Shown here: positions 1-64,000 of the stretch, in pieces
How the letters are laid out: each line of letters begins with the position of its first letter
Position numbering within the stretch: position 1 is the stretch's first letter
DNA from: Escherichia phage AV112
Sequence record: OR352942.1
DNA: 64,000 nucleotides
Strand: one strand, 5' to 3'
Notes under the pieces: generated by a model
Databases searched by the model: none
What the model saw: only the letters and a program-made list of their open reading frames with translations
What the model was told of the DNA's origin: nothing
Program-made: the position numbers and the translations under genes

Positions 1-48
1 ATCTCGCGTTAATTGTTGCGATGGTTTTTGCAGGTCTTACTTAAATTA

Positions 49-450
49 TTATAGATTCGGTTTATATGATTTAAATGTTTCGAATTCGCCTTTATTCATA
101 AGAGCTTTGAATTCGTCAGGACGCATAGCTTTGTCGTCGATAATCCAATCATATACTGGTTTATGTGTTAGCAAATTATGGTACTTCAATCCAATGTTTG
201 CCAAGTTCTGAATCAGACTTGGGAGAATGTCAATTGCTATACGACCAGGACCGACTGACTTCATACCACGAGCAGTGTAAAGCGTTATGGTATGCCCTGC
301 ATCATACAGGGCATTAATGGCAGACACCATTTCGACGTCTGGTTTGAAGTTCACGTAATCACGATTGTTATTCCACTCTGTTATACAATCATCGACATCA
401 AAACAAAGATTAAGCATGTTTTTTACACGGGGCATTAGATTCGTTCCCAT
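49..450 (-). CDS. HAD-superfamily phosphatase (small KdsC-like sugar-phosphate phosphatase)
   Basis: Translation has the HAD motif I FDVDDCIT and a C-terminal IIDDK acidic motif; the likely true start is the internal Met of MLNLCFDVDD. It lies in an operon with the isomerase and the NTase/kinase. Confidence 0.6.
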   Translation of the reverse strand: MGTNLMPRVKNMLNLCFDVDDCITEWNNNRDYVNFKPDVEMVSAINALYDAGHTITLYTARGMKSVGPGRIAIDILPSLIQNLANIGLKYHNLLTHKPVYDWIIDDKAMRPDEFKALMNKGEFETFKSYKPNL

Positions 451-2120
451 TGATGAGTGATATCGCCACCGATTGGACGATAGGAAACACCAGTTTCTTT
501 ATCAGTTAGTACCCATTTACCAGGATTTTTTGTAATCAGAGTAGCCGTTACAGGTTCTGCTACGTCATAACTAATAGAGCCGTCCTGAAGTACACGGCCC
601 ATGTTACGTAATTGCTTAGTCAGAAGTTCCATACCTTTATAATATGCGGCTACCGCTTTAAGTGGATTATTCTTGAAATAACCACCTAATGCAATCCAGA
701 TAATTGCCACTGCCAAATGATGATACTCGTTAAACGAACTCATCTTTCCATATTTGTAAACTAATGGATTGATGTTAATAGTCACATTACAAGTTGTTTC
801 ATCAATAGTAAACTGTCCCCAGGTCGGATTAGCGTTGAATTCATCATACCCTGAAACAGCATAAAGCACTTTAGCTTCGTCATACAATTTTGGTCCGTAA
901 ATCTTGGTTTCGCCAAAATATCCACGAGGGTCGATAAACTTGACTTCGCCGTTATCAGTAATCATAGTATTACTGAAGTTCGGGTCACCATGAATAACAG
1001 AGTACTGTCCCTGAGAACGGTTATGATAACGAATAAGGTGTTCTAAAGCTTGTTTCAACATTGGCTTCAGACGCCCAATCTTAGTGTAGTTCACATGTGT
1101 GATTTTACCAAATGAATCAATCAGTGGTTGAATACTTTCACAACGATCAATAACTTTCGTATAGAATTCTTTAGTGAAATCACGACGAACAGTTTCAGGA
1201 CTTACAAAATAAGTGTCTGTGCTGAATTTCAGTGCGTCTAAAATTGCATCAACAATTTGTGGACGAGCAAGACTCGATTTGGATTTAATATATTCAAATG
1301 CTGGCTTACCTTTAATGCGTTCCATTTCAAAGTTATTTTCATTAACAGAAACTAACTGAGGAACTGAATCTGATTTCACTTTAAGATACCATGAAATCTC
1401 ATCTTTCTGAAGAGCTCGGCCCTGTTCGGTTAATGCGAATTTAGTTACAGTTTCTTCACCAATTTCAACGGCATTAAAACTACGATTAAGTTCACGAACT
1501 TCATGAGCTTTTTCAAGTTTAGGCATATCACCTAAATCAATTAGATTCATAAGCTCTGATTTATTGAATGCACTGCCGTAAAGGAATTCTACGAAATCAC
1601 GTCCTTTGCAGTATTCATGAATTTCCTCATCAGTAGAACCCATATAGAATTCCCAGTCTTTGAACTGATAAATTCCTACAACATTACCACCTGTTGAACC
1701 TACGTTAGTGATATTTTCACCGTCGAAATTATATCGACATTCGTCGCCCTTAACATAGATTGCGTTAACATTCCAAGACCACGAACCAAAATCAGGAATA
1801 ATATCACACCAGTTAACAATTACATTATGGCCGTCTAAATCTTTGTGCAATTTAGCAAGAGCATAAGCAGAACCATATGCTTCATCAACTGTACGAATAG
1901 TCACATTGAACCCTTCTTGCTCACAATAAGCTCGAACAGTTTCAGCAAATTTTGAATGAACTACTACAATAATTTCATCTGCGCCAAGGTCAGAATAAAT
2001 TGTATACAAATTGCTCAGAATAGTGTCTTGTTTATAGTTAACAAGCACCTTAGGAATATGATGCGTTATTGGATACAAACGAGTTGCCAGTCCAGCACCA
2101 AGAATAACAGCTTTTTTCAT
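435..2120 (-). CDS. Bifunctional sugar-1-phosphate nucleotidyltransferase (N-terminal) and APH-fold sugar kinase (C-terminal)
   Basis: N-terminus AVILGAGLATRLYPIT resembles the GxGTRL motif of RmlA/GlmU-type NTP transferases. The C-terminal half carries HGDPNFSN and FIDPRG, the catalytic loop and metal-binding motifs of the aminoglycoside/choline/anomeric-sugar kinase fold. Confidence 0.6.
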   Translation of the reverse strand: MKKAVILGAGLATRLYPITHHIPKVLVNYKQDTILSNLYTIYSDLGADEIIVVVHSKFAETVRAYCEQEGFNVTIRTVDEAYGSAYALAKLHKDLDGHNVIVNWCDIIPDFGSWSWNVNAIYVKGDECRYNFDGENITNVGSTGGNVVGIYQFKDWEFYMGSTDEEIHEYCKGRDFVEFLYGSAFNKSELMNLIDLGDMPKLEKAHEVRELNRSFNAVEIGEETVTKFALTEQGRALQKDEISWYLKVKSDSVPQLVSVNENNFEMERIKGKPAFEYIKSKSSLARPQIVDAILDALKFSTDTYFVSPETVRRDFTKEFYTKVIDRCESIQPLIDSFGKITHVNYTKIGRLKPMLKQALEHLIRYHNRSQGQYSVIHGDPNFSNTMITDNGEVKFIDPRGYFGETKIYGPKLYDEAKVLYAVSGYDEFNANPTWGQFTIDETTCNVTININPLVYKYGKMSSFNEYHHLAVAIIWIALGGYFKNNPLKAVAAYYKGMELLTKQLRNMGRVLQDGSISYDVAEPVTATLITKNPGKWVLTDKETGVSYRPIGGDITHQWERI

Positions 2121-2161
2121 GTTGTGGTCCTCATTGGTAAGTAGGAGTATTGTACACTATT

Positions 2162-2305
2162 CTAGTTAAAGCATTCATACTTTGCTTGTAGTCCAATCAT
2201 AATCCATCCGATTATAAGAGTCGGAATCATTACTGGAGCCGTTAAGCTCCAGTAGATAGTCATGACAAGCATCAATAGTAAAAGTCCTATTGTTATTGCT
2301 TTCAT
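2162..2305 (-). CDS. Small hydrophobic protein, 47 aa (below the ORF-track cut-off)
   Basis: Manual translation gives MKAITIGLLLLMLVMTIYWSLTAPVMIPTLIIGWIMIGLQAKYECFN. Its ATG overlaps the TGA of the isomerase gene (ATGA), with a GAGG box upstream. Confidence 0.3.
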   Translation of the reverse strand: MKAITIGLLLLMLVMTIYWSLTAPVMIPTLIIGWIMIGLQAKYECFN

Positions 2306-2937
2306 TGTTCGCCTCGTAACATGGCACCTAGTGCACCGCCAGGGTGGAACTTAAGGAAGTCATTAGAGGTAAATCCACGTTCAGACGAAAGGTTGATAGC
2401 AAACGTATCGATAAGCGCTAACAACAATGTAGTGGACATGGTCGGAGCCAGAGAATTCTCATCAACCTCTACTGCGATGCCTGTACAGAACGTATAATCA
2501 AAAAGAGCTTCGTATTCTTGTGGAATGTCCGGGTTACAATGCAACAGAATCTGTTTGACGTTCGGACGAATCATTTTAAGATGCTTAGCCACGCCTATCA
2601 TTTCTTCAGTTTTACCAGAACGACTAATATGAATCAACACATCATTAGGCGCAATGAATCCTGCATCACCGTGAGAATAATGTCCAGTGTTCAAGTACAT
2701 ACTCGGGATACCGAGTGAAGCAAATGTCTCAGAAGCTTTAGTTGCAATATTAGCATTCTTACCAACACCTGTAATAATTACTCGGCTTTCATAATTACTA
2801 AGTCCAGGACGTCGAAGAGTTTCTAGAATAGCATTATAACGAGCAGGGTTTTGACTAATTACTTTGGCCATAGCGGCCAAAGAAGAAGCTTGTTTTATGA
2901 TTGCGTCAATAGCGATAGTAATAGGAGTAGTTTTCAT
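2302..2937 (-). CDS. SIS-domain sugar-phosphate isomerase (arabinose-5-phosphate isomerase KdsD/GutQ-like)
   Basis: Contains the SIS signature HISRSGKTEE and the overall SIS-domain pattern; it sits directly downstream of gene 43, where T4 carries imm, 42 and beta-gt. Confidence 0.6.
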   Translation of the reverse strand: MKTTPITIAIDAIIKQASSLAAMAKVISQNPARYNAILETLRRPGLSNYESRVIITGVGKNANIATKASETFASLGIPSMYLNTGHYSHGDAGFIAPNDVLIHISRSGKTEEMIGVAKHLKMIRPNVKQILLHCNPDIPQEYEALFDYTFCTGIAVEVDENSLAPTMSTTLLLALIDTFAINLSSERGFTSNDFLKFHPGGALGAMLRGEQ

Positions 2938-2977
2938 ATTTCTCTCATTTAATTAGTTTGCCGTCCATGTCATTATA

Positions 2978-5689
2978 TCAAAAATCGAACATATCGAACA
3001 GAGATGCTTTCTTCTCGTAATCGAGTTTCGCTGCTGATGTGAATCCTTCAAGTGGTTTAATAAATGTCTTCTCAAGGAGAACAGTGTAGTCCATCCAATG
3101 AAGTACGTCGTCTTTAATTAAATCTGTGATTTCAGTACCAGAAGGCCATGCGATACATTTATCACCGAATGGGTTTCCTTCACGTAAAGGCAGAACATAT
3201 ACTTTTTCACCTTCTACAACTTGTGGTGCATCGATATTACCTTTGATAGCACGGTTATACGTCAGAATTCCACGAATATGGAATGGGCATTTAGGACCAG
3301 GGAATCCACCTACATCATATTTAGCAATGTTATTCGCAGAAGATACTGACGCGATGCTAATATAATTCAATTGACGGAATTCTTTTTCAAACTCTTTAAA
3401 ATATTCTTGTAATGATTCTTCGCCTTCCTGAAGCATACGACGAATACATTCTTTAAGAGCTTTCTGTACTGCTTTAGGAGTCGAAGATTTCTGAGTCTCT
3501 AGACCCATGATTTTGAGTTTAGGCTCAGCGTATCTGGTTCCTTCCATATCCCACACGTTTAATGCATAACGTTTCTTACCAGTCCAGAATCCACCAATAC
3601 CTTTAGAACCGAGTGGAGGCCCAGCGATAGCTTCTCGGTCCATGAACATTAAGTGTTGTTTATTGTTCATGTATTCACACATTTCACGGAAACCTCTATC
3701 AATAGCTGGTTCCATACGTTCACGTGCAAACTTATCTAAGAAGTCTACCCAATGGTTGGTATCACGGAATTTAGATTCACCAACCTTATCGATAATTTTA
3801 TCAGCAGATACGTAAATAGAGTCTGTATCACCATAAAGAACGAAAGCTTCACCTTCTGTGCCACAAACTTCATTCAGATATTCATTAACTTTACGTTCAA
3901 TCCACTGTAAAGCCATTTGCCCGAATGTTGTGATTGCAGTAGCATTACGCAAATCGTAATAACGGAACCAAACGTTGCCAAGTGCACCATAAAGTGAGTT
4001 GATAAGCAATTTACGGTTAATTTGGGCAGTCATACCTGCAACTTCAGTACGTTGAGCTCTAAACAACATTTCATTAAGAGATTTAGCAGACAACTTTTTA
4101 ATCTTTTCTTTAATCTCATCACTGAAGTCGAAACGATAATCAACATCTAATGGTTCGTCAACAGAAAGATTAGGATTATGCAATGCCTCTTTAATTATTT
4201 CACCATTACGTTGAGCTGCAAGCATGTAACCTTTATGTTCTTTACGTTGATTAAAGACCTTAGTGATTTCAGTTGGAACAACACCGTCACGGTCTTTATA
4301 ATACATCATGCCGTTAGGAGAACAACTGTACACATCAGAAGGACGTTCAGCAACAGCGTTAATATAATCATGTAATGGAGCTACTTTAAACGTTCCTGCT
4401 ATTGTTTCTGGGCTAATATTCACTTGGCGAATAATACTTGGATACAGAGATGTAAGGTCGAAACTCATTACATATTTGTATCGATTTGGAATAGGTTCCT
4501 TAACAAAAGCGCCGGGATAAGGTTGAACCGGATGAGAACGACCTTGTGGAATCACCTTGTTCTGCTCTTTAAGGCTATTAAAAATAATAGCATCCCATGT
4601 TTTAATTGGGCTAAACACAGATTGAATCTGTATCTTAGCATAATAACCCATGTCCAAACTCAAGTTGATGAACTGACGTTTAGCATCAATTTGCAATACA
4701 CGATACACGTCGATAATGTTATAAGAAATATATCGTTGGTGATTGCTTTCACGAAGCTTAGAAATAGGGCCGTCATATTTCAGTTTACCAACGTTCAATT
4801 CAAATTCTGAAATGTAATCCAGAGAATACGACGGTTGATTGGTAAAAGAGAATTTTTTGTAAAGGTCAATGTAATCAAGAACAGAGATACCGAACAATGT
4901 AATGATTTCACGAGAACCATACATGTTTTCGATAACTTTAACACGAGTTTTACGATGTGGTGATAAACGTTTCGCAGTAGATTCGCCAAAAATATTCTTG
5001 ATTCGGTTATACACATATGGAATATCAAATGACTCAACGTTCCATCCAGTCAAAATGACAGGAGTTTTCTGTTGCCAGAAGTTGAGATATTCCATCAACA
5101 ATTCTTTTTCGTTATCGAACGGCATATAAATGATTTTATCGATAATTTCGGATGGGACTTCATCACCGCCTTGTTCTTGAAGCTTAGCCGCAATTTCGAT
5201 AGACCATTCTTCCACATTCCCGTATGGAGAATTCAAAAGGTCAAATACGTAGAACCTGTCGTCAATTGAGTCATAATGAGTGATAGCATCAATCGGATGT
5301 TTTGCTTGTGACGGCTCAGGGAACCCGTCTGGAGATGTTACTTCGATGTCGAAGTTAGCCACACGAATTTTTGTATGGTCGTATTTGATTTCATAGTTAT
5401 AAGTGTCAGACAAATACGCCAATTTGAAATCGTCCATGCCAAGTGCTTCAAGTCCGATATCTTCCATGCGTTTAATCCATTGGGAGGCATCACGCATATT
5501 GGCGAACAACTTACGAGTACACGGCTTACCGTAGATATCGAAATATTTCGTAGCCTGACTTTCCGGACAATGAGCAAACAGTGATGGTTTATATTCTACT
5601 TCACGAGTACGTTCACGGCCGTTAGAATCGATGTAACGTTCAAAAATTGAATCACCAATCTGTTCAACCGTTAAGTAAAATTCTTTCAT
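2978..5689 (-). CDS. 43: DNA polymerase gp43 (family B)
   Basis: 903 aa, starting MKEFYLTVEQIGDSIFERYIDSNGRERTREVEYKPSLFAH; collinear with recalled T4/RB69 gp43, with exonuclease and polymerase motifs such as YGDTDS. Confidence 0.97.
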   Translation of the reverse strand: MKEFYLTVEQIGDSIFERYIDSNGRERTREVEYKPSLFAHCPESQATKYFDIYGKPCTRKLFANMRDASQWIKRMEDIGLEALGMDDFKLAYLSDTYNYEIKYDHTKIRVANFDIEVTSPDGFPEPSQAKHPIDAITHYDSIDDRFYVFDLLNSPYGNVEEWSIEIAAKLQEQGGDEVPSEIIDKIIYMPFDNEKELLMEYLNFWQQKTPVILTGWNVESFDIPYVYNRIKNIFGESTAKRLSPHRKTRVKVIENMYGSREIITLFGISVLDYIDLYKKFSFTNQPSYSLDYISEFELNVGKLKYDGPISKLRESNHQRYISYNIIDVYRVLQIDAKRQFINLSLDMGYYAKIQIQSVFSPIKTWDAIIFNSLKEQNKVIPQGRSHPVQPYPGAFVKEPIPNRYKYVMSFDLTSLYPSIIRQVNISPETIAGTFKVAPLHDYINAVAERPSDVYSCSPNGMMYYKDRDGVVPTEITKVFNQRKEHKGYMLAAQRNGEIIKEALHNPNLSVDEPLDVDYRFDFSDEIKEKIKKLSAKSLNEMLFRAQRTEVAGMTAQINRKLLINSLYGALGNVWFRYYDLRNATAITTFGQMALQWIERKVNEYLNEVCGTEGEAFVLYGDTDSIYVSADKIIDKVGESKFRDTNHWVDFLDKFARERMEPAIDRGFREMCEYMNNKQHLMFMDREAIAGPPLGSKGIGGFWTGKKRYALNVWDMEGTRYAEPKLKIMGLETQKSSTPKAVQKALKECIRRMLQEGEESLQEYFKEFEKEFRQLNYISIASVSSANNIAKYDVGGFPGPKCPFHIRGILTYNRAIKGNIDAPQVVEGEKVYVLPLREGNPFGDKCIAWPSGTEITDLIKDDVLHWMDYTVLLEKTFIKPLEGFTSAAKLDYEKKASLFDMFDF

Positions 5690-5770
5690 TTAATTTCCTT
5701 TAGACGAGTTATTGTCTTTTGTTTGTTGATGAACTTATTATACTCCAAATGGGACCGAAGTCCCATTGCT

Positions 5771-6139
5771 TTAATTACCAATTGTATATTTTGCTTTCAA
5801 AGTCCAGTCATCTTTCTGTTTAAAAGAGATAACACGGAAGTTATTAGTCAGACCAAACAGATCTTCACGAGCAGAGTCTTCAATAACAATCAATCCCCAG
5901 TCTTCAAGCAACTGAGCAATCGAATCACGTCGCTGATAGTCTTCACCATCAATATCAACCTGACGTCCATCCATACGCAGCATTTCTTTAAAGTGGACGA
6001 TATAGTATTTACCTTGCTTTTGGAGGATATGACAAGACTGGTAAAGGACTTTATCCTTGTTATTAGCGATGCCCATACGGGTCAAAGTCTCTTTGACTTT
6101 CAGAAAATCTTCAGGGTTCTTCAATTTAATTTCAATCAT
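5771..6139 (-). CDS. regA: Translational repressor RegA
   Basis: 122 aa; near-identical over long stretches to recalled T4 RegA (KETLTRMGIANNKDKVLYQSCHIL...NNFRVISFKQK). Confidence 0.92.
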   Translation of the reverse strand: MIEIKLKNPEDFLKVKETLTRMGIANNKDKVLYQSCHILQKQGKYYIVHFKEMLRMDGRQVDIDGEDYQRRDSIAQLLEDWGLIVIEDSAREDLFGLTNNFRVISFKQKDDWTLKAKYTIGN

Positions 6140-6142
6140 TTT

Positions 6143-6706
6143 TTACCATTCCAATGCTATTTTTTTAAATTGTTTTTGTTCTTTCACATTTTTTGTAACT
6201 TCTTTGAGAAACTCATCAGTGACCATGGCCTTCAGTTCTTTAAGGACTATTGGCAACTTGTTATTTTTTTCAAGGAGCCGCTTATACTCAGTAGCATCAT
6301 TCATGTTTATTGTGTAATGTTTCATCAACAGTTTGATAACTAGTAACTCTGAAGTGTCTTCGACTAGTTTAGCCCATTTAGAGAATCGACGACCACGCGG
6401 AATTGCCGCCATCATATAGTTGAAGTGCGCTTCATCACTTAATTCAGAACCGACTAAGTTCATCATGTAAACAGCTGGCATACATTCTGGGAACTGGGAT
6501 AATGAGTTCTCAACCATAAATTTTGAGTAGTCGACCTGAGCAATTGACATAGATTTCTTTTCATTAATAGCATTAATGATTTTAAAGAATTCGTTCTCAG
6601 GTTTTTCTTTAAACATATCAGCACATTTTTGAATCGCATCAGCGTCATTAGACTTCCATGCAATTTGGTGCTCGTTAAGCCGGACGTCATCATCGAATAA
6701 GTTCAT
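6143..6706 (-). CDS. 62: Clamp-loader small subunit gp62
   Basis: 187 aa, the same length and position as T4 gp62, between regA and 44. Confidence 0.88.
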
Positions 6707-6707
6707 A

Positions 6708-7670
6708 TTATTTCCAAGTCAGTTCGCATGTCAGTTGAAGAAGCATATACATAACATGTAATTCAATATTACTTGCTAATCCATGAAACTTATTGTTTTC
6801 GCCTGCAATTTCATAAAGCGAAATAATACTTTTACCAGGTGCAACTTGGTCATAACATTCTGAAACTAATTTATCGATGAACCATGAATAATCTGCGGCA
6901 TATTTTGGAGCTAATGCACGAAGCTGTTTGATATCTTTGTTCTTCATTGCTTCGATAACATCAGAGACTGTGCCACGGTCATTAGTTACGATAGACAAAA
7001 TACCCGCATCAAGAACACCTTTAGACGAGTACTGGTCTAATTGGCCAATTGTGCGACGAAAGTCCGGGAAGTTCTTTTTAACCAGAGCTGCAACAACTTT
7101 CATATCAGCGATTTCGATATTTTCGTTCTTACAAATTTCAACCATACGATGAATCATTTTCTTCATCATCGATATTTTATCTTCTTCGGTTGGACGTCCG
7201 AATTCGATAACTCGACAACGACTACGTAATGGTTCAATAATTCCATCGATGTTGTTAGCAGTAATAATAATAGAGCAGTTACTAGAGAATTCTTCCATAA
7301 ACGTACGAAGGTGACGTTGTGATTCGGCGAGGCCACTACGGTCAAATTCATCAATAACAATAACTTTCGGCTTGCCTTCCATTGAGACTGAACGAGCGAA
7401 TGCGGTTAACGGTCCCCGTACAAAATCAATCTTACAATCAGAACCGTTGACGAACATCATTTCGGCATTGATATCATTACATAATGCTTTTGCTACGGTT
7501 GTTTTACCTGTACCAGGAGAAGGAGAGTGCAAAATAATATGAGGAAGTTTTCCTTTAGATACTAAAGACTTGAATGTTTCATGGTCATACGCAGGCAGAA
7601 TACATTCGTCAATGGAAGAAGGACGATATTTCTGTTCTAGAATGTGTTCTTTGGAATTGATAGTAATCAT
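6708..7670 (-). CDS. 44: Clamp-loader ATPase gp44
   Basis: 320 aa; Walker [11 protein letters not shown] and Walker B VIVIDEFD; collinear with recalled T4 gp44. Confidence 0.95.
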
Positions 7671-7745
7671 GTAATTTTCCTCATTAACATTAAACTGGAG
7701 GATTTCTCCTCCATAATCATATCACAATAAACGTAAAGCTTTGAC

Positions 7746-8432
7746 TTAGAAGTCGTGAGTAGAATCGGCTTCCATAGCAATAACATAACTTACTTGAGAG
7801 CTTTCAAACTTGGCTGCAACTTTATCACCAGCTCCCCACAACATTACTTTATAGTTACCTGGCTGGATTTTCATATTAGCCATATTGATTACGAAGTTAA
7901 AATTGTTAGAACCGTCATAATCGGTAAGAGTCAAAGAATACTTAGGACGAGTTAGTCCAGAATCTTCAACTTTATTATAGCCATTGATAACAATTTTACC
8001 ATCTTTATTTGTAATAGCAATTGTATCAATCTGAAGACCACGTGAAACTCGAAGCAATTGTTGAAGGTCTTCAGCTTTAATTTCAGTAATCACAGAAGCC
8101 ACTGGGAATTGAATTGGTTTATTAGGAAAAACAATGGTGCTCTTGTCAGCGGCAGGCCAATAAACCGTGGAACGTGTATCTGCAATTTTAATATTACCAT
8201 CGGTGTGCATTGAAATTTCAGCATCATCAGACACTAGACTCAAAATGCTTAAGAAGCTATTCAAATCATAAAGTGCTACGTCAAAATCAATTTCATCGGA
8301 GATATTTGCTTCCGCATAAGTGGTGCCATTAACTGCACGAGTCATAATAAATTTACCTTGACTCAGCAGAATGCCGGAGTTAATAGAGGCAAAGTTTTTC
8401 AGAATAGCGATAGTATCTTTAGACAGTTTCAT
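7746..8432 (-). CDS. 45: Sliding clamp gp45
   Basis: Start trimmed to MKLSKDTIAILKNF (228 aa), which matches the recalled T4 gp45 N-terminus; the ORF track's upstream Met adds 5 residues. Confidence 0.93.
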   Translation of the reverse strand: MKLSKDTIAILKNFASINSGILLSQGKFIMTRAVNGTTYAEANISDEIDFDVALYDLNSFLSILSLVSDDAEISMHTDGNIKIADTRSTVYWPAADKSTIVFPNKPIQFPVASVITEIKAEDLQQLLRVSRGLQIDTIAITNKDGKIVINGYNKVEDSGLTRPKYSLTLTDYDGSNNFNFVINMANMKIQPGNYKVMLWGAGDKVAAKFESSQVSYVIAMEADSTHDF

Positions 8433-8474
8433 TTTATTTCCTTTCAAGACAATTCAAAGTTTATAACAAATTTA

Positions 8475-8891
8475 TTACGCAGCAACCATTTGCTTTTTAA
8501 TAGCTTCAGGCAGTGATTCAATATATTCTGGAATTTTAGAAGCAACAATTTCGCCAGCTGCAATTAGTTGTTCGTCGGCATCAACACAGTAGAAATCTTC
8601 CAGACGCTCAGAACCATCTTTATCAAGAACGATTTTTCCGCCGGCTTCAATAGAATCTTTATAGTGCTTACGCATCAGATGAATCCACATATCAGATACA
8701 TCATTATCAATAAAACCATAAATCATAAAACGAGTTTCTTGTGGCAAAGATTGGAGTTTTTTAGCACTTGCGTCATCACAATGCAGGACCCATGCTTTAC
8801 GAACACGATTATGGTTATGTGGGTTAGCGTCAGTACGGATAGAAGTAACTTTCAGATCAGCAGCGGTGAAACCTTTAGCAGTAGTAAACAT
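8475..8891 (-). CDS. rpbA: RNA polymerase-binding protein RpbA (by position)
   Basis: 138 aa ORF in the T4 rpbA position between 45 and 46; identity rests on synteny only. Confidence 0.55.
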   Translation of the reverse strand: MFTTAKGFTAADLKVTSIRTDANPHNHNRVRKAWVLHCDDASAKKLQSLPQETRFMIYGFIDNDVSDMWIHLMRKHYKDSIEAGGKIVLDKDGSERLEDFYCVDADEQLIAAGEIVASKIPEYIESLPEAIKKQMVAA

Positions 8892-8903
8892 ATTATTTCT
8901 CTC

Positions 8904-9104
8904 TTATTCGTAGAAGTCGGTAACTGTCCATGCGGAATTGCGATTAGACATTATTTTATTATACTCATCTTTAAAAGCAGATTTGAGCATTTGTTCAGTA
9001 ACAATATGTTCTTCACCTGAAAACGTATTGGTCAAAACATATTTTTTAATTTCAGGGACAACGAGAAGATGTTGGCCGGTTGAATACTCCATGTTGTTCT
9101 CCAT
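8904..9104 (-). CDS. Hypothetical protein (T4 45.2 position)
   Basis: 66 aa ORF between rpbA and 46. Confidence 0.45.
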   Translation of the reverse strand: MENNMEYSTGQHLLVVPEIKKYVLTNTFSGEEHIVTEQMLKSAFKDEYNKIMSNRNSAWTVTDFYE

Positions 9105-9146
9105 TTAATTTGATGTGGTCATTATAACCACATCTTGTTAAAGCGT

Positions 9147-10835
9147 TTATGAAACAGTCATTACCGTAAATCGTCCAACTTTGCTCATTTGAAGATGTTG
9201 TCCATAACGTTGAGGGTCATGGTCTCGATGAGAGATAATGAACACATTAGTATTTTGTAAACTTCCAAGAATGGTATCTATAGCCTTAACAGCCTCAGAA
9301 TCGACAGCACCATCAAAAACCTCATCAAGAATCAGAGTGTTGATTTTAACACCAGAGACCTTTTCAGCAATATCTCGCCATGTAAACAACAATGCGATAT
9401 CGATACGTGCCTTTTCACCTTGACTAAATGAAGCATAACTAAAATCTTCACGACCACGTGATTTTATAGATTCATTGAATTCTTCGTCAATAGAAAACAC
9501 GTAATCAGCTTCCATGATTTTAAGATAATAGTTAATCTGCTTGTTGAACAGAGGCACATATTTTTTAATGATAGCACCTTTAATACCAGAATCTTTTAAC
9601 ATATCTGTGATAATACCACGATGGTATTTTTCAAGAACGATATCAGATTTTGTTTTAATGATTTTATCAAGTTCTTTTTGAAGCAAAGCTATCTCATCAG
9701 CATGGTCGATAAATTCCGCCGAGGCTTGTTCTATTGCAGCTTTAACTTTCTTAGCTTTATCAATAGTGGCAATCATTGCTTGTTTCTTGGTACGAATATC
9801 AGATGCAAGGTCCTGTTTAGTCTTAACATTAGCTCTATATTCGTCCACTAGGACACTCAGATTATCTCTGTGGCATGTAAGTTGCTCGAATGAGTGATTA
9901 CATTCGTGAAGCTTATCGGTAATCTTAGAGACAATAGGATCACCCTGGTGCAACTGCGATGCACAAGTAGGACATGTACCACCATCATGATACATCTTAA
10001 TAACTTTGTTATATGAGTCGATTTTAGATTTAATCAAGAATGCTTCTTGTCCGATCTTGTTGAATGCCTCAGTAGGGTCTTCGTCAAGAACGATATTAAG
10101 TAGACGCTCATTAGCTTCTTCAATTTCTGCTTTTAATGAACGAGCTTCTTTGGCTAGGTCGTCATACATATTCTGTAGACGCGCTACATTATCACCAGAT
10201 AATTTCTTTTGTCGTTCGATATTCTCGTTATAAATCTTAATTTGTTGGATAACACCATCTTTCTTGGCATCGAGAACTTGTCCCTGGGAATTAAGTTCTC
10301 GAACTTGAGACTTATTGATTTTATCCATTTCAGCGAGTGTGCCGACTTCTAAAAGGTCTTCGACAAGTTTTCTGCGAGCAGGGGTGCTAAGAGCCATGAA
10401 AGGGGTATACCCTGCCGTCCCAAGCACAACGATTTGTTTAAAAGACGCGTATGACATTCCGATGCTGCGTTCAAATTCTTCTTGGAAGTCACGACTGCTG
10501 GCAGATTCATCAAGACGAACACCGTCAACGGAGATTTCGAAAATATTGGGCTTTTGGCCACGTTTAATGAAGTATTTTTTACCATCGAATTCCATCCAAA
10601 GCTCAACTAAGAGCTCTTTCTTGTTCGTGCTATTAATGATTTGCCCTTTCTTAACATCACGAAATGGTTTACCGAAAAGTCCGAAAGTAATGGCTTCTAA
10701 CATCGTAGATTTGCCACCACCATTTTTACCAGTGATTAATGTCTTTTGGACTTTATCTAATTGGATATCGATAAAATTTTGCCCAACAGACATTATATTT
10801 TTATAACGAACACGATTTAATTTAAATGTTTTCAC
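9147..10835 (-). CDS. 46: Recombination endonuclease subunit gp46 (SbcC/Rad50-like ATPase)
   Basis: 562 aa; N-terminal Walker A GKNGGGKST, a long central coiled coil and a C-terminal ABC signature region; position matches T4 gene 46. Confidence 0.92.
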   Translation of the reverse strand: MKTFKLNRVRYKNIMSVGQNFIDIQLDKVQKTLITGKNGGGKSTMLEAITFGLFGKPFRDVKKGQIINSTNKKELLVELWMEFDGKKYFIKRGQKPNIFEISVDGVRLDESASSRDFQEEFERSIGMSYASFKQIVVLGTAGYTPFMALSTPARRKLVEDLLEVGTLAEMDKINKSQVRELNSQGQVLDAKKDGVIQQIKIYNENIERQKKLSGDNVARLQNMYDDLAKEARSLKAEIEEANERLLNIVLDEDPTEAFNKIGQEAFLIKSKIDSYNKVIKMYHDGGTCPTCASQLHQGDPIVSKITDKLHECNHSFEQLTCHRDNLSVLVDEYRANVKTKQDLASDIRTKKQAMIATIDKAKKVKAAIEQASAEFIDHADEIALLQKELDKIIKTKSDIVLEKYHRGIITDMLKDSGIKGAIIKKYVPLFNKQINYYLKIMEADYVFSIDEEFNESIKSRGREDFSYASFSQGEKARIDIALLFTWRDIAEKVSGVKINTLILDEVFDGAVDSEAVKAIDTILGSLQNTNVFIISHRDHDPQRYGQHLQMSKVGRFTVMTVS

Positions 10836-11697
10836 TTAAATTTTTCCTCATGAATTCAGAAACTAAAGCCTGTAAAGAACTTTGTATAGGATATCCTAAA
10901 TTGACTAAATTTTTAGAAAAAGTCACATATTTAGGTTTGTTCATTTTAACCCATTCATCGTAAAGCATATCAAAATTTTCCCAATGATATCCTTTTCTTC
11001 TAGATTTCAAATGAGTGTCTCTAACTTTAGGATTTTTCCAACTGCGTGAAACTCCAGCCGATAATGATTCTCTATATTCGGCTGTTTTAGATATTTTACG
11101 ACAAGCATCCAAATGTTTTTGTTTATTAATAGGGTCACTAAACCACTTTTGGGTCATAATAGAGACGGTTTCTTTAAATTCCTTTGAACTTGTCATAATT
11201 CTGTGTTTCTTTAAATTTTCCGGATTTTTAAACCATGCTTTTAAAGCTTGACTAATCTTAATTCTATTATCCTGATTGGAATAGTATAATGTCATTTTTA
11301 TAGAATTAACTTTACAAACATTTTCGAATTCTAAAGAATACGCCTCGGCTATATTATTTAGTTCATGCGTTGTACAATTTAAATTAAATCGCCCGGTATA
11401 CATTCTTTGAAGCGCGTTAATCATCTTGTGGTTGCCAGTTTTTGCCAAAATGCTATGTGCAATAAAATGGTTATAATGACTTAAATGACACAAGTTCCAT
11501 TTACATGTTTTAAAATCTGGAAAAATAGATTTTGGTAGTATATGGTGAACCTGAGTCAGTCCTTTTACTTTATTAGTTGAATTAGTTTTTATAAAGTTTA
11601 AATACTCATCAAGTCCTTCCCACGAAGGGAAGGAGGTTTTAAGAATTTTATAAATTTGAGTTTCATAATCAGTCTTCGTCATTATACGCGTCCTCAA
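10822..11697 (-). CDS. HNH homing endonuclease (free-standing, Mob-like) with NUMOD-type DNA-binding repeats
   Basis: HNH core QVHHILPKS...CKWNLCHLSHYNHFIAH, followed by repeated WFKNPE / WFSDP / WKNPK helix motifs. It is inserted between 46 and 47 and overlaps the gp46 start by 14 nt. Confidence 0.8.
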   Translation of the reverse strand: MRTRIMTKTDYETQIYKILKTSFPSWEGLDEYLNFIKTNSTNKVKGLTQVHHILPKSIFPDFKTCKWNLCHLSHYNHFIAHSILAKTGNHKMINALQRMYTGRFNLNCTTHELNNIAEAYSLEFENVCKVNSIKMTLYYSNQDNRIKISQALKAWFKNPENLKKHRIMTSSKEFKETVSIMTQKWFSDPINKQKHLDACRKISKTAEYRESLSAGVSRSWKNPKVRDTHLKSRRKGYHWENFDMLYDEWVKMNKPKYVTFSKNLVNLGYPIQSSLQALVSEFMRKNLSENI

Positions 11698-11926
11698 TAC
11701 ACGCTTCAGCCATTTTAAGAATAGAGCCAGGAGTATCGTTGTCCATTATATTAAAGCTAAATTCAACAGCCCAGTCGGTGCAGACATGAACTGCTTTAAC
11801 TTCATTACCTTCAACGCGTAATGGCTCAATCCAATACTTGATAGTGTTCTCGAATCCATCATCATCTTTAACGTCCATTTCAACTTCAAGCCTGAGTCCA
11901 GCATTGTTAAATTCATCTAAAGTCAT
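11669..11926 (-). CDS. Hypothetical acidic protein
   Basis: 85 aa ORF between gene 47 and the HNH gene. Confidence 0.45.
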   Translation of the reverse strand: MTLDEFNNAGLRLEVEMDVKDDDGFENTIKYWIEPLRVEGNEVKAVHVCTDWAVEFSFNIMDNDTPGSILKMAEACIEDAYNDED

Positions 11927-12942
11927 TGTGTTGCCTCAATATAAAGTTCGTTGGAATATTTGACCAGCGCTTCTCTGTCTTCGTCTGAGATATCTGGAAT
12001 CGCGTCAATATATTCTTTAATGATATCTTGAAGAGATTTAATCTCGATTTCCTGGTCGTCATCAGATTCAACACTGTTATCAACTTTAGAAACCATACGA
12101 AGAGAGTGAACTACTTTTTCAAGTTCAGATTCAAACTTAGTCAACTCTGAATCAATTTCTGATACTATAACACGTACGGCTAGATTAGTATAATCAGAAT
12201 AATTGATTTTGCCTTTAAACGGATAAGTGATTCGTCGATGCCATGTTGTTTCGTTAGGAATAAATTCCATACGTTCAACATCAGTGTCAAATACCCAAAA
12301 TCCGCGCGGGTCGTTCTCATCACCTGCAGTAAGGGTCCATGGTGTCCCAATATATTTGACGTTAGCAGCTTCAGAGATTGTGTGGAAGTGGCCGGACCAG
12401 ACTTGTTTATAGGTCTTTAAGAAATCAGGTTCAAGCCCATGAGACTTCATTCCTTTATAGAAATAAAAACCATTCAGTTCCCAGTGCCCAACACAATACG
12501 CTGCGGAAGAAGTCTTGATGTGCTCTAAGATTTCACCTGTATTTTCTTCGCACATCCATGGAACGATATCAATCAGACATCCGTCAAAATCTACAGTAGT
12601 TGGATGCTCGTAAATAGTAAAGTTTTCAAATTGAGTTAACAATTCAGAAACAGTGTTAGGTGTTATTGTATTCTTAAACGCCATGTCATGGTTTCCTATC
12701 GTGACATGAACGTGAATGCCTGCTTTAGAAATCATATCAACGATTTCACGATTGAATTCCATTGTACGATGTGTTATTGCTTTACGGACGTCAAACCAAT
12801 CACCGTACTGAATCCAAGTTTTAATCCCATGTTTCTTAGAGTATTCAATTGCTTGACGAATACCATCACGTTGAATATCTTGAACCCATGGGTCGTCTTG
12901 TTTGACTCCGATATGGAAGTCGCCTAAGTGCAAAATTTTCAT
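11923..12942 (-). CDS. 47: Recombination endonuclease subunit gp47 (SbcD/Mre11-like)
   Basis: 339 aa; MKILHLGDFH...GNHD phosphoesterase motifs; collinear with recalled T4 gp47. Confidence 0.94.
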   Translation of the reverse strand: MKILHLGDFHIGVKQDDPWVQDIQRDGIRQAIEYSKKHGIKTWIQYGDWFDVRKAITHRTMEFNREIVDMISKAGIHVHVTIGNHDMAFKNTITPNTVSELLTQFENFTIYEHPTTVDFDGCLIDIVPWMCEENTGEILEHIKTSSAAYCVGHWELNGFYFYKGMKSHGLEPDFLKTYKQVWSGHFHTISEAANVKYIGTPWTLTAGDENDPRGFWVFDTDVERMEFIPNETTWHRRITYPFKGKINYSDYTNLAVRVIVSEIDSELTKFESELEKVVHSLRMVSKVDNSVESDDDQEIEIKSLQDIIKEYIDAIPDISDEDREALVKYSNELYIEATQ

Positions 12943-12986
12943 ATTATTTCCTCATTAGTTAATTCATTCTATCATCCGCTTATAAA

Positions 12987-13013
12987 GCAAAAAAAGGAAC
13001 TCCGAAGAGTTCC
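12987..13013 (-). terminator. Rho-independent terminator (minus strand)
   Basis: Plus strand reads aaaaaaa-GGAACTC-cgaa-GAGTTCC: a 7-bp stem with a 4-nt loop, followed by a U-run on the minus-strand transcript. Confidence 0.6.
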
Positions 13014-13186
13014 TATCCACATAGTACACCATACAGAGGCTCATTTGAACTTTTAAATCGAATGGGCTTGTATGTAATAGTTCCTTCGGCTTTAGCTTTA
13101 TCATAAGACTCTTTAAAACGCCTCATTCTTTCTGCTTTGCCTTTACGGATTTTATCGAAATTTTCAGAGGTCAGGTCGTTCGTCAT
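13013..13186 (-). CDS. Small basic protein, 57 aa (below the ORF-track cut-off)
   Basis: Manual translation gives MTNDLTSENFDKIRKGKAERMRRFKESYDKAKAEGTITYKPIRFKSSNEPLYGVLCG; GAGGTG sits 7 nt upstream of the ATG, and the terminator follows directly. Confidence 0.35.
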   Translation of the reverse strand: MTNDLTSENFDKIRKGKAERMRRFKESYDKAKAEGTITYKPIRFKSSNEPLYGVLCG

Positions 13187-13406
13187 GCATAATCACCTCT
13201 CAGAAAATACCTAAATCGATTTCTCTCATCGTTTCCACCATTTCTTAACTTGAAATGAGTCAACCCACACGAGTTGTTTTGGGTCGGCCCTTACAACAGG
13301 TGGACAAATTTCTGTAATAGAACTGTCGTGATATTCCTTTTCAGAGATTTTAACACAAAGAGGACCTCCCAATTTAAGGGTGAACCCTGCGTTCAGCTTA
13401 AGACGT

Positions 13407-13730
13407 TTAAACTTTGTTTGAACTAGCGCCATTAATGATGTCCTCAATAGCCTGACGAGTAGTAACCCACTGGATTTTAATTAACTTGTCATTATATGGT
13501 TGTCGTAGAATATCCCGAGATTTCTTAATAGCATATTCGTAAGCTTCGAAGTTGTTTTGAATTGCTGCTTCTTGAGCATGAGCATAAAGACGGTTTAGTT
13601 CAAAACGATTCTTTTTAAGAATCTTTTCGGATTTTTTACGTGCTTCAGCTTCATTTTTCTTTTGGATTTCTTGTAGCATTTTAGCTACTGCATCTTCTGC
13701 TTCTTTATTTTCAATAATCTCGGTAGTCAT
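13407..13730 (-). CDS. Hypothetical protein
   Basis: 107 aa ORF in the interval where T4 carries alpha-gt and 47.1; no glycosyltransferase-sized ORF is present here. Confidence 0.5.
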   Translation of the reverse strand: MTTEIIENKEAEDAVAKMLQEIQKKNEAEARKKSEKILKKNRFELNRLYAHAQEAAIQNNFEAYEYAIKKSRDILRQPYNDKLIKIQWVTTRQAIEDIINGASSNKV

Positions 13731-13731
13731 A

Positions 13732-14025
13732 TTATCTCATTAAATTAAAATAAAAACGTCCATCCTCTTCAATACGGAACTCATACTCAACCGGAGTCCC
13801 ATTTATCGAAAATGACACGTCATGTGGGTTCAAAGGGTCGATGTCAAAATTAATTTTAAATTCACGACCCAACAGTTTTACCAAATAAGGGATTGCTTCG
13901 TCAAAAGGTTCTTCTAAGTAGTTAGAGATGTCAATTGTCATCCTCATATAAAAAATCCAAACTAGGCGAATCGCTAACAACTTCCTTCTTTTCAGCCCCA
14001 GGAGCTTTATAAGCGGATTCTTCAT
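13732..14025 (-). CDS. Hypothetical protein (start uncertain)
   Basis: 97 aa ORF whose 5' part overlaps the 3' end of gene 55; internal Met codons at 13945-13947 and 13939-13941 are alternative starts. Confidence 0.4.
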
Positions 14026-14488
14026 AATGCGTCATTTTATCGTAGATGTCTTGAATAAACGTTTCATCTACCAACGCTACCATATCATCGTCATGACTGT
14101 CGTAGACGTTATGAACGAAGTAACTATATTTCTTTGCAACTTCCTTACGTTCTTTTTTGATACGTTGGACAAAAGCATTAAAACAAGCTCGAGTTATGTA
14201 TGCATGTGGGTTATTGTACTTAGTTTCGTCGAAATTATGAAGTCCCTTAATAGAGGCTTCAATCCCATCTGCAATCATCTCCTGCTTCCAAGACTGGGTA
14301 TATCCTGAAAAGTTGAAACGTTTGGACAGGCCTTCGGCGATAAGCATAATTGCTAAACCGATGGTATCATTCTGACGAATAATTTTGTTTGGGTCTTTAT
14401 TATTTAAGAGCTCCTTTTTCCACTCGATTATAGCGGCGAGAAGCTCTTTATTATTCACATAGTTATTTTTAGGTTTTTGTTCAGTCAT
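13931..14488 (-). CDS. 55: Late-transcription sigma factor gp55
   Basis: 185 aa; near-identical to recalled T4 gp55 over NYVNNKELL...[25 protein letters not shown]. Confidence 0.94.
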
Positions 14489-14643
14489 AAGTACCTCTTA
14501 GCTCAATTCATAGGTCTATTATATCATAATATTTAGAGACCTATCTTAAAGCACGAGATACTACCAAAGATACGTAACTTTCATAAAGTTGTCGACTTAA
14601 AATTCACCAAACTTTTATTCGGTTATAGTAATTCGAGATAGTT

Positions 14644-14871
14644 TCATTCTATTTCCTTTGCTGCAAATAAGGCAGCATCCAACGAATCAAATTGGTCAAC
14701 GAAATCAATATTCAATGCATCGTCATCCGTAGCATATAACCACCATTGTTTGAATTCGTATTCTAGAATAAATCCAGGACCTTCAATCTGAGGAAGACCT
14801 AGACTATTTGTACTAACTTCATAACCAGCTAGACGCAGGTCATTAATCAAAGTTTCTGTTAATACGTTCAT
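14644..14871 (-). CDS. Hypothetical protein
   Basis: 75 aa ORF upstream of gene 55 (T4 55.x region). Confidence 0.45.
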   Translation of the reverse strand: MNVLTETLINDLRLAGYEVSTNSLGLPQIEGPGFILEYEFKQWWLYATDDDALNIDFVDQFDSLDAALFAAKEIE

Positions 14872-15200
14872 TTTACCGCCTTAACAATTTTCAGGTCAAC
14901 GAATTTTTTCTTACGTTGATTTTTCATACGACGGATAGTCTTTTCAGAGATTTCATGTTTCTGATAAGCTTTAGATTCAACACCAAATGCAGCAACGTCA
15001 AATTCAGAAAGAATATATTGTACTAGAATTTCACGAATAGAATTACGTCCAATTTTCTGGTCGTGTTTTTGCATGATTTCATAAAGACGGAATTCCCACG
15101 CGTCAAGAACTTGAGGAGTAACAATATTGCCGGATTCAAGAAGAGCAACAACTTTATCGAAAGCGAAAGAATTAACTACGTTTTTGATTTTAGTAGACAT
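14868..15200 (-). CDS. Hypothetical protein
   Basis: Start placed at MSTKIKNVV, preceded by GAGGAAAATAAT-ATG; the longer ORF-track start would place the ATG inside the -10 element of the promoter repeat. Confidence 0.5.
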   Translation of the reverse strand: MSTKIKNVVNSFAFDKVVALLESGNIVTPQVLDAWEFRLYEIMQKHDQKIGRNSIREILVQYILSEFDVAAFGVESKAYQKHEISEKTIRRMKNQRKKKFVDLKIVKAVK

Positions 15201-15218
15201 ATTATTTTCCTCGGTTAT

Positions 15219-15264
15219 TTTATTATCCAATGAGAGCATTATACTCTGCTCTCAAGAGTTTGTA
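15219..15264. repeat. 46-bp exact direct repeat, copy 1 (second copy at 45853..45898)
   Basis: tttattatccaatgagagcattatactctgctctcaagagtttgta occurs identically at both sites, each about 20 nt upstream of a minus-strand start codon. Confidence 0.8.
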
Positions 15265-15266
15265 AA
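15238..15266 (-). promoter_or_regulatory. Sigma70-type early promoter inside a 46-bp repeat
   Basis: Minus strand reads TTTACA, a 17-nt spacer, then TATAAT; the -10 hexamer sits in the loop of the palindrome TGAGAGCA/TGCTCTCA. Confidence 0.55.
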
Positions 15267-15269
15267 TCG

Positions 15270-15482
15270 TTATCCGAACTTTTTAGCGCCTTTCCAGCCT
15301 TCGTACATAACTGCACAAGTCAGTAATACAGCGTGCTGGCATTCTTTGTATTTGTAAATCCAGAACCAGCGTAAAAAGTCTTCATCCTCAACACCGTTGA
15401 GTTTCATGTTGGCAAAGAATTCGGCACGTTCTTCACGAAGTTGCCATGACACAATATTTTCAGGATTCATTTTGTGTTCCAA
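15270..15482 (-). CDS. Hypothetical protein
   Basis: 70 aa ORF. Confidence 0.4.
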   Translation of the reverse strand: MEHKMNPENIVSWQLREERAEFFANMKLNGVEDEDFLRWFWIYKYKECQHAVLLTCAVMYEGWKGAKKFG

Positions 15483-15608
15483 GCCCCGTTTTCGTCGATG
15501 AACTTAATCCAGTCATTTACAGACCATTTAGTTGTATCACCCTTTAGATTAACATTTAAAGTATATAATCCCTGCTTAAAAAGCATTCGTTTGATATTCA
15601 TAATTTCC

Positions 15609-15929
15609 TCAACTGTAACGATAACATTCGTTAGCTTTACGTTTGGCTTCAGTATGAGAAGTATTATAATCATAATCTTCTTTACTGTAAACATCTTTTT
15701 TCAACTTACGAACTTCTTTGCGGAGTTGTCGATTCATTTCGTTCTTGACTTCAGAATCAACGCCTTTCATACGTTTCCATTTATCCGAGCGGAAAATGTT
15801 TTCAACCATGTCTTTGTGGCTAACACCGTCAGGAGCTTTACGTTTACCAAAATAGTCGTAATCACGAACTTTCAAATCTTTACGACGATACGTTTTACCC
15901 ATAAGTACCTCAGAGGTTGATTGATACAA
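15609..15929 (-). CDS. Hypothetical basic protein
   Basis: 106 aa, Lys/Arg-rich ORF. Confidence 0.45.
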   Translation of the reverse strand: MYQSTSEVLMGKTYRRKDLKVRDYDYFGKRKAPDGVSHKDMVENIFRSDKWKRMKGVDSEVKNEMNRQLRKEVRKLKKDVYSKEDYDYNTSHTEAKRKANECYRYS

Positions 15930-16278
15930 TGCGTTTGATAAAATTCACTTCACTTACTGAAAGGTCTTTAAGACCGATTGATTCTAAACGCTGAGTAAGC
16001 GTCAACATCGGGATATAGTCCCAATGTGTTTTAGACGTTTGATAAGTACGGGCGCCATTAGCAATTTCAACGTTCAAATCAGAAATGGTAATGAATACCA
16101 GACGTTCGTTGTTTACATTAAGAGTTAGAACAACTTTCTTCGAATTCAGACTAATCATTTTGTTTTCCTCTATAGTAGATGGTTTAATCTTAACACATCT
16201 ATTGAGGATGTAAACTGTTTTATGAAAATATTTTCGATTTGAGAGGGGCACAAGGAGATAGTGAAGTGAAGATTCCAA
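15910..16278 (-). CDS. Hypothetical protein
   Basis: 122 aa ORF. Confidence 0.45.
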   Translation of the reverse strand: MESSLHYLLVPLSNRKYFHKTVYILNRCVKIKPSTIEENKMISLNSKKVVLTLNVNNERLVFITISDLNVEIANGARTYQTSKTHWDYIPMLTLTQRLESIGLKDLSVSEVNFIKRIVSINL

Positions 16279-16323
16279 TGGATTATATTAGAAATGAGAT
16301 AAAGAAGACCAGGCGGCACCTGG

Positions 16324-16647
16324 TCAATCTTCTATGATATCAGAGTCATATCCTAATGAAATCAAGGACTTTTTAAACTCTGCAATATTCTTTTGTTTCT
16401 TATCATTTAAAAATATGACAGGATAACGAATATTAAGTGAAGTGAATCCTGCACGTTTAGCAAGAGATACGATTAAAGGACGGTCATATTCAATCTTACC
16501 ATTATTAGTGAGGACTTTATAAAATGTATAAGGAGCATTGAGCTCCTTTAAAAGTTTTGTAACAGTATAACATCCTGGACAACGTCCTACTTCTTCAGGG
16601 ATGCCATAGATTTCAATCTTGTTCTTTAAGTTCGAGTTTTGTTCCAC
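16324..16647 (-). CDS. nrdH: Glutaredoxin-like redoxin (NrdH position); start uncertain, possibly GTG
   Basis: Thioredoxin-fold signature IEIYGIPEEVGRCPGCYTVTKLL with a CxxC pair; the first 40 residues of the ORF-track translation overlap the upstream ORF and are probably not translated. Confidence 0.5.
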   Translation of the reverse strand: MEQNSNLKNKIEIYGIPEEVGRCPGCYTVTKLLKELNAPYTFYKVLTNNGKIEYDRPLIVSLAKRAGFTSLNIRYPVIFLNDKKQKNIAEFKKSLISLGYDSDIIED

Positions 16648-16930
16648 GAGAAATAATTCCTTGGTAAGCCCAATAAGGAGGATTAACAGAATCCTCGCCA
16701 GAGTTTTCTTCAGGAAAATAAACCTGGATAACAAATCCAGATTCATCAAAGGTAAAATAAACTGTAGGTAATTCACCTAACAATTCAGCACGATTATTAA
16801 TTTCTTCGAGTTCTCGTTCGCATCCAGCCCAAAAACTAGGATTTAGACTACATTCATAGAAATAATAGTCATTACCGAACATATCAAAACCATTCCAACT
16901 CTCAACCACATACCGCTCAAAACTAATCAT
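16613..16930 (-). CDS. Hypothetical protein
   Basis: 105 aa ORF. Confidence 0.45.
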   Translation of the reverse strand: MISFERYVVESWNGFDMFGNDYYFYECSLNPSFWAGCERELEEINNRAELLGELPTVYFTFDESGFVIQVYFPEENSGEDSVNPPYWAYQGIISRGTKLELKEQD

Positions 16931-16932
16931 AA

Positions 16933-17172
16933 TTAAGCCTTTTTATCAAGAACAGAATTCAGTTTATTAGTAATTTTGTCCAAACGTTCATTGAATTCGC
17001 TGGAAGATAAACCCTTTTCAGGAGAAATTAAACTAATCACGAAAAATACAACAGTAAAAGGAATAAGAAAAATAGCTCCAACTGCCATAAACAAAAAGAA
17101 CGTTACAGTTGTAAGAAAATCAGCTAAACCTTTACGAAATTTATACATATTTACCCTTAATTGATTAACCAA
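16933..17172 (-). CDS. Small membrane protein
   Basis: 79 aa with one long hydrophobic segment (FLTTVTFFLFMAVGAIFLIPFTVVFFVISLI). Confidence 0.5.
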   Translation of the reverse strand: MVNQLRVNMYKFRKGLADFLTTVTFFLFMAVGAIFLIPFTVVFFVISLISPEKGLSSSEFNERLDKITNKLNSVLDKKA

Positions 17173-17262
17173 ACATTGATAAACACTAAACTATATTGCG
17201 AATAAAATTCTGGACCAAAACGAAAAATCATATCATTTATAGTATCCATAGTGTAATTCAAT

Positions 17263-17733
17263 TTAATCATGTTTCCACACCCCGTCGGTATTTGTCCAAA
17301 GTCGCTGATTATCTGATCCTCGCCACAGTTTTTTGGTCGGAAGATTTTTCTCATACTTCCCATCAATAATAACATCAACATATTTAAGCATTTCTAGTTG
17401 TTTAATATCTTCAAACTTATATCCTGTCCACAACCAAATGCTTTTATTGGGATAAAGTTTTTTTACTGTTTGAACAATGCAATGAACAACATCTTGGTTA
17501 TCAGGATAGAGAGGGTCTCCTCCAGTTATAGTTAATCCTTCTATATAATCATTATTCAAACATTCAATTAATTGTTCCAGCGTTTCACCGGTGAATGGGA
17601 TACCATTTCTAGCGTTCCATGTTGATTTATTATAACACCCCTCGCATTTATGCAAACAACCTGTAACGAAAAGAACGACCCTGCAACCGGGGCCATTCAC
17701 AAAATCGCAAGGATAAAATCTATCATAATTCAT
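17263..17733 (-). CDS. nrdG: Anaerobic ribonucleotide reductase activating protein NrdG (radical SAM)
   Basis: 156 aa with the CxxxCxxC cluster CLHKCEGC; immediately downstream of nrdD. Confidence 0.92.
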   Translation of the reverse strand: MNYDRFYPCDFVNGPGCRVVLFVTGCLHKCEGCYNKSTWNARNGIPFTGETLEQLIECLNNDYIEGLTITGGDPLYPDNQDVVHCIVQTVKKLYPNKSIWLWTGYKFEDIKQLEMLKYVDVIIDGKYEKNLPTKKLWRGSDNQRLWTNTDGVWKHD

Positions 17734-19547
17734 TGGTGTTTAACCCTATGCATGATTTCTTTATTTTTGCCGAGATTAAATCCGCGTTCGTTCGGATTTC
17801 CAAGATAACCGCATGTTCTTCTTATTGTGTTCATCTTTTTAGGATCAGTTTCTCCGCAAACTGAACAAACAAATCCGGTTTCAGTAGGAGTCATTTCATG
17901 AGTACTTCCACATGTAAAACATTTATCTACTGGCATATTAACACCAAAATAATCTAAATGTTGTGCAGCATAATCCCATACAGCCTCAAGACCTTTTAGG
18001 TTATTTTTCATATCAGGAAGTTCAACATAAGAAATGTGACCACCAGTCGCAATGAAATGATATGGCGCTTCACGAGAAATCTTTTCAAACGGAGTAATAT
18101 TTTCTTCTACTGAAACATGGAAACTATTAGTGTACCAGCCTTTATCAGTAACATCTTTTACACTTCCATATTTTTCTGTATCAAGTTTACAGAAGCGATA
18201 ACAAAGGTTTTCAGCAGGAGTAGAATACAAGCTAAAAGCAAAACCGGTTCTTTCAGTCCACTGCTTAAGACGAGCATTCATTTTAGTTAAAATTTCTTGC
18301 CCAATATCACGTCCGGCAAGAATATTCAATTCGTGAATACCAATGTATCCTAAAGACACTGAACTTCTACCGTTTTTAAATAACTCAATTATATCGTCAT
18401 CAGGTTTAAGACGAACCCCGAATGCACCTTCTTGGTAAAGAATAGGAGCAACAGTAGCTTTAACTCCTTTTAAGGAACTAATTCTACACATCAAAGCTTC
18501 AAAACACAAATCCATTCGCTCATTGAACAATTCGATAAATTTCTGTTCATTGAACTGTGTTCCAATATAAGAATCTAACGCAATGCGAGGAAGATTCAGT
18601 GTTACAACACCGAGATTATTACGTCCATCAAGAATTTCATTACCAGTCGAATCTTTCCATACGCTCAAGAAACTACGGCAACCCATTGGAGAAACAGGAA
18701 TAGACGAACCAGTGATAGCTTTATTGTTCTTAACTGAAATAATATCAGGATACATTCTTTTGCTTGCGCATTCTAAAGCAAGCTGTTTAATATCATAGTT
18801 CGGGTCGTCTTTATAAAGATTAACACCCTCTTCAACGAACATAACAAGTTTAGGGAAAATAGGAGTTATTCCATCACGACCAAGGCCTTTAATACGATTT
18901 TTCAGAATTGCTTTCTGAATCATTCGTTCAGTCCAGTCAGTTCCAGTACCAAATGTAATTGTTACAAAAGGCGTTTGTCCGTTTGAACTAAAGAGAGTAT
19001 TTACTTCGTATTCATACGCTTGGAATGCATCATATACGTCTTTTTCTGTTTTAGATTGAGCATAATTCAACGCATCAGCGATTTGCCATTTTTCTGCATC
19101 TTCAATATGTTTTGCATAGGTGCGTTTAACATAAGGAGAAAGAACTTTATCGACATTCGCAAATGTAGTTCCACCATACTGATGCGAAGCAACCTGTGCG
19201 GTAATTTGTGCCATAATTGCAGTAGCAACACCAATCGATTTAGGCGTTTCAATTTGAGCATTGCCTAATTTAAATCCATTCTCAAGCATTCCTTTTAAAT
19301 CTACTAAACAGCAATTAGTAAAAGGCAATGATATACTGTAATCTAAATCATGAAAATGAATTAATCCAACATTATGTGCATTTACAATATGACTTGGAAG
19401 AATACGACAAGCGATATGTTTAGAAACAATACCGGCCATTAAATCTCTTTTTGTTGGAAAGACACGAGAATCTTTGTTGGCGTTTTCGGTATTTAATTCT
19501 TTATCTTTATTTGAAATAAAATTTAAAACATCTTTCTCTAAAGACAT
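17730..19547 (-). CDS. nrdD: Anaerobic ribonucleoside-triphosphate reductase NrdD (glycyl radical enzyme)
   Basis: 605 aa with the C-terminal glycyl-radical motif RRTCGYLGNP and a Zn-ribbon CxxC pair; one uninterrupted ORF, so no intron. Confidence 0.95.
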   Translation of the reverse strand: MSLEKDVLNFISNKDKELNTENANKDSRVFPTKRDLMAGIVSKHIACRILPSHIVNAHNVGLIHFHDLDYSISLPFTNCCLVDLKGMLENGFKLGNAQIETPKSIGVATAIMAQITAQVASHQYGGTTFANVDKVLSPYVKRTYAKHIEDAEKWQIADALNYAQSKTEKDVYDAFQAYEYEVNTLFSSNGQTPFVTITFGTGTDWTERMIQKAILKNRIKGLGRDGITPIFPKLVMFVEEGVNLYKDDPNYDIKQLALECASKRMYPDIISVKNNKAITGSSIPVSPMGCRSFLSVWKDSTGNEILDGRNNLGVVTLNLPRIALDSYIGTQFNEQKFIELFNERMDLCFEALMCRISSLKGVKATVAPILYQEGAFGVRLKPDDDIIELFKNGRSSVSLGYIGIHELNILAGRDIGQEILTKMNARLKQWTERTGFAFSLYSTPAENLCYRFCKLDTEKYGSVKDVTDKGWYTNSFHVSVEENITPFEKISREAPYHFIATGGHISYVELPDMKNNLKGLEAVWDYAAQHLDYFGVNMPVDKCFTCGSTHEMTPTETGFVCSVCGETDPKKMNTIRRTCGYLGNPNERGFNLGKNKEIMHRVKHQ

Positions 19548-20359
19548 AATTCTAATTTATCCTTTTGAAATTCTTCGTCTAAATATGGGTTCCAACCCAT
19601 TTTAAACCTTTTGATGAAATTATCAATTCTAAATTTCGGTAAGTTTAAATCCGCAAAAATAGATGATTTACTTTTAAAATCTGGACCTAAATAATCATAT
19701 AAAATTTCTGCGTATTTTAACCATAATATACAAGTACCAGATTTAATTGCGTTCGGAGTTTTCCAAGGTTTTACACCATACATCGGATTTCCACTTCCTT
19801 TATGCCTGATAGAAGATGAAATTCCAATTTTAATTTTAGCTTCCTTTGTATGCGAAAATCCACGATGCGGATTTTCTTTCCAGTATTTTTTAGAAGCTTC
19901 TGATATTTTCTTTCTGGCTAAATTAGTATGATGCTTTCCATAAAATCCATGATTTTTGCCTTTATTACGATTTCTTTTAATCATGGTTATTGATTGCTTT
20001 TCTCTAGTTTCTTTAGAAGGAGAAATACCATATGTCGTAAATTTGCCATCAGCATATGCTAAATTAAAATACTCTTTATTCCATACATCTTTTTCTATAT
20101 TCTTTTGAAATTCAGCTTCAATGCTAGTTATTTGTTCATCTCCGACTAATTGAAAATATAATATTTCAACTTTCGGCGTTTCTTTCAATAAGGCTTTTTG
20201 AAATTCGGAAGATGACGAAGACGAATAATAAAATTTACCATTTTTATCAATAATATTCGTTCCATCAAAAGTGCAATTGGTTTTACTTCCAATGTAATAA
20301 TATGGTGGGGTTTTAGCATTAATTCTATTAATAAATGATAGTTTATATACTACATTCAT
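19538..20359 (-). CDS. GIY-YIG homing endonuclease (free-standing, Seg-like) with NUMOD3 repeats
   Basis: N-terminal VVYKLSFINRINAKTPPYYYIGSKTN (GIY-YIG core); C-terminal repeated KNHGFYGKHHT / ENPHRGFSHTKEAK / GSGNPMYGVKPW helices. It sits between 49 and nrdD and overlaps both. Confidence 0.75.
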   Translation of the reverse strand: MNVVYKLSFINRINAKTPPYYYIGSKTNCTFDGTNIIDKNGKFYYSSSSSSEFQKALLKETPKVEILYFQLVGDEQITSIEAEFQKNIEKDVWNKEYFNLAYADGKFTTYGISPSKETREKQSITMIKRNRNKGKNHGFYGKHHTNLARKKISEASKKYWKENPHRGFSHTKEAKIKIGISSSIRHKGSGNPMYGVKPWKTPNAIKSGTCILWLKYAEILYDYLGPDFKSKSSIFADLNLPKFRIDNFIKRFKMGWNPYLDEEFQKDKLELCL

Positions 20360-20829
20360 TTTAAACTCTTTCTAAGCTGCTTTTTGAATGAAGCTATTAA
20401 TTGTGTTTTGGTATCAGATTCATTATATTCAAATCCTCTTTGAAGCATCTCGGCCATCATTTCCTCTTTACCTAGTCTTGAGAACTCTTTAGTTTTGTCT
20501 GGAACAAAATTAGGATGGATATTATTATCAGAATAATCTTGTTTCAAATAAGCGAGAAGAGCTTCAAGCCATTCGAGGTAGTCGACATCACGTCCTTTAA
20601 GACCGGAACGGTTGAACTTATGCTTCATTTGACCTTCTGCTGCGTTGCACAGATTACAGAGTAATCCACGAACTCTACCGGCTTTTGGCCCGTTTAATTC
20701 ATGGTCGTGGTCAAGATGGTTACCTTGAACATCAGGGTCTAATTCACGGTGGCAAATAGGACACTTACCGTTCTGTGCATCATAAAATTTTTGTTTTTCT
20801 TCTTTATATTTTGCGCCTGATAATAACAT
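20356..20829 (-). CDS. 49: Endonuclease VII (Holliday-junction resolvase) gp49
   Basis: 157 aa; near-identical to recalled T4 endo VII, including CPICHREL...HLDHDHELNGPKAG...CNLCN. Confidence 0.94.
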   Translation of the reverse strand: MLLSGAKYKEEKQKFYDAQNGKCPICHRELDPDVQGNHLDHDHELNGPKAGRVRGLLCNLCNAAEGQMKHKFNRSGLKGRDVDYLEWLEALLAYLKQDYSDNNIHPNFVPDKTKEFSRLGKEEMMAEMLQRGFEYNESDTKTQLIASFKKQLRKSLK

Positions 20830-20864
20830 GATAAACCCTTACCTTAAATAGATAAGGGTATTTA

Positions 20865-21290
20865 TTAACTTAAACGTCTTTCTAAATATTCAATGTATTC
20901 TGCGGCTGCTTGCATCAGGTTACCTTCATAGCCGTCGTTATTTTCTTGTCCAGCTAATTTAGCTAATGCATAAGAAATTCGTTCACCTTCGAATTCACCA
21001 AGTTTACTACCTAGCACATCCGCAATATCAGCCGAATCAATTTCTTCGAGTTCATCTATTGAATGGGATTCCCAGAAGCACCAAAGAGAAGTATCACGGT
21101 CATAGATGCAAAGTTTCTCACCTGTGTTCAACATCACTTCGATAATGCCATGGCCGCCATAACCATCTTCGGTAGTAGTACCAATTACCTTGATGATTGT
21201 TCCTTTCTTTAATTCAGGAAACTTGTCTTGTAGTTCTTCATCTTCTTTAACAATCTTGAACCATTTACCGCGAGTTTCAGAAATATTCAT
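20865..21290 (-). CDS. Hypothetical acidic protein
   Basis: 141 aa ORF between 49 and nrdC. Confidence 0.45.
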   Translation of the reverse strand: MNISETRGKWFKIVKEDEELQDKFPELKKGTIIKVIGTTTEDGYGGHGIIEVMLNTGEKLCIYDRDTSLWCFWESHSIDELEEIDSADIADVLGSKLGEFEGERISYALAKLAGQENNDGYEGNLMQAAAEYIEYLERRLS

Positions 21291-21590
21291 ATCAATATCC
21301 TCTATAAAAGTTGCGATGCGTGCGTTTCGCTTTGCGAAGCTGACGTTTAGTTGGTCGAACCGTAAATGGTCGTCCGGAGAAAAAATTTGGTTCAGTTTTA
21401 ATCAACACATACCAATCGTGTTCGCCACTTTTTAATAAACGGTACAATAATTTAACTTGCATAATAATCTCTTCCCATTTCCAAATCAATCATATCGTTT
21501 ACTGTAGGTTCATCATAACACGTTTCTTTGTCGTTGTAAACTGTTTCGACGTCTGGCTCGACAGTTTCCCATCGAGCCGAATACCATGGT

Positions 21591-21926
21591 TTAACCCCGG
21601 AGTTTATTGAGCTCTTCATAATCAATCCAGGATTCTAGCCCTGACGGCAGGTCACATTCAATGTTCCACAGAAGCTCTTCGATGGCTTGTAGGCGATTAT
21701 ATTCTTCAACAGTAATAGTAACCATTGTTTCAGGCTTTTTAACCATCATGTCATTCATCAGAATGTACAGGTCTTCACAAACAGCCGGGTCGTCCCATGT
21801 CCATATTTCAGCATCTCGAACTAATGAAGTCGGAATCGAATTTAAAACTTCAAGCTTAGTAGGAGCGTCAGGGCCGAGAAGAGTTGCTACAAATTTATAC
21901 GCTCTGGCGAAATCAATATCATTCAT
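21591..21926 (-). CDS. Hypothetical protein
   Basis: 111 aa ORF. Confidence 0.45.
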   Translation of the reverse strand: MNDIDFARAYKFVATLLGPDAPTKLEVLNSIPTSLVRDAEIWTWDDPAVCEDLYILMNDMMVKKPETMVTITVEEYNRLQAIEELLWNIECDLPSGLESWIDYEELNKLRG

Positions 21927-22186
21927 TTAAAATATTCTCGCAGTTGGTCGAATCCACCAATGTGACTTCCGTCAGGAGCAAACACTTGAGGCATAGTCAA
22001 TCCGACTTGTGATTCACGTCCAAGCTTAACCAGAAGCTCAGCAATTTTCTCATCATCAAAAACACCTTTTTCTGGCATAACATTAATGAATTCGAATGGC
22101 TGTTTCTTAACAGTCAGTAATCGTTTCGCATTATCGCAATAAATGCATTTATGAATAGTAGAGTCATACCCGTACACTTTAAACAT
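21923..22186 (-). CDS. nrdC: Glutaredoxin NrdC (T4 thioredoxin)
   Basis: Start trimmed to MFKVYGYDSTIHKCIYCDNAKRLL, which is near-identical to recalled T4 NrdC (87 aa). Confidence 0.9.
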   Translation of the reverse strand: MFKVYGYDSTIHKCIYCDNAKRLLTVKKQPFEFINVMPEKGVFDDEKIAELLVKLGRESQVGLTMPQVFAPDGSHIGGFDQLREYFK

Positions 22187-22592
22187 TATTTTTCCTTTCA
22201 TCGATTAAATATGCAACGCCAAATACAATACATGTAATAAAACCTGTGATACAGATAGAAACCAACAACACTGTACCAAAGAACCAAATCAAGTTATCTT
22301 TAGTAGTTTGTTTGATATCCATCTCACGAATTTCTATAGCTATTGTATCACCTTTATTCAGAAGCGTATAAAACGACGGTGATACATGCCTGTCAAAAAC
22401 TCGACCTTGTTCATCTTTATAAACTGCAATAAATTCCAGTTTAGAATATTTTCCTGTAGATTGACCTGAAATTAATTCCACTACCTCCACAGGAATTACT
22501 TTAGTTTCCATGTAAGTATTCTGGCTGTTCCAAATGAATGGAATGATGGCAAAAACTAAAGCTACAATAAAACAACGAAGGCTATATCTCAT
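22179..22592 (-). CDS. Membrane protein
   Basis: 137 aa with N- and C-terminal hydrophobic segments. Confidence 0.5.
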   Translation of the reverse strand: MRYSLRCFIVALVFAIIPFIWNSQNTYMETKVIPVEVVELISGQSTGKYSKLEFIAVYKDEQGRVFDRHVSPSFYTLLNKGDTIAIEIREMDIKQTTKDNLIWFFGTVLLVSICITGFITCIVFGVAYLIDERKNNV

Positions 22593-22897
22593 TATAATGT
22601 TCTCTCAAATTTGTGGAAGCATTTACGGCATTTCAATTTCAAGTTATCAGTGGTCCAGTTAACCAGTTGGACTTGGATAGTTCCACATTCCGGGCATGGA
22701 TGTTTTGCTGCCGATTTGGCAGCATTTTCACGTCGTTCAACCATTTTCATTATTTCGTTCCATGCCGGAGGAACGAACTCTTCTTCACCGTGGATTTTAT
22801 CTCGCTGAACAAATTCAATCTTTGAACTATCGTCAATAAACTTAACCAAGCTGTGATTAGTGCTCATGTCAATATCCTCTAAAAGACGTAGTTTCAT
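22592..22897 (-). CDS. Zinc-ribbon protein
   Basis: 101 aa with CPECG...CRKC. Confidence 0.45.
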   Translation of the reverse strand: MKLRLLEDIDMSTNHSLVKFIDDSSKIEFVQRDKIHGEEEFVPPAWNEIMKMVERRENAAKSAAKHPCPECGTIQVQLVNWTTDNLKLKCRKCFHKFERTL

Positions 22898-23847
22898 TAT
22901 AAAACCTCAATGGCATTTCGTAAACCATCCGCTTTTGCATTCAGAGCTTTTAATGATTTAGTTTGTTCTGCAATCTGGGCTTCAACTTCTTTCAGACGAG
23001 ATTTGAGGTATTCGCGTTCTTCTCTTAAGTTATCAACTTTTTCTGCTTTAGGCTCTTTAATAGGCTTAGGTTTATACGTATTAGGGTTCTTCAGTTTAAT
23101 TAGAATGCGTGAACTGTACAGCATTGAACCATTATCTTCGGTTTCGTCATACATTTCCACTACGTCCATCATCTCCACCATCGTGCAGAGTTTATAAGAC
23201 AACGAACGAATAGTTTTGTTGTGCTTATTAATTTCTTTAGAGTTCATGGTGCCTAGATTACGCGAGTAGTAATAAGGAACCTGGATATCAACTGACAATG
23301 ATGCGTTACCATTGCCAGTTGGTTTGAATACTGCAGTAACCCAATCTTTAACATGAACTTTATTTGTACGGCCATCACCGCCAGTGAATAATTTACGAGA
23401 ATGTTTAAAAAGCATATTCACTTGGTTATTGAATTCACAAGCAAATTTATCAGCAAATTTAGTTTCAGGAATGGTAGATAACCAATCAGCTAAATGAGTC
23501 TTTTTAACATCGTTAATAATAGTAAATTCAACCAAATCAGTTTTAGATGTCACAGATTTAATAAAGCTCGGCTTCATAAAGTTTTTAATGTTATCGCGAG
23601 CTACAGTAGAAGATAATAAACGAGAACGTTTGAACCATTGAAGCAGTGTCCCTAATGAATGAGAATACGCATTCTGAGTATCTTTACAGATATGATTTTC
23701 TTGGCCTGTGTATGTACCAAAATCGCGAAGAATACCGCTTACTACAACTCGGTGTGGAACATCAAATCCTAATGAACCAGAAGCACGTTGGGCATGAACG
23801 TTAGCGATAAGACCTGCAAAATAATCAATGTAATGTGAACGTGTCAT
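22897..23847 (-). CDS. Hypothetical protein with coiled-coil C-terminus (tandem paralog 1 of 3)
   Basis: 316 aa; the C-terminal ~45 residues are heptad-rich (LREEREYLKSRLKEVEAQIAEQTKSLKALNAKADGLRNAIEVL). Confidence 0.55.
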   Translation of the reverse strand: MTRSHYIDYFAGLIANVHAQRASGSLGFDVPHRVVVSGILRDFGTYTGQENHICKDTQNAYSHSLGTLLQWFKRSRLLSSTVARDNIKNFMKPSFIKSVTSKTDLVEFTIINDVKKTHLADWLSTIPETKFADKFACEFNNQVNMLFKHSRKLFTGGDGRTNKVHVKDWVTAVFKPTGNGNASLSVDIQVPYYYSRNLGTMNSKEINKHNKTIRSLSYKLCTMVEMMDVVEMYDETEDNGSMLYSSRILIKLKNPNTYKPKPIKEPKAEKVDNLREEREYLKSRLKEVEAQIAEQTKSLKALNAKADGLRNAIEVL

Positions 23848-23875
23848 AATATTTTCCTCTCGTTAAGATAGAAAG

Positions 23876-23905
23876 ATTATACTCCAACCGTCCTTGGTTG
23901 TAAAC
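23876..23905 (-). promoter_or_regulatory. Sigma70-type early promoter
   Basis: Minus strand reads GTTTAC, an 18-nt spacer, then TATAAT. Confidence 0.5.
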
Positions 23906-23909
23906 TGAT

Positions 23910-24842
23910 TTATGATTTTAATGCATTCATTGCGTTAAAAAGTTTAGAGTACTGCAACTGGAGCTTGGTAACTACTTGTTGAGCATCACGAAGCTTAGCT
24001 TGTGCTTTGTCAAGTTCAACAGACAGTTGATCCACAGTGCCTTTGATTTGATTATAATAGTAATCTTCGGCAGGAAGAAGGCCGTTAGAGATTTCCAGTT
24101 TAGTCGTCGGTGTGCCGTTAAACATAACAGGTTGTGCTGAAGCTGCATTAATCTTACCGATAGTCGGGGCGACAATAATTGACGCTTCGAACGTTGCATT
24201 TTCCTTTTTAAGATTTTGATAGTATTCAGAGTCTTTGTGCCACCATGGCGCAGGAACCTTTTTACCAATAGATACACGAGCCTGGATAGCGATATGGCCC
24301 TTATTCTTGATAACGTCGATAATATTAAGCTCACGAGAATAAATTGCTTTAATCTGGTGAATATTATCACCTAACACTTCCAACGCTTGGTGGAATACAC
24401 GAGCAACGTTATCATTCTTAGGTTTATACGTAAGAGTGAACTCGTTCTCACTGATAACCATGATTTCTAACTTATCGTAAGTATATTTCAAATGTTTCAT
24501 GTTAATTGCTTGAGGACGAATACGAGAAGCAATGGCCATCAGATTGTTAAGGTTATTCCGGAACTGCTTAGCGAAATATTGTCCTTCACCACCAATACAA
24601 AAATTACGAAGTTTCTGTTTGGCTAATAAACGGCTGAACTCACCGTTTTTAATGAACTCTTTAACGGGTGTGTTAGTAACGCATTCAAATTGAGTAAACT
24701 TACGAGAAGTAATCCCATAATATGAACAGATTTCCTCAATCTCTTCAGGAGTCTTTACAGGCATACGGATAGGATTAGGACCTGGGGTATATGCGTTCGA
24801 GGTAAATTCTTTGATAAGTTCTCTACGTGTAATAGAAGCCAT
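23910..24842 (-). CDS. Hypothetical protein with coiled-coil C-terminus (tandem paralog 2 of 3)
   Basis: 310 aa; C-terminal coiled coil (VDQLSVELDKAQAKLRDAQQVVTKLQLQYSKLFNAMNALKS). Confidence 0.55.
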   Translation of the reverse strand: MASITRRELIKEFTSNAYTPGPNPIRMPVKTPEEIEEICSYYGITSRKFTQFECVTNTPVKEFIKNGEFSRLLAKQKLRNFCIGGEGQYFAKQFRNNLNNLMAIASRIRPQAINMKHLKYTYDKLEIMVISENEFTLTYKPKNDNVARVFHQALEVLGDNIHQIKAIYSRELNIIDVIKNKGHIAIQARVSIGKKVPAPWWHKDSEYYQNLKKENATFEASIIVAPTIGKINAASAQPVMFNGTPTTKLEISNGLLPAEDYYYNQIKGTVDQLSVELDKAQAKLRDAQQVVTKLQLQYSKLFNAMNALKS

Positions 24843-24897
24843 TTTATATTCCTCATGTTGAAAAATTTATTATACTCCAACCATCCTTGGTTGTACA

Positions 24898-25893
24898 TCA
24901 TTCCTTAAGAAGTTTTACTACTTGAATAAGATTAGCTCGTTCTGTTTTATTTTTACCGTTTAAGCCTGCTAATCGTGAGATTTCATCGTCAGTCTGTTGA
25001 ATAGTTACATTAAGTTCGTTAATCAAAGCTTCAAAGTATTTGATTTGCTCAGCATGTTTTGATTCAAATTTCTGAACCGGAATAACGTCTTGGTTTAGTT
25101 CATCAATAAGGTCTTTAAGAGCATCTTCTTGATTGATATCATATTCAACTTCTTTTATTTCTTCAACGAGCTCGTCTTTATATCTAACGTCTTTTAGTCC
25201 TGGTGCTGGTCCTGAAATCTCTTCTTTAAGAGTACAAACATATCCAATACGGTATCCAATGCCGTCTCGCTTGATATCAACTTCGTCAATAAATCCACAA
25301 TGTTTAAGACCAGAGCCGATTAAGTCAAAATATCCTTGACGACGTCCTTCAAACGTTACACGAACTACTAAGACAGTTTTACCTGCAACCTTTTGAAGCT
25401 CACATTTATAAAAGTTTGTTGAACCTGAATAACGTGGATGAGTTTTAAAGTTCATCTGACGATCTAGGCCCATTTGTAAGCGTGCTGATACGGCCATAAA
25501 ACGTGTTTGGTTCTCGTTAAGATGAGCAACAATCCATTTCAAAGGCATTTTACACTGTTCACGACCGAACAAATCAGTACGTCCTAGATTACGCAGGATG
25601 TTGTTAGAGTTAATCATCGACAGAACATTAAGTTTATTCAGCGCGCTGAAGATTCCATCAGCCATTGATTTTCCGTAACCTTTACACGCTTTAATAAGCG
25701 CTCGCGGTAGATTAGCATAGATTTCAGACGGCATATGAAAATCAAATTTACTAGTCAGTAATTGATGAACTTGGATAGCAATTTGCTCATAATTAAGTGC
25801 TCTGCGATCATTATGATCTTTAAACCACACTTTAATCTGTGAAGCACATAAACCGTTAATTTCATGTTTTACCGCATCAGATGTAATGCTCAT
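24898..25893 (-). CDS. Hypothetical protein with coiled-coil C-terminus (tandem paralog 3 of 3)
   Basis: 331 aa; C-terminal coiled coil. Confidence 0.55.
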   Translation of the reverse strand: MSITSDAVKHEINGLCASQIKVWFKDHNDRRALNYEQIAIQVHQLLTSKFDFHMPSEIYANLPRALIKACKGYGKSMADGIFSALNKLNVLSMINSNNILRNLGRTDLFGREQCKMPLKWIVAHLNENQTRFMAVSARLQMGLDRQMNFKTHPRYSGSTNFYKCELQKVAGKTVLVVRVTFEGRRQGYFDLIGSGLKHCGFIDEVDIKRDGIGYRIGYVCTLKEEISGPAPGLKDVRYKDELVEEIKEVEYDINQEDALKDLIDELNQDVIPVQKFESKHAEQIKYFEALINELNVTIQQTDDEISRLAGLNGKNKTERANLIQVVKLLKE

Positions 25894-25928
25894 ATCTATT
25901 TCCTCAGATTGAATTGGAACTCAAAACC

Positions 25929-25953
25929 ATTATAACCCGTCCTTGGGTAAAGC
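25929..25953 (-). promoter_or_regulatory. Candidate MotA-dependent middle promoter
   Basis: Minus strand reads cGCTTTA (MotA-box-like), a 13-nt spacer, then TATAAT. Confidence 0.4.
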
Positions 25954-25955
25954 GT

Positions 25956-26483
25956 TTATGCGTGAACCGTCTTTAAACGTTCTTCAAATTTCCGAAGAGT
26001 ACTAATACGTTCTGCTTTCTGTTTTGTATAGTTTGCAATACGTTCTGAAGTGAGAGCGTATCGTTCGTTTACTGTTTCTTTCATGAAGTCAGGGATTTCA
26101 CGAGAAGCTTTAATTTCATCAAACTTATCGAGTACTGCCTGGTCTTCAGCGATTAAATTTTCGTACATCTCGATATCTTTCTTGATGAAGTCGATATCTT
26201 CCTGGGTTACTTTGGATAAACGAGATGCTTTATCCTTTTTGTATTGCTCGTTAGTTTCACGAGACCAGAATAATGTACGTTTTTTGTTAGTGTTTTTGTA
26301 GACTTCCACAATTCCAACTGAATCGATGATAGCAATCCAATTCCAGCGAGATTTGAAAATCTGACCTCCGTCCACGGTAATCTCGTTACCATAAGCAACA
26401 TCATTAAAGAACTTGCTTTGTGCTTCAGATTTAAATTTACCGTCGTTATAATTTACCAGGTTGAAAATATCTTTAGCGTTCAT
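25956..26483 (-). CDS. Hypothetical protein
   Basis: 175 aa ORF. Confidence 0.5.
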   Translation of the reverse strand: MNAKDIFNLVNYNDGKFKSEAQSKFFNDVAYGNEITVDGGQIFKSRWNWIAIIDSVGIVEVYKNTNKKRTLFWSRETNEQYKKDKASRLSKVTQEDIDFIKKDIEMYENLIAEDQAVLDKFDEIKASREIPDFMKETVNERYALTSERIANYTKQKAERISTLRKFEERLKTVHA

Positions 26484-26510
26484 GTTTTACCTCCAGTAGT
26501 TGATAGGTCT

Positions 26511-26539
26511 ATAATAACACAACCATAGACCTTGTAAAC
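26511..26539 (-). promoter_or_regulatory. Sigma70-type early promoter
   Basis: Minus strand reads GTTTAC, a 17-nt spacer, TATTAT, then AGACCTATC. Confidence 0.55.
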
Positions 26540-26541
26540 AA

Positions 26542-26829
26542 CTAAAAGAAACTTTTTTCGGTATTTTTTCCACTGAACCAAACCGACTTCGGGACTTTCT
26601 GTAATTTTTCGGATTTAAGTTTCTCTTCCTGTTCTTTCTTATATGCATCCTTGTCGTACTGGAACAATTCTAAGGCATTCTTTTGTAGACGGTCTAAGGT
26701 AATTAAGGCTTTAGTTTTTCCTTTCAAGGAAGAGTCCTGGCGAACCTCCTCGCTATATTGCATCGTAGAACTAACCATACGATGAGCATACAGTTCGACT
26801 GCGGCTTTAATTTTTTGCATAAAATCCAT
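26542..26829 (-). CDS. Hypothetical protein
   Basis: 95 aa ORF. Confidence 0.45.
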   Translation of the reverse strand: MDFMQKIKAAVELYAHRMVSSTMQYSEEVRQDSSLKGKTKALITLDRLQKNALELFQYDKDAYKKEQEEKLKSEKLQKVPKSVWFSGKNTEKSFF

Positions 26830-26967
26830 AACATATCCTCTTTGATTTGTACACCATTATTTTTAAATATTTCTATGCCCTCAGTAGGTTCCTGGTGTCC
26901 TTCTTTGAGGTAAGCCATATGATTATTCATCTTTATGGCTTTTGTTACCTCAGAACTTCCTATAAGC

Positions 26968-27969
26968 TTATTTCAGTAAAGTAACTTCAGAGATTTCCTC
27001 CCAACCATCTTTATCAGTTGAAATAAAATCTGCTACATAAAGAGCCGTACGTAATGATACATTGCGAAGACGAGATACATTAGCCTTCATCCAGGACAAT
27101 GCTTTATACGTTTCTGCATCTGTCAGACCACGTTTCTGCATCATGTCAGTAGATAATATTACATCTTCAACTCGAACCATAATCTCTTCATTAGAGTGTA
27201 CTCCAAGGTCGAGATACACTGAACGAGATACTAAAGCTTGAAGGTGTGGGGCAAGTTTCGAACCGCGTTCTAACTCTTTATCGATATCAACGTTTGTAAT
27301 GAAAACGATAGTACCTTCAAACTCAAATTCTTTATCAATACCCTTATCATCGAGATAAGATGACGCAGTGCTCCAACAAACTTTGCGTTTATCTCCAGTA
27401 TCTAATGCTGCTTTAAGAAGGTTCAAGATGTCCATATCTGAGAATACGTCAACGTCGTCGATTAAGAGAACGCTGTCTGCATCACGGTTGAGCCAAAGTT
27501 GTTCGTAAAGGCCAATACCGGAGATTTTACCATTAATGCTTTTGTATTTGATGAAACCATTATCATTAGCGTTATTAAGTGCTTTATCCAGAGAATACGT
27601 CTTACCAATACCGGCTGCACCTGAAATAATGAGTGAACGAATTTTGCCATCGATAATGCCATTCGTCATCATGTTCATTACTTTAAAGCGTTTGTTGATA
27701 CGAGTTTTCATATCTTCAGTGCTTTCAACAACTGCAACTGGTGACGTCTCAACTCCTTCCATTACGATGTCTGATTTGAAGACCCATACTCCACGTTCAG
27801 ACCCATCAATCATAACGAAAATTTTACCATCACCTAAGTGGGAACATTCAGGATTAAGCTTTGCTGGGAACCATGTCTTTGTGGCAACATAAGAACCAGA
27901 GATTTCGTTATTACGATAAATACCTTTTTTGATTTGAACGTTGAACATTTTATTCTCCAATTTACTCAT
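26968..27969 (-). CDS. P-loop NTPase (AAA-like ATPase)
   Basis: Walker A IISGAAGIGKT and Walker B VLLIDDVD. Confidence 0.6.
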   Translation of the reverse strand: MSKLENKMFNVQIKKGIYRNNEISGSYVATKTWFPAKLNPECSHLGDGKIFVMIDGSERGVWVFKSDIVMEGVETSPVAVVESTEDMKTRINKRFKVMNMMTNGIIDGKIRSLIISGAAGIGKTYSLDKALNNANDNGFIKYKSINGKISGIGLYEQLWLNRDADSVLLIDDVDVFSDMDILNLLKAALDTGDKRKVCWSTASSYLDDKGIDKEFEFEGTIVFITNVDIDKELERGSKLAPHLQALVSRSVYLDLGVHSNEEIMVRVEDVILSTDMMQKRGLTDAETYKALSWMKANVSRLRNVSLRTALYVADFISTDKDGWEEISEVTLLK

Positions 27970-27986
27970 TTCGTTTCGATAGGTCT

Positions 27987-28015
27987 ATAATAACATGTTT
28001 AAAGCAAAAGTAAAC
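27987..28015 (-). promoter_or_regulatory. Sigma70-type early promoter
   Basis: Minus strand reads GTTTAC, a 17-nt spacer, then TATTAT. Confidence 0.55.
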
Positions 28016-28017
28016 AA

Positions 28018-28236
28018 TTATTTGCGACGAGATTTTTTGGTAAGAGGTTGAAAGAACACTGCTTTACCTGCTGGGGTTAAGGTGACTCGTAATGCATTAC
28101 CGATTCCTAAGGATGCTTTAACTAGACCTTTAGCTTTCAGTTCACCGAATGCTTGACGTTGGTCTGCATCACGAGTGTTAACCATAAGACCTTTATCACC
28201 TGCTTCACGAATCATTTCTAACATTTTGGTTTTCAT
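28018..28236 (-). CDS. Small hypothetical protein
   Basis: Start placed at MKTKMLEMIRE, preceded by AGAGGAGAACAAA-ATG. Confidence 0.45.
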   Translation of the reverse strand: MKTKMLEMIREAGDKGLMVNTRDADQRQAFGELKAKGLVKASLGIGNALRVTLTPAGKAVFFQPLTKKSRRK

Positions 28237-28344
28237 TTTGTTCTCCTCTTGTTTTGATAGGTCTATAATAACATATCCTAAAAGCATGTACACTACTTTT
28301 TAAAAATATTTTAACCCCCTAAAGGGACCCGAAGGTCCCCACAT

Positions 28345-28626
28345 TTACTTATCGCACTTAGCAACATAATTAGGCATATCACAGAATACGGAGCGAGTAA
28401 CTACTCGGCCCTTTGACCATGCTTCAGTTGCTTGTCCGGCTGTGCTATTAATATAGCTTGATCTAATGTTCTCAATACCCTGAGAATGTGATGCATTTAC
28501 CGAACCATTAGAAGACCCAGAAGACTGGTTACCACCAGCTCCTGCGCTACCGCTGGCTGCACCCGTGGTAGCACCAACAGAGAATGCCATCATTACTGCG
28601 AATAAACCAATTACTATTTTTTTCAT
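28345..28626 (-). CDS. Secreted Gly/Ser-rich small protein
   Basis: N-terminal signal peptide MKKIVIGLFAVMMAFSVGA, followed by a Gly/Ser/Asn-rich region. Confidence 0.5.
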   Translation of the reverse strand: MKKIVIGLFAVMMAFSVGATTGAASGSAGAGGNQSSGSSNGSVNASHSQGIENIRSSYINSTAGQATEAWSKGRVVTRSVFCDMPNYVAKCDK

Positions 28627-28657
28627 ATTTACCTCAAGTTAATGGTTATTTATCTAC

Positions 28658-29647
28658 TTATTTATAGTAAGAATTATGATTTTCGAGATAGACTTGTTCA
28701 AGGAAGTCATCCCAGAAACTCATATCTACTTTTTGTTGCATACCGTTCTTGGCAGCTTGTTCTGATGCATGTTCAACTTGGTCAACGATATCTTCTAGGA
28801 ATTCTTGTACAGTTTTAAACGTATGTTTACCAAGCTTAACATCGAGAATAAATGGAGCATCCTGAAGTGGGTAAACCAGGTCGCCGGTTTTATAAATTTC
28901 TAATAGTTGAAGTCCACCACGACATGCATGACTCAATGCTTTCCAGTCAATACCTTCGTTAGCTTCTGCCTTACGAGCACGTTCACCATAGTTCTCTTCC
29001 AGTTTAACCAGGATGGCATTGAACTCTTTATTGGTTAACGTGTCTTGGAATTTACGGTCTAACAGATTATAGAATGTTTGCTTACCTGTTTTCTCGTTTT
29101 CAGTTTCAACCCACGAAGCAAATTCACCTACAGGCAGAACATTCTTCATATGTGATAAACGAATTACTGCACCATTATCAAAGTATTGTCCCCATTCATT
29201 AGAACGTTTAAGGGCTTGACGAAGAACAGCCAGTCGAGAACCCTTGACACCGTATTTAGAAGCTTGTTTACGGACATACCCTAAATAAGATTTCATGTTA
29301 GTGGTATAGAAACGAGACCTGTTATCTTGAATATACTTCCATACATCAGGCAAATCGGATTTAACTACTAAACTTGGTGGAGTGTGAAGCATATCTAATG
29401 CGACGGTTTCGCCATCTGCAGCTAGTTTAAAGAAATATTTGAGACTATACAACTCATGGTCCACGTCGTCTTTTGTGTTCTTAGAAGATGTGTTATTTGT
29501 GTTCTTGCTCATATGTTCTTTAACGTTACCGGTCAAGATATCACGAGCATGAGGGACATAAATTTCTTTAAAATCGACGTCAGATTCAGGAGTAGACGTT
29601 CCATAAAGGTGGCTACCAAAGTAGCCTTTCATAATTGTTTTCATCAT
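28658..29647 (-). CDS. Nucleotidyltransferase-fold protein (Pol-beta superfamily)
   Basis: N-terminal GSHLYGTSTPESDVDF matches the GS-x(10)-DxD active-site signature of minimal NTases and of the OAS/CD-NTase families. Confidence 0.5.
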   Translation of the reverse strand: MMKTIMKGYFGSHLYGTSTPESDVDFKEIYVPHARDILTGNVKEHMSKNTNNTSSKNTKDDVDHELYSLKYFFKLAADGETVALDMLHTPPSLVVKSDLPDVWKYIQDNRSRFYTTNMKSYLGYVRKQASKYGVKGSRLAVLRQALKRSNEWGQYFDNGAVIRLSHMKNVLPVGEFASWVETENEKTGKQTFYNLLDRKFQDTLTNKEFNAILVKLEENYGERARKAEANEGIDWKALSHACRGGLQLLEIYKTGDLVYPLQDAPFILDVKLGKHTFKTVQEFLEDIVDQVEHASEQAAKNGMQQKVDMSFWDDFLEQVYLENHNSYYK

Positions 29648-30117
29648 TTGGCCTTATATTCGAGAGTAGGACAGATTTTTTCTTTACGAGCTTTAAGGTA
29701 TTCACCTATTAATGATTTCTTACGTTCAATAGGCTCAAGACCATTTTTAATTCGTTCTTGGTTTTGTGCAATGAGCTCAATTTCTTTATAATATTTTCTG
29801 TCGTTATATTTGTCTAACAACCAAGACGGACCAATTACCAACCCGGTAGCAATAAAAGCCATGACTGCTACCATTAAAATGCCTACACCAATTGAGGCCG
29901 GAACTAATGTCCATAGACTGCTAAAAACAAAGAATCTAGTTAAAATTTCCTGGCCAATGATTACTACTGCTGCTAAAATAGCAAATCCAATAATTGAAAC
30001 AGACAATACTGGGATTAACGTTTTCCAAAAATAAGCACACAACGTTTTCGGGCGATTCCATGTACTATTGAACGCGGCATAAATTTTAAAGTGCCAAGAG
30101 TTTTCATTGATAATCAT
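29644..30117 (-). CDS. Membrane protein
   Basis: 157 aa with two to three predicted transmembrane helices. Confidence 0.5.
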   Translation of the reverse strand: MIINENSWHFKIYAAFNSTWNRPKTLCAYFWKTLIPVLSVSIIGFAILAAVVIIGQEILTRFFVFSSLWTLVPASIGVGILMVAVMAFIATGLVIGPSWLLDKYNDRKYYKEIELIAQNQERIKNGLEPIERKKSLIGEYLKARKEKICPTLEYKAK

Positions 30118-30126
30118 AATAATTCC

Positions 30127-30657
30127 TTATTTCAAAGTCGGGATAATAGAATCAAGATAAGCTTTAAGAGCAACTGCTTCATCTTTGTCTAATGTAATGA
30201 TATGTTGACGAAGGTCATCAATTTGACGAATAACTACGACATCGCCATCTTCATAAGAAGGATTAACGCCTAAGACCGTTGTAGAGTCAGGGTTGGCCGG
30301 ATTTGTAATAAAAGCATTACGGCATTTAGCCCATTGAAGTTTGGCCTTTTTGGCTGTTTCAGATTCCACGAATTCTTTCACCTTAGTGACGAATGTTTTC
30401 CAATTATTAATAGAAAAACATTCGTCTTCAGTTTCGATATTAACCCCACTATAAAGTCCATGATAAAAACGAACTTGAAGGTCTTCGTCAATGTTAATTA
30501 CAGATGCATGGCCCGGTGGATTGAGTTTCAAAATCTTGTCCAGTTCCATAGGAAGAATAGTAGCAGCATCATCTTCTTGTGTCAGAACATACACATAACC
30601 ACGTTTTTCGATACATAAATCACCAAACAACTCGGTTGTTTCAATTACAGTTTTCAT
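30127..30657 (-). CDS. Hypothetical protein
   Basis: Start placed at MKTVIETTELFGD; the ORF-track start is a TTG codon. Confidence 0.45.
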   Translation of the reverse strand: MKTVIETTELFGDLCIEKRGYVYVLTQEDDAATILPMELDKILKLNPPGHASVINIDEDLQVRFYHGLYSGVNIETEDECFSINNWKTFVTKVKEFVESETAKKAKLQWAKCRNAFITNPANPDSTTVLGVNPSYEDGDVVVIRQIDDLRQHIITLDKDEAVALKAYLDSIIPTLK

Positions 30658-31216
30658 ATTATTCACCAATTAAAGTTTCAACAAAATTCACCAAAGCATT
30701 CTGGCAAGCATCAACCTGATTTTCATAAAAGTCTCCGTTATCATTTACCGCATGATAAGCTACATCATTCAAATCTGAATCGGCTTCACGTAAGTCACGG
30801 ATAAGGTCCATCAATTTATTAGCTTGTTCACGGGTCATTTTACCATACTCGTTTCAATAAGATTCACTATGCCGTTTACCATGTTATAAGTAAACATCGG
30901 ATAATTGTATTGTACTACAACATAAGCGATAAGCAAAAGTTTCATTTTGTTCTCCATTTGTTTTGGTAGGATTACTATATCATAGTCCTACCAAGACGTA
31001 AACTACCGATTGTGTTTTAAATGTTGATAAAGTTCTTCAACTTGTTTAGGGTCCAAAACAATTAAGTCATTTTCTTGGCGAAGATAAATCCATCCCTTAT
31101 CCCCAGGGCCATTTTTACAAAACATCACCACCGTATCATCATCTTCAGCGCTTTCAGGTAAAAGTTCAAGTACACCGTCTTCAGATTTTCCAGTATAATC
31201 GTAAAGCATAATGTCC

Positions 31217-31396
31217 TCACATAATCTCGTTAACATACATTTGTAATTCGGTGTGGGCTTCGGCCATCTTTTTCATAGCTTTGTTAATGTCGATGTCTCC
31301 ATCTTCGCATCCATGAGCATTTTCCCAATCAGATACCGCATTAGCGTACTCTTCAATCAAAAACATTAACTTAGAAATTTTTTCTTTACGTGTCAT
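31217..31396 (-). CDS. Small hypothetical protein
   Basis: Start placed at MTRKEKISKL, preceded by GAGGAGAACGTT-ATG. Confidence 0.4.
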   Translation of the reverse strand: MTRKEKISKLMFLIEEYANAVSDWENAHGCEDGDIDINKAMKKMAEAHTELQMYVNEIM

Positions 31397-31462
31397 AACG
31401 TTCTCCTCTAGTAAGTAAAGACTACTATAACACAACCTGAGGAGAAGTAAACTGCTAAACGC

Positions 31463-31490
31463 AAAAAAGCCCCAACCATAAGGAAGGGGC
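31463..31490 (-). terminator. Rho-independent terminator (minus strand), copy of a recurring hairpin
   Basis: Plus strand reads aaaaaa-GCCCCAACC-ataa-GGAAGGGGC; it lies downstream of rI. Confidence 0.6.
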
Positions 31491-31497
31491 TAGTAAA

Positions 31498-31800
31498 TTA
31501 GATAGATGTAGGCTCTAATTTTATTTTCATGAACTCGGCAAATTGTCTGGCAGTTTTTATGCCTTGTTCATGACATTCAAATGCATCATCACAGGGGCTA
31601 TTTTTGTAATGCTTTGCCATATACTTATAGAATTTTTCAGAATTCTCGACATTTTGAATTTCAAACAAAGTATATACGTTTTTAATCCCTGATTCCATAA
31701 AGTTATCAAAATATGGGTCGGTATACGCAGTACCAACGTTAGGAGTTGTTGCTGCAAAAAACCCCAGCATCGCCATGACAGCTATCGCTCTTAAGGCCAT
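31498..31800 (-). CDS. rI: Lysis-inhibition regulator rI
   Basis: 100 aa with a signal anchor; MALRAIAVMAMLGFF...DPYFDNFMESGIKNVYTLFE resembles recalled T4 rI; it sits adjacent to tk as in T4. Confidence 0.75.
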   Translation of the reverse strand: MALRAIAVMAMLGFFAATTPNVGTAYTDPYFDNFMESGIKNVYTLFEIQNVENSEKFYKYMAKHYKNSPCDDAFECHEQGIKTARQFAEFMKIKLEPTSI

Positions 31801-31812
31801 ATAGGCCTCCTG

Positions 31813-32025
31813 TTAATTTTGGCCAGTATTTATTTTTCGCCTTTGGACGGCCTTAACATCTGTGAGGTATTTTTCCAGCTTGCGCTTGCGTGTATAATCA
31901 GCTTTAGAACCAGTTTGACGGATATCCTCGTTTAAATGAGAAATAGAATGTCCTAATTCTCTTCGGATTTCATCCAATTGGGTTACAGTAAGATTACGAA
32001 GTTGTCTTTCGTTTAATTGCTGCAT
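31813..32025 (-). CDS. Hypothetical protein (rI.-1 position)
   Basis: 70 aa ORF. Confidence 0.4.
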
Positions 32026-32052
32026 ATATACCTCTTGGTTAGATATTAGTAT

Positions 32053-32634
32053 TTATAACAACCCTGTCAAATCATTCCAATGCTTCCGGCATAATGACAC
32101 ATATCTATCAGTATCACCAATTTCAATTTGACTGCCATCTGTAATTGGAAGTCCGTCTTCCGTGACTCTAGCTACCATTGTGGCCTTTTTACCACAGTGA
32201 CAGACACCTTTAAGTTCAACAAGCTTATCAGCAATAGCCATTAACGCTTGAGAACCTTCAAATAGATTACCTTTAAAATCTGTTCGTAGTCCATATGCCA
32301 TTACCGGCACATTGTATACGTCAACAATACGACTAAGTTGATACACCTTTTCAGTAGTTAAGAACTGAGCTTCGTCAACAAATACACAATGAATATCCTT
32401 TTGTGCTGCAGCCCATTTATAGAATTCAAAGATATCCATGTCTTTTGTAATTATATTGGCGTCCTGACGAATACCAATACGAGAGACTATTTCACCTTTT
32501 GAATCACGAGTATCAATAGCCGGTTTAAGAACTAATACACCCATGCCACGTTCTTTATAGTTATGTGCGGCAGTAAGTAATGAAGCAGACTTACCAGCGT
32601 TCATAGCGGCATATGTAAAAATTAAACTAGCCAT
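32053..32634 (-). CDS. tk: Thymidine kinase
   Basis: 193 aa; P-loop AAMNAGKS and a C-terminal Zn-ribbon CHCGKKA...C; collinear with recalled T4 Tk. Confidence 0.93.
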   Translation of the reverse strand: MASLIFTYAAMNAGKSASLLTAAHNYKERGMGVLVLKPAIDTRDSKGEIVSRIGIRQDANIITKDMDIFEFYKWAAAQKDIHCVFVDEAQFLTTEKVYQLSRIVDVYNVPVMAYGLRTDFKGNLFEGSQALMAIADKLVELKGVCHCGKKATMVARVTEDGLPITDGSQIEIGDTDRYVSLCRKHWNDLTGLL

Positions 32635-32635
32635 T

Positions 32636-32824
32636 TTAATCCTTAGTTAAATTTTCTAAATATGTTTTTAAATCATTTTCAGCTTTATCGATAGATTTTA
32701 CTAATTCGTAATATGTTTCGGCATCTCCATATTCAGAAGATAATTCAAAAGACAAATCCTTTTCTAAACTAATAATTTCACCAACTAAAAATAATATTTC
32801 GTTCTTTTGTTCGCGAGTAATCAT
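32636..32824 (-). CDS. Small acidic protein (tk.x paralog)
   Basis: 62 aa; similar to the neighbouring 63-aa ORF. Confidence 0.4.
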   Translation of the reverse strand: MITREQKNEILFLVGEIISLEKDLSFELSSEYGDAETYYELVKSIDKAENDLKTYLENLTKD

Positions 32825-33012
32825 AAGGAATTTATATAATCAATGAGTTCTTGTTCTTTATTATCGAATTCTTTAGAAAGTTCTTCGTACTCGTTTGCAC
32901 TAAAAGGACCGCATTCATTACAAACTTTTTCCAATTCACTATTTTTATCCATAACTTCATGGATAAGAGAAAAGAGTTTGTCTTTTTGTTCTTTACTTAA
33001 ACTCATAACCAT
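32821..33012 (-). CDS. Small acidic protein (tk.x paralog)
   Basis: 63 aa. Confidence 0.4.
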   Translation of the reverse strand: MVMSLSKEQKDKLFSLIHEVMDKNSELEKVCNECGPFSANEYEELSKEFDNKEQELIDYINSL

Positions 33013-33230
33013 GTCACCTTTAAGCAGTATTCTTCTACATGCTGTTTACGACCTTTCTTATCAATAAAGGTATATTCAACGAATGTTCCGATGTAGTCTT
33101 TATCTACATCATGTGGACTATTAATTGGACATTTGGTACGACAAATGCGTTCCCATTGACGAATAATTACTGCCTTATTCTTTGGGTCATATGGATGTGG
33201 ATAATGTATATTCATAATAATGGTTCCCAA
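33003..33230 (-). CDS. Hypothetical protein
   Basis: 75 aa ORF. Confidence 0.4.
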   Translation of the reverse strand: MGTIIMNIHYPHPYDPKNKAVIIRQWERICRTKCPINSPHDVDKDYIGTFVEYTFIDKKGRKQHVEEYCLKVTWL

Positions 33231-33709
33231 TCAACAATCACAATTTCTAGTTTAGTGGAATACGTATCTAAAATCTCTTCGATGACATCCCAGTTTCCAC
33301 CACCGATACCTGCACCAATTCTTGGCATATAAATTACAGGCTTTGTTATCTTATTCTTTCCGAATTCATTTAATTCTATTATACAATTCATTAAAGCATA
33401 GTACTCAAAATTAGGTCCAGGCTCAAACTGTGTATAAAGATTAAAGCAATAAGCTTTATGGGTCTTAAAATATTTTTCATAAACCGAATAAGTCCCGAGT
33501 TTAGACTCGTCTCCGAATTCGGTTTGAAGTTTATCGGCTTCTAAAATTTTTGGATAAGCCTTTGCTAATTGTCCTGCCACACCAGCGCCCATTGTATGAA
33601 AACAATTACACCCATGAGCAATATTATTACCTTTAGAAAACAGGGCGACAATATCGCCCTTGATATAGTTTTTAATCACTTGCTGCAAGTCCTCTAGTAT
33701 AAGAGTCAA
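33212..33709 (-). CDS. Macro-domain protein (ADP-ribose binding/processing)
   Basis: Gly-rich motifs NIAHGCNCFHTMGAGVAGQLAK and IGAGIGGGNW are characteristic of macro domains. Confidence 0.5.
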   Translation of the reverse strand: MTLILEDLQQVIKNYIKGDIVALFSKGNNIAHGCNCFHTMGAGVAGQLAKAYPKILEADKLQTEFGDESKLGTYSVYEKYFKTHKAYCFNLYTQFEPGPNFEYYALMNCIIELNEFGKNKITKPVIYMPRIGAGIGGGNWDVIEEILDTYSTKLEIVIVDWEPLL

Positions 33710-34019
33710 CTAGACGGTCCACCATAGAATTGCATGCTGCCTTATCTTTAGGTTCCGCCACCGAGCATTCTAATATTTGCCATTTTTTATAGTATCTTTT
33801 AATTAAGGTAGACGCCTTGAACCTACTAGTCGCCCCATCTTTTTCTCCGTCTTTATACGCATATAACAATTTTTGTGAAAAATCTACTTTACACTCTTGA
33901 CTTTTACCACAATAATCAGACGCTGTTCTGTTTGTATACTCCGTTACATCAGTATATGTAGTATTAGCAAGAGCGTTAAATGAAACCAAGCCAACTATTA
34001 AAGCCAACATTTTGGTCAT
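33672..34019 (-). CDS. Secreted protein (T4 vs position)
   Basis: 115 aa with signal peptide MTKMLALIVGLVSFNALA; assignment is by position only. Confidence 0.4.
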   Translation of the reverse strand: MTKMLALIVGLVSFNALANTTYTDVTEYTNRTASDYCGKSQECKVDFSQKLLYAYKDGEKDGATSRFKASTLIKRYYKKWQILECSVAEPKDKAACNSMVDRLVDSYTRGLAASD

Positions 34020-34558
34020 TCTTTTATTTCCAGTAGTTTGTTTGATTTAAGGTAATTAGCCTTTTCTAGGACTTCAGAAGCATATTTACTTCCAGCACTT
34101 GTCTTCCATCCCGCATTATATGAGGATATAGCTTTTCTTATATCCCCGTTATGTATATTTAACCAATAAGAAAATTCGATATAAGCCCATCTGGCTGAAT
34201 TAGACCGCTTAGATAGCATTTTCTTAATTTGGGCATCAGTCATATTATAACCAAGCTGGTTAATTCTTGCCCTCATTGTTGGTAGATAATTTTGGAACAT
34301 TCCATACGCATGGTGACCTTTCTTATCTTTAAGATTAATACCGGCAGATGATTCCTGCCATAGTATTGCGGCCATTATGTATCCAAGTCCTTTCTTATGC
34401 ATGTTTTCATGCGTTTTAAATTTTCCATCCTTAGAAAACTGTTCCCCAAACTGATAAGCATAATTCAAGTTATCGAGTTGGACATTACTAAAAGTATGCT
34501 CGGAGCTATGTGCTGATAATGAAAGAGCAAATAGACCAGCGAGTAGTGCTTTTCTCAT
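34016..34558 (-). CDS. Periplasmic lytic transglycosylase-like protein (SLT domain)
   Basis: Signal peptide plus LWQESSAG and GMFQ motifs typical of SLT-family catalytic sites. Confidence 0.55.
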   Translation of the reverse strand: MRKALLAGLFALSLSAHSSEHTFSNVQLDNLNYAYQFGEQFSKDGKFKTHENMHKKGLGYIMAAILWQESSAGINLKDKKGHHAYGMFQNYLPTMRARINQLGYNMTDAQIKKMLSKRSNSARWAYIEFSYWLNIHNGDIRKAISSYNAGWKTSAGSKYASEVLEKANYLKSNKLLEIKE

Positions 34559-34566
34559 GTTTACCT

Positions 34567-35025
34567 CTAGATTTTAATCACTGCTTTAGAAGCTTTTCCT
34601 GGTAGTCGTTTACTGTTAATAATAGCCATTCTGCATTGAAGAGTCTTCATTTTGAACGCTGGATTTTCGCGACAAACTGTAAGTCCTAACCAAAGATTTC
34701 CGTCAGTTATTTCTAAACGGCCTGGGCGATATTCGACACCTTCGACAAAATCTTCATCAACATCTGGACGTGCCGGCATTGATAAAAATTCTGTAACTTC
34801 TTTAACATGATTTTTTACTTTACGAAATAATTCAAAAACGTAGTTCTCATCTATTTCTCTCTGGATGGCACGATCTAAGAGATGTTGAGAATACTTGATA
34901 TGAAAGCCTGGTAGTCCAAGAGACTTTGCAGCATCTTTTATACCGGCATTTATTTTGCGGAACTCCGTTTCAAAGATTCGACGGAGTTTATTACGGCGGA
35001 TAAAAACGTCAGAATTGATAGTCAT
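34567..35025 (-). CDS. regB: Endoribonuclease RegB
   Basis: 152 aa; MTINSDVFIRRNKLRR...YSQHLLDRAIQREIDE...RMAIINSKRLPGKASKAVIK is near-identical to recalled T4 RegB. Confidence 0.88.
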   Translation of the reverse strand: MTINSDVFIRRNKLRRIFETEFRKINAGIKDAAKSLGLPGFHIKYSQHLLDRAIQREIDENYVFELFRKVKNHVKEVTEFLSMPARPDVDEDFVEGVEYRPGRLEITDGNLWLGLTVCRENPAFKMKTLQCRMAIINSKRLPGKASKAVIKI

Positions 35026-35054
35026 TTTTTATTTCTCCTCTAGTTGACAGGTCT

Positions 35055-35083
35055 ATAGTAACACATCTAGAGGAGAAGTAAAC
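35055..35083 (-). promoter_or_regulatory. Sigma70-type early promoter upstream of regB
   Basis: Minus strand reads GTTTAC, a 17-nt spacer, then TACTAT. Confidence 0.5.
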
Positions 35084-35087
35084 TACT

Positions 35088-35303
35088 TTATTGATAAAAT
35101 GGAGTTAAAGCCCAAGATTCTTTAGATACCATATCGGCGAAATGCCTCATCTCTTCGATTTGGCGACGACGCTGGTCAGCATAGTCTTCTTCGCCTTCTT
35201 CCTTACAATCTTCAAGGTCTTCTTCAAGATACTTTAAGTATTCACTACAAATTTTGTTGATCTTTTCTTGAAAGTCCAATAACCCTGTAATAGTAGAAGC
35301 CAT
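35088..35303 (-). CDS. Small acidic protein (vs.3 position)
   Basis: 71 aa ORF. Confidence 0.4.
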   Translation of the reverse strand: MASTITGLLDFQEKINKICSEYLKYLEEDLEDCKEEGEEDYADQRRRQIEEMRHFADMVSKESWALTPFYQ

Positions 35304-35569
35304 TAGTATTTTTCCTCAGGTCGAAATACTGCACGACACGCCCACATGCTGGCTTCTTTTAGATGTTGCTTAGCATACTTAAGAGCCTGCACTGCATCCA
35401 TATCTTCTTTGGTTTGTTGCTCTGATTCATTTTCTTTCAAGATATATGCTTCTTCAATCAGAGCATCAAACATCAATCCAAGACGGACTTCTGCATCTTT
35501 AATAGCGTTCACTTTACTGATTTTATCATCGGTATGCGGCTTGTAGCCTTTGATGTCTTCAATCGACAT
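35303..35569 (-). CDS. Small protein in the T4 vs.4 position (candidate Acb2-like cyclic-nucleotide sponge)
   Basis: 88 aa from MSIEDIKGYKPH, preceded by GAGGAAATTCCTT-ATG; identity is by position only. Confidence 0.35.
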   Translation of the reverse strand: MSIEDIKGYKPHTDDKISKVNAIKDAEVRLGLMFDALIEEAYILKENESEQQTKEDMDAVQALKYAKQHLKEASMWACRAVFRPEEKY

Positions 35570-35783
35570 AAGGAATTTCCTCATCGGTGGCAAGGTCATA
35601 TTCGACCAATTGGATAGGCTCATTAATACCGTATCCGCGTACAGTGATATCGGTTGACGGATATTTTCCAGTAATATCACCAATTCTAAATGATTCAATG
35701 AATGATTGCTCGCCTGAGCAACTAAACCAGGCGGCAAAACATTTTAAAACATCTTCAGACCCTTCTATAATCAATTTAGCCAT
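35559..35783 (-). CDS. Hypothetical protein (vs.5 position)
   Basis: 74 aa ORF. Confidence 0.4.
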   Translation of the reverse strand: MAKLIIEGSEDVLKCFAAWFSCSGEQSFIESFRIGDITGKYPSTDITVRGYGINEPIQLVEYDLATDEEIPYVD

Positions 35784-36145
35784 TATAGGCTCTCAGTAAA
35801 GGTACGAGCGATAACGTCGCGCTGCTGTTCCGGAGTCAGAGAGTTAAAGCGAACTGCATAACCGGATACACGGATGGTCAGCTGTGGATATTTTTCCGGA
35901 TGCTTAACTGCATCTTCCAGAGTTTCACGACGCAGAACGTTAACGTTCAGGTGTTGACCACCTTCAATTTTAACTTTAGGTTGATGTTCAATTTCAATTT
36001 CACGGGCATTCAAACCGTAGAAAATTTCTGGGTCTACAATAGCGTCTTCTTTAAAAGTCTTAGAGACAATAATCCGGGCTTGAGCACCGTCTTCAAAATA
36101 AATAGTGCCTTTATGTACACCTTCAAGAATTTGATATGCTTTCAT
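35783..36145 (-). CDS. Autonomous glycyl-radical cofactor protein (GrcA/YfiD-like)
   Basis: C-terminal 60 residues are essentially identical to recalled E. coli GrcA ([59 protein letters not shown]), including the RVSGY glycyl-radical motif. Confidence 0.8.
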
Positions 36146-36151
36146 ATAACC

Positions 36152-36508
36152 TCAATTAGAAAATAAATTTATCCAAGATTTTTCTTTAATCAAAAATGGG
36201 TCGGAATTAAACGCCATTAAACTTTGGGTGATTAATCCCTTAAATGGTCCATCAATAAATTCCATTTTGAAATGTGGAATACTAGTCATCAACCGTGCAT
36301 TAGGAGCAGTACAAAGAACCTGCTGACCTGCGAACGGACCTTTAGTCAAACGATATCGTTTAGGTTTAAAATGGTAAATCTCGTAATTTTCTACAAGAGC
36401 CCTTTTATTGCATACTGGGCTGTTATAACAATACTCAAAAACTTCAATAGTGGTCATCATTGCATTCCAATCACAAAAAATTGAGGACGAGCAATACCGC
36501 CGATGCAA
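36152..36508 (-). CDS. Hypothetical protein
   Basis: 118 aa ORF. Confidence 0.4.
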   Translation of the reverse strand: MHRRYCSSSIFCDWNAMMTTIEVFEYCYNSPVCNKRALVENYEIYHFKPKRYRLTKGPFAGQQVLCTAPNARLMTSIPHFKMEFIDGPFKGLITQSLMAFNSDPFLIKEKSWINLFSN

Positions 36509-37032
36509 TATTTGCTTTTGCAGCAGTGCTGTATTGCTTTAATATGGACATTGTAAATCTTATCCATATCAGGAGCTTTAATAGGCTCGTCAATTATATA
36601 CAGAATACGAGAAAGCGTTAATCCACGGAATTTAGAACCTTCATTACCAATAAAACTACGGACAGAATCAGTAAATAAACGGAATCGAATATCATCGCTA
36701 GAATAACGTGAAAATTCTTTTTTAATGTTGCCAGCAGAAATTTTAGCATAAGCTGAAGTATTAGAAAGAACAATAACTGTTCCACCATCGAGCAGCCAAT
36801 TAGCGGCAAAATTAGTTACTGCGGTAGATTTACCAGATTGTCTGCCACCGTCTAAACGAAGTGTACAGTACTGCTTGAGTACGTCTTCAAATGGTGGGGC
36901 ACAACCGTTCTTACAAATTTCTTCTACTCTAGCATCAGAATGGTGTGTAAAAGCATTCATCAGGGATAGATAAGGTCCAGTTAAAAATGTTCTCATATTA
37001 TTTCTCTTAAGGTTTGGGCCATTCCATGGCAC
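36457..37032 (-). CDS. P-loop protein
   Basis: Walker A DGGRQSGKST. Confidence 0.45.
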   Translation of the reverse strand: MPWNGPNLKRNNMRTFLTGPYLSLMNAFTHHSDARVEEICKNGCAPPFEDVLKQYCTLRLDGGRQSGKSTAVTNFAANWLLDGGTVIVLSNTSAYAKISAGNIKKEFSRYSSDDIRFRLFTDSVRSFIGNEGSKFRGLTLSRILYIIDEPIKAPDMDKIYNVHIKAIQHCCKSKYCIGGIARPQFFVIGMQ

Positions 37033-37274
37033 ATGTTAGGTCCTTCGATTCGCTATGTAAACCCATTACCGCACTTGGGCTCGACCTTATTACAGGTTGG
37101 CGGGAATCCCTCATAGAATCATGAGGTCCAGGTTGTTCCCATGTTATTTGAATGTAAATATTTTTGCCGTAATACTTATACCAGTGTGGCTTCGTTAAAA
37201 TTTTTTCATCGAGTCATTTTACCTCTCCAAGTAATTATGAATATACTATCACAATTTTAGGAGAAAGTAAACTG

Positions 37275-37577
37275 TTATTTACCTTTAATTACTTTAGCTG
37301 CTTCGATAGCCGCTTGCTGAAGGTCATCCATCGACATACCGAATTTAGAAGCAAAGTTATCAATTTTCTTTTCGACAGCATTCAAAGGCTTGGCCTGTTT
37401 ACCTTCATTAGCGCCAGGAAGAGCGAGAATACGCTCTTTGTCAATATAAAGGCTTACAAGTTTCTTACGGTCTTTATCGGACAAATCATGAAATGAATGG
37501 GCCTTTTTATTTATAGCGGCTTCTAATTTACCTGCACTCACTCGCGCTTCAGTAATAAATTCTTGATATGTTTTCAT
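37275..37577 (-). CDS. Internal protein (IP) with capsid-targeting sequence; ipII position
   Basis: Starts MKTYQEFITEA, matching the T4 internal-protein capsid-targeting consensus MKTYQEFIAE; 100 aa as for T4 IPII. Confidence 0.65.
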   Translation of the reverse strand: MKTYQEFITEARVSAGKLEAAINKKAHSFHDLSDKDRKKLVSLYIDKERILALPGANEGKQAKPLNAVEKKIDNFASKFGMSMDDLQQAAIEAAKVIKGK

Positions 37578-37618
37578 ATGTTTCCTTTAAATGTAAATAG
37601 GCCTAAATATAGGCCTTA

Positions 37619-38197
37619 TTAATTACCACGGGCTGCATTAGCAACGGCGTAAGCGTACTGAACATTAGCGTCTTTAAACGTACCTTTAGAGGTATCTAGT
37701 TCTGCCTTAAAGCCACCTTTAGCCATAACATCGGCAAATTCTTTACGGAAGGCCATTGCATCAAGACCTTTCCATGATGATTTGTGCTTGGCGAATTCAA
37801 GACCAGCGTAGTTGACAGCCTTAGCTAATTTATTATCAATGACCCATTTACCGGCTTTAGGCACAAACACCGGGCCTTTCTGTTTAGAGAATAGTTTTAA
37901 ATTCCAGCGACGAAGATCACTGTCGGCTTTAACAAAAGCTGCGTCTAAGTTACTAGCAACAACATCTTGAATATGGCCAAATTTAAGCCCATCAACTTCA
38001 ATATTTAAATCGGTACGCCAGCGAAGTCCTTCCCAAGCGAAGGCTTTAAAATCAGAAGCTTTTGTGGCTAGATATCGTTCAAGTGGAGCAGTTTTAGGGT
38101 CAAAGCCGTTACCGCCACGATAAGTCCACTCGTCCTTATTAATGCCTTGAGCTTTTCCTGCAAAGGCCTCGGCGATAAATTCTTTATATGTTTTCAT
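37619..38197 (-). CDS. Internal protein (IP) with capsid-targeting sequence; ipIII position
   Basis: Starts MKTYKEFIAEA; 192 aa. Confidence 0.65.
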   Translation of the reverse strand: MKTYKEFIAEAFAGKAQGINKDEWTYRGGNGFDPKTAPLERYLATKASDFKAFAWEGLRWRTDLNIEVDGLKFGHIQDVVASNLDAAFVKADSDLRRWNLKLFSKQKGPVFVPKAGKWVIDNKLAKAVNYAGLEFAKHKSSWKGLDAMAFRKEFADVMAKGGFKAELDTSKGTFKDANVQYAYAVANAARGN

Positions 38198-38260
38198 TTT
38201 TGTTTCCTTGTTTGTTTTGATAGAGTAATTATACCATATTAATACTTAAGCGTAAACTGT

Positions 38261-38521
38261 TTAAGCTTTACCGCCGGAAATAATTCCGAAGTTGTTAAAA
38301 TCGTATCCAATATCGTCAACATCTACTTTAGGACTTGTAGCAACATAAGCAATTTCACTACGTTTTGCATAGGTGTTGATTTCTTTACCATCGCCACCTA
38401 AGAAAAAATACCCATTACGTTTTAATGAGCCAAAGTCTTCCGCATCACCAATGAAAGCTTTAACTTTAAATTTAGGACCTTTGGCATCTGCTTCAGCGAT
38501 AAATTCTTGATACATTTTCAT
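38261..38521 (-). CDS. Internal-protein-like small protein
   Basis: Starts MKMYQEFIAEA. Confidence 0.55.
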   Translation of the reverse strand: MKMYQEFIAEADAKGPKFKVKAFIGDAEDFGSLKRNGYFFLGGDGKEINTYAKRSEIAYVATSPKVDVDDIGYDFNNFGIISGGKA

Positions 38522-38527
38522 TTTTCC

Positions 38528-38941
38528 TTAGTAAATTGATTTACCATAGTATTTGTACCAAGTAGGACGTTGAGCAATTTTTTCATCTAAGCGTGCTTGA
38601 CTTATCGCAATGGACGCTTCGGACGGGACATAATTATTACGAAATTCGGCAGGGATGTCGGAAATATCCTGGACAGTCGTGTCCTTGATTTTGAAACCAC
38701 GTTTCAAGCATTCAGCGATTAGCTCGATTTGTCGTAAACGTAAAAATTCGAGTTTGTCGTAAAAGAATGTTACGTGGCCGGTGCCTAAGATAAATGTTGG
38801 AGAGATTTTAAAATCCTTTACACGTTTACCATTTTGAACATGTTTACGGACTGCACCGAATACACGAGGTAATTCACGATACTCAGCCATAAGATGTTGG
38901 TCGGTCAGTTCAGAAACAAGTGTTAAATTGATACGGGTCAT
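38528..38941 (-). CDS. denV: Endonuclease V (pyrimidine-dimer DNA glycosylase)
   Basis: Start trimmed to [12 protein letters not shown]; near-identical to recalled T4 DenV across its length. Confidence 0.93.
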
Positions 38942-38968
38942 AATTTCCTCCAAGTAGTTGATGAATGT

Positions 38969-38998
38969 ATAGTATCAAAACCCTTGGAGGAAGTAAAC
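38969..38998 (-). promoter_or_regulatory. Sigma70-type early promoter upstream of denV
   Basis: Minus strand reads GTTTAC, an 18-nt spacer, then TACTAT. Confidence 0.5.
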
Positions 38999-38999
38999 A

Positions 39000-39281
39000 C
39001 TATTTTTCTGAAGCGCCTGAAATATATTTTTCAAGACGTTGTTTCATCAGCGAGCCGTTCTTAGCGATTTCTTCCGGTTTATCGCACATACGCAACAAGG
39101 CTTCAAGCTTAACGATATCACTGGTGCGTTCAAATTTGCGAGTATCTATCTTACTAGCAAGTTCAGAAATACGTGCTAATAGACTTTCGGCTTCAACCAA
39201 AGCTGCACCTAGCTTAGTTGCAAATGTGTCAGTAGCTTCGTTAAGAATAGATTCTGATAAAAATTCACTATATGTTTTCAT
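39000..39281 (-). CDS. Internal-protein-like protein
   Basis: Start at [10 protein letters not shown]; its ATG overlaps the stop codon of gene e (ATGA). Confidence 0.55.
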
Positions 39282-39766
39282 ATATACGCTTTCCAAGTTC
39301 CTGTTTTAAATGTTGAGATTACGCGTTTCGCGCGATTAGGTGTCTGACGATACCATTTAGATTGGGCTAGATTTACTGCCGCTTCGTCCCAACGTTTCTG
39401 TTGAAGCATACGAAGAGAATTAGTAAAACCGGCGACGCCTGCTACACCCATTTGGAAGACCATATTGACCAGTGCACATCGACGAACCGCATCTAAAGAA
39501 TCGTATACCGGTTTAAGTTTAGCATTACCCAAGATTCCGCGAACGGCTTTATCAACGTCTTCATTAAATAACTTTTCAGCCTCATCAAGGGTAATTGTAC
39601 CGTTGCATTTACGTCCGATCATTCTGTCAAGTTCAGCTTTAGCTACGGTTAAAGACGGGTTCTTTGTTACTAAATGACCTATGCCAATCGTCCAAAAGCC
39701 TTCAGTGTCTTTGTATAAAGTCAGTCTAAGACCTTCGTCATTACGAAGCATTTCAAATATATTCAT
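39278..39766 (-). CDS. e: Endolysin (T4 lysozyme)
   Basis: Start trimmed to [15 protein letters not shown], preceded by GGGAGGTATT-ATG; near-identical to recalled T4 lysozyme. Confidence 0.95.
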
Positions 39767-39800
39767 AATACCTCCCACGTTTATAGGAGGTATTTATTAC

Positions 39801-40259
39801 TTATAGGAGGGTAGTGAGCACCTTATATAATGATTTGCCCATTACATATTCCCATTGAGAAGGTTTAATTAAAGCGAATGCATCAAATTCAGGAATCTGA
39901 CGTCCGTCTTGGAATGTATGATAGGAATTACAAACACTGTTTCTGAATTGCTCGTGCTCTACAGGGATGGTATATAGGAACAGATGAATATTCTTATTGT
40001 CTGAGTAATGATGTTCACCTAGGTCTTTCAGGAAGGCAGGGTCATATTGTGTAAACCCAGTTTCTTCTTCGCATTCACGAACAGCGGCTTCGATAGGAGA
40101 TTCACCTGGCTCGACACGGCCTTTAGGAATATCCCACCGATGAGCTAAAGAACCTTTAGGACGAGAACCAGTTACACGCCCCATGAATAATTCTTTATCT
40201 TCGGTAAGGAAAATAATACCGGCTGATAGTTCTTTCACTTTATTTTTCTTACTCATCAT
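39801..40259 (-). CDS. nudE: Nudix hydrolase NudE
   Basis: Nudix box GRVEPGESPIEAAVRECEEETGF; lies next to e as in T4; the start among the two or three adjacent Met codons is uncertain. Confidence 0.85.
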   Translation of the reverse strand: MMSKKNKVKELSAGIIFLTEDKELFMGRVTGSRPKGSLAHRWDIPKGRVEPGESPIEAAVRECEEETGFTQYDPAFLKDLGEHHYSDNKNIHLFLYTIPVEHEQFRNSVCNSYHTFQDGRQIPEFDAFALIKPSQWEYVMGKSLYKVLTTLL

Positions 40260-40747
40260 CTCAAATTCCTGCATTCGGTAATAAAACGTTCAACTTCATT
40301 ATTCTTGGCCTTTATCTTGTCTTTACGTTCCTGTAAACTACTTTTAACAAGATTAATAATGATGGCGGCGGTACCGCCGCCAATGATGCCACCAACAACA
40401 CTTATGATACTAGATGCTAATAAGATAGCAATAATATCAACAAAACCGAAAGAACTCACCTTAGTACTGAAAAACCATATAGACGGCACAAATATAATCC
40501 ATCCTGTTATCCATTGGCACTTATTGAAAAACTTTTCAAGCTCAGCTTGAGTTGTTCGTATTACTTCATCGATAGGTTTATATCCATTAATGTATCTGTT
40601 CACGATAATACCTGCTGGCTGGTCGATTTTAAATTCTTGGCAAATATGTTTAACTAAGTAGGATGGACATCCTGTCCAATCTACTGAATAGTATGAAATA
40701 CCTTCATTGCCATCGTCTATATTAGACCAATATGTTTTGTTAATCAT
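40256..40747 (-). CDS. Membrane protein ending in a FITECR motif
   Basis: 163 aa with a C-terminal transmembrane region; ends ERFITECRNLR. Confidence 0.5.
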   Translation of the reverse strand: MINKTYWSNIDDGNEGISYYSVDWTGCPSYLVKHICQEFKIDQPAGIIVNRYINGYKPIDEVIRTTQAELEKFFNKCQWITGWIIFVPSIWFFSTKVSSFGFVDIIAILLASSIISVVGGIIGGGTAAIIINLVKSSLQERKDKIKAKNNEVERFITECRNLR

Positions 40748-41418
40748 TACCAGCCTTCCATAGGGAATTCCAGATAAACTTGAGCATTGACACGAATTTC
40801 ATTGGTAATCTTTTTAACTCGGTCTGTATTACGAGATACACGTCCGAACCAACGCCATCCATTACTAATTGCACGAGAACCAGTGTGCCATGTTTGCCAA
40901 TCAAACTGAAGAAGAGTACGATCTGGAGCTTCCCATTTCTCTAGTTCACCTTTTTCGATTTTTTCGAGGACTTCTTTGTGCCACTGGCGATAGATAAGTT
41001 CGCCATCAGGAATCTGACTGAACTCTGCAGTTCCTGTTGCAAAATGAGTAGGACACACATCAGCGTTAACAAGACCAAGAATATGTTCAGAATGGTAACG
41101 AGGGTTGTCATAGTCAGGTTGTCCTGCAGTAATAAAGTGTTGACCAACTGGAATATCAGGGCGTGGTACGTCATCATGGTGATAGCCTGGGATTGCAGGA
41201 TACCAACCAGGCATCAGCATGTGGACTCGTGAATCAAATACAACCTGGTCGGTGTTCCAATCATCAGGAAGATTTTGGATAAAGCTACGAGTAATTGGGC
41301 CACCATTATCAAAAGCAAAATTCAAATCGCAGTTAAAGAACATAGGCTCGTTTTTAATCTGGTTGTTTTTAATCTCATGAGCAAAACCACCTACTGCACG
41401 AGCTTGGCTATTAAACAT
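40747..41418 (-). CDS. Hypothetical protein
   Basis: 223 aa, His/Asp-rich ORF with no recognisable family. Confidence 0.5.
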   Translation of the reverse strand: MFNSQARAVGGFAHEIKNNQIKNEPMFFNCDLNFAFDNGGPITRSFIQNLPDDWNTDQVVFDSRVHMLMPGWYPAIPGYHHDDVPRPDIPVGQHFITAGQPDYDNPRYHSEHILGLVNADVCPTHFATGTAEFSQIPDGELIYRQWHKEVLEKIEKGELEKWEAPDRTLLQFDWQTWHTGSRAISNGWRWFGRVSRNTDRVKKITNEIRVNAQVYLEFPMEGW

Positions 41419-41434
41419 ATTATTTTCCTCGATA

Positions 41435-41740
41435 TTATTTTCCTCGGCATTCTTTAATGAAATTTTCTAGATTGGTAGATTCAATAGCTTTTTTACGAGC
41501 TTCTGCGTGTTCTTCTTCAGACAATTTACATTTATAATTGACCCAGGCATTATGGTCGAAACTAGTCGTGGCATATAATAACAATGCTCCGACGAATAAT
41601 AAAAACGGTGATAAGAATACAAAACCAGGAACACCATCCATATCGTAAGCCTTTTGTAATACTGCAACAGAAAGGGCCGCGTAAAAAGGTGATGCAAATA
41701 TTGTTAAAAGACCAATTCGGTTGGTTTCTGTTAATTTCAT
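41435..41740 (-). CDS. Membrane protein ending in a FIKECR motif
   Basis: 101 aa with two transmembrane helices; ends ENFIKECRGK. Confidence 0.5.
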   Translation of the reverse strand: MKLTETNRIGLLTIFASPFYAALSVAVLQKAYDMDGVPGFVFLSPFLLFVGALLLYATTSFDHNAWVNYKCKLSEEEHAEARKKAIESTNLENFIKECRGK

Positions 41741-41768
41741 ATTATTCTCCTCATGTTTTAATAGGACT

Positions 41769-41798
41769 ACTATAACATAGTCCTATCATGTTGTAAAC
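41769..41798 (-). promoter_or_regulatory. Sigma70-type early promoter with palindromic -10 region
   Basis: Minus strand reads GTTTAC, an 18-nt spacer, then TATAGT, embedded in the inverted repeat ATAGGACTA/TAGTCCTAT. Confidence 0.5.
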
Positions 41799-41810
41799 AG
41801 TTTTGTGAAG

Positions 41811-42767
41811 TTATTTGAAAGGTTTCACCATATGAAAATTTTCTTTAAACCGTTTGATGTAATCATTTTTGCCGAGCTTATGATACATAGCCACTACTTC
41901 ATAATAGTTCTCGTATGCGTACTCACGGAACCAACCAGAGGTGATGCTTGTACAGACCTTTTCCAATGCCATCATGAAACTGGCTTCAGGGTTAATTTTA
42001 AAGTCATTAGGAATCTGAGAACGTTCTAATGCTAGTACACATGATTCTTCGTATACACCGGCCAATTTGACCATTTCTGGTAATGATTCGAACTTCTCTC
42101 GTGAGGTCATGACTTCAGAACCGTCTTTCATATAAAATGTATACGCTGGACGGTCTGTTAGCGCAATGGCTTCATGAATAGTATCATGGTCATATGTATA
42201 GATGTCATCTTTAAAGAACGCACTTTTAGAAGTGTCAAGAACTGGGTGAGCATAGTTCAAGGTTTCTTTCTGGCGTTTCAGCATAATTTCAGTAAGTTCA
42301 TCGTTCAGTGTAACACCTTTACCGCGAAGATACTGAATATGGTTCATAGTCTTTAAAAAGAATGGATTATTTTTCTTGAAACGATGAGACATCTTAATTG
42401 CAAGACACATCTCAGGAGTTGCCCAGTAAAACCCGTTCAAACGGTCTTTAGTCAAATTTTTCTTGGCGTATTTTAAAAGGTCATAAGAAGACGTGAAATC
42501 TTCAGGAGTGAGTTCACCGACTAATTCACGGACATTAGTGATTGCCGGAACAATATATGCTTCAAAATGAGTTTCGCGTCCGTTATGGAAACATTTGAAA
42601 ACTTGGACACCAGGGTTATCTTGATGAACGTATACACCCATCATTTGATTTTTGAATGCATTCCAAGAACCTTGGTCTGCAATAAAGTCCCAGTCACTAT
42701 TTTTGATAGCGTTAGAATCAATAAGACCGTGATAGTGAAGTGCACGAGAACCAATAACTAACATCAT
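41811..42767 (-). CDS. Hypothetical protein
   Basis: 318 aa ORF. Confidence 0.5.
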   Translation of the reverse strand: MMLVIGSRALHYHGLIDSNAIKNSDWDFIADQGSWNAFKNQMMGVYVHQDNPGVQVFKCFHNGRETHFEAYIVPAITNVRELVGELTPEDFTSSYDLLKYAKKNLTKDRLNGFYWATPEMCLAIKMSHRFKKNNPFFLKTMNHIQYLRGKGVTLNDELTEIMLKRQKETLNYAHPVLDTSKSAFFKDDIYTYDHDTIHEAIALTDRPAYTFYMKDGSEVMTSREKFESLPEMVKLAGVYEESCVLALERSQIPNDFKINPEASFMMALEKVCTSITSGWFREYAYENYYEVVAMYHKLGKNDYIKRFKENFHMVKPFK

Positions 42768-42795
42768 AATATTTTCCTCGGATTAATTCATTAAC

Positions 42796-43047
42796 TTAAA
42801 TTTCACGACATGCGATATCATATTCATCCCATAGGTCATCGTGTGAAGCCTCTACTAATGGAACGATTGTACCATTTATGTCTTCATTATAAGGGCAAAT
42901 TGTACAGTGTGCATCTTCGAATCGGATGCCTTTGTGTTCAGATTTTTTATAACGCATATCGAATATCTTTGCAAACTTTTCACGAGTAATGGTTTTAGCA
43001 ACCACTTTGGTTCCAACACTTTCGTAATAAATCATTGTGGACTCCAT
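42796..43047 (-). CDS. Small Cys/His-containing protein
   Basis: 83 aa; HCTICPYN...ACREI. Confidence 0.45.
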   Translation of the reverse strand: MESTMIYYESVGTKVVAKTITREKFAKIFDMRYKKSEHKGIRFEDAHCTICPYNEDINGTIVPLVEASHDDLWDEYDIACREI

Positions 43048-43063
43048 TTAATTTGATAGGACT

Positions 43064-43093
43064 ACTATAACATAGCCCTATCTTGTTGTAAAC
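43064..43093 (-). promoter_or_regulatory. Sigma70-type early promoter with palindromic -10 region
   Basis: Same architecture as the promoter at 41769, with the palindrome TAGGACTA/TAGCCCTA. Confidence 0.5.
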
Positions 43094-43097
43094 TGTT

Positions 43098-43295
43098 TTA
43101 GCAAGAATAACTAGATGATACCCAGCCTTGAACAGTAATACTATTATTTGATACCGAGATTGCATTCTGGAGATTCAAACCTGCATTATCTTCAATCCAC
43201 AATGTAACTTCTTCGCGTTCTTCTGTTGCAATTTGGAACAGGTTTTCTAGGGCAGCTACTGCCGTACGTACAGCACAATCCAATTCACGAGACAT
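43098..43295 (-). CDS. Small protein, C-terminal W-V-SSS-x-SC family (member 1)
   Basis: 65 aa; ends QGWVSSSYSC. Confidence 0.45.
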   Translation of the reverse strand: MSRELDCAVRTAVAALENLFQIATEEREEVTLWIEDNAGLNLQNAISVSNNSITVQGWVSSSYSC

Positions 43296-43304
43296 GTAGT
43301 TTCC

Positions 43305-43577
43305 TTAGCAAGTGTGAGAAGATGCAATCCAACCACCAGTTTCAAGGCTCAGGTTGTAGTCGTATTGGTAAACGTCAGCCCATTCAGCATAGCCGTTTTT
43401 TGTACAACGTTCAAGATCGGCTTTAAGTTGTCCGGGTGAATGATATGTTCCACCCATACCATAAGCTGGATACAAGTCGAATGTTGTGTTTTGTTTATCA
43501 GCAATTTCTTTGGCAGCCTCAATAGCTGCATAGATTTTTGCTACGGCTTCAGCCAGTTCGGTTTGTTCTTTAGACAT
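43305..43577 (-). CDS. Small protein, C-terminal W-I-ASS-x-TC family (member 2)
   Basis: 90 aa; ends GGWIASSHTC. Confidence 0.5.
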   Translation of the reverse strand: MSKEQTELAEAVAKIYAAIEAAKEIADKQNTTFDLYPAYGMGGTYHSPGQLKADLERCTKNGYAEWADVYQYDYNLSLETGGWIASSHTC

Positions 43578-43586
43578 AATGATTCC

Positions 43587-43892
43587 TTAGCACAACGCAG
43601 AAGACGAAACCCAAGCACCTTCAGTAATAACGTAACCATTACCTTCACGCTTAACATCGCCACCATTATTTTCAATTTCATCTTTCATCCACTGGGATAC
43701 GATTTCACCCTTAGGATAATAAGTACGACCGCTACCATAATCACCTACAGAAAATGATACGGCGTATTGGTCTGCGATCTTTGTTGCTTCTTCTTCGATA
43801 CGTTCAGCTTGATTCAGAAGTTTATAAATTGCATCTGAAGCGGATTTGGCATCATTAAACTCTGGTACTTTAATTTCAATAATCTTACTCAT
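43587..43892 (-). CDS. Small protein, C-terminal W-V-SSS-x-LC family (member 3)
   Basis: 101 aa; ends GAWVSSSALC. Confidence 0.5.
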   Translation of the reverse strand: MSKIIEIKVPEFNDAKSASDAIYKLLNQAERIEEEATKIADQYAVSFSVGDYGSGRTYYPKGEIVSQWMKDEIENNGGDVKREGNGYVITEGAWVSSSALC

Positions 43893-44248
43893 TTTCTACA
43901 TTCCTTAATAAAGTTTTCGATTGTTTCATTTTCACGTCTAGCTAGGAGTTCATTATAACTAATCATTTGAGAAGCGTAAACCTTTTTATTTTTCTTGTTA
44001 TGGTTTATAAAATCGTAGTAAAAATAGACTACAGTACAAAATGATGCGATGGATGCAAAGGCTTGGGTATACCGTAAGTCCTGCCATTGGTCTGTGAATC
44101 CACCAGTGTTCCCTATAAATCCTAACACAACGCCGTCAATAAGAAATCCAACTAATCCAAAGGCAAATCCCATGCCAATACTCATAATAAAAATTAGAAT
44201 GTTCTCACCAAGAGAAGGCCATACGGTTAAGAGTTGAGGCTTTTGCAT
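43889..44248 (-). CDS. Membrane protein ending in a FIKECR motif
   Basis: 119 aa with two transmembrane helices; ends ENFIKECRK. Confidence 0.5.
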   Translation of the reverse strand: MQKPQLLTVWPSLGENILIFIMSIGMGFAFGLVGFLIDGVVLGFIGNTGGFTDQWQDLRYTQAFASIASFCTVVYFYYDFINHNKKNKKVYASQMISYNELLARRENETIENFIKECRK

Positions 44249-44622
44249 CTTATTTCCTTAACGAATTCCATAGCTTCTTCATATTCGTACTTTTTAACAG
44301 CTTCATCATACTGAGCTTGGGCTTTTGCGCACTGAACTTTCCATTCTCTTAATCGGGCTCTATAATGACGTCCTTGGTGCCAATATCCTACCCAATTAAT
44401 AGGCATTAATAAAAACGGTACAATAAGTGGTGCGACGAACATTAATGAAAATGCTGCATCAGACGATATAACTTCACTAGAATCTAAAACAGCTCCTATA
44501 ATCGTAAAGATTAAAAATGCTAAAGCTAAAATAGGGCCAAATAGTACTTCGTTTGGGATTAATTTACGCTTGTATTCATACGCCCAGGGCTTAATTGGCA
44601 TGTATAGGGTTGGCTTTGACAT
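44227..44622 (-). CDS. Membrane protein
   Basis: Start placed at MSKPTLYMPIK; two transmembrane helices; ends EFVKEIRCKSLNS. Confidence 0.45.
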   Translation of the reverse strand: MSKPTLYMPIKPWAYEYKRKLIPNEVLFGPILALAFLIFTIIGAVLDSSEVISSDAAFSLMFVAPLIVPFLLMPINWVGYWHQGRHYRARLREWKVQCAKAQAQYDEAVKKYEYEEAMEFVKEIRCKSLNS

Positions 44623-45208
44623 ATTCTCTACATTCCATAATAAATTGCTCAAGGATTAAATTGTTAGTGAAATTAGGACTAACAACCATGGTTTCATAAA
44701 GCGCATCAATAGCACTTAAAGCATCAACTCTTTTAAGCAAAGGCTTGCCTTCATACATAGTTTCAGAATCGACGATTAACGTAAAGTAATATTTTTTATT
44801 ATTGACCAGAACTTCTGTATCAATATAAAACATGTTAGATCTTAAAAGCTTATCTCTAAAACCATAATAATCTTCAGAGCGTTCGCTGATATATTCCAAT
44901 TCAGTGTTTAAACAACAAACAGACCACGTAGGAGCAACGAAATCAGTGAATCTAATATCATGGTCTGCAACTAGTTTAGCAATAGCTCCGATATCATGAA
45001 TCATAATACCTGGGGCTAATAAAGATTTTCGGTTATTTGCATATTCAGTTGTCTCATAAGAAGACGACCAGTACCATTTACGTCCAGTTGCAACATATCG
45101 TAATGAATCAACTAAAGACGTAGGTGGATTTACCTTATTTCGGAACTCTTCGAACATTGAGTCAATATCATTATTTTGGTTTCGCATGTTAACTCCTTTA
45201 TTATCCAA
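44591..45208 (-). CDS. Hypothetical protein with FIMECR near the C-terminus
   Basis: 205 aa ORF. Confidence 0.45.
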   Translation of the reverse strand: MDNKGVNMRNQNNDIDSMFEEFRNKVNPPTSLVDSLRYVATGRKWYWSSSYETTEYANNRKSLLAPGIMIHDIGAIAKLVADHDIRFTDFVAPTWSVCCLNTELEYISERSEDYYGFRDKLLRSNMFYIDTEVLVNNKKYYFTLIVDSETMYEGKPLLKRVDALSAIDALYETMVVSPNFTNNLILEQFIMECREYVKANPIHAN

Positions 45209-45236
45209 AAGGAGGACCGGAGTCCTCCGTATTATT

Positions 45237-45830
45237 TTATTTCAAAGAGTTAATATATTCTTGTACATCAGCAGAAGTGGTTTCGACACCAGCTGGAGTG
45301 CCATTGAACGTTTCAACACGAGTCAGAGTGTCTTCGATATCAACCTTAGTCAGTGCAGCGATTTCAATTACATCGTCAGCCGTAGAGATACCAAGGGCAT
45401 TGGCTGCTCGAGTTTCACGAATGTATTCGAGTTTGATTGCCAGGTTCTGACGAGCATCGTCAAGTTCAACCACCTTACGAGCAATTTCAATTCGCATAGC
45501 AGCGTACCCGTCAGCTTTTGTATTAAGTTGTTCGGCGGTTCGACGATACAGAAGACCAAGCTTAGCATGCATGGTAACATCTTGTCCTTCAGCCAGGAGC
45601 TTACGAATTTCAAGTTCCTTAGAAGCGGCTTGCTTATTCTTTTCATTAACAAGTTCGCGAATACGTTTTTCTTCATTAATAGATTTAACAGAAGCCGTTT
45701 TTAGTTCTTTGATTTGGGTAATCAACTTATCTGCGGCTGCGTTATACTGTTCTTCGACAGTCAGATTTTTAGCCATAGCAGTACCCAGTTTAGTGCGGAT
45801 GAATTCAACAAGTTTCTTCAGTGTGTTCAT
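45237..45830 (-). CDS. Coiled-coil protein (possibly PspA/IM30-like)
   Basis: Start placed at [10 protein letters not shown]; long heptad-rich helices; the PspA resemblance is by overall pattern only. Confidence 0.4.
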
Positions 45831-45852
45831 ATTATTACCTTTCAATTGGTGG

Positions 45853-45898
45853 TTTATTATCCAATGAGAGCATTATACTCTGCTCTCAAGAGTTTGTA
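45853..45898. repeat. 46-bp exact direct repeat, copy 2 (first copy at 15219..15264)
   Basis: Identical to copy 1; contains a TATAAT hexamer in the palindrome loop on the minus strand. Confidence 0.8.
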
Positions 45899-45901
45899 CA
45901 C

Positions 45902-46183
45902 TTATTTGTACGAATTAATAATCTCTTCCATTTTATCCAGAACATGGATATCGATTATACGAGGAAGTGCCGAAAGATTAGAACCGTCGAAAGATTTAAG
46001 GTCTTCCAAAATAATATTTTCAATGGCCTTTAAAGCTTCCGCAGATTCTGATGCAGAATTAAATTCAGGAATTTCTCCAAAAAGACGTAAGAATGAACCA
46101 AAGTATTCTGCGGCGATTTCTTTAGCTTGTTCGATATCAGACTTAAACATTTTGTTTTCCTCATTTGTTGGTGGAGTAATCAT
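45902..46183 (-). CDS. Hypothetical acidic protein
   Basis: 93 aa ORF. Confidence 0.4.
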   Translation of the reverse strand: MITPPTNEENKMFKSDIEQAKEIAAEYFGSFLRLFGEIPEFNSASESAEALKAIENIILEDLKSFDGSNLSALPRIIDIHVLDKMEEIINSYK

Positions 46184-46207
46184 ATCACCATCCTTGGCGT
46201 TTGTACA

Positions 46208-46711
46208 TCATTTATTTTTAATTTTGCAAATTTTTTCTGCTTCAGCAATTGCAGCGTCAATGATGCTTTGTGCAATTTTATTACTAGTTGACCTGGCAAT
46301 CACACTAAGAACAATTTCTTTTTCTTCACCACCCCAACCCCAAGTCCTTTGTTCGTGGGTACCTTTAACTACAGCTGAAACTTCAACAGAACGTCCACCA
46401 TCAGAAGTTTTAACATCTACAACCCAATCACCATCTTTCTCTTCTACCCTTGATTTATCCCAAGAAATACTAATATATGATTCGTTGTCAATAGAAGTCG
46501 CCGGGTTTTTCTCTACCGTAAGACCTTCACTTTCCAGCCATTCAATAGTATTTGCGCATAAATCGGAGGAACACCTCATCGGGAACCGGCAAGATTTTTC
46601 ACCTTTAGATGCGGCGTTATACATCTTTTCTAAAATACGCTTTTGCACGTTTTTAAAAATAGTTTCAGCAGATTCTTCAGATTTTTTATTCAGTTCAGTA
46701 TAAAGACTCAT
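46208..46711 (-). CDS. Hypothetical protein
   Basis: 167 aa ORF. Confidence 0.45.
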   Translation of the reverse strand: MSLYTELNKKSEESAETIFKNVQKRILEKMYNAASKGEKSCRFPMRCSSDLCANTIEWLESEGLTVEKNPATSIDNESYISISWDKSRVEEKDGDWVVDVKTSDGGRSVEVSAVVKGTHEQRTWGWGGEEKEIVLSVIARSTSNKIAQSIIDAAIAEAEKICKIKNK

Positions 46712-46801
46712 AACATTTTCCTATGTTGTTGATAAGTCTATAGTATCATGTCCTTAGAAGAAGTAAACATCTTTATGAAATATTTTTATGCCCTAGATAC
46801 C

Positions 46802-46828
46802 AAAAAGCCCCAACCGTAAGGAAGGGGC
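46802..46828 (-). terminator. Rho-independent terminator (minus strand), copy of a recurring hairpin
   Basis: Plus strand reads aaaaa-GCCCCAACC-gtaa-GGAAGGGGC. Confidence 0.6.
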
Positions 46829-46834
46829 ATTCTA

Positions 46835-47299
46835 TTATTTAATTTGTTTAGCAGACCAGATACGGTCTTTAATAAGTTTTTGGATATCTTCAACATACTC
46901 AAGGCTATGAGCGTGAGGATTATCTTTGAAGCTATGTGCTCGTGCCAGTTTCTGGCCTTCTGTTTTGATTACTAAAAGCTCTTTAAGAATTGCTTCATAC
47001 TTAGAAATAATTCCTTTGGCGATATTTTTTTCTTGAGCGGCTTTAGGGTCCGCTTTTGGCGCAGGTGCTTTACCTGTAGCTTTCTGGAACAATTCACCTG
47101 ATGCAGCTAGGCTTTTAAAAACTCGGCTAACAGTATTAGCATTAGTAAAACCTTCGGCTTTAAAATCTCTAATAAAACGGAAACGTTCTTCATCAGAGGC
47201 GTCTTTGTAAGAATATTTACCTGCTCTAATTGCTGCAATCGCAGCGGCTTTTACATCTGAACTAGATTGTTCAGTCAAAAATTCAGCGTATGATTTCAT
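46835..47299 (-). CDS. Internal-protein-like protein with capsid-targeting sequence
   Basis: Starts MKSYAEFLTEQ. Confidence 0.5.
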   Translation of the reverse strand: MKSYAEFLTEQSSSDVKAAAIAAIRAGKYSYKDASDEERFRFIRDFKAEGFTNANTVSRVFKSLAASGELFQKATGKAPAPKADPKAAQEKNIAKGIISKYEAILKELLVIKTEGQKLARAHSFKDNPHAHSLEYVEDIQKLIKDRIWSAKQIK

Positions 47300-47343
47300 G
47301 TTGCTTTTCCTAAGTTAATTAACTTATCTATTTATTATTATGC

Positions 47344-47371
47344 AAAAAAGCCCCAACCTTTCGGAAGGGGC
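47344..47371 (-). terminator. Rho-independent terminator closing the tRNA/stable-RNA transcription unit
   Basis: Plus strand reads aaaaaa-GCCCCAACC-tttc-GGAAGGGGC. Confidence 0.6.
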
Positions 47372-47423
47372 TATGCCTTGCGGCAACCTTGTCGGGGTTC
47401 CACCTGCTAAGGCAAGTGTTTGT

Positions 47424-47515
47424 ACGAAACGCCGGGATTCGAACCCGGTTATTAAGCAGTTGACGCTACTCAATATTTTTAAAAGGCCATATCTCGACCA
47501 TATCCGAACGTTCCG
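47424..47515 (-). ncRNA. tRNA-like element or small stable RNA (T4 rnaC/rnaD position)
   Basis: Minus strand has a canonical T-arm CCGGG-TTCGAAT-CCCGG and a 7-bp acceptor-like stem (CGGAACG pairing with CGTTTCG), but the ~60-nt body does not fold as D and anticodon arms. Confidence 0.3.
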
Positions 47516-47683
47516 TCAAAAACGCTACTCGGCTTACGGCAAAGATATTTCCTCGAATCGATAATTCTGTGCGCCGTTTCAGCTGTGATAGTAAAGAACC
47601 AGAACACAGTAAAACTGTGGGAGGAACTATACTCCAGGGAACATCAGTCCGACGACTTACCGGTAGCGACCCGGTTTCTTGTT

Positions 47684-47759
47684 TGGTCGAGACAGTAGGG
47701 GTCGAACCTACGACCTAGGACTTAGAAGGTCCTTGCTCTTCCTTCTGAGCTATGCCTCG
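47684..47759 (-). tRNA. tRNA-Arg (anticodon TCT)
   Basis: Manual cloverleaf: acceptor CGAGGCA/TGTCTCG, D-arm GCTC-AGAAGGAA-GAGC, anticodon loop CTTCTAA, T-arm GTAGG-TTCGACC-CCTAC, encoded CCA. Confidence 0.85.
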
Positions 47760-47763
47760 GATT

Positions 47764-47838
47764 TGGCGGACATGCATGGATTCGAACCATGGACCAATTG
47801 ATTAACAGTCAACTGCTCTACCACTGAGCTACACATCC
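47764..47838 (-). tRNA. tRNA-Asn (anticodon GTT)
   Basis: Manual cloverleaf: acceptor GGATGTG/CATGTCC, anticodon loop CTGTTAA, T-loop TTCGAAT, encoded CCA. Confidence 0.8.
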
Positions 47839-47842
47839 AAAT

Positions 47843-47929
47843 TGGTTGGGAGTGATGGAGTCGAACCACCTGAGTCGCAATGACAATGGATTTACAGTCC
47901 ACACCGCTACCTCTACGGGATAACTCCCC
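47843..47929 (-). tRNA. tRNA-Tyr (anticodon GTA), long variable arm
   Basis: Anticodon arm GTGGA-CTGTAAA-TCCAT, long variable arm, T-arm GGTGG-TTCGACT-CCATC, encoded CCA; the 5' acceptor boundary is uncertain by 1 nt (a 1:72 mismatch if the start is 47929). Confidence 0.6.
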
Positions 47930-47938
47930 AAATTAATT

Positions 47939-48013
47939 TGGTGGCCCTGGGTGGAATTGAACCACCATCTGGCGATTATGAGTCGCTTGCTTGAACCTTC
48001 CAGCTACAGGGCC
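47939..48013 (-). tRNA. tRNA with CAT anticodon (Ile-lysidine type as in T4, or Met)
   Basis: Acceptor GGCCCTG/CAGGGCC, anticodon loop CTCATAA, T-arm GGTGG-TTCAATT-CCACC, encoded CCA. Confidence 0.8.
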
Positions 48014-48014
48014 T

Positions 48015-48090
48015 TGGTGCTGATTGACGGAATTGAACCACCGACCTTCTCATTACAAGTGAGTTGCTCTACCTACTGAGCTAAATCAGC
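48015..48090 (-). tRNA. tRNA-Thr (anticodon TGT)
   Basis: Acceptor GCTGATT/AATCAGC, D-arm GCTC-AGTAGGTA-GAGC, anticodon loop CTTGTAA, encoded CCA. Confidence 0.85.
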
Positions 48091-48095
48091 AAAAC

Positions 48096-48185
48096 TGGCG
48101 GAGGCGATAGGATTTGAACCTATGAGTCGCCGGAGCGACTGCCGGTTTTCAAGACCGGTGCATTAAACCACTCTGCCACGCCTCC
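48096..48185 (-). tRNA. tRNA-Ser (anticodon TGA), type II
   Basis: Acceptor GGAGGCG/CGCCTCC, anticodon arm CCGGT-CTTGAAA-ACCGG, long variable arm, T-loop TTCAAAT, encoded CCA. Confidence 0.85.
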
Positions 48186-48187
48186 AG

Positions 48188-48261
48188 TCTCCATACAAGG
48201 ATTTGAACCTTGGACCTCCTGATCCCAAATCAGGCGCTCTACCAAACTGAGCTACACGGAG
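48188..48261 (-). tRNA. tRNA-Pro (anticodon TGG)
   Basis: Acceptor CTCCGTG/TATGGAG (C1:G72), anticodon loop TTTGGGA, T-loop TTCAAAT; CCA is not encoded. Confidence 0.8.
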
Positions 48262-48271
48262 TAAATTAAAT

Positions 48272-48345
<74 letters not shown>

Positions 48346-48350
48346 AAATT

Positions 48351-48437
48351 TGGTGCGAGAAGTGGGACTCGAACCCACAAGGAAATCATTCCGCAGCATT
48401 TTAAGTGCTGTGCCTTTACCAATTTGACCATTCTCGC
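48351..48437 (-). tRNA. tRNA-Leu (anticodon TAA), type II
   Basis: Acceptor GCGAGAA/TTCTCGC, anticodon arm CAGCA-CTTAAAA-TGCTG, long variable arm, T-arm GTGGG-TTCGAGT-CCCAC, encoded CCA. Confidence 0.85.
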
Positions 48438-48438
48438 G

Positions 48439-48511
48439 CTGGGAATAAAGGACTCGAACCTTTGCATCCTGGAATCAAAATCCAGTGCCTTACCAACTTG
48501 GCTAATTCCCA
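48439..48511 (-). tRNA. tRNA-Gln (anticodon TTG)
   Basis: Acceptor TGGGAAT/ATTCCCA (U1:A72, typical of Gln), anticodon loop TTTTGAT, T-loop TTCGAGT; CCA is not encoded; only 1 nt separates it from tRNA-Leu. Confidence 0.85.
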
Positions 48512-48608
48512 ATTATTAACAAAGGCTCTCAAGCAAGAACCCTTGATGATAGAGGGTATTAATCAGTGCGATATGAGTTAATAATAACAAATAATTCTTA
48601 AAGCATAT

Positions 48609-48902
48609 TTACCATTTATGATAATACATATTTACGATGCATTCAAGACCCAAAGGATTCTTGAAAATATCATATTCAAGAGGACCTTTTTCCGTTTCAA
48701 TAAAGAAATCAAAGTTAACTGTGTTAAATTTACGGTCTTCCTTTACTAATTTAACTTGAGAAGATGAACGGTCAATGTAAACCTTTTCAACTTCAAAACA
48801 TGTTAAAATGCCATAATCATCAATCAAGGCTTTAGCCGCATCTTGATCATATTTATATCCATTTTCAATGGATGATACTTTCGCATAAAGAATCATTATC
48901 AA
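48609..48902 (-). CDS. Hypothetical protein
   Basis: 97 aa ORF upstream of the tRNA cluster. Confidence 0.45.
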   Translation of the reverse strand: MIMILYAKVSSIENGYKYDQDAAKALIDDYGILTCFEVEKVYIDRSSSQVKLVKEDRKFNTVNFDFFIETEKGPLEYDIFKNPLGLECIVNMYYHKW

Positions 48903-49318
48903 CCTTCATCAACAATAGTATGCGTATTGGCATTTACAATTTGCCACCAATCAAAGCGATTAGAACCATACATCAGTTTGTTTTCATTTTCTTTGATAAT
49001 ATCACGGAGTTCATCTTCAGTGGCGGCTTTCGCGATTAAATCAGCATATCCACCACGAGGATAATAATTATCACCTGCAAAAAGTAAAAAGTTTGGTTTA
49101 ATGTTATTGAACTCTTCAAGAGTAATAACTTTTCCTGACGGTTGAACAATCTCTACATATTTATATCCCAATTTTTGAGCAGCATCTACTGCTTCAAGCA
49201 AAGTATCATGAGCCCATCCAATTTGACAACCTGGCTTTTCAGATGGATTAGCCTGATAATCCGCATACACTTTGTACATTCTATTCACCTTTAGAAATTT
49301 TATCCATAACGATAGCAA
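48899..49318 (-). CDS. Hypothetical protein
   Basis: 139 aa ORF. Confidence 0.45.
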   Translation of the reverse strand: MLSLWIKFLKVNRMYKVYADYQANPSEKPGCQIGWAHDTLLEAVDAAQKLGYKYVEIVQPSGKVITLEEFNNIKPNFLLFAGDNYYPRGGYADLIAKAATEDELRDIIKENENKLMYGSNRFDWWQIVNANTHTIVDEG

Positions 49319-49466
49319 TTAAACCAATTAAAAATGCTACTACAAGTGAAAACACATTTTCTGCTGTAGTTAATAATCCGCATATAAATCCAACAAACAT
49401 TGAAAAACTAAAAGCGGAAGCAGAAATTGCAATAGCAACATTTCGAATTAATTCACAACGTTTCAT
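49281..49466 (-). CDS. Small membrane protein
   Basis: 61 aa, almost entirely hydrophobic. Confidence 0.4.
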   Translation of the reverse strand: MKRCELIRNVAIAISASAFSFSMFVGFICGLLTTAENVFSLVVAFLIGLIAIVMDKISKGE

Positions 49467-49524
49467 TTTATTCTCCTCTGTAGTTGATAGGGTAATAGTA
49501 TCACTACCCCATCTAAAAGTAAAC

Positions 49525-49797
49525 TCATTTTAAATAAATTGCGTATTTTTTATAGCCACCAGGCTCGTGTCGAAGACCCTTATCATTAGCAAAACGCTCA
49601 ATGTTGTTAATTTGATTCTGGTCAAGTTCAGAGATGTCAAACACGAAATAGTTACGTTTGTTACCAACTGTTACATAGTCAGTTAAATCAATACCATATA
49701 GGTAATTGATGTCAGCAATCATAGTCTTGACAGCTTTGCTAATTTTTACTTTTTCGTTAAAAGTAGCTTCATTGATAAATTCTTTAAATGTTTTCAT
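49525..49797 (-). CDS. Internal-protein-like protein with capsid-targeting sequence
   Basis: Starts MKTFKEFINEA. Confidence 0.55.
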   Translation of the reverse strand: MKTFKEFINEATFNEKVKISKAVKTMIADINYLYGIDLTDYVTVGNKRNYFVFDISELDQNQINNIERFANDKGLRHEPGGYKKYAIYLK

Positions 49798-49828
49798 TTT
49801 ATTTTCTTAATTAATTTTGATAGGACCT

Positions 49829-49858
49829 ACTATAACATAGTCCTATCAACATGTAAAC
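49829..49858 (-). promoter_or_regulatory. Sigma70-type early promoter with palindromic -10 region
   Basis: Minus strand reads GTTTAC, an 18-nt spacer, then TATAGT, within TAGGACTA/TAGGTCCTA. Confidence 0.5.
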
Positions 49859-49860
49859 TA

Positions 49861-50124
49861 TTAAATACCTGCTTCGCGCTTAACATAAGCAACATAAGCT
49901 TCGATAGCTTTCTTGCTGGTAATTTTTACCTGACCGCGTCCGTTGCCTTCTTTAGAGTTTTTCTTAACAACTACATTACCATCTTTAACACCCCATACAT
50001 GGACATAAGTACCGATGTTTCGGTCGTAGAACATTGCATGGTCGTTGTTGTAAGAGAATGATTCGTAGTTCTCTGTCAGAGTAGAAGATTGAGATTCAGC
50101 GATAAATTCTTTATACGTTTTCAT
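49861..50124 (-). CDS. Internal protein, ipI position
   Basis: Starts MKTYKEFIAES; adjacent to 57B as in T4. Confidence 0.6.
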   Translation of the reverse strand: MKTYKEFIAESQSSTLTENYESFSYNNDHAMFYDRNIGTYVHVWGVKDGNVVVKKNSKEGNGRGQVKITSKKAIEAYVAYVKREAGI

Positions 50125-50158
50125 TTTATTTCCTTGAGGTCGTTTATTTGATAGGATG

Positions 50159-50188
50159 ATAGTAACACACCATCATCCTTATGTAAAC
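50159..50188 (-). promoter_or_regulatory. Sigma70-type early promoter
   Basis: Minus strand reads GTTTAC, an 18-nt spacer, then TACTAT, within the palindrome AGGATGATGG/CCATCATCCT. Confidence 0.5.
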
Positions 50189-50200
50189 TGTTTTGTGAAA

Positions 50201-50886
<686 letters not shown>

Positions 50887-50890
50887 TTTA

Positions 50891-51625
50891 TTACCTTAAG
50901 ATTGTTTCAATTTTAGAATAAAGCTCTTCTAAAGAGCCGTCGTTTGTAATAACTAAATCGCCTTCTTCAATAGGCAATCCAGCTTCTGTAATATGTTTAT
51001 CAGTGGATTCCGTACCAGAGCGAACCACATGAATAACTGTAGCACCCATCGCTCTAGCGGTTTCCATTTCATGGACTTGGCGTGTATCGGTTACAACATA
51101 GTAATCGAAATCACTTCCAATATAATCCATATAGTTTAATGCAAAAAGTTTAACCCAATACATACGGTCAAATAAATTAACGACAACATCCGTACCGAGG
51201 GCTTGCATAAGACGGCGGATTGACCATGTGTCGTTGATATTATTTATAGCTTCACGCAGTGCTTCATATGGTTTAATATCTAGATATGAATACCCACCTT
51301 CTAATGATGATAATACTTTAACATTATTAATTGGTAAATATTGACTTTGTAAATAAATTAGCGCTTCTTCAATTAATTCAATAACATCCAACTTATTGAT
51401 ATTTAATGGTGTTTCACGGTCATATCCAATACCTTCAAAGTATTCATATTTCAACTCAGTGAATACAGCAGGGTTTTCGGCGTGTCTACGTCCCCAGGCT
51501 ATTGCTAGAGCGTCTTTAATCGGATATGCCAATTGGTATTTTACGGATTTAAAGTTTGAATTGATGTAATCAGCAGTAGTGTCTTTACCACTACGTTTGA
51601 TGCCGCTTAAAAAGATTAGCTCCAT
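50891..51625 (-). CDS. 1: Deoxynucleoside monophosphate kinase gp1
   Basis: 244 aa; P-loop LSGIKRSGKDTTAD and overall collinearity with recalled T4 gp1. Confidence 0.93.
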   Translation of the reverse strand: MELIFLSGIKRSGKDTTADYINSNFKSVKYQLAYPIKDALAIAWGRRHAENPAVFTELKYEYFEGIGYDRETPLNINKLDVIELIEEALIYLQSQYLPINNVKVLSSLEGGYSYLDIKPYEALREAINNINDTWSIRRLMQALGTDVVVNLFDRMYWVKLFALNYMDYIGSDFDYYVVTDTRQVHEMETARAMGATVIHVVRSGTESTDKHITEAGLPIEEGDLVITNDGSLEELYSKIETILR

Positions 51626-51678
51626 AGGTTTTCCTCATATAATTTATGAGTGATTATAACATACGGAGCTAGAAGCGA

Positions 51679-52269
51679 TTAACGCAAGGAAGGGTGTCTA
51701 GAAATGGAGTTAGATTCGACTGCTTGACGTGGTTGTTGAGATACAATGACCTCGCCATCCTTTTCTATCGTCATATACGCGTAGTGAATAGTTGCTACGC
51801 ACGTAACGGCAGGGTCAGAGTCTTCGGTGTAACTAAATTCAATTTCACTCAAATCAGAAATCCATGGTTTATAGAAATTTGCTGTCAAAACTACTTCGGT
51901 CTTATTGTTGTTTAAAATGTGCAAAGTAACAAACTCAGGACCATCGGAGTGGGCCGTATTATGTCCGGTTATATAGTTATTAGTGCTGAGCATCCATTTA
52001 TACATGTTCATCCAGGACGTCATGTCTTCATCAACTATAAATCGTACAACAAAAGGGTCGTATTCAAATGTGGTGCCTGCACGCATTGCACGTCCTAGCC
52101 CCATTGTGCCTGTCACAGTTTCAACAACAGGAATTCTCACACCTGGTAATGGAGCCGTTTGGGCATTGAGCACAAAACCTGAAGTTCGTGTACTATCTGG
52201 GATATCCACAACAAAGTTTGTTATATTTGTTTGGTTAAAAATCTGTCTCGCTGGACGAGTCATAAGCAC
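51679..52269 (-). CDS. 3: Tail completion protein gp3 (by position; start uncertain)
   Basis: 196 aa ORF between gene 1 and gene 2, as in T4. Confidence 0.6.
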   Translation of the reverse strand: MLMTRPARQIFNQTNITNFVVDIPDSTRTSGFVLNAQTAPLPGVRIPVVETVTGTMGLGRAMRAGTTFEYDPFVVRFIVDEDMTSWMNMYKWMLSTNNYITGHNTAHSDGPEFVTLHILNNNKTEVVLTANFYKPWISDLSEIEFSYTEDSDPAVTCVATIHYAYMTIEKDGEVIVSQQPRQAVESNSISRHPSLR

Positions 52270-52365
52270 CTCAAAAACGCTTTAATAAAAATGCAGTATA
52301 ATGGTTTTAGGTCTCTTCCATTAATCTGGTTCAACAGAATATCAGAAGAACGGAAGAGAATAGAA

Positions 52366-53187
52366 TTAAGATTTCCAAACAGTATTCGCAGAGAAACGTT
52401 TTCCTTTTGACATAAACTGCTGAGTAGGTAACATGATTATGTTAGCCCAGTCTTTAGGAGCTATTTCTGTTATTGTTCCTCTAATGTGGCCTGGCAGGTA
52501 TGCTTTAATCATTTTGTCAGCACCTTGAAATCCTTTCACCTTGCTCCAGTCTATCTTCAACTTTGTGTTATTAGTAATAGTAGTTGTGCTAGCATATTGC
52601 TTCAGCAATTCTTCAAGAAACTGTTGACGTGCTTTAGGTGGGATATAGTGCAAGTTTAACCCATACATCAAATTATGTTTACCTAATCCTAAATAAATAA
52701 TCAAAGGATATCGGTCCCAGTATGGCAGAGTATCTTTATGTTTAGCATCATACACGTAGGTATAAATTTTGCCTGGCGTAGGCTTGACTACTTTATGACC
52801 TTTTACACTTTTCTTAATTGTTTCAACAAACCACTTAGATGATTTGTTGTTTACTGCTGCACCTTCATTTCTAATCTTTTCTCGTATTGAACTGCGAAAC
52901 GAGTTTATCATCAGAAGTTGACGTTCTTGCTTATTTAGTTTATTTTTAGGTTTAGATTCAAGCGTTTCAATTTTCTGTTCAGTTTTAATAGCTGATGCAT
53001 ATTTAGACATTGCAGACTTAAACGTCGAGTATTTTATTCCTTTTGATTCTGCAAATGCTTTTGCAGTGATTCCTTTCTCTTTAGCTTTCTTGTACTCTAA
53101 TCCTACCTTAATCCATTTTCTTTCGTTAATAGACCTTGCGATCTTAACTACTTGCACCCCTTCAGATATAACTTGGAATATACTCAT
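52366..53187 (-). CDS. 2: DNA end-protector gp2 (by position and size)
   Basis: 273 aa, in the T4 gene 2 position (T4 gp2 is 274 aa). Confidence 0.65.
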
Positions 53188-53189
53188 AA

Positions 53190-53639
53190 TTACCCCTTGT
53201 ATCCGAGTTTTCTAAGACCATCTTCGGTTAGAACTCGGAATTTTATATTTCTCTTTTCAGCAACAGCTGAGGCAGCTTTCCATTTGTCGCAGTTCACAGA
53301 CCAGGTATATATTTCATTCATATAACGTTTCTTTGCTGCAGTCGTAAGATTTGCAGGCTTAATAGGTGGTTGAGTTTCTTTCTTTGGTTTTATTTCTACA
53401 AAGAACTCTTGACCTGATGCATCTTTCATCCATATGTCCATAAAGTATCGACGTTTCTTACCTTCAGCATTACAAAAATATGGAATTACTGCCGTTTCGC
53501 TGCCCCATGCAATAATTTCTGGATTTTTATCTAACCATTCGAAAAAGAATTTTTCCCAGTTTGAACGATACGTTATTTTGGTATGGTCTCCACGGTATTT
53601 TTTTAAATTTTTTGGGACCCATTTACCAGAGTAGGCCAT
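53190..53639 (-). CDS. 4: Head completion protein gp4
   Basis: Start trimmed to [14 protein letters not shown] (149 aa, as for T4 gp4); a late promoter lies 27 nt upstream. Confidence 0.75.
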
Positions 53640-53650
53640 GTTGTCCTCCT

Positions 53651-53658
53651 TATAAATA
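53651..53658 (+). promoter_or_regulatory. T4-type late promoter TATAAATA for gene 53
   Basis: Exact TATAAATA about 40 nt upstream of the gene 53 start. Confidence 0.7.
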
Positions 53659-53665
53659 GTATTAT

Positions 53666-53673
53666 TATTTATA
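53666..53673 (-). promoter_or_regulatory. T4-type late promoter TATAAATA for gene 4 (divergent)
   Basis: Plus strand tatttata is the reverse complement of TATAAATA, 27 nt upstream of the gene 4 ATG. Confidence 0.65.
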
Positions 53674-53700
53674 CCAATTTCATATTGGAAGGAGACTATC

Positions 53701-54276
53701 TTGTTATTTACATTCTTCGACCCAATAGGATATAGTGCTAAAACAGTTAATAAGAATGCACCTACTATTCCTATGACAGACATATTTCGTAACTATAAAG
53801 AGTACTTTAAACGTGTTGCTGCCAATTATAGATTACGTTCTTATTACATTAAAGGCTCTCCGCGTCCTGAAGAACTAGCAAACATAATTTATGGCAACCC
53901 TCAATTATACTGGGTCCTTTTGATGTGTAATGACAACTATGATCCGTATTATGGCTGGATTACATCTCAGGAAGCAGCGTATCAAGCTTCTATTCAGAAA
54001 TATGCTAATGCCGGCGGCGACCAAGTTCTTTATCATATTAATGAAAATCATGAGAAATTTTACAATTTGGTTTCATATCCGGACGAGCCTTTAGTGTGGT
54101 ACGATAAAGGTGATGAAGCTCGTAAGTATCCGCAATATAAAGGACCTTTAGCTGCAGTAGATACTTATGAAGCGGCAGTATTAGATAATGAAAAACTTCG
54201 TAAAATAAAAATTGTTGCAAAAGAAGATATAAACTCGTTTATCACAGATTTGATTCGTGAGATGGAGATTGCATAA
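53701..54276 (+). CDS. 53: Baseplate wedge protein gp53
   Basis: 191 aa; MLFTFFDPIGYSAKTVNKNAPTIPMTDIFRNY is near-identical to recalled T4 gp53; the apparent start is TTG with AAGGAG upstream. Confidence 0.93.
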   Translation: MLFTFFDPIGYSAKTVNKNAPTIPMTDIFRNYKEYFKRVAANYRLRSYYIKGSPRPEELANIIYGNPQLYWVLLMCNDNYDPYYGWITSQEAAYQASIQKYANAGGDQVLYHINENHEKFYNLVSYPDEPLVWYDKGDEARKYPQYKGPLAAVDTYEAAVLDNEKLRKIKIVAKEDINSFITDLIREMEIA

Positions 54277-56009
54277 TGGAAATGATTAGCAGTAGCCTTA
54301 ATTGGTTCGTTGGTGTTGTCGAGGACAGAATGGACCCATTAAAACAAGGGCGAGTTCGAGTTCGAGTCGTTGGTCTTCATCCGGCGCAGAGAACACAAGG
54401 TGATGTACAAGGTATTCCTACAGAAAAACTTCCATGGATGACTGTTATTCAACCTATTACGTCTGCATCAATGTCAGGTATTGGTGGTTCTGTTACAGGT
54501 CCTGTTGAAGGAACTCGAGTATATGGTCATTTCTTAGACAAATGGAAAACAAACGGGATTGTACTTGGTACATACGGTGGAATAGTACGTGAAAAGCCTA
54601 ATAGACTTGAAGGTTTTTCAGACCCGACAGGCCAGTATCCGCGACGTTTAGGTAATGATACGAACGTACTAAACCAAGGTGGTGAAGCTGGTTATTATTC
54701 GAACTCTAACGTAATTCAAGATAACAACTTAGATTATGGTATAAACCCAGACGATACAGATTTAGCAAATATTCCAGAAGATGATGACCCTAATTTTACA
54801 ATAACAGAAATGTTACGTCGTGACGAAGGTCTTCGTGATAAAGTGTATTGGGACCATCTAGGGTATCCTACAGTAGGTATTGGACACCTTATCGTAATGG
54901 AAAAGACCCGAGACATGACTCGAATTAATAAATTGTTATCCGATCAAGTAGGGCGTGAAGTAACAGGAAATCCGGGAACTATTACATTAGAAGAAGCAAC
55001 AGCGTTATTTGAGAAGGACCTTGCTAAGATGCAGAAAGACATTCGTTCTAATTCTAAAGTAGGTCCTGTTTATGCTAAAATGAACAGATCTCGCCAAATG
55101 GCATTAGAAAACATGTGCTTCCAGATGGGCGTTGGCGGTGTAGCAAAATTCAATACTATGCTTAAAGCAATGGCCACAGGCGATTGGAAAACCGCATACA
55201 AATCTGGGCGCGATTCGTTATGGTTCCAACAGACTAAAGGGCGTGCTTCACGTGTAACAACAATTATTTTAACTGGTAACATGGAATCATATGGCGTTCC
55301 TGTTAAAACACCACCTTCACCAGGAGTTGGTGCCGATTTAGTTACTAGAAATACCGATCCAGAAGACCCAGCTGGTCCTCCTGTTCCGTTAGATTCACGT
55401 ATCCTTTTTAAAGAACCGGAATCAAGTTATCGTGGTGAGTATCCATATGTTCATGCTATGGAAACAGAAAGCGGTCATATCCAAGAATTTGACGATACTC
55501 CAGGTAATGAACGTTATCGCTTAGTTCATCCAACAGGGTCATATGAGGAAGTTTCTCCGTCTGGGCGTCGTACTCGTAAAACTGTAGAAGACCTTTTTGA
55601 CATCACTAATGGCGACGGGAACTTCTTGATTTCTGGTGATAAACTTGTTAACGTTGGTGCTAATGAAATATATTATAATATGGCAGACCGCCTCCATCAA
55701 ATAGACGGCAATGACACAATCTTTATTCGTGGTAACCAATCTAAAACTGTTGAAGGTGATGGAACTCTTTACGTTAAGGGTAATATCAAAATAGTCGTTG
55801 ACGGAAATGCAGATATTCTTGTTAAAGGTGATGCTAAAACTCAGGTCGAAGGGAATCATGATTACACCGTCAACGGAAACGTTAAATGGACTGTTAATGG
55901 TAATGTTGATATGACTGTTGCTGGGGATTGGGCAGAAACAATGTCTACAATGAGCTCAGTAGCTTCAGGACAATACACTGTTGACGGATCTCGTATTGAT
56001 ATTGGGTAA
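54276..56009 (+). CDS. 5: Baseplate hub and tail lysozyme gp5
   Basis: 577 aa; N-terminal OB domain, central lysozyme domain (GLRDKVYWDHLGYPTVGIGHL) and C-terminal beta-helix repeats (VEGDGTLYVKGNIKIVVDGN...). Confidence 0.95.
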   Translation: MEMISSSLNWFVGVVEDRMDPLKQGRVRVRVVGLHPAQRTQGDVQGIPTEKLPWMTVIQPITSASMSGIGGSVTGPVEGTRVYGHFLDKWKTNGIVLGTYGGIVREKPNRLEGFSDPTGQYPRRLGNDTNVLNQGGEAGYYSNSNVIQDNNLDYGINPDDTDLANIPEDDDPNFTITEMLRRDEGLRDKVYWDHLGYPTVGIGHLIVMEKTRDMTRINKLLSDQVGREVTGNPGTITLEEATALFEKDLAKMQKDIRSNSKVGPVYAKMNRSRQMALENMCFQMGVGGVAKFNTMLKAMATGDWKTAYKSGRDSLWFQQTKGRASRVTTIILTGNMESYGVPVKTPPSPGVGADLVTRNTDPEDPAGPPVPLDSRILFKEPESSYRGEYPYVHAMETESGHIQEFDDTPGNERYRLVHPTGSYEEVSPSGRRTRKTVEDLFDITNGDGNFLISGDKLVNVGANEIYYNMADRLHQIDGNDTIFIRGNQSKTVEGDGTLYVKGNIKIVVDGNADILVKGDAKTQVEGNHDYTVNGNVKWTVNGNVDMTVAGDWAETMSTMSSVASGQYTVDGSRIDIG

Positions 56010-56012
56010 CAT

Positions 56013-56528
56013 ATGGCACAAATACTTCCTTTAAATACCGACTTAGGAGAAGACATGGAAGGGGCGTCTATTGACGTCCTTTTTACTCCACAGTTAGAAA
56101 CAACCGAAACTTTAGTGTCAATAAATATAACAGATTATGAACCGACACAAGGCATTACGGTAGATGGTAATCGTTTATATGGAACATATGAAAGTGTGTT
56201 TAGCTTTTCTTCGGATGCATTGAAATACCGATTAAATGACGATTTTGAAACCGCATCTTCATGGGACGATTTACCAAAAGATGAATCCACACAGTTATAT
56301 TTGTGGAGAGCTCCTCAGAATCTTCGTAAAGTGTTTAGTTATACGGTTGAAATGATTTATAACTACCAAGAAGAAAGTTCATCAGGCGGCTCTAGAAGTG
56401 ACTCTGGTACAGAACCTCCACCGGCTCCAGTACAAAAAACTCTTACTAAGGTTTATACAAAAACTATAGTAGGAAATTGGAGCAAATGGGCTCGACAATT
56501 ACGAAACTATGTTTATGTGAGGCCGTGA
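56013..56528 (+). CDS. Hypothetical protein gp5.1 (by position)
   Basis: 171 aa ORF between 5 and 5.4. Confidence 0.55.
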
Positions 56529-56530
56529 AA

Positions 56531-56824
56531 ATGTCTGGCTTAAGTTACGACAAGTGCGTTACAGCAGGTCATGAAGCATGGCCTCCTACTGTAATAAATG
56601 CTTCCCAATCTAAAGTGTTCACCGGTGGTATTCCTGTTCTTGTGGCAGGAGACCAAATAACACCTCATACAGAAACTAAAAAACCATACGAGACTCATGG
56701 AGGTGTTACTGAACCTCGTACATCTAAAGTATACGTCACCGGTAAAAAGGCCGTTCAAATGGCCGACCCAATTTCATGCGGGGATACTGTTTCTCAGGCC
56801 TCGTCAAAAGTCTTTATAAAATAG
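56531..56824 (+). CDS. 5.4: PAAR-repeat spike-tip protein gp5.4
   Basis: Start trimmed to [19 protein letters not shown] (97 aa); PAAR-like repeats. Confidence 0.8.
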
Positions 56825-56832
56825 GAATTAAA

Positions 56833-58806
56833 ATGGCAAACACTCCTGTAAATTATCAATTAACCCGAACAGCGAATGCTATTCCCGAGATTTTTATCGG
56901 GGGCACATTTGCCGAAATCAAACAGAACATTATCGAATGGCTCAATGGACAGAATGAATTTCTTGATTATGATTTTGAAGGTTCGCGTTTAAACGTATTG
57001 TGTGACCTTTTAGCATATAACACTCTTTACATCCAACAGTTCAGTAATAGTGCAGTGTATGAAAGTTTTATGCGTACTGCAAACTTGCGTAGTTCTGTTG
57101 TACAAGCGGCTCAAGATAACGGATATCTGCCTTCATCTAAATCAGCAGCACAAACAGAAATTATGCTCACATGTACGGATGCATTAAATAGAAACTATAT
57201 CACCATTCCACGCGGCACTCGTTTCTTAGCATACGCTAAAGATACTTCTGTTAACCCGTATAACTTTGTTTCTACTGAAGATGTCATTGTAGTTAAAGAC
57301 AAAAATAACCAATATTTTCCACGTCTTCGATTAGCTCAAGGACGTATTGTTCGCACTGAATTAACATTTGATAGATTAAAACCTATCATTATTCGTGATA
57401 AGAATATTGACCGTAATTTGGTTAAGTTGTATGTTGACGGAGCAGAATGGATTAACTGGACTCGTAAGTCGATGGTTCACGCTGGTTCTACGTCAACAAT
57501 CTATTATATGCGTGAAACAGTTGATGGGAACACTGAATTTTATTTTGGTGAAGGCGAAATTTCTATTAACACATCAGAAGGTGCGTTAACATCTAACTAT
57601 ATTGGTGGCCTTAAACCTGTTCAGGGTTCTAAAATTGTAATTGAGTATATTTCTACTAACGGCGCAGATGCTAACGGTGCTGTAGGATTTTCTTATGCCG
57701 ATACATTAGCTAATATCACGGTAATCGGTATTAACGAGAACCCTAGCAATAACCCAGACTTTGTTGGGGCTGATGGTGGTGGCGACCCTGAAGATATTGA
57801 ACGTATCCGCGAATTAGGCACAATTAAACGCGAAACTCAACAACGTTGTGTAACTGCTTCCGACTATGACACATTCGTCTCTGAGCGGTTTGGTTCTATT
57901 ATTCAAGCGGTTCAAACATTCACAGATTCATCTAAGCCTGGGTACGCATTTATTGCTGCTAAACCTAAGTCTGGGTTGTATTTGACTTCTGTTCAACGTG
58001 ATGATATCAAAAACTATTTAAATGATTATAACTTAGGGACTATTACACCTGTTGTTATTTCGCCTGATTATTTGTTTATCAAAATGAATATCAAAGTTAC
58101 GTACGCGTTGAATAAACTCCAAGAATCAGAACAATATCTTGAAGGGCAGATTATTAATAAAATAGACCGTTATTATATTGAAGATGTAGAAATTTTTAAC
58201 TCATCATTTGCAAAATCTAAAATGCTAACTTATGTCGATGATGCAGATATTTCTATTATTGGTTCTTCAGCTACTATTCAAATGGTTCGCGAAGTACAAA
58301 ACTTCTATAAAACGCCTGAGGCCGGTATTAAATACAATAATCAGATTAAAGATAGATCGATGGAATCTAATATATTCTCGTTTGATTCACACAGACCTAA
58401 TCCAGAAAATGCAAACGAAACTATTAAATATGGTGTTCGCATAGTATCTTCTGACCGTAATGACCGTGGCATAGGTCAAGTTATTATTGGTCCATTTGCA
58501 GACGGCGATGTTGTTGAAAACGAAAATATACAACCTTATACAGGTAATGATTTTAATAAACTTACTGTTACTGACGGACGAAACAAATACTATTCAATTG
58601 GTGAAGTGAATTATCCTGCCGATTCGATTTATTGGAACATTGCTAAAATTGACCTCACTTCAGACCGTTTTGAAGTTCAAACAATTGAACTTTATTCCGA
58701 CCCTGCAGATGATATTATTTTTACAAAGGATGGTTCTTTAATCGTATTCGAAAATGACTTACGTCCTCAGTACTTAACTATAGATTTGGAGCCTATTTCA
58801 CAATGA
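56833..58806 (+). CDS. 6: Baseplate wedge protein gp6
   Basis: Start trimmed to MANTPVNYQLTRTANAIPEIF, which matches the recalled T4 gp6 N-terminus. Confidence 0.93.
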   Translation: MANTPVNYQLTRTANAIPEIFIGGTFAEIKQNIIEWLNGQNEFLDYDFEGSRLNVLCDLLAYNTLYIQQFSNSAVYESFMRTANLRSSVVQAAQDNGYLPSSKSAAQTEIMLTCTDALNRNYITIPRGTRFLAYAKDTSVNPYNFVSTEDVIVVKDKNNQYFPRLRLAQGRIVRTELTFDRLKPIIIRDKNIDRNLVKLYVDGAEWINWTRKSMVHAGSTSTIYYMRETVDGNTEFYFGEGEISINTSEGALTSNYIGGLKPVQGSKIVIEYISTNGADANGAVGFSYADTLANITVIGINENPSNNPDFVGADGGGDPEDIERIRELGTIKRETQQRCVTASDYDTFVSERFGSIIQAVQTFTDSSKPGYAFIAAKPKSGLYLTSVQRDDIKNYLNDYNLGTITPVVISPDYLFIKMNIKVTYALNKLQESEQYLEGQIINKIDRYYIEDVEIFNSSFAKSKMLTYVDDADISIIGSSATIQMVREVQNFYKTPEAGIKYNNQIKDRSMESNIFSFDSHRPNPENANETIKYGVRIVSSDRNDRGIGQVIIGPFADGDVVENENIQPYTGNDFNKLTVTDGRNKYYSIGEVNYPADSIYWNIAKIDLTSDRFEVQTIELYSDPADDIIFTKDGSLIVFENDLRPQYLTIDLEPISQ

Positions 58807-61800
58807 CAGTAAAAGCGCCAGCAGTCACAAGTCTCAGAATATCCAAGTTGTCCGCTAACCAAGTTCAAATACGCTGGGATGACGTTGGTGCTAATTTCTA
58901 CTATTTCGTAGAAATCGCTGAGACTAAAACGTCAGACGGGGAAATAATTCCACCTGCCAACTACAGATGGGTAAATTTAGGATATACTCCTAATAGCAAC
59001 TGGTTCGAAAATAGCTTAGACCCATTAACTTCTTATATTATTCGTGTATCAACTGCCGCCGAAGGCTTCGAGAGATCTGATTGGGTATATACCGAAATAT
59101 TTGAATCATTTCAGACCAACGCGTATACATTTCAACATATGATTGAAATGCAATTGGCTAACAGTTTTATTAGAGAAAAATTTACAAATAACAACATGGC
59201 TTATGTCGATTTTAATAACGACACTATAATGGCAGCTCTAATGAATGAATCGTTCCAATTTAGCCCTGCTTATGCGGATATTTCATCTATTAAAAATTTC
59301 ATTATTGGCGAAAATGAGTATCATGAAATTCAAGGTTCGATTCAACAGGTGTGTCATGATATAAACCGTGTTTATTTGATGGAATCCGAAGGAATTCTTT
59401 ATTTGTTTGAACGGTATCAGCCTGTGGTTAAAGTCTCTAATGATAAGGGACAAACCTGGAAATCGGTTAAATTGTTTAATGACCGTGTAGGGTACCCTGT
59501 ATCAAGAACAGTGTATTACCAGACGGATCACACCACGTATGTTCTTGGGTATGATAAATTATTTTACGGCCGTAAATCAACCGACGTTCGTTGGTCTGCC
59601 GATGATGTGAGATTTAGTTCTCAAGATATAACATTTGCTAAAATTGGCGACCAATTAAATTTAGGATTTGATGTAGAAATATTTGGTAACTACGCATCAT
59701 TACCTGCTAACGTATCACGTATTGCAGAAGCTATCGTTTGCAATGACGATTATGTATACGTTGCTGCTCGAGATAAAGTTCGTTTTATTAAAACTAGTAA
59801 TGCCCCTATTGATTCGGACCCGTTATCTCCGACATATTCCGAACGTTTGTTTGAACAAGAAACATTTAACATCACAGGTAACCCTAAGGCAGTTTGCTAT
59901 AAAATGGATTCTGTCGGTGGTAAAATATTTGCACTGATTGTCGGTGAAGTTGTTAATCTTAATGACGACCCGAGGACCACTCCTATTGTTGATTCTGCTG
60001 ATAAGGGTGTTTACGTTCTAGACCATGATGCTGGCACATTTAAACGTGTGTTTGGTAATACTGAAGAAGAACGCCGTCGTATTGAACCTGGGTACACCAG
60101 TATGTCTACTGATGGTGTTGAGTTATCTATTTCATCTAGTAATTTTAAATTTTTAGAATCAGATATTGTTGATGACCAAAAAACACAAGTCAAGTACGGT
60201 TTAAACGGTGCTGTTAAATACGAGTATCCTCGCGAATGGTTGGCTGATAAACATTATCATATGATGTCATTTATTTCAACTGAAGACTCTCAATGGGAAT
60301 CGTTCACTCCTCAACCGATGGAATACTATGCTGAGCCATTCTTTAGTTATTCTAGAAAGTCTGGTACTCGTTGTTGGATTAATAACTCAGACAAGGCCGT
60401 TGTAATTTATTCTGATTTACTTTACACTAAGGTTATTGAGAGTCATCCACTTAGTTCTCCAGACCGTGAAGTTCATGAATATTGGAAGGACGGTGACTGT
60501 ACAATAGTGATGCCTAACGTAGATTTCACCGGATTTAAAAAATATGCATCTGGCATGATTTTCTATAAAGCATCAGGTGAGATTATTTCTTATTATGATT
60601 TTAGTTACCGTGTTAGAGATAATGTTTCTATAATTTGGAAGCCTACTAATGTATTCTTAACAGCATCGTTACAAAACCAAGAAAAAGATACCACATGGTC
60701 TCCTGTGGAAGAGAACGGTATTGCGGACCCAGATTTACGACCATTGCTCACTACAATGATGCCGGAGTCTTATCTTTTAGATAATACAAACTTCGAAGCA
60801 TTCTGCGAGGCTTATATTCAGTATCTTTCTGACGGCTATGGGACCCATTATAACAACCTTTTAAATCTTATTAAAAATCAATATCCGCGAGAAGAACATG
60901 CGTGGGAATATTTATGGTCTGAGATTTATAAACGAAACATTTACTTAAACGCCGAAAAACGCGATTTAGTGTCTCGTTTCTTTGAATCAAGAAGTTATGA
61001 CTTCTATTCAACTAAAGGAACTGAAGCATCATATAAATTCTTGTTTAAAGTGCTTTATAATGAAGATGTTGAAATTGAAATTGAATCTAGTTCCGGGACC
61101 GAATATGATATCATCATTGAATCTGATTCGTTGACAGAAGATTTGGTCGGACAAACCATATACACCGCTACAGGACGTTGTAATGTGACGTATATCGAGA
61201 GAAGTTACTCTAAAGGTAAATTACAATGGGCTGTAACAATTCACAACCTCTTAGGTCGTTTAATCCAAGGACAGGAAGTTAAAGCTGAAAGACTCCCTGG
61301 TTTTGAAGGTGAAATTGTTCGTGGTATTAAAGGTAAGGAGCTTTCTCAGAACAACATCGATTACATAAATCGTGGTAGAGCATACTACGTAATGAAGATT
61401 AAATCTAAACTTCCATCATCTCGTTGGAAATCAGACGTATTACGTTTTGTTCATCCGGTTGGATTTGGATTTATCGCAATTACCCTTCTCACAATGTTTA
61501 TTAACACCGGATTAACACTTAAACATGTTGAAACCATTATTAATAAATACAAAAACTATAAGTGGGATTCTGGATTACCGACTAAATATGCAGACCGAGT
61601 GGCTAAATTAGACCCACAAGGAAATGTTGAGTTTAACCCTATTACAGGTGAAGCGATATATGAAATAGGCCCTATGGCTGGTCAAGATTATCCATTGCCT
61701 GAAGATTATAACGCTGAAAACAATAACTCCATATTTCAAGGTCAACTTCCATCGGAACGACGTAAACTGATGAGCCCATTATTTGATGCGTCCGGAACAA

Positions 61801-61901
61801 CATTCTCTAGATTTAGAGATTTGGTTGAACAACGGTTAATCGATAATGTAGGAAATCCAAGAGACCCCGTGAATCCACCACAGGTTAAATTAGATGAATG
61901 A
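58803..61901 (+). CDS. 7: Baseplate wedge protein gp7
   Basis: 1032 aa, the same length as T4 gp7, in the same position. Confidence 0.9.
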   Translation: MTVKAPAVTSLRISKLSANQVQIRWDDVGANFYYFVEIAETKTSDGEIIPPANYRWVNLGYTPNSNWFENSLDPLTSYIIRVSTAAEGFERSDWVYTEIFESFQTNAYTFQHMIEMQLANSFIREKFTNNNMAYVDFNNDTIMAALMNESFQFSPAYADISSIKNFIIGENEYHEIQGSIQQVCHDINRVYLMESEGILYLFERYQPVVKVSNDKGQTWKSVKLFNDRVGYPVSRTVYYQTDHTTYVLGYDKLFYGRKSTDVRWSADDVRFSSQDITFAKIGDQLNLGFDVEIFGNYASLPANVSRIAEAIVCNDDYVYVAARDKVRFIKTSNAPIDSDPLSPTYSERLFEQETFNITGNPKAVCYKMDSVGGKIFALIVGEVVNLNDDPRTTPIVDSADKGVYVLDHDAGTFKRVFGNTEEERRRIEPGYTSMSTDGVELSISSSNFKFLESDIVDDQKTQVKYGLNGAVKYEYPREWLADKHYHMMSFISTEDSQWESFTPQPMEYYAEPFFSYSRKSGTRCWINNSDKAVVIYSDLLYTKVIESHPLSSPDREVHEYWKDGDCTIVMPNVDFTGFKKYASGMIFYKASGEIISYYDFSYRVRDNVSIIWKPTNVFLTASLQNQEKDTTWSPVEENGIADPDLRPLLTTMMPESYLLDNTNFEAFCEAYIQYLSDGYGTHYNNLLNLIKNQYPREEHAWEYLWSEIYKRNIYLNAEKRDLVSRFFESRSYDFYSTKGTEASYKFLFKVLYNEDVEIEIESSSGTEYDIIIESDSLTEDLVGQTIYTATGRCNVTYIERSYSKGKLQWAVTIHNLLGRLIQGQEVKAERLPGFEGEIVRGIKGKELSQNNIDYINRGRAYYVMKIKSKLPSSRWKSDVLRFVHPVGFGFIAITLLTMFINTGLTLKHVETIINKYKNYKWDSGLPTKYADRVAKLDPQGNVEFNPITGEAIYEIGPMAGQDYPLPEDYNAENNNSIFQGQLPSERRKLMSPLFDASGTTFSRFRDLVEQRLIDNVGNPRDPVNPPQVKLDE

Positions 61902-62898
61902 TTCAAGTGTTATCTATCGTGCAATAGTTACATCAAAATTTAGAACAGAGAAAATGCTGAATTTTTATAATTCAGTCGGGGATGGAGATGATAAGAACTC
62001 CATTTATATTACGTTTGGACGTTCAGAGCCTTGGGCGTCAAATGAAAATGAGGTGGGCTTCGCCCCACCTTATCCTACAGATTCTGTTCTTGGTGTTACT
62101 GATATGTGGACCCATATGATGGGTACCGTTAAAGTTTTACCTTCAATGTTAGATTCTGTTATTCCTAGACGTGATTGGGGAGATGTGCGATATCCAGACC
62201 CTTACACGTTTAGAATTAACGATATAGTCGCATGTAATACTGCTCCGTACAACGCGACAGAAGTTGGAGCTGGTTGGTTAATTTACCGTTGTTTAGATGT
62301 CCCTGACGTAGGGCTCTGTTCAATAGAATCTTTAGATAATAAAGATGAATGTCTTAAATTAGGTGGTAAATGGACTCCGTCTGTTCGTTCTATGTCTCCT
62401 CCTGAAGGCAGAGGCGATGCTAATGGGGTTATCGAAACTGGTGATGGATATATTTGGGAATACCTTTATGAGATTCCTGCCGATGTGTCAATTAACCGTT
62501 GCACTAATGAATATCTTGTAGTTCCATGGCCGGAAGAAATTAAAGAAGACCCAACCCGTTGGGGATATGAAAATAACTTAACTTGGCAACAAGACGACTA
62601 TGGCTTGATTTACCGTGTTAAAGCCAATACGATGCGGTTTAAAGCATATTTTGATTCTGTTTATTTCCCTGAGGCAGCTTTGCCTGGTAACAAGGGTTTT
62701 AGGCAGATATCAATTATCGCAAACCCGTTAGAAGCTAAGAAAAATCCAAATGACCCTAATGTTAAAGCAGAAAAAGATTATTACGACCCTAGAGACCTGC
62801 AGCGTCATTCCGGTGAAATGATTTATATGGAAAACCGACCACCTGTTATTATGGCAATGGACCAAACAGAAGAAATTAACATTTTGTTTATGTTTTAA
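61894..62898 (+). CDS. 8: Baseplate wedge protein gp8
   Basis: 334 aa, the same length as T4 gp8. Confidence 0.9.
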   Translation: MNDSSVIYRAIVTSKFRTEKMLNFYNSVGDGDDKNSIYITFGRSEPWASNENEVGFAPPYPTDSVLGVTDMWTHMMGTVKVLPSMLDSVIPRRDWGDVRYPDPYTFRINDIVACNTAPYNATEVGAGWLIYRCLDVPDVGLCSIESLDNKDECLKLGGKWTPSVRSMSPPEGRGDANGVIETGDGYIWEYLYEIPADVSINRCTNEYLVVPWPEEIKEDPTRWGYENNLTWQQDDYGLIYRVKANTMRFKAYFDSVYFPEAALPGNKGFRQISIIANPLEAKKNPNDPNVKAEKDYYDPRDLQRHSGEMIYMENRPPVIMAMDQTEEINILFMF

Positions 62899-62901
62899 TT
62901 A

Positions 62902-62925
62902 GGGAGCCTTCGGGCTCCCATTTTT
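62902..62925 (+). terminator. Rho-independent terminator after gene 8
   Basis: GGGAGCC-ttcg-GGCTCCC hairpin followed by aTTTTT. Confidence 0.7.
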
Positions 62926-62930
62926 GTATC

Positions 62931-62938
62931 TATAAATA
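62931..62938 (+). promoter_or_regulatory. T4-type late promoter TATAAATA for gene 9
   Basis: Exact TATAAATA 33 nt upstream of the gene 9 ATG. Confidence 0.7.
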
Positions 62939-62970
62939 GAATATAATATCGGACAACAAAAGGCAGAATT

Positions 62971-63843
62971 ATGGCATTTTTTAAGCAAACTCCTAAACAA
63001 TTAATCGATACCGGCGAAATTGGTAATGCCTCAACAGGTGATATCTTATTCGACGGTGGTAATAAAATAAATGACGATATCAACGCTATTTACAATGCAT
63101 TTGGCGATCAACGTAAAATGGCTGTAGCAGATGGAACCGGACCTACAGGTCAAACTATTCATGCCACAGGTTATTATCAAAAAGGAAAGGCGGTCGATTA
63201 TCAAACTCCTATTAAACCCGGCACCATGCATGATATTGATGCTTCTGATGGTGGTGTGATTGTTATTATTGACCGTCCTGAATTAGGTGACTCTGTAGAA
63301 TTCATAAACTCTAATGGGTCTATTTCTGTTAACAATCCTTTAAGTATCCAAGTAACCGATGGTTCAATTAAAGGCGTTCTTAATAATCTTGTTATTTCCA
63401 CCCCTTATACCCATGTTGTTCTTCGTTGTATTGAACTTAATGGGACAACTTCAGTATGGAATTATTCTACTGATAGCATGTTTGGGCAGAAAGAATCTCC
63501 TGTCGATGGGACCTGGAGTCTTACAGGAAACACAGTTTCTATTCCTCTGTTTTATCGCACAGATTATAACATGGCTAAATTGCTTGTTACATGTCAATCC
63601 GCCGACGGTAGAAAAATAAAAACATGCGAAATAAATATTCTAATAGATACAATTAACTCAGAAGTTCTTTCTACCGAATTTGCAGTAATGCGAGTTGGTA
63701 ATGTAGATGAAACCGACGAGATTGCTAATATTAGCTTTAGTATTATTAACAACTTTGTTACTATGACGATTACATCTGATATTATTGGATTACGTTCAGC
63801 AGTTAAAATTATCTCAACTCAGAAAATTGGGGTCGCTCAATAA
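62971..63843 (+). CDS. 9: Baseplate wedge / tail-fibre socket protein gp9
   Basis: 290 aa (T4 gp9 is 288 aa); position between 8 and 10. Confidence 0.88.
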   Translation: MAFFKQTPKQLIDTGEIGNASTGDILFDGGNKINDDINAIYNAFGDQRKMAVADGTGPTGQTIHATGYYQKGKAVDYQTPIKPGTMHDIDASDGGVIVIIDRPELGDSVEFINSNGSISVNNPLSIQVTDGSIKGVLNNLVISTPYTHVVLRCIELNGTTSVWNYSTDSMFGQKESPVDGTWSLTGNTVSIPLFYRTDYNMAKLLVTCQSADGRKIKTCEINILIDTINSEVLSTEFAVMRVGNVDETDEIANISFSIINNFVTMTITSDIIGLRSAVKIISTQKIGVAQ

Positions 63844-64000
63844 TGAAACAAAATATTAAAATTGGTAACGTCGTTGATGACGGACAAGGCGATTACCTTC
63901 GTCGAGGTGGTGAAAAAATAAATGAGAACTTTGACGAAATCTATTATGAATTAGGTGATGGTGAAGTTCCTTATTCCGCTGGTGCATGGAAGACTTATGA
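63843..64000 (+). CDS. 10: Baseplate wedge protein gp10 (5' partial, runs off the window)
   Basis: Translation MKQNIKIGNVVDDGQGDYLRRGGEKINENFDEIYYELGDGEVPYSAGAWKTY matches the recalled T4 gp10 N-terminus; the ATG overlaps the gene 9 stop (TAATG). Confidence 0.85.
   Translation, partial: MKQNIKIGNVVDDGQGDYLRRGGEKINENFDEIYYELGDGEVPYSAGAWKTY

Follow-up and report, generated by a model that had tools for sequence, protein, structure and literature searches.

An ortholog of T4 tk.4 (adfM) in an RB69-like Escherichia phage: a macrodomain protein and candidate reverser of DarT2 DNA modification

The tk.4 gene and its surroundings

The window analysed here is the whole 64,000-nucleotide stretch of Escherichia phage AV112 (sequence record OR352942.1), on the minus strand of which an ORF is present at 33212..33709 (165 aa counted from the first TTG). 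In megablast comparisons, window positions 32000-35100 proved 100% identical to Escherichia phage AV113, a member of the RB69 group (Straboviridae, Tevenvirinae, Mosigvirus), and some further 150 phage records (approximately) match this segment at 97-99% identity. The ORF belongs to a same-strand run of abutting or overlapping genes comprising, from upstream to downstream, a RegB-like endoribonuclease ORF, vs.1, vs, the macrodomain ORF, three small ORFs and thymidine kinase. This order matches that of T4 (regB-vs.1-vs-tk.4-tk.3-tk.2-tk.1-tk), and the macrodomain ORF is therefore placed as tk.4, which in JS98 and EcS1 likewise lies between vs and tk.3 within the regB-vs-tk cluster. Its product agrees with T4 Tk.4 (NP_049723.1) at 130 of 155 positions (84% identity, 94% similarity, gapless, E 8e-104). 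Judged by sequence and position, the gene is the Mosigvirus ortholog of T4 tk.4, also named adfM (anti-DarT factor macrodomain). A preliminary description of this DNA had rightly called a macro-domain protein here, but had not recognised the gene as T4 tk.4, as its 84% identity and synteny indicate. The gene itself is already known: it is annotated and widely conserved among T-even phages, and a function has been published for it in T4. GenBank names for its orthologs already include "macro domain protein", "Poa1p-like family protein" and "phosphatase", and relatives of its product at E<=1e-5 occur in at least 2,792 phage records representing many host genera.

The functional coding sequence most likely occupies 33212..33679 on the minus strand (155 aa, GTG start, stop codon included) and specifies a single macrodomain, an assignment that draws on the AV113 annotation, the 84% match to T4 Tk.4, Pfam Macro, AlphaFold2 and Foldseek. 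The upper boundary proposed earlier, a TTG at 33709, lies 30 nt (10 codons) too far upstream. We prefer the GTG at 33679 because it is annotated as the start in the identical AV113 record; because in alignment it coincides exactly with the tk.4 ATG of T4, JS98 and EcS1; because in T4 an in-frame TAG directly precedes that ATG, so that an N-terminal extension is impossible there; and because a putative Shine-Dalgarno sequence, GAGGA (33690..33694, minus strand), stands 10 nt upstream within the 3' end of vs, its T4 counterpart lying 11 nt upstream of the tk.4 ATG. The TTG was rejected on these same grounds. The start of tk.4 overlaps the stop codon of vs (GTGATTAA) and its stop overlaps the start of tk.3, an arrangement typical of translationally coupled T4 early genes. 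In these overlaps, in length, in position between vs and tk.3 and in retaining every family-invariant residue, the gene resembles that of T4, from which it differs by 25 amino acid substitutions, one example being GIGGGNW rather than GIGKGNW in the second Gly-rich loop, and by GTG in place of ATG. A long-range RNA pairing that would sequester the Shine-Dalgarno sequence at the start codon, suggested by a minimum-free-energy fold of the window sequence, was dropped, as it was not reproduced in orthologs.

The earlier placement of this gene in an "early region" appears reasonable on the basis of T4 synteny and motif reading, being consistent with the packed same-strand run from regB to tk, an early-promoter-like element and the absence of a late motif. 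The element in question, GTTTAC-17 nt-TACTAT (35055..35083, minus strand), was read from the sequence as T4-early-promoter-like; it lies upstream of regB and is the likely source of a polycistronic regB-vs.1-vs-tk.4 transcript. The late-promoter motif TATAAATA did not occur between 37515 and 32057, and a generic sigma-70 scan returned sites no more numerous than in shuffled sequence. Inside tk.4, at about codons 94-103, there is in addition a putative MotA-box, middle-promoter-like site, TGCTTTAATGAATTGTATAATAGAAT (33373..33398, minus strand), one of 12 matches to TGCTTNA-N11-13-TANNNT in the window, where 3.5 are expected; such a site would start transcripts within tk.4 that cover tk.3-tk.

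Inside codons 7-13 of tk.4 (33642..33660, minus strand) lies a hairpin resembling a terminator, AGGGCGAT-ATT-GTCGCCCT, with a U-rich tract after it. Of 38 distinct T4-like tk.4 5' ends, 17 have the hairpin at these codons, including those of T4, JS98-like and EcS1-like phages and of one distant clade, in which the stem is compensated as GGGAGAT/ATCTCCC (with an Ala to Ser change in the protein) or GGGCGAT/ATCGCCC. Sequences whose peptide reads GNIVE or GDIVK lack the hairpin. Within the hairpin, GGC, GTC and GCC are fixed at synonymous sites. Its covariation score is 0.223; shuffles give 0.152, with none of 500 reaching the observed value, and slid controls give no more than 0.131. The conserved peptide KGD(I/L)(V/I)(A/S)LF confounds this score. 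An Rfam search of 32500-35500 gave no match at E<=1. The role of the hairpin could be to dampen transcription entering tk.4-tk, or to make the mRNA more stable.

Other features of the window bear recording. An ortholog of T4 vs.4 lies at 35303..35569 on the minus strand (64% identity over 87 aa); we take T4 Vs.4 to be the anti-CBASS sponge Acb2, which would give two counter-defence genes within about 2 kb of the early cluster. A Nudix hydrolase gene in the position of T4 nudE (e.1) maps to 39801..40259, minus strand, by offset from the AV113 annotation, some 6 kb upstream of tk.4. T4 NudE hydrolyses ADP-ribose, which the macrodomain reaction is expected to release; any functional link between the Nudix gene and tk.4 is speculation. 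Ten tRNA genes (Arg, Asn, Tyr, Met, Thr, Ser, Pro, Gly, Leu, Gln) are clustered on the minus strand at 47684..48511, as is typical of T-even phages. Several AV113 CDS names around window positions 22000-31000 look like imprecise automated labels, among them "thioredoxin", "valyl-tRNA synthetase" for vs and "endonuclease" for regB; vs is a modifier rather than the synthetase itself.

Macrodomain fold and active site

Profile and structure analyses, which could have revealed a non-macro fold, instead returned a macrodomain throughout, and both Gly-rich motifs on which the macro-domain call had been founded, HTMGAGVAGQLAK and IGAGIGGGNW, are present in the translation. Pfam PF01661 (Macro), which has a gathering cut-off of 22 bits, gives the protein a score of 27.4 (E 3.4e-6) over profile positions 2-117 of 118, and PHROG 335 matches it with E 2.7e-66. 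Searched against the PDB as a single sequence (phmmer), it finds BT1257 (1.5e-10), Poa1p (1e-8), SCO6735 (7.5e-5) and, at about 1e-3, TARG1 and DarG; a profile of 74 homologs (hmmsearch) finds BT1257 (4e-17), TARG1 (1e-16), SCO6735 (3e-14) and DarG (about 1e-12). The AlphaFold2 model built from the homolog alignment is of high confidence (pLDDT 96.0, pTM 0.91), with alternating strands and helices, and the 50 Foldseek matches listed against the PDB are all macrodomains or macrodomain-derived designs, each with probability 1.00, the best being TARG1 (5e-10), Poa1p (TM 0.80 on the query), BT1257, the Taq and Mtb DarG proteins and SCO6735, followed by viral macrodomains. By profile and by model, then, the tk.4 product is a macrodomain, its model showing the three-layer alpha/beta/alpha macro fold, and conservation of both Gly-rich loops suggests that it would bind ADP-ribose.

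The active site was compared by hhalign, hmmsearch and MAFFT with those of BT1257, SCO6735, TARG1, DarG and PhiKZ gp104, the TARG1 sequence having been verified against PDB 2LGR. Thirteen residues are invariant among the 74 homologs, which extend down to 37% identity: G23, N25, G33, A35, D49, G62, N80, Y82, Q84, P119, I121, G122 and G124. Most fall in three segments, all encoded on the minus strand. Residues 25-35, NCFHTMGAGVA (33575..33607), include the conserved Asn and the predicted first Gly-rich, phosphate/ribose-binding loop; G31 is conserved in at least 90% of the homologs, and N25, G33 and A35 in all of them. The column of Asn25 holds Asn also in T4 Tk.4, BT1257, SCO6735, both DarG proteins (Taq, Mtb) and PhiKZ gp104 (Asn23), and Ser in TARG1. 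Residues 119-130, PRIGAGIGGGNW (33290..33325), with P119, I121, G122 and G124 invariant, align with PRIGCGLDRLQW of TARG1 and form the predicted second Gly-rich, diphosphate-binding loop. Residues 80-84, NLYTQ (33428..33442), hold the invariant N80, Y82 and Q84, the last of which stands in the catalytic-Lys column.

The occupancy of that column divides the proteins compared. Gln is found here and in T4 Tk.4 (Gln84), in BT1257 and in SCO6735 (Gln85), whereas Lys is found in TARG1 (Lys84), in DarG (K80 in Taq, and likewise Lys in Mtb) and in PhiKZ gp104 (within FPTK). The column of TARG1 Asp125 is occupied by Gly in the present protein and in T4 Tk.4. SCO6735 cannot remove ADP-ribose from thymidine DNA without Gln85, the Q85A variant being inactive, and the authors of that study propose a water-mediated mechanism distinct from that of the Lys enzymes (PMC9411070). 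They further describe an extended mobile loop, some five residues beyond DarG and TARG1, as characteristic of the SCO6735/BT1257 subclass (PMC9411070). In the MAFFT alignment this loop, which follows the Gln/Lys position, is 5-6 residues longer in BT1257 and SCO6735, but short in T4 Tk.4, TARG1, DarG, PhiKZ gp104 and the present protein, where it reads QFEPGPNFEY, the TARG1/DarG length. We accordingly do not claim full membership of the SCO6735/BT1257 subclass for Tk.4, given its lack of the long mobile loop. As read from these alignments, the T-even Tk.4 active site combines an SCO6735-type Gln with a loop of DarG/TARG1 length, and what the present analysis adds to the published picture is an invariant Gln84 where TARG1 and DarG align their catalytic Lys.

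Relation to characterized macrodomains

The Gln-type, ALC1-like proteins Streptomyces coelicolor SCO6735 (PDB 5E3B) and Bacteroides BT1257 (2FG1) share with Tk.4 the fold, the H-x-C-N and N-x3-Q motifs and the Gln at the Lys column, but they are only 22-29% identical to it and are cellular rather than phage proteins; nor does Tk.4 have equivalents of Lys34 and Lys89, which along with the longer mobile loop (5-6 residues) are implicated in DNA binding by SCO6735 (PMC9411070). Human TARG1 (OARD1) and yeast Poa1p, the best fold matches, have in common with Tk.4 the two Gly-rich loops and the PRIG-x-G motif. They part from it at the active site, where the Lys84/Asp125 dyad of TARG1 is replaced by Gln/Gly in Tk.4, and where Poa1p, an ADP-ribose-1''-phosphate (Appr1p) phosphatase, has Ser at the Gln84 position.

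DarG (Taq 5M31/5M3E, Mtb 5M3I; NCBIfam NF048014) belongs to the same ALC1-like macrodomain class and presumably acts on the same substrate, yet it carries Lys (K80) opposite Gln84 of Tk.4 and continues into a C-terminal DarT-binding domain, whereas Tk.4 ends after the macrodomain. DarG was the sole match in PADLOC and NCBIfam searches, over its macrodomain part. An identification as DarG proper was rejected, as the match to NF048014 reaches 30.4 bits against an equivalog cut-off of 250 and covers model positions 4-146 of 338, with neither the C-terminal domain nor the Lys, and with no adjacent darT, the neighbours of tk.4 being vs and tk.3.

Gp104 of the chimallivirus PhiKZ, a DarG2-like protein, resembles Tk.4 in being a stand-alone phage macrodomain directed against DarTG2 and in its conserved Asn (N23 there, N25 here). 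It differs in matching DarG macrodomains at 1e-24 to 1e-18 and in being of the Lys type, whereas Tk.4 as a single sequence matches DarG at about 1e-3; hhalign of the Tk.4 family with gp104 yields 20% identity. Gp104 is also imported into the phage nucleus, a structure that T-even phages lack. A strong DarG match with Lys in the one, and a weak DarG match with Gln in the other, argue that these proteins represent different macrodomain lineages. On this sequence evidence, T4 Tk.4 (Gln type) and the DarG-like PhiKZ gp104 (Lys type), which were each named AdfM independently, are phage macrodomains that are not orthologous.

Tk.4 as a counter to DarTG2

The preliminary description had suggested that the protein might reverse ADP-ribosylation of nucleic acids, and this proposal gains support from published work on the 84%-identical T4 ortholog, the knockout of which made the phage DarTG2-sensitive. 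In that preprint (bioRxiv 10.1101/2025.11.20.689424), HIDEN-SEQ on a host carrying DarTG2 shows depletion of one T4 gene only, tk.4, which is named adfM; a clean tk.4 knockout renders T4 sensitive to DarTG2; the toxin is described as ADP-ribosylating thymidine of ssDNA; and a hydrolase mechanism is proposed from structural similarity to Mtb DarG. T2 and T4 without adfN, which encodes the anti-DarTG1 NADAR enzyme AdfN, are still DarTG2-resistant (PMC11825919). Hydrolysis of DNA-linked ADP-ribose has been shown biochemically for PhiKZ AdfM, DarG, TARG1 and SCO6735: SCO6735 strips DarT-made ADP-ribose from thymidine (PMC9411070), and PhiKZ gp104 removes DarT2-made ADP-ribose from a DNA oligonucleotide in vitro, with lower activity in the N23A variant (PMC13309987; 2026). 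The searchable literature reports no biochemical assay of a T-even Tk.4. We favor a role in DarTG2 counter-defence because of the combined weight of orthology and synteny, fold, conserved residues and T4 genetics, and consider it highly probable that the tk.4 product acts as a DNA ADP-ribosylglycohydrolase, reversing the DarT2 modification of thymidine in phage ssDNA.

In such a scheme, a free-standing macrodomain of 155 aa would be made from the regB-vs-tk operon before DNA replication. Host DarT2 would transfer ADP-ribose from NAD+ onto thymidine within the TNTC motif of phage ssDNA and so block replication, as is established for that toxin. The fold and the conserved motifs suggest that Tk.4/AdfM would hold the ADP-ribose by means of the Gly-rich loops at residues 25-35 and 119-130, and its homologs, that it would hydrolyse the N-glycosidic bond between ribose and thymine, yielding unmodified DNA and free ADP-ribose. 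From the alignment and the invariance of Q84, the site would be of the SCO6735 type, Gln84 standing in for the Lys of TARG1 and DarG, with the distal ribose positioned for water-mediated attack. The phage would thereby escape DarTG2, an outcome established genetically for T4 tk.4 and probable for the 84%-identical ortholog described here.

Features of the protein itself temper this scheme. That Tk.4 has neither the Lys of DarG and TARG1 nor the long, Lys-bearing loop which SCO6735 uses to bind DNA speaks against a DNA hydrolase, and its mode of DNA binding is therefore not readable from known relatives. Nor does sequence alone reveal the substrate range, since the solved proteins nearest to it in sequence, BT1257 and Poa1p, include an ADP-ribose-1''-phosphate phosphatase. 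Such an activity, clearing a small-molecule by-product of RNA 2'-phosphate removal with no part in DNA repair, is indeed what existing annotation implies: T4/RefSeq Tk.4 is described as "phosphatase; contains A1pp phosphatase motif", PHROG 335 is labelled alike, and yeast Poa1p ranks among the best matches in both sequence (1e-8) and fold (TM 0.80 on the query). His22 and Thr29 moreover align with Poa1p His23 and Ser30, residues mutated in PDB 6lfs/6lft, although the rest of the pocket differs. Macrodomains, however, commonly show weak Appr1p phosphatase side-activity, and we know of no Appr1p-generating pathway specific to T-even infection. Poa1p also has Ser at the Q84 position, whereas the invariant N-x3-Q of Tk.4 is common to BT1257 and the DNA-ADP-ribose hydrolase SCO6735; and DarTG2 sensitivity is the sole phenotype found for T4 tk.4. 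Taken together, these considerations make a Poa1p-type phosphatase very improbable.

Protection might also be sought in the toxin rather than in the adduct, with Tk.4 binding and blocking DarT2 stoichiometrically as an antitoxin mimic. SCO6735 also inhibits DarT by direct interaction (PMC9411070), and protection might therefore not be purely catalytic; catalytically dead SCO6735 Q85A, DarG K80A and TARG1 K84A still inhibit DarT in vitro, SCO6735 most (PMC9411070), and the phage factors AdfA and AdfB appear to block DarT rather than reverse its mark (PMC11825919). Yet Tk.4 is without the C-terminal DarT-binding domain of DarG (the NCBIfam match being confined to positions 4-146 of 338, at 30.4 bits against 250), and the strict invariance of N25, G33, Q84 and G122-G124 across distant phage homologs points to an enzyme, so that we regard protection mainly by blocking as very unlikely. 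It is very improbable, in turn, that DarTG2 protection is a side effect of an enzyme acting chiefly on ADP-ribosylated proteins or RNA, or on immune signals derived from ADP-ribose (Alt/ModA/ModB marks, products of other host ART toxins, Thoeris). SCO6735 and TARG1 do act on protein as well as DNA ADP-ribosylation (PMC9411070), and the spread of homologs over at least 2,792 phage records and many host genera is wider than expected for one defence system. Experimental or contextual evidence for such substrates was, however, not found: no ART gene lies next to tk.4, the HIDEN-SEQ text consulted reports the gene under the DarTG2 condition only, and the degradation of Thoeris-type signals, which the preliminary description had offered as an option, found no supporting evidence either here or in the searchable literature.

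With reversal of the DarT2 mark retained as the preferred function, a bolder extension may be put forward, unlikely in our estimation: that T-even Tk.4/AdfM represents, among the hydrolases of DNA-linked ADP-ribose, a third way of building the active site, that its recruitment was independent of that of PhiKZ AdfM, a Lys-type protein derived from DarG, and that it might also act on protein or RNA ADP-ribosylation, as SCO6735 and TARG1 do. If this were true, the protein would erase ADP-ribose marks of many kinds, and could then adjust the Alt/ModA/ModB modifications made by the phage itself or protect against further defences based on ARTs. From a practical standpoint, mutagenesis or inhibitor work built on DarG Lys80 would not transfer to Tk.4. 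More broadly, two different macrodomain lineages seem to have been taken up by phages to serve one and the same counter-defence. The T4 anti-DarTG2 factor has an intact ortholog in RB69-like phages, a fact that helps to predict their host range against DarTG2-bearing E. coli.

Follow-up and report, generated by a model that had tools for sequence, protein, structure and literature searches.

The closest described relatives of the gene analysed here are the anti-CBASS protein 2 (Acb2) homologues of phages T4 and PaMx33. Acb2 sequesters cGAMP, an alarm molecule of bacteria, and thereby blocks immunity by CBASS. In the T4 protein, Vs.4, residues Y8 and F82 stack on cGAMP, and Y8, H11, K23, and R79 bond it (Jenson 2023, PMC10097602). 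T4 Vs.4 is inactivated by S74N and by T12I, and its hexamer is held by L29, A66, A73, and A77 and, more mildly, by F33; mutating these residues abolishes or destabilises the hexamer (PMC10097602). In PaMx33 Acb2, the residues essential for cGAMP binding are Y11 and K26 (PMC10312549). The three-fold pocket of the PaMx33 protein is a site for cyclic trinucleotides (cA3/cAAG) and is closed in T4 (PMC10312549). R67 and T74 are essential for cA3 binding by PaMx33 Acb2; their T4 equivalents are D61 and T68 (Cao 2023, PMC10312549), and T4 Vs.4 does not bind cA3 even when it carries D61R (PMC10312549). A variable middle is a general, known trait of the Acb2 family, from which Jenson et al. gathered 198 Vs.4 homologues by way of PHROG 717 (PMC10097602) and for which the homologue set of Hadary et al. 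comprises 84 proteins (PMC12393519).

Acb2 is also met by host guards. Panoptes-type guards sense the sequestration of decoy 2',3'-c-di-AMP, and F82C in T4 Acb2 is a Panoptes escaper mutation. The Acb2 proteins that have been tested with Panoptes are T4's own and that of Bas38, which is apparently not one of the two Mosigvirus isolates in the BASEL collection. In the searchable literature, we found no paper naming both RB69 and Acb2 and no Panoptes test of a Mosigvirus allele. Here, we analysed a window of 64,000 nucleotides from Escherichia phage AV112 (OR352942.1) and describe an ORF within it that is very probably the Mosigvirus (RB69-type) orthologue of T4 vs.4, encoding an Acb2 predicted to act as a cyclic-nucleotide sponge.

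Results

Genomic context of vs.4

The window is RB69-like (Mosigvirus) phage DNA; over bases 34500-36200, it matches Escherichia phage AV113 with 100% identity and RB69, a member of the genus Mosigvirus, with 97.6%. The features of the locus are the following.

34567-35025: regB (Pfam REGB_T4, E=8e-69)
35088-35303, minus strand: vs.3 homologue, RB69ORF117c-like, 71 aa, acidic (phrog_2037; BLASTP to T4 vs.3)
35303-35569, minus strand: vs.4 (predicted acb2) coding sequence, 88 sense codons plus the TAA stop at 35303-35305
35559-35783, minus strand: vs.5, 74 aa, upstream of vs.4 (phrog_1986, E=1.6e-37)
35579-35582, minus strand: Shine-Dalgarno core GAGG of vs.4, within the 3' end of vs.5
35783-36145: vs.6, GrcA-like (Pfam Gly_radical domain)

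The local order of regB, the vs.3-like gene, vs.4, vs.5, and the GrcA-like vs.6 is that of T4 and is syntenic with both T4 and RB69. The RB69 RefSeq record lists tk.4, vs, vs.1, regB, ORF117c, vs.4, vs.5, vs.6 (GrcA), vs.7, and vs.8 in that order and names the orthologous ORF vs.4; its product differs from the Vs.4 of the window at two residues, S18G and S49T. A sequence-only reading of this DNA had put an ORF in the vs.4 position, between regB and a GrcA-like gene, and the T4 and RB69 annotations and the domain scans of the neighbours agree with that placement. The interval from regB to vs.6 holds two further small genes, the vs.3 homologue and vs.5, as it does in T4. The ORF117c-like protein shares 38% identity with T4 vs.3 across 65 aa (BLASTP, E=1e-11). 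Judged by sequence, RB69 ORF117c and T4 vs.3 are diverged homologues, a relationship that the RB69 annotation does not record.

The genes are tightly packed around vs.4. The ATG of the vs.3 homologue shares 1 nt with the vs.4 stop codon (TAATG), an overlap that is identical in T4, and the last 11 nt of vs.5 overlap the start of vs.4. The presence of overlaps on both sides of vs.4 suggests a polycistronic, translationally coupled unit, and the TAATG arrangement suggests that vs.4 and vs.3 may be translationally coupled in a manner conserved with T4. Because a promoter scan of the 33.5-38.5 kb region was uninformative (13 sites, against 14.8 expected from shuffled sequences), the early expression that we expect for vs.4 is read solely from its membership in a T4-like early-gene cluster.

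Several other features of the window were recorded in passing. A tk.4 homologue at 33212-33709 (minus strand) lies on the same strand as vs.4, about 1.6 kb downstream (lower coordinates), and has a Macro (ADP-ribose-binding/hydrolase) domain (Pfam E=2.9e-6); a link between this domain and ADP-ribose-based host defences is conceivable. On the other side, at 36460-36960 (minus strand), is a vs.8 homologue of 167 aa (phrog_1488, E=7e-72) with weak, sub-threshold matches to P-loop/terminase-N-like ATPases (Pfam Terminase_6N, E=0.003; AAA_14, E=0.007). An Rfam scan of the whole window returned only tRNAs at 47.7-48.5 kb and nothing near vs.4. The tRNA genes form a cluster of 10 at 47684-48511 (minus strand), comprising Arg-tct, Asn, Tyr, Met, Thr, Ser, Pro, Gly, Leu, and Gln. 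The tRNA complement differs from that of RB69, since just two, Arg and Met, are annotated in the corresponding region of the RB69 reference.

Gene call and start codon

The vs.4 frame runs on the minus strand from an ATG at 35569-35567 to a TAA at 35305-35303, and its translation is MSIEDIKGYKPHTDDKISKVNAIKDAEVRLGLMFDALIEEAYILKENESEQQTKEDMDAVQALKYAKQHLKEASMWACRAVFRPEEKY. Upstream, the sequence reads ...GATGAGGAAATTCCTT-ATG. The sequence-only reading had called an ORF of 88 aa at 35303-35569, naming no strand, and had credited it with a good ribosome-binding site. Both statements hold: the ORF is on the minus strand, and GAGG stands 9 nt before its ATG.

The frame remains open further 5', up to a TTG at 35737, from which a mechanical ORF list gives a reading of 144 aa. 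All 120 homologue clusters begin with M(S/A)IEDIKGY or MIEDIKGY, and their lengths range from 81 to 98 aa. Because all homologues begin at the equivalent Met and fall within this range of lengths, we take ATG 35569 to be the real start of vs.4. The 144-aa reading is rejected on account of these homologue starts and lengths, and the extension would overlap vs.5. An antisense ORF of 66 aa on the plus strand (35346-35546) was set aside, as both the homology and the signature of selection belong to the minus-strand frame. Compared codon by codon with T4 vs.4, both conserved segments of the gene are under strong purifying selection, and this signature, together with the match to T4 Vs.4, excludes the reading that the ORF is not a gene.

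Family assignment and predicted fold

Sequence searches place the protein in the Acb2 family. A phmmer search of PDB sequences returned one strong match, over the full length, to 7UQ2 (T4 Vs.4 with cGAMP; E=7.9e-30). BLASTP against T4 vs.4 gave 64% identity (E=2e-37), and the overall identity to T4 Vs.4 was 64-66% across alignments. The protein scored 64.8 bits against the Pfam model PF24729 (Acb2_Tad1_hairpin), for which the cutoff is 27, and it matched phrog_717 with E=1.5e-27. A search of 5.8 billion proteins yielded 141 homologues, every one of which has PF24729; those that are named in their source are called "hypothetical protein," "vs.4," or "Acb2/Tad1 hairpin domain-containing protein." A profile built from 45 homologues reaches PaMx33 Acb2 (8H2J and 8IXZ; E=8e-5). 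A further profile search, of 1.84 billion representatives, gave 80 matches at E<=1e-3, which speaks to the breadth of the family and otherwise adds nothing.

An AlphaFold2 model of the protein (pLDDT 85.5) is a two-helix hairpin with helices at residues 13-42 and 50-81. The best three Foldseek matches of this model in the PDB are chains of 7UQ2 (TM 0.69-0.71, probability 1.00), and PaMx33 Acb2 (8H2X and 8H2J) comes lower in the list, with about 17% identity in the structural alignments. The superposition of the monomer model on 7UQ2 is moderate, with an rmsd of about 4.5 A. The termini, which carry part of the pocket, are modelled with low confidence (pLDDT 57 for the first ten residues and 68 for the last ten). 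With these low-confidence termini, no strand in the model reaches three residues, and positions 9 and 87 are isolated bridge residues. The proposal of an Acb2-like protein, a predicted sponge, which had originally been made from gene position, thus finds support in sequence, fold, and individual residues; the alignment with T4 Vs.4/Acb2 that had been suggested as a check on it shows clear similarity (E=7.9e-30, 64% identity).

Predicted dinucleotide pocket and hexamer interface

Identity to T4 Vs.4 is unevenly distributed along the protein, which can be divided into three segments.

35459-35569, minus strand: conserved N-terminal segment, residues 1-37, 32 of 36 identities with T4
35375-35458, minus strand: variable hairpin tip, residues 38-65, 5 of 28 identities with T4
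35306-35374, minus strand: conserved C-terminal segment, residues 66-88, 20 of 23 identities with T4

In the N-terminal segment, Y9, H12, and K24 belong to the pocket, T13 is the helix cap, and L30 and F34 are interface positions; in the C-terminal segment, A66, A73, and A77 belong to the interface and S74, R79, F82, and P84 to the pocket. In a global alignment, T4 Y8, H11, T12, K23, L29, and F33 correspond to Y9, H12, T13, K24, L30, and F34, all of them identical, and A66, A73, S74, A77, R79, and F82 are the same residues with the same numbers in both proteins. PaMx33 Y11 and K26 align to Y9 and K24 in the profile alignment. Across the 120 homologue clusters, Y9, H12, K24, A66, S74, R79, and F82 are invariant, and L30, A73, and A77 are at least 97% conserved. 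The codon analysis against T4 vs.4 gave a pN of 0.07 and a pS of 0.79 for the N-terminal flank and a pN of 0.09 and a pS of 0.60 for the C-terminal flank.

By homology to T4 Vs.4 and PaMx33 Acb2, we infer a mechanism in which two long antiparallel helices would make up the hairpin of each 88-residue chain and six chains would be interlocked as a hexamer of about 61 kDa. One cyclic dinucleotide, either 3',3'-cGAMP or a related dinucleotide, would be trapped in a pocket at each of the three dimer interfaces. In such a pocket, Y9 and F82 would stack on the purine bases, and H12, K24, and R79 would hold the phosphates and riboses through polar contacts. The signal would be sequestered without being degraded, so that CBASS effectors such as CapV would stay inactive and the phage cycle could be completed.

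Variable hairpin tip and ligand range

The hairpin tip behaves very differently from its flanks in the comparison with T4 vs.4: in the middle segment (residues 38-65), pN (0.62) approaches pS (0.70), and column entropy across the 120 homologue clusters is 2-3.5 bits. At the sequence level, the tip appears to carry almost no amino-acid constraint, with relaxed constraint and diversifying selection being indistinguishable here. The tip also contains the residues that line the three-fold pocket, and this lining is altered, with I38, M57, V60, Q61, and K64 in place of T4 Y37, A57, L60, D61, and T64. Because the middle 28 residues bear essentially no relation to those of T4, affinity and ligand spectrum could differ from those of the T4 protein. 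We consider it unlikely that the rewritten tip, in which Y65, Q68, and H69 lie near the three-fold pocket, forms a second ligand site of new specificity or alters how Panoptes-type guards recognize or exploit the protein, either of which would make the tip an arms-race surface. Nothing that we found suggests a functional effect of the divergent tip.

A related explanation keeps the protein among the Acb2 sponges and gives it a broader or altered ligand range: beside or in place of cyclic dinucleotides, it would bind cyclic trinucleotides or some other nucleotide signal in a working three-fold pocket made by its tip. Such a reading would fit the replacement of all five three-fold pocket residues relative to T4, the near-neutral or faster evolution of the middle segment, and the variation in ligand spectrum that exists among Acb2 homologues. 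The positions of the two residues on which cA3 binding by PaMx33 Acb2 depends argue against it. R67 and T74 fall opposite T4 D61 and T68 in our alignment, exactly as Cao et al. state, which validates the alignment, and both are replaced in the window protein, by Q61 and Q68. Furthermore, helix 2 has no Pro or Gly matching the P65-G66 kink of PaMx33 and is modelled as continuous from residue 50 to residue 81, as in T4, whose protein fails to bind cA3 even with D61R. A variable middle, moreover, is common to the family as a whole. An extended range therefore seems quite improbable. Since Q61 and Q68 replace R67 and T74 and the Pro-Gly kink is missing, we predict a dinucleotide-only sponge like that of T4, one that does not bind cyclic trinucleotides.

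A specificity for Thoeris signals, rather than an anti-CBASS role, would make the protein a 3'cADPR sponge like Acb2_43. There is precedent within the family, in that ten Acb2 homologues inhibited type I Thoeris (Hadary et al. 2025, PMC12393519) and Acb2_43 binds 3'cADPR and does not inhibit CBASS (PMC12393519). Acb2_43, however, relies on extra N- and C-terminal beta-strands and on L6, V7, H5, and K19 (PMC12393519), whereas in the window protein the cGAMP pocket of T4 is present in full (Y9, H12, K24, S74, R79, and F82) and identity to T4 Vs.4 is 64-66%. The retention of the full cGAMP pocket disfavours 3'cADPR specificity, and we regard this explanation as very improbable. Equally little credence attaches to a decayed allele that kept its ORF and lost nucleotide binding: natural losses of function have been reported (in the T2 allele, a mutation likely to disrupt the dinucleotide site; in PaMx41 acb2, a premature stop), and Panoptes-like guard systems select for such alleles, but here the ORF is intact, all residues with an experimentally tested role are retained, purifying selection acts on the flanks, and about 135 phage records, among the 1,232 with a homologue, share the allele at >=90% protein identity.

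Discussion

Besides the predicted dinucleotide sponge, the window encodes a second anti-CBASS protein, the nuclease Acb1 (57B).

50204-50656, minus strand: 57B/Acb1 homologue, 151 aa, 100% identical to RB69 57B

The product of this gene matches PDB 7T26 (E=3.5e-59) and the Pfam model PF23474 Acb1 (198 bits), and the label "RNA ligase" that RB69 RefSeq gives to the 57B/Acb1 gene looks like a misannotation. With an Acb1 nuclease and an Acb2 encoded in one window, the phage would possess a two-pronged anti-CBASS set, as T4 does. The finding implies that RB69-like phages carry both the Acb1 nuclease and the Acb2 sponge, as T4 does, and we predict that they should evade CBASS of the cGAMP type. Because the dinucleotide pocket is intact, F82 included, the window protein would be expected to trigger Panoptes, and RB69-like phages are predicted to be sensitive to decoy-nucleotide guards that fire upon sequestration by Acb2.

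The value of the assignment lies mainly in annotation. Solved structures, a Pfam model, and a described mechanism exist for the family, of which the protein is a typical member, so that the biology is already known and no new mechanism is implied. Among 60 listed of the 1,232 phage records with a homologue, nearly all name the product "hypothetical protein," and one names it "anti-CBASS protein 2." Such genes can safely be named acb2/vs.4.

Comparison with known systems

One of the three described relatives that we compared is Acb2_43 (Hadary et al. 2025, PMC12393519), the hexamer of which has pockets at three vertices. It shares the family hairpin with the window protein and departs from it in its additional terminal beta-strands, its binding of 3'cADPR, and its lack of CBASS inhibition, whereas the window protein retains a pocket of the cGAMP type.

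PaMx33 Acb2 (8H2J/8H2X/8IXZ; Huiting 2023; Cao 2023, PMC10312549) shares its Pfam family and its hairpin fold with the window protein. The Tyr of the IKGY motif (Y11 in PaMx33 and Y9 here) and the Lys that follows it (K26 and K24) are found in both proteins at a spacing of 15 residues, and PaMx33 R85 and P90 correspond to R79 and P84. Unlike the relationship to T4 Vs.4, that to PaMx33 Acb2 is detectable only by profile (E=8e-5). The high-affinity cA3/cAAG site of PaMx33 is not expected in the window protein, because R67 and T74 are changed to Q61 and Q68 and the P65-G66 kink is absent. As it has neither the Arg and Thr at these positions nor a kinked helix, which in the dual-pocket (PaMx33/JBD67-type) subgroup enlarges the three-fold pocket, we do not assign the window protein to that subgroup of cyclic-trinucleotide binders.

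T4 Vs.4, or T4-Acb2 (7UQ2; PMC10097602), is the best PDB match. The two proteins differ in the hairpin tip, where residues 38-65 are essentially unrelated, and at T4 T68, which is Q68 here; the window protein also lacks the C47/C50 pair of T4, has a loop that is one residue shorter, and carries an extra N-terminal S2. In other respects the likeness is close. Both proteins have 88 aa, both genes occupy the slot in the series regB-vs.3-vs.4-vs.5-vs.6 and have a 1-nt overlap with vs.3, and Acb1 is found in both phages. All residues that contact cGAMP or build the hexamer interface are identical, and the same two-helix hairpin is predicted, which is consistent with a model in which the phage AV112 protein is a dinucleotide sponge of the T4 type.

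Follow-up and report, generated by a model that had tools for sequence, protein, structure and literature searches.

A GrcA (Vs.6/Y06I) homologue of Escherichia phage AV112 with a glycyl-radical domain apparently copied from the grcA gene of its host

A gene of Escherichia phage AV112 probably codes for the autonomous glycyl-radical cofactor in its phage form, a spare part for host pyruvate formate-lyase (PFL) cleaved by oxygen, from which we infer a gain in energy and in formate for the phage ribonucleotide reductase NrdD. Judged by its DNA, the C-terminal half of this gene is an almost exact and recent copy of the E. coli gene. The analysis started from a 64,000-nucleotide stretch of the phage genome (sequence record OR352942.1; hereafter the window). 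The identity of the protein, its radical motif, the mosaic structure of the gene and the host origin of its C-terminal half were observed directly, as were its synteny, its distribution and the linkage of such genes to nrdD and nrdG in other phages.

Identification of a grcA-like gene

In the list of open reading frames, a single ORF lay exactly at 35783..36145 on the minus strand; it begins with ATG and runs for 120 codons before its stop. The features of this locus were as follows.

35783..36145, minus strand: grcA-like gene, orthologue of T4 vs.6 / Y06I (ORF; Pfam, NCBIfam and PHROG matches; synteny)
35966..36145, minus strand: codons 1-60, phage-specific N-terminal half, corresponding to the disordered half of YfiD (1-60/67) that binds cleaved PFL (cPFL)
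35786..35965, minus strand: codons 61-120, glycyl-radical domain, protein identical to E. coli GrcA 68-127
35778..35967 (start 35775 or 35778): host-like DNA segment, from megablast to E. coli chromosomes
35858..35872, minus strand: RVSGY, residues 92-96, read from the sequence; the radical Gly95 is codon 35861..35863
36150..36153, minus strand: GAGG ribosome-binding site, 6 nt 5' of the ATG and overlapping the TGA stop of a vs.7-like ORF

The initial annotation had taken this ORF for a phage copy of GrcA (YfiD), and the profile and structure matches bore this out. Pfam Gly_radical (PF01228) was the sole Pfam domain of the 120-aa protein (E=1.9e-18, residues 59-101), NCBIfam TIGR04365, "autonomous glycyl radical cofactor GrcA", aligned residues 18-120 with model positions 23-126 (E=5.9e-47, 159.1 bits), phrog_1209 matched over its full length (1.8e-62, positions 1-120 of 121), and E. 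coli GrcA of known structure (PDB 6OWR) matched with E=1.4e-42. Divergence of the N-terminal half left the TIGR04365 score 11 bits under the curated equivalog cut-off (170), and RefSeq phage records name the gene GrcA despite this sub-cut-off score.

When the protein was aligned with the grcA product of an E. coli chromosome, residues 61-120 were identical to GrcA 68-127 at 60 of 60 positions, a match that, on sequence comparison, is far beyond chance. The C-terminal half had been described beforehand as almost identical to GrcA, which understated the case, the protein being identical and the DNA ~98% so. The RVSGY radical motif lay in this identical segment and was invariant in all ten aligned copies; the radical Gly95 aligned with Gly102 of GrcA and Gly734 of PFL, and the context of the radical glycine was kept. 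The radical domain was also 77-80% identical to the C-terminus of PflB (696-759; phmmer alignment over residues 57-120, E=2.9e-26). Homology of the N-terminal halves was weak but significant, BLASTP of the phage half against E. coli GrcA 1-67 giving 35% identity over 40 aa (E=3e-6). A single-sequence AlphaFold model was uninformative (mean pLDDT 41); for the identical domain, a solved structure is available from E. coli GrcA (6OWR).

Homologues of the protein were found in 1587 of 50,697 phage records, the carriers including T4-like phages of Escherichia, Klebsiella, Salmonella, Erwinia and Morganella, T5-like Demerecviridae and jumbo phages.

The protein resembled E. coli GrcA (YfiD; 6OWR; TIGR04365) in being a stand-alone glycyl-radical domain of ~14 kDa with the RVSGY site, but it was 7 residues shorter and its AT-rich N-terminal half was only ~35% identical; E. 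coli grcA adjoins ung, whereas the phage copy lay in an early-type gene cluster. With the C-terminal domain of PflB (PDB 1H16, 696-759), the part that it is thought to replace, it shared the fold segment and the motif; in PflB this domain is joined to the catalytic barrel, which the phage protein lacks. The phage sequence followed grcA and not pflB (which reads TKEQQQDVITR), with nucleotide identities of 98% to grcA versus 74-79% to pflB-type sequences. The short GrcA2 and GrcA3 proteins (NF008341 and NF038360; 78-80 aa) matched the radical domain (E=1e-27 to 5e-31) but have no N-terminal half, whereas the phage protein has a full-length, diverged one.

Orthology to T4 vs.6 and gene context

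AV112 is a Mosigvirus of the T4-like Tevenvirinae. A 2-kb region around the gene was 100% identical to Escherichia phage AV113, of the same genus, whose record carries the annotation "autonomous glycyl radical cofactor" for this gene. T4 vs.6, the sole GrcA homologue in T4, encodes a protein with 93% amino-acid identity. The gene order was that of T4, regB-vs.3-vs.4-vs.5-vs.6-vs.7-vs.8, the position being between regB and denV. T4 Vs.6 (AF158101, 63557..63919) had the same length of 120 aa, the same position and strand, and the same mosaic of a host-like C-terminal half and a phage-type N-terminal half. The two proteins differed at 8 residues, among them residue 72, which was His in T4 and Arg in both AV112 and E. 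coli; the radical domain of AV112 is in this respect closer to that of the host than T4's is.

Because vs.6 is the only T4 homologue, we equate it with the T4 protein named Y06I. Two "spare part" proteins have been validated, E. coli YfiD and T4 Y06I. The PFL activase (PFL-AE) installs a glycyl radical on each of them, and each forms a complex with oxygen-cleaved PFL in vitro, by which activity is regained (Wagner et al. 2001, as recounted in PMC8683613). YfiD 61-127 adopts the same fold as PFL 693-759; binding of cleaved PFL and efficient radical installation both depend on YfiD 1-60, which is disordered (PMC8683613). The initial identification of the gene is thus correct but already known: it missed that this is the characterised T4 gene vs.6/Y06I, annotated in GenBank.

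The stop codon of the grcA-like gene overlapped the start of the next gene (TAATG), and the gene is part of a tightly packed, co-oriented cluster. A sigma-70 promoter scan around the gene gave 8 matches, compared with 10.8 expected from shuffled sequence, and pattern scans of the window found neither a MotA box nor a sigma-70-like promoter directly 5' of it. The lack of a promoter directly 5' of the gene in these scans is consistent with co-transcription in a minus-strand vs.8-vs.7-vs.6-vs.5 cluster, a putative transcription unit proposed from gene packing. Elsewhere, a T4 middle-promoter-like pattern (MotA box TGCTTNA, spacer, TANNNT) occurred 19 times in the window, compared with 6.5 expected, a count reached in 0 of 100 shuffles; examples lay at 33373..33398, 20422..20447 and 48581..48605, all on the minus strand.

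A mosaic gene with a host-derived C-terminal half

A sharp boundary in the DNA was found at codon 60/61 of the gene, at most a few residues from the point where the structural domains of YfiD meet (residue 60/61). On its N-terminal side, nucleotide identity to E. coli grcA was ~45-55%, with many differences, and GC was 0.34. On its C-terminal side (GGQH to the end, 177 nt), identity was 98.3%, with three differences, all synonymous, and GC was 0.49, compared with 0.37 for the window. In the 66 nt upstream of the host-like segment, identity dropped to 50% (Fisher p=1.5e-16).

Positions 12001..37000 of the window were compared by megablast with 5426 complete E. coli genomes. All 5426 matched at 35775/35778..35967 and nowhere else, with 96-98% identity and always inside grcA; in the same comparison, no host-like DNA was found at other genes that have host counterparts, such as nrdD and nrdG.

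A bacterial comparison set was obtained by a pattern scan requiring a 15-residue peptide and comprised 117 usable grcA genes of at least 120 loci; being limited in number and peptide-based, it may miss donors of divergent phage copies. Among the bacterial grcA genes listed, E. coli was closest to the phage C-terminal half, followed by E. ruysiae (96.0%), E. albertii (94.4%) and Citrobacter (91-93%), and the median over the 117 genes was 84.7% nucleotide identity. Synonymous divergence (dS) of this half from E. coli was 0.07 for the window and 0.047 for T4, figures with few substitutions behind them; both lay below the dS of E. coli to E. ruysiae (0.095) and to E. albertii (0.174).

Between the window and T4, the N-terminal half gave dN 0.069 and dS 0.345 (dN/dS ~0.2), indicating purifying selection, and it was conserved among phage copies in the alignment. 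In the C-terminal half, dN was ~0, and dS between the window and T4 was 0.122. The simplest reading of these sequences is that host sequence displaced the radical-domain half of an old phage homologue.

Three observations on the bacterial set are recorded here. Full-length grcA occurred on one record labelled as a plasmid, "plasmid unnamed4" of Klebsiella sp. WOUb02 (275 kb; L037, match 6384-6428). A contig labelled "Vagococcus sp. WN89Y" (L014), a Firmicute name, carried a typical enterobacterial grcA and is likely to be a contaminated or mislabelled assembly. The same is likely for "Salmonella enterica strain s1" (L061), whose grcA was of the Klebsiella/Enterobacter type, unlike that of S. 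enterica arizonae (L085).

Probable recent or repeated replacement

Nucleotide identity between the window and T4 was ~79% in the surrounding region, 89% in the N-terminal half of the gene and 96.6% in its C-terminal half. Over 35298..37100 of the window, compared with 522-2347 of the T4 locus (L003), the C-terminal half of grcA was by far the stretch best conserved with T4; the neighbouring vs.5-like and vs.7/vs.8-like genes differed in length.

Eight T-even-type copies (the window, T4 and six IMG/VR contigs) had 0-3 private changes each relative to E. coli in the first 165 nt of the C-terminal half. The T-even copies shared phage-specific changes only in the last three codons (positions 171-177 of the C-terminal part). 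For the six additional contigs, the best donor among the bacterial grcA genes listed was again E. coli (96.6-98.9%).

Copies in Klebsiella phages of the genus Jiaodavirus had a T4-like N-terminal half joined to a C-terminal half that was 92.7% and 94.4% identical to K. pneumoniae, versus 83% to E. coli, and that carried the Klebsiella-type residues LLDAVEH (L004, 601-963, and L155, 4001-4356, compared with K. pneumoniae ATCC 13883, L092). This Klebsiella-like half implies that host-to-phage replacement happened at least twice. For the copies in Slopekvirus, Gelderlandvirus-like phages, Winklervirus (Erwinia), Gualtarvirus (Morganella) and Krischvirus, and likewise for the T5-like, Cronobacter, Aeromonas and jumbo-phage copies, no close bacterial donor was found among the 117 bacterial grcA genes listed (at most 84% nucleotide identity). 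With no close donor in these other groups, the claim that the gene tracks its host is limited to two events.

An alternative is a single old capture in the T-even ancestor, followed by slow evolution; the last-three-codon changes common to the T-even copies fit such common descent (or phage-phage recombination). We consider it unlikely. The dS of the C-terminal part to E. coli, 0.05-0.07, is smaller than that separating E. coli from E. ruysiae or E. albertii; the C-terminal part is more similar between the window and T4 than either the N-terminal part or the surroundings; the few private changes of each copy relative to E. coli in the 165-nt core form a star-like pattern; and the Jiaodavirus copies carry a Klebsiella-type half instead of the E. 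coli type. Recent or repeated replacement of the radical-domain half is therefore preferred. Within the E. coli phages, the sequences would fit either independent conversions or one event spread by phage-phage recombination, which they do not tell apart.

One of the Jiaodavirus-like copies (L155, IMGVR_UViG_2974754850_000001, ~4001-4356) was frameshifted between its N- and C-terminal halves and is either a pseudogene or the product of a sequencing error. The Slopekvirus copies (L142-L148 and L005) occurred as two protein variants mirroring host types, one with LEDAVKH, the E. coli form, and one with LLDAVEH, the Klebsiella/Enterobacter form; at the DNA level they were at most ~83% identical to the bacterial grcA genes listed, and they could represent older replacements or convergent matching.

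The probable target of the phage protein

The phage also encodes an anaerobic ribonucleotide reductase (RNR) and its activase, as the initial annotation had noted for 17263..19547, and profile matches confirmed both genes.

17263..17733, minus strand: nrdG, anaerobic RNR activase (TIGR02491, 198 bits versus a cut-off of 126)
17730..19547, minus strand: nrdD, class III (glycyl-radical, formate-dependent) RNR (NF006732, 897 bits versus a cut-off of 657), with C-terminal RRTCGYLGNP

A 273-aa ORF at 19538..20359 (minus strand) overlapped the start of nrdD by 10 nt. In the AV113 record, the features that fall under the match to the window's NrdD include a "homing endonuclease", and in some T4 relatives nrdD is split into two pieces around such elements.

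It had been proposed that a spare glycyl-radical domain could rescue either NrdD or host PFL. The part concerning PFL was supported by the identity to GrcA, by the 77-80% identity to PflB and by the biochemistry of Y06I. The part concerning NrdD was not, BLASTP against the NrdD of the window finding no similarity (best E=8.3, away from the NrdD glycyl site).

The protein might modulate or inhibit host fermentation instead of repairing it: it could occupy the activase PflA, or use its divergent N-terminal half to bind PflB, intact or cleaved, so that pyruvate or S-adenosylmethionine (SAM) would be redirected during infection. In YfiD, cPFL binding and activation efficiency are governed by the N-terminal half; that of the phage protein has strongly diverged from the host's (35%) and is still conserved, under purifying selection, among phages, as such a role would allow. 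We nevertheless regard this as improbable, since what is reported of the T4 orthologue is reconstitution of PFL activity and not a block (as recounted in PMC8683613), and since an exact, host-identical radical domain suits functional replacement and would not be needed by a decoy.

Still less probable is a spare part for phage NrdD, one that would take the place of the C-terminus lost when oxygen cleaves NrdD at Gly580 and would be re-radicalised by phage NrdG. Both nrdD and nrdG are encoded by the phage, in several jumbo phages a grcA-like gene lies between or beside them, and spare parts for other glycyl radical enzymes have been speculated upon (PMC8683613). Against these points, BLASTP detects no similarity of the protein to the NrdD of its own phage, its domain has neither the Zn-ribbon nor the RxCGY context found in NrdD and is of the PFL type, identical to that of host GrcA, and the biochemistry reported for Y06I concerns PFL and PFL-AE (as recounted in PMC8683613).

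Linkage to anaerobic ribonucleotide reductase and a proposed link to formate

In jumbo phages, grcA-like genes were found next to the anaerobic RNR genes. The gene order was nrdD-grcA-nrdG in Salmonella phage 7t3 and nrdD-nrdG-grcA in Aeromonas phage phiWae14, and in four IMG/VR contigs (L156-L158, 346-357 kb, and L172, 235 kb) grcA lay within 1-3 kb of nrdD and nrdG. Two unrelated jumbo-phage groups thus carry the gene inside their anaerobic RNR operon. The grcA-like genes in nrdD-nrdG context were located as follows.

L006: 1495-1857
L010: 1501-1878
L156, L157, L158 and L172: ~4001-4350

In T4-like and T5-like genomes, grcA was not beside nrdD and nrdG (18 kb apart in AV112). NrdD occurred in 2925 phage records. 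Among the matches listed, GrcA and NrdD were found in the same record for the window/AV113, T4, phiWae14 and the T5-like phage HdH2, and both occurred in the Klebsiella T4-like phages as a group; this co-occurrence was read from sampled records.

PFL is the formate-producing enzyme. Class III RNR, including T4 NrdD, draws its reducing equivalents from formate (PMC4493059). The genomic association of grcA with nrdD and nrdG would be better explained by formate supply than by repair of NrdD. Neither the formate-NrdD link nor a host-tracking mosaic was found stated in the literature searched, although the near-identity to the host at the protein level may have been noted in the 2001 paper or in the T4 genome review; nor was an infection phenotype of the gene found there for any phage.

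Authenticity of the host-identical half

T-even phages degrade and recombine host DNA, and the segment has a host-like GC (0.49 versus 0.37 for the window) and is 98% identical to E. coli; a functionless accidental pick-up or an assembly or contamination artefact is nonetheless hardly credible, as the T4 reference genome and hundreds of phages sequenced independently of one another share this in-frame mosaic, the reading frame is kept across the junctions, the gene has its own ribosome-binding site and translational coupling, dN in the C-terminal half is ~0, and Klebsiella phages carry a parallel Klebsiella-derived version. Contamination or artefact was rejected on the occurrence of the mosaic in T4 and in these hundreds of isolates.

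Proposed mechanism

We propose that oxygen would cleave host PflB at its radical glycine and that the small phage protein would dock on the cleaved enzyme, its C-terminal 60 residues taking the place of the lost glycyl-radical domain. Host PflA would then install a new radical on Gly95, and PFL activity would return. Because the radical domain is a recent DNA copy of host grcA, it would be an exact fit for host PflB and PflA. The N-terminal half, the part that binds cPFL in YfiD, is on this reading an old, phage-specific and selectively maintained variant; as it matters for cPFL binding in YfiD and diverges here, the phage protein could differ from YfiD in affinity or partner. During infection in a gut with low or fluctuating oxygen, the phage would keep up PFL flux and with it the supply of acetyl-CoA/ATP and formate. 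The formate would reduce phage NrdD, and the dNTP supply for phage DNA synthesis would be protected. Activation by PFL-AE and rescue of cleaved PFL are reported in vitro for the T4 orthologue (Wagner et al. 2001, as recounted in PMC8683613) and are expected of the AV112 protein by orthology; a benefit in vivo and the link from formate to NrdD are our own inference. The host already makes GrcA, and the need for a second copy would be understandable only if host synthesis ceased once infection had begun.

More tentatively, and with less than even confidence, the chimera may be kept by selection, its radical half being overwritten by the grcA of the current host (E. coli-type in Tequatro- and Mosigviruses, Klebsiella-type in Jiaodaviruses) and its N-terminal half being retained. 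Such a protein would fit PflB and PflA exactly and would secure formate for NrdD under oxygen, and the nrdD-grcA-nrdG operons of jumbo phages could be the ancestral or explicit form of the arrangement.

Significance

The "spare part" identification itself matters little, since T4 Y06I/Vs.6 has been a textbook case since 2001 and is routinely annotated. The mosaic origin of the gene and its link to nrdD-nrdG and formate are modest additions beyond the known gene. The gene offers an unusually clean case of host-to-phage replacement inside a gene, with its breakpoint at a domain boundary and an independent parallel in Klebsiella phages, and the mosaic may serve as a natural experiment on which half of GrcA sets partner specificity. 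The location of grcA in nrdD-nrdG operons of jumbo phages, together with the formate dependence of NrdD, would provide a testable reason for the presence of this gene in phages of facultative anaerobes.

Follow-up and report, generated by a model that had tools for sequence, protein, structure and literature searches.

Seven genes with a T4-type capsid-targeting leader and unrelated payloads in an RB69-like phage

Introduction

Next to the lysozyme gene e and denV of this phage lie four genes whose first codons specify a peptide like the capsid-targeting sequence (CTS) of the T4 internal proteins. This raises the question of whether their products are packaged and injected with the DNA and, if so, what they do in the next host. 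The initial annotation had extended the observation to seven ORFs in the window, by which we mean the whole stretch of DNA that was analysed (64,000 nucleotides). It had read them as an expanded set of T4-type internal-protein genes, the extra ones being diverged copies and plausible injected counter-defence effectors. Here we examine the leaders, the payloads behind them and the genomic setting of these genes. The source phage (AV113 in the GenBank comparison) is an RB69-like Mosigvirus.

Results

Seven ORFs begin with the capsid-targeting motif

Inspection of all ORFs in the 64-kb window gave exactly seven, each on the minus strand, that start with MK[TSM][YF]xEF[IL]xE (Table 1). All seven ORFs that had been listed as carrying the T4 CTS consensus, at 37275, 37619, 38261, 39000, 46835, 49525 and 49861, are thus present, and these positions are the low (stop-codon) ends of the genes. 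A six-frame scan of the window gave no other instance of the peptide motif, and relaxing the motif brought in no additional ORF. At the DNA level, the back-translated pattern ATGAARWSNTWYNNNGARTTY had six matches, every one at the start of a CTS ORF, against a mean of 0.01 in 100 dinucleotide-preserving shuffles, none of which (0/100) reached six. The seventh CTS ORF, the 38261 gene, begins with MKMYQEF and is not covered by this pattern. Its start is set two codons downstream (MYQEF...) in the GenBank record of AV113, which masks the motif; the RefSeq record of RB69 has the upstream ATG. A looser DNA pattern had no match in the 104 kb of the AV113 genome outside the window, so that seven is the genome total of CTS ORFs.

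Codons 3, 4, 8 and 10 of the leader vary synonymously (ACA/ACG, TAT/TAC, ATT/ATC, TTA/TTG, GAA/GAG), a pattern that points to selection on the peptide, with conservation at the amino-acid level. As a comparison, an amber-suppressor analysis (Mullaney and Black, 1996, as summarised in PMC9026906) showed that targeting depends on CTS residues 4 and 7 and processing by gp21 on residues 8 and 10. Position 4 is Y or F and position 7 is F in all seven leaders, which lie at the extreme N-terminus, and the gp21 site (I/L)-x-Glu is likewise complete in 7/7, with I/L at 8 and E at 10. The residue that follows the predicted cut is A in four proteins, S in two and Q in one. A second LxE occurs in the leaders of the 39000 and 49861 proteins, at residues 15 and 18, respectively. 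In T4, the 10-residue leader alone packages GFP, nuclease and other proteins (PMC9026906). The matching head machinery is encoded by AV113 outside the window, namely gp21 (Peptidase_S77, E = 2.5e-107), the gp22 scaffold (T4_CASP, 1.5e-89) and GP67 (4.5e-22). Among the seven mature proteins, four have a basic pI (9.2–9.7) and two a near-neutral one (6.3–6.4), the latter unlike the basic classical internal proteins. The literature that we searched contained no virion proteome of a Mosigvirus.

Table 1. Positions of the CTS genes and of neighbouring elements in the window.
Feature	Position	Strand	Description
ipII ortholog	37275..37577	-	100 aa, leader MKTYQEFITE then A, mature ~9.8 kDa, pI 9.7
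Hairpin between ipIII and ipII	37599..37616	-	AGGCCTATATTTAGGCCT, 7-bp stem
ipIII ortholog	37619..38197	-	192 aa, leader MKTYKEFIAE then A, mature ~20 kDa, pI 9.6
Early promoter before ipIII, without stem-loop	38228..38257	-	TTTACG-17-TATAAT, 10/12, TG present; no predicted structure
CTS gene directly downstream of denV	38261..38521	-	86 aa, leader MKMYQEFIAE then A, mature 8.2 kDa, pI 6.4
CTS gene, ATG overlapping stop of lysozyme gene e (ATGA)	39000..39281	-	93 aa from motif-bearing ATG
CTS gene just past tRNA/stable-RNA block	46835..47299	-	154 aa, leader MKSYAEFLTE then Q, mature 16 kDa, pI 9.7
Terminator-like hairpin and T-run (47344-47372)	47323..47372	-	Just upstream of 46835 gene; read from sequence
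Third promoter/stem-loop, closing ipI-locus array, before trna.4 homolog	49485..49524	-	GTTTAC...TACTAT, weaker stem, z = -1.5
Ip9, second gene of ipI locus	49525..49797	-	90 aa, leader MKTFKEFINE then A, mature 9.3 kDa
Early promoter with stem-loop (PeSL-type), before Ip9	49816..49858	-	TTTACA-17-TATAGT, 10/12 and extended TG; 11-bp stem, z = -4.0
CTS gene at T4 ipI position, directly downstream of 57B	49861..50124	-	87 aa, leader MKTYKEFIAE, then SQSSTLTE, then N
Early promoter with stem-loop between -35 and -10 (PeSL-type), before 49861 gene	50147..50188	-	GTTTAC...TACTAT, 11-bp stem, z = -3.6

The payloads behind the leader are unrelated

No similarity was detected among the payloads of the seven proteins. 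The extra genes are thus not diverged copies, as had been proposed; what they share is the leader, and the proteins that follow it are unrelated. The set can be called expanded only relative to T4: the corresponding region of RB69 also contains seven CTS ORFs, a single locus of phi25-307 contains six, and seven is a normal number of CTS genes for this genus. AV113 and RB69 share only two of their seven payload families, and approximately 13 families occur among four phages. The polymorphic Ip4–Ip10+ genes of T-even phages (for example Ip9 of RB15, Ip5 and Ip7) follow the same principle, with a common CTS and unrelated payloads at a hypervariable locus. Polymorphic ip genes of T-even phages were reportedly described by Repoila et al. 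in 1994, the year in which Ip9 is said to have been named.

Five of the seven proteins fall in PHROGs named internal virion or internal head protein. Scans of all seven against Pfam and NCBIfam gave nothing above threshold, and a PDB sequence search with the 46835, 49525 and 49861 proteins gave no match. Homology to characterised type IV inhibitors (Ip1, Ip2, Ip3 and Bas37_0260) was found for the IPII and IPIII orthologs and for none of the five non-T4 payloads. Because the characterised inhibitors are not homologous to one another, missing homology does not exclude inhibitor function. Bas37_0260, from phage KarlGJung, is similar to the AV113 genes in that it has the leader MKTYQEFIAE, is 77 aa long and lies in a two-gene ipI locus, but its payload is related to none of those in AV113, which has no homolog of this McrBC inhibitor.

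The e/denV locus contains IPII and IPIII orthologs

Four of the genes are near e/denV and two in the interval from 57B to trna.4, sites that T4 and RB69 also use, and one follows the tRNA block. At the first of these loci the order in AV113 is e, CTS gene, denV, CTS gene, ipIII and ipII, whereas in T4 it is e, ipIII, ipII and denV. The IPII and IPIII orthologs of AV113 share with those of T4 the leader, the e/denV neighbourhood and the upstream sequences. The 37275–37577 protein is 93% identical to T4 IPII, with homology along the full length of the payload, and is in phrog_7857 ('internal virion protein', E = 4.5e-55); the sequence upstream of its ATG, ...TATTTACATTTAAAGGAAACAT-ATG, is identical to that of T4 ipII. 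The 37619–38197 protein is 90% identical to T4 IPIII, also with full-length payload homology, and is in phrog_5341 (E = 2.6e-117). The IPII ortholog of AV113 probably acts on ECOR21-type (BrxU) GmrSD and the IPIII ortholog on ECOR17-type GmrSD.

The other two genes at this locus have payloads known from RB69. That of the 38261–38521 gene belongs to the RB69 gp125 family (phrog_2667), which is present in 217 phage records, and is 93% identical to RB69p125, an 'internal head protein'. The 39000–39281 protein has a leader in which the first 10 residues are followed by SILNE and then A, giving two candidate cut points, and is in phrog_3499 ('internal head protein', E = 1.2e-46). Its payload is 100% identical to that of RB69p127, the leader of which differs (MKTYMNFYQNLSLNE). 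The protein is 48% identical to the products of genes annotated ip5 and 47% identical to Bas37_0261, and by these comparisons it is placed in a distant Ip5-like family.

Two other cassettes occupy the ipI locus

T4 and RB69 have IPI between 57B and trna.4. RB69 keeps a near-T4 IPI there, whereas AV113 carries two other cassettes, and none of its seven proteins has homology to the IPI payload. The 49861–50124 gene has a rare payload (phrog_13302, 'unknown function'; seen in 35 phage records only and forming a single protein cluster) and is 'hypothetical' or unannotated in every record inspected, with no ip name. In BLASTP against IPI, its leader aligns along the entire 19-aa T4 IPI leader, ending in ST(L/I)TE. 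We considered the gene as a diverged IPI and rejected this, since the alignment is of the 19-residue leader alone and the payloads are dissimilar.

The second gene, 49525–49797, encodes a protein with 87% identity over 100% of its length to UniProt Q38376, 'Ip9' of phage RB15. It is in phrog_7673 ('internal head protein'), and phage VR25 has a homologue that is annotated ip9. Modelled with AF2 (pLDDT 78, pTM 0.65), Ip9 has a small alpha/beta domain. PDB matches of the model were generic alpha/beta folds and not significant (best E = 0.07, TM below 0.5), and those in BFVD were uncharacterised viral proteins only. In a Kagunavirus, a sigma-70 promoter is followed first by the gene for a homolog that lacks the CTS, a position consistent with a payload that is required at the onset of infection. 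An Ip9-like segment was also seen in two large proteins, one a repeat protein and the other without a confident domain.

A further CTS gene follows the tRNA block

The 46835–47299 protein belongs to a family (phrog_2280, 'unknown function') found in 511 phage records; the homologues in 14 sampled records are all 'hypothetical protein' or unannotated, with no ip name. The leader is kept across this family, for example as MKSYAQFLNEVVLNE in Tequatrovirus, and RB69 and Bas37 also have CTS ORFs after the tRNA block. The AF2 model (pLDDT 76) is all-helical, with a Lys/Ala/Pro linker connecting two helical domains, and had no match in the PDB by Foldseek (best E = 0.34, TM at most 0.30). IPI* was absent from the PDB fold matches of both modelled proteins, this one and Ip9. 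In both models the leader is disordered, which fits a propeptide. Upstream of the gene, after the hairpin listed in Table 1, AATAAATA (47329–47336) matches the T4 late-promoter box at 7/8 positions. From their sequence, these elements may serve as a terminator and a late promoter.

Promoter and leader form a shared block

[quoted passage not shown] Such promoter/stem-loop cassettes were reportedly described by Arbiol et al. in 2010. The AV113 arrangement differs from them in that the shared block reaches into the CTS codons and in that the ipIII promoter has no stem-loop. The homology between AV113, RB69, JK36 and T4 spans promoter, RBS and CTS codons and ends right after the CTS. The promoter/stem-loop of the 49861 gene is nearly identical in RB69, where it is ahead of another payload, and the element at 49485..49524 aligns with its T4 equivalent. 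The 38261, 39000 and 37275 genes have no promoter of their own. A canonical T4 late promoter (TATAAATA) was found directly upstream of none of the seven genes. This is not discriminating because the ip genes of T4 show the same, and the promoter architecture as a whole matches that of the T4 ip genes.

Discussion

We consider the products of the seven genes likely to be T4-type internal proteins that are packaged by means of the CTS, cleaved by gp21, injected, and for the most part used to block type IV restriction. The leader positions, the gp21 and scaffold genes and the IPII and IPIII orthology bear out the earlier reading of them as internal-protein genes whose products are plausible injected counter-defence effectors. 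That proteins of this type block type IV restriction agrees with published work: Ip1, Ip2 and Ip3 are specific inhibitors, each of one distinct GmrSD variant (PMC12373910), IPI* is an inhibitor of GmrSD(CT596), and Bas37_0260, a CTS protein from the ipI locus, inhibits McrBC (bioRxiv 10.1101/2025.11.20.689424). RB69-type DNA, which contains arabinosyl-hmC, is cut by GmrSD enzymes. For the five non-T4 payloads, packaging, cleavage and an anti-defence role are what we infer by analogy. The four CTS proteins characterised so far are all from Tequatroviruses with glucosyl-hmC, and the targets in phages with ara-hmC could differ.

In the mechanism that we propose, each protein would consist of an N-terminal CTS of approximately 10 residues and an unrelated payload of 8–20 kDa. 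As the prohead assembles, the CTS would attach to the scaffold core of gp22, gp67 and gp68, and the protein would thereby be enclosed in the head; gp21 would then cut after (I/L)-x-Glu at 8–10, with the 39000 and 49861 proteins perhaps cut at the second LxE further on. The freed payload would stay among the packaged DNA and be ejected with the genome into the next host, and therefore be there before any phage gene is expressed. Once there, it would most likely bind and block a specific host nuclease that attacks DNA with sugar-modified hydroxymethylcytosine, namely a type IV enzyme such as GmrSD or McrBC, and transcription from the early promoters would top up the injected dose. Cassettes made up of promoter (with or without stem-loop), RBS, CTS codons and payload may be swapped by recombination at three hot spots, and close relatives would therefore carry different payload sets. 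Dar of phage P1 is likewise packaged in the head, injected and protects incoming DNA from restriction, but the proteins are unrelated, have other packaging dependencies and act mainly on type I systems.

It is conceivable, though we think it the lesser prospect, that the payloads are injected effectors with targets other than type IV restriction, such as other defences, competing phages (superinfection and exclusion) or host takeover. Payloads unrelated to the known GmrSD or McrBC inhibitors would fit such a role, as would the mutual exclusion between RB69 and other T-even phages. Siphoviruses in which hmC DNA is not expected also encode the Ip9 payload, whose target therefore need not be a modification-dependent nuclease. 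By contrast, all four characterised CTS proteins act on type IV enzymes, and this analysis gave no positive evidence for another target.

A mainly structural or physical role for packaged proteins, in neutralising DNA charge, in aiding condensation or ejection, or as minor parts of the scaffold, seems unlikely to us. The classical internal proteins are abundant, at approximately 1000 copies per head, are rich in lysine and make contact with the phosphates of the DNA, and the basic pI of four of the seven mature proteins is in keeping with this. However, such a role has no need of some 13 unrelated and rapidly exchanged payload families, two of the AV113 payloads are near-neutral, and every internal protein that has been examined functionally (Ip1, Ip2, Ip3 and Bas37_0260) is a specific restriction inhibitor. 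In addition, IPIII without the CTS rescues infection from the host cytoplasm. Least probable of all, we think, is that some leaders are by-products of cassette recombination or of efficient translation initiation on early cytoplasmic proteins that are not packaged: the conserved block does run from the promoter through the RBS to nucleotide 30 of the gene, the promoters are early with no late ones, the Ip9 payload works without a leader in other phages, and RB69 ORF123c (Ala for Glu at position 10) and RB69 p127 (I/L-x-E at 8–10 lost) show that leaders can decay, but the leader residues are kept despite synonymous variation of their codons, the four functional positions are intact in 7/7, distant homologs of the 46835 protein and Ip9 (32–79% payload identity) retain a CTS-like leader, and the peptide MKTYQEFIAE alone suffices for packaging in T4 (PMC9026906).

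Within our preferred reading of the seven as injected internal proteins, we tentatively raise a further idea, for which we would not claim even odds. The 46835 and 49861 families, and possibly Ip9, could be injected inhibitors of defence systems that have not yet been tied to internal proteins, such as nucleases that act on ara-hmC or systems other than restriction. In siphoviruses the Ip9 payload is also found leaderless, as the first early gene, and it might be an anti-defence domain of general use to which T-even phages added the CTS, so turning it from 'expressed first' into 'delivered pre-made'.

Both the polymorphism of CTS payloads and their role against type IV restriction are already in the literature, and the idea put forward in the initial annotation is the established view. 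Current understanding is not altered: knowledge of the polymorphism dates from 1994, and work from 2007 to 2025 showed that Ips act against type IV enzymes. What the window adds is of practical rather than conceptual use, namely seven candidates, two of which had been left 'hypothetical' in databases and one of which had a mis-set start codon. AV113 has swapped out IPI, and the 46835 gene indicates a third variable ip locus. Because the CTS is a ready sequence label for T-even proteins that are delivered with the DNA, listing CTS ORFs efficiently nominates first-response anti-defence proteins. Since Mosigviruses have arabinosyl-hmC DNA and the characterised Ips are from phages with glucosyl-hmC, the five uncharacterised payloads are reasonable probes for nucleases that attack ara-hmC DNA.

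Shared leader of the seven genes

The initial annotation held that seven ORFs open with the capsid-targeting sequence (CTS) of T4 internal proteins (Ips), and this was borne out. All seven are minus-strand ORFs that open with MK[TSM][YF]xEF[IL]xE; they are referred to here by their low (stop-codon) ends. A degenerate DNA pattern of the CTS had six matches in the window versus 0.01 expected from shuffled sequences, and this pattern does not cover the seventh ORF, 38261, which begins with MKM. No further match to the peptide motif was found in any frame of the window, and looser versions of the motif added none. Escherichia phage AV113 (OR352943.1), an RB69-like phage of the genus Mosigvirus (Tevenvirinae), is 100% identical to AV112 across the window, whose position 1 corresponds to position 96000 of the AV113 record. 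The other 104 kb of the AV113 genome contained no additional match, so the window holds the complete CTS set of the phage. Codons 3, 4, 8, and 10 of the leaders have synonymous differences among the seven genes, so conservation acts on the leader peptide and not just on the DNA.

Internal-protein genes in the window and their closest assignments
Gene	Position	Strand	Length (aa)	Assignment
37275	37275-37577	-	100	IPII ortholog; T4 IPII 93% identical
37619	37619-38197	-	192	IPIII ortholog; T4 IPIII 90% identical
38261	38261-38521	-	86	RB69 gp125 family; RB69 gp125 "internal head protein" 93% identical
39000	39000-39281	-	93	RB69 gp127 family; payload is that of RB69 gp127 "internal head protein"; ~48% to genes annotated ip5
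46835	46835-47299	-	154	PHROG, function not assigned; family in 511 phage records
49525	49525-49797	-	90	Ip9; phage RB15 Ip9 87% identical; annotated ip9 in other records
49861	49861-50124	-	87	PHROG, function not assigned; family in 35 phage records

The AV113 GenBank entry starts 38261 at the second ATG (MYQEF...), which drops the MK and masks the CTS register. In RefSeq RB69 the gene starts at the upstream ATG, as it does in several homologs, among them Ip9 of Citrobacter phage Moon (MKMYQEFITE). The start codon of this gene is mis-set in the AV113 annotation.

A tag made of only residues 1-10 of IPIII is enough to load foreign proteins into the T4 head, and amber-suppressor analysis identified residues 4 and 7 as targeting determinants and residues 8 and 10 as processing determinants (work by L. 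W. Black, reviewed in PMC9026906). Y/F4, F7, I/L8, and E10 are kept in all seven AV113 leaders, and the AV113 genome codes for the gp21 prohead protease, the gp22 scaffold, and gp67. In 39000 and 49861 a second LxE shortly follows the first. In 39000 this is LNE at residue 15, and its retention in RB69 gp127, where the leader is otherwise diverged, points to the predicted cleavage at LNE as the conserved event in this family. The leader of 49861 aligns with the whole 19-residue leader of T4 IPI and shares the ending ST(L/I)TE.

RB69 gp127 (positions 2923-3204 of the RB69 locus) and window 39000-39296 encode payloads, the part of the protein beyond the leader, that are 100% identical over 81 residues. 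The two leaders differ; that of RB69 gp127 is MKTYMNFYQNLSLNE, and Y4, F7, and LNE alone are retained. This difference suggests that the leader contains a recombination breakpoint or has changed rapidly.

Unrelated payloads

The extra genes had been described as highly diverged copies, and this description does not hold. Outside the leader, no similarity was detectable among the seven payloads or between any of them and T4 IPI; they are different proteins behind a shared tag. No Pfam or NCBIfam family was found for any of the seven, and a search with three of the non-T4 payloads, those of 46835, Ip9 (49525), and 49861, returned no solved relatives. In the 46835 family, all 14 records sampled (of 511) read "hypothetical protein" or are unannotated, and functional annotation was present in 0 of 14 sampled records (of 35) for 49861.

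The AlphaFold2 model of 46835 (pLDDT 76) consists of two helical domains with a Lys/Ala/Pro-rich linker between them, and no fold neighbour was found for it. Ip9 was modelled as a small alpha/beta domain (pLDDT 78, pTM 0.65) with no significant PDB neighbour and with BFVD matches to uncharacterised viral proteins only. In both models the leader is of low confidence and separate from the folded domain, as would be expected for a propeptide.

Leaderless homologs of mature Ip9 occur in non-T4-like phages: Kagunavirus (51% identity), ECP2304, and Salmonella phage SilasIsHot. The 72-residue homolog in Kagunavirus vB_EcoS_UTEC10 (PP291582.1, positions 2504-2722 of the locus) starts where mature Ip9 would start and is the first gene after a sigma-70-type promoter (TTGCAC-17-TACTAT). 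This position fits a payload required at the outset of infection, which T-even phages supply pre-made. Among metagenomic relatives of Ip9, some have a CTS-like leader and others have none. An Ip9-like domain also seems to be embedded in two far larger proteins of viral or metagenomic origin, P0040 (861 aa) and BFVD UPI0018AFBB59 (535 aa; TM 0.76 to Ip9), and no informative partner domains were found in either.

The "Ip7" of Escherichia phage OLB35 (P0017) looks chimeric, with an N-terminal part similar to RB69 gp156 (57% over 44 aa) and a final stretch of 35 residues that matches the C-terminus of Ip9 at 86% identity. It has no CTS as annotated.

Expression signals

None of the seven genes has a TATAAATA late promoter immediately upstream; strong early-type promoters instead precede ipIII, 49525, and 49861. 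The T4 ip genes likewise have no late promoter directly before them, so this arrangement is a family trait and is no argument against packaging. Three genes lack their own promoter. Of these, 38261 comes after denV with no promoter between, and the ATG of 39000 (39278-39281) overlaps the TGA stop of the lysozyme gene e (ATGA), which suggests that 39000 is translationally coupled to e. Upstream of 46835 are a hairpin and T-run ending the tRNA/stable-RNA block, followed by a AATAAATA box.

The window minus strand has seven TATAAATA boxes in total, including a perfect T4 late-promoter box within the ipII coding sequence (37508-37515, minus strand). The tRNA/stable-RNA block has ten tRNA genes (Arg, Asn, Tyr, Met, Thr, Ser, Pro, Gly, Leu, Gln; 47684-48511, minus strand) and then ~300 nt, probably corresponding to the T4 rnaC/rnaD stable RNAs, that end in the hairpin and T-run (47344-47372).

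Cassettes and variable loci

We aligned the 57B-trna.4 interval of AV113, JK36, T4, and RB69. Homology spans the promoter, RBS, and CTS codons and ends directly after the CTS. In AV113, each of the two promoters at this locus has a significant stem-loop in its -35/-10 spacer (z = -3.6 and -4.0), matching the PeSL elements proposed as mediators of modular shuffling in T4-type phages (PMC2839356); the ipIII promoter has no such stem-loop. AV113 has no IPI homolog, and its ipI slot is occupied by two other cassettes, 49861 and 49525. By contrast, RB69, of the same genus, retains an IPI 94% identical to that of T4 and a different second gene (positions 14450-15110 of the RB69 locus).

A third variable ip locus lies just after the tRNA/stable-RNA block. 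AV113 carries 46835 there, RB69 the unrelated CTS ORF 149c (11551-11991), and Bas37 both types (locus positions 3029-4191, Bas37_0243/0244), whereas T4 has no CTS gene at this site. Rapid payload turnover would follow from the cassette organisation: across AV113, RB69, T4, and Bas37 we counted ~13 unrelated payload families.

The set was also claimed to be expanded, which is correct relative to T4 only. The corresponding region of RB69 also carries seven CTS ORFs (six matching the motif, plus gp127), with only two payload families in common with AV113, and phi25-307 has six in the e/denV locus alone, AV113's four and RB69's two. Seven is therefore usual for the genus.

Relation to known internal proteins

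T-even internal proteins are very diverse defence proteins in which the CTS is the sole shared part (Repoila et al., 1994, cited in Rao and Black, PMC3012670), and at least 10 Ips have been reported from related phages by signal sequence (Silas et al., 2025, PMC12373910). Ip1, Ip2, and Ip3 block one GmrSD type IV enzyme each, a different one in every case, and do not cross-protect (Silas et al., 2025), and IPIII without its CTS is active from the host cytoplasm (Srikant et al., 2022, PMC9391042). RB69-type DNA, which bears arabinosyl-hmC, is a substrate of GmrSD enzymes (PMC6024577). Bas37_0260, a CTS protein of the ipI locus, inhibits McrBC (2025 preprint, 10.1101/2025.11.20.689424); its gene was found in phage KarlGJung, and it has no relationship to any AV113 payload.

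The proposal that the seven are T4-type internal proteins and plausible injected counter-defence effectors agrees with this established model. Both the phenomenon and its functional principle had been published before, as had most of the gene families, and GenBank already holds the genome. To these our analysis makes modest additions: two CTS families unannotated in databases, a third ip locus, the mis-set 38261 start codon, and relatives of Ip9 that have no CTS.
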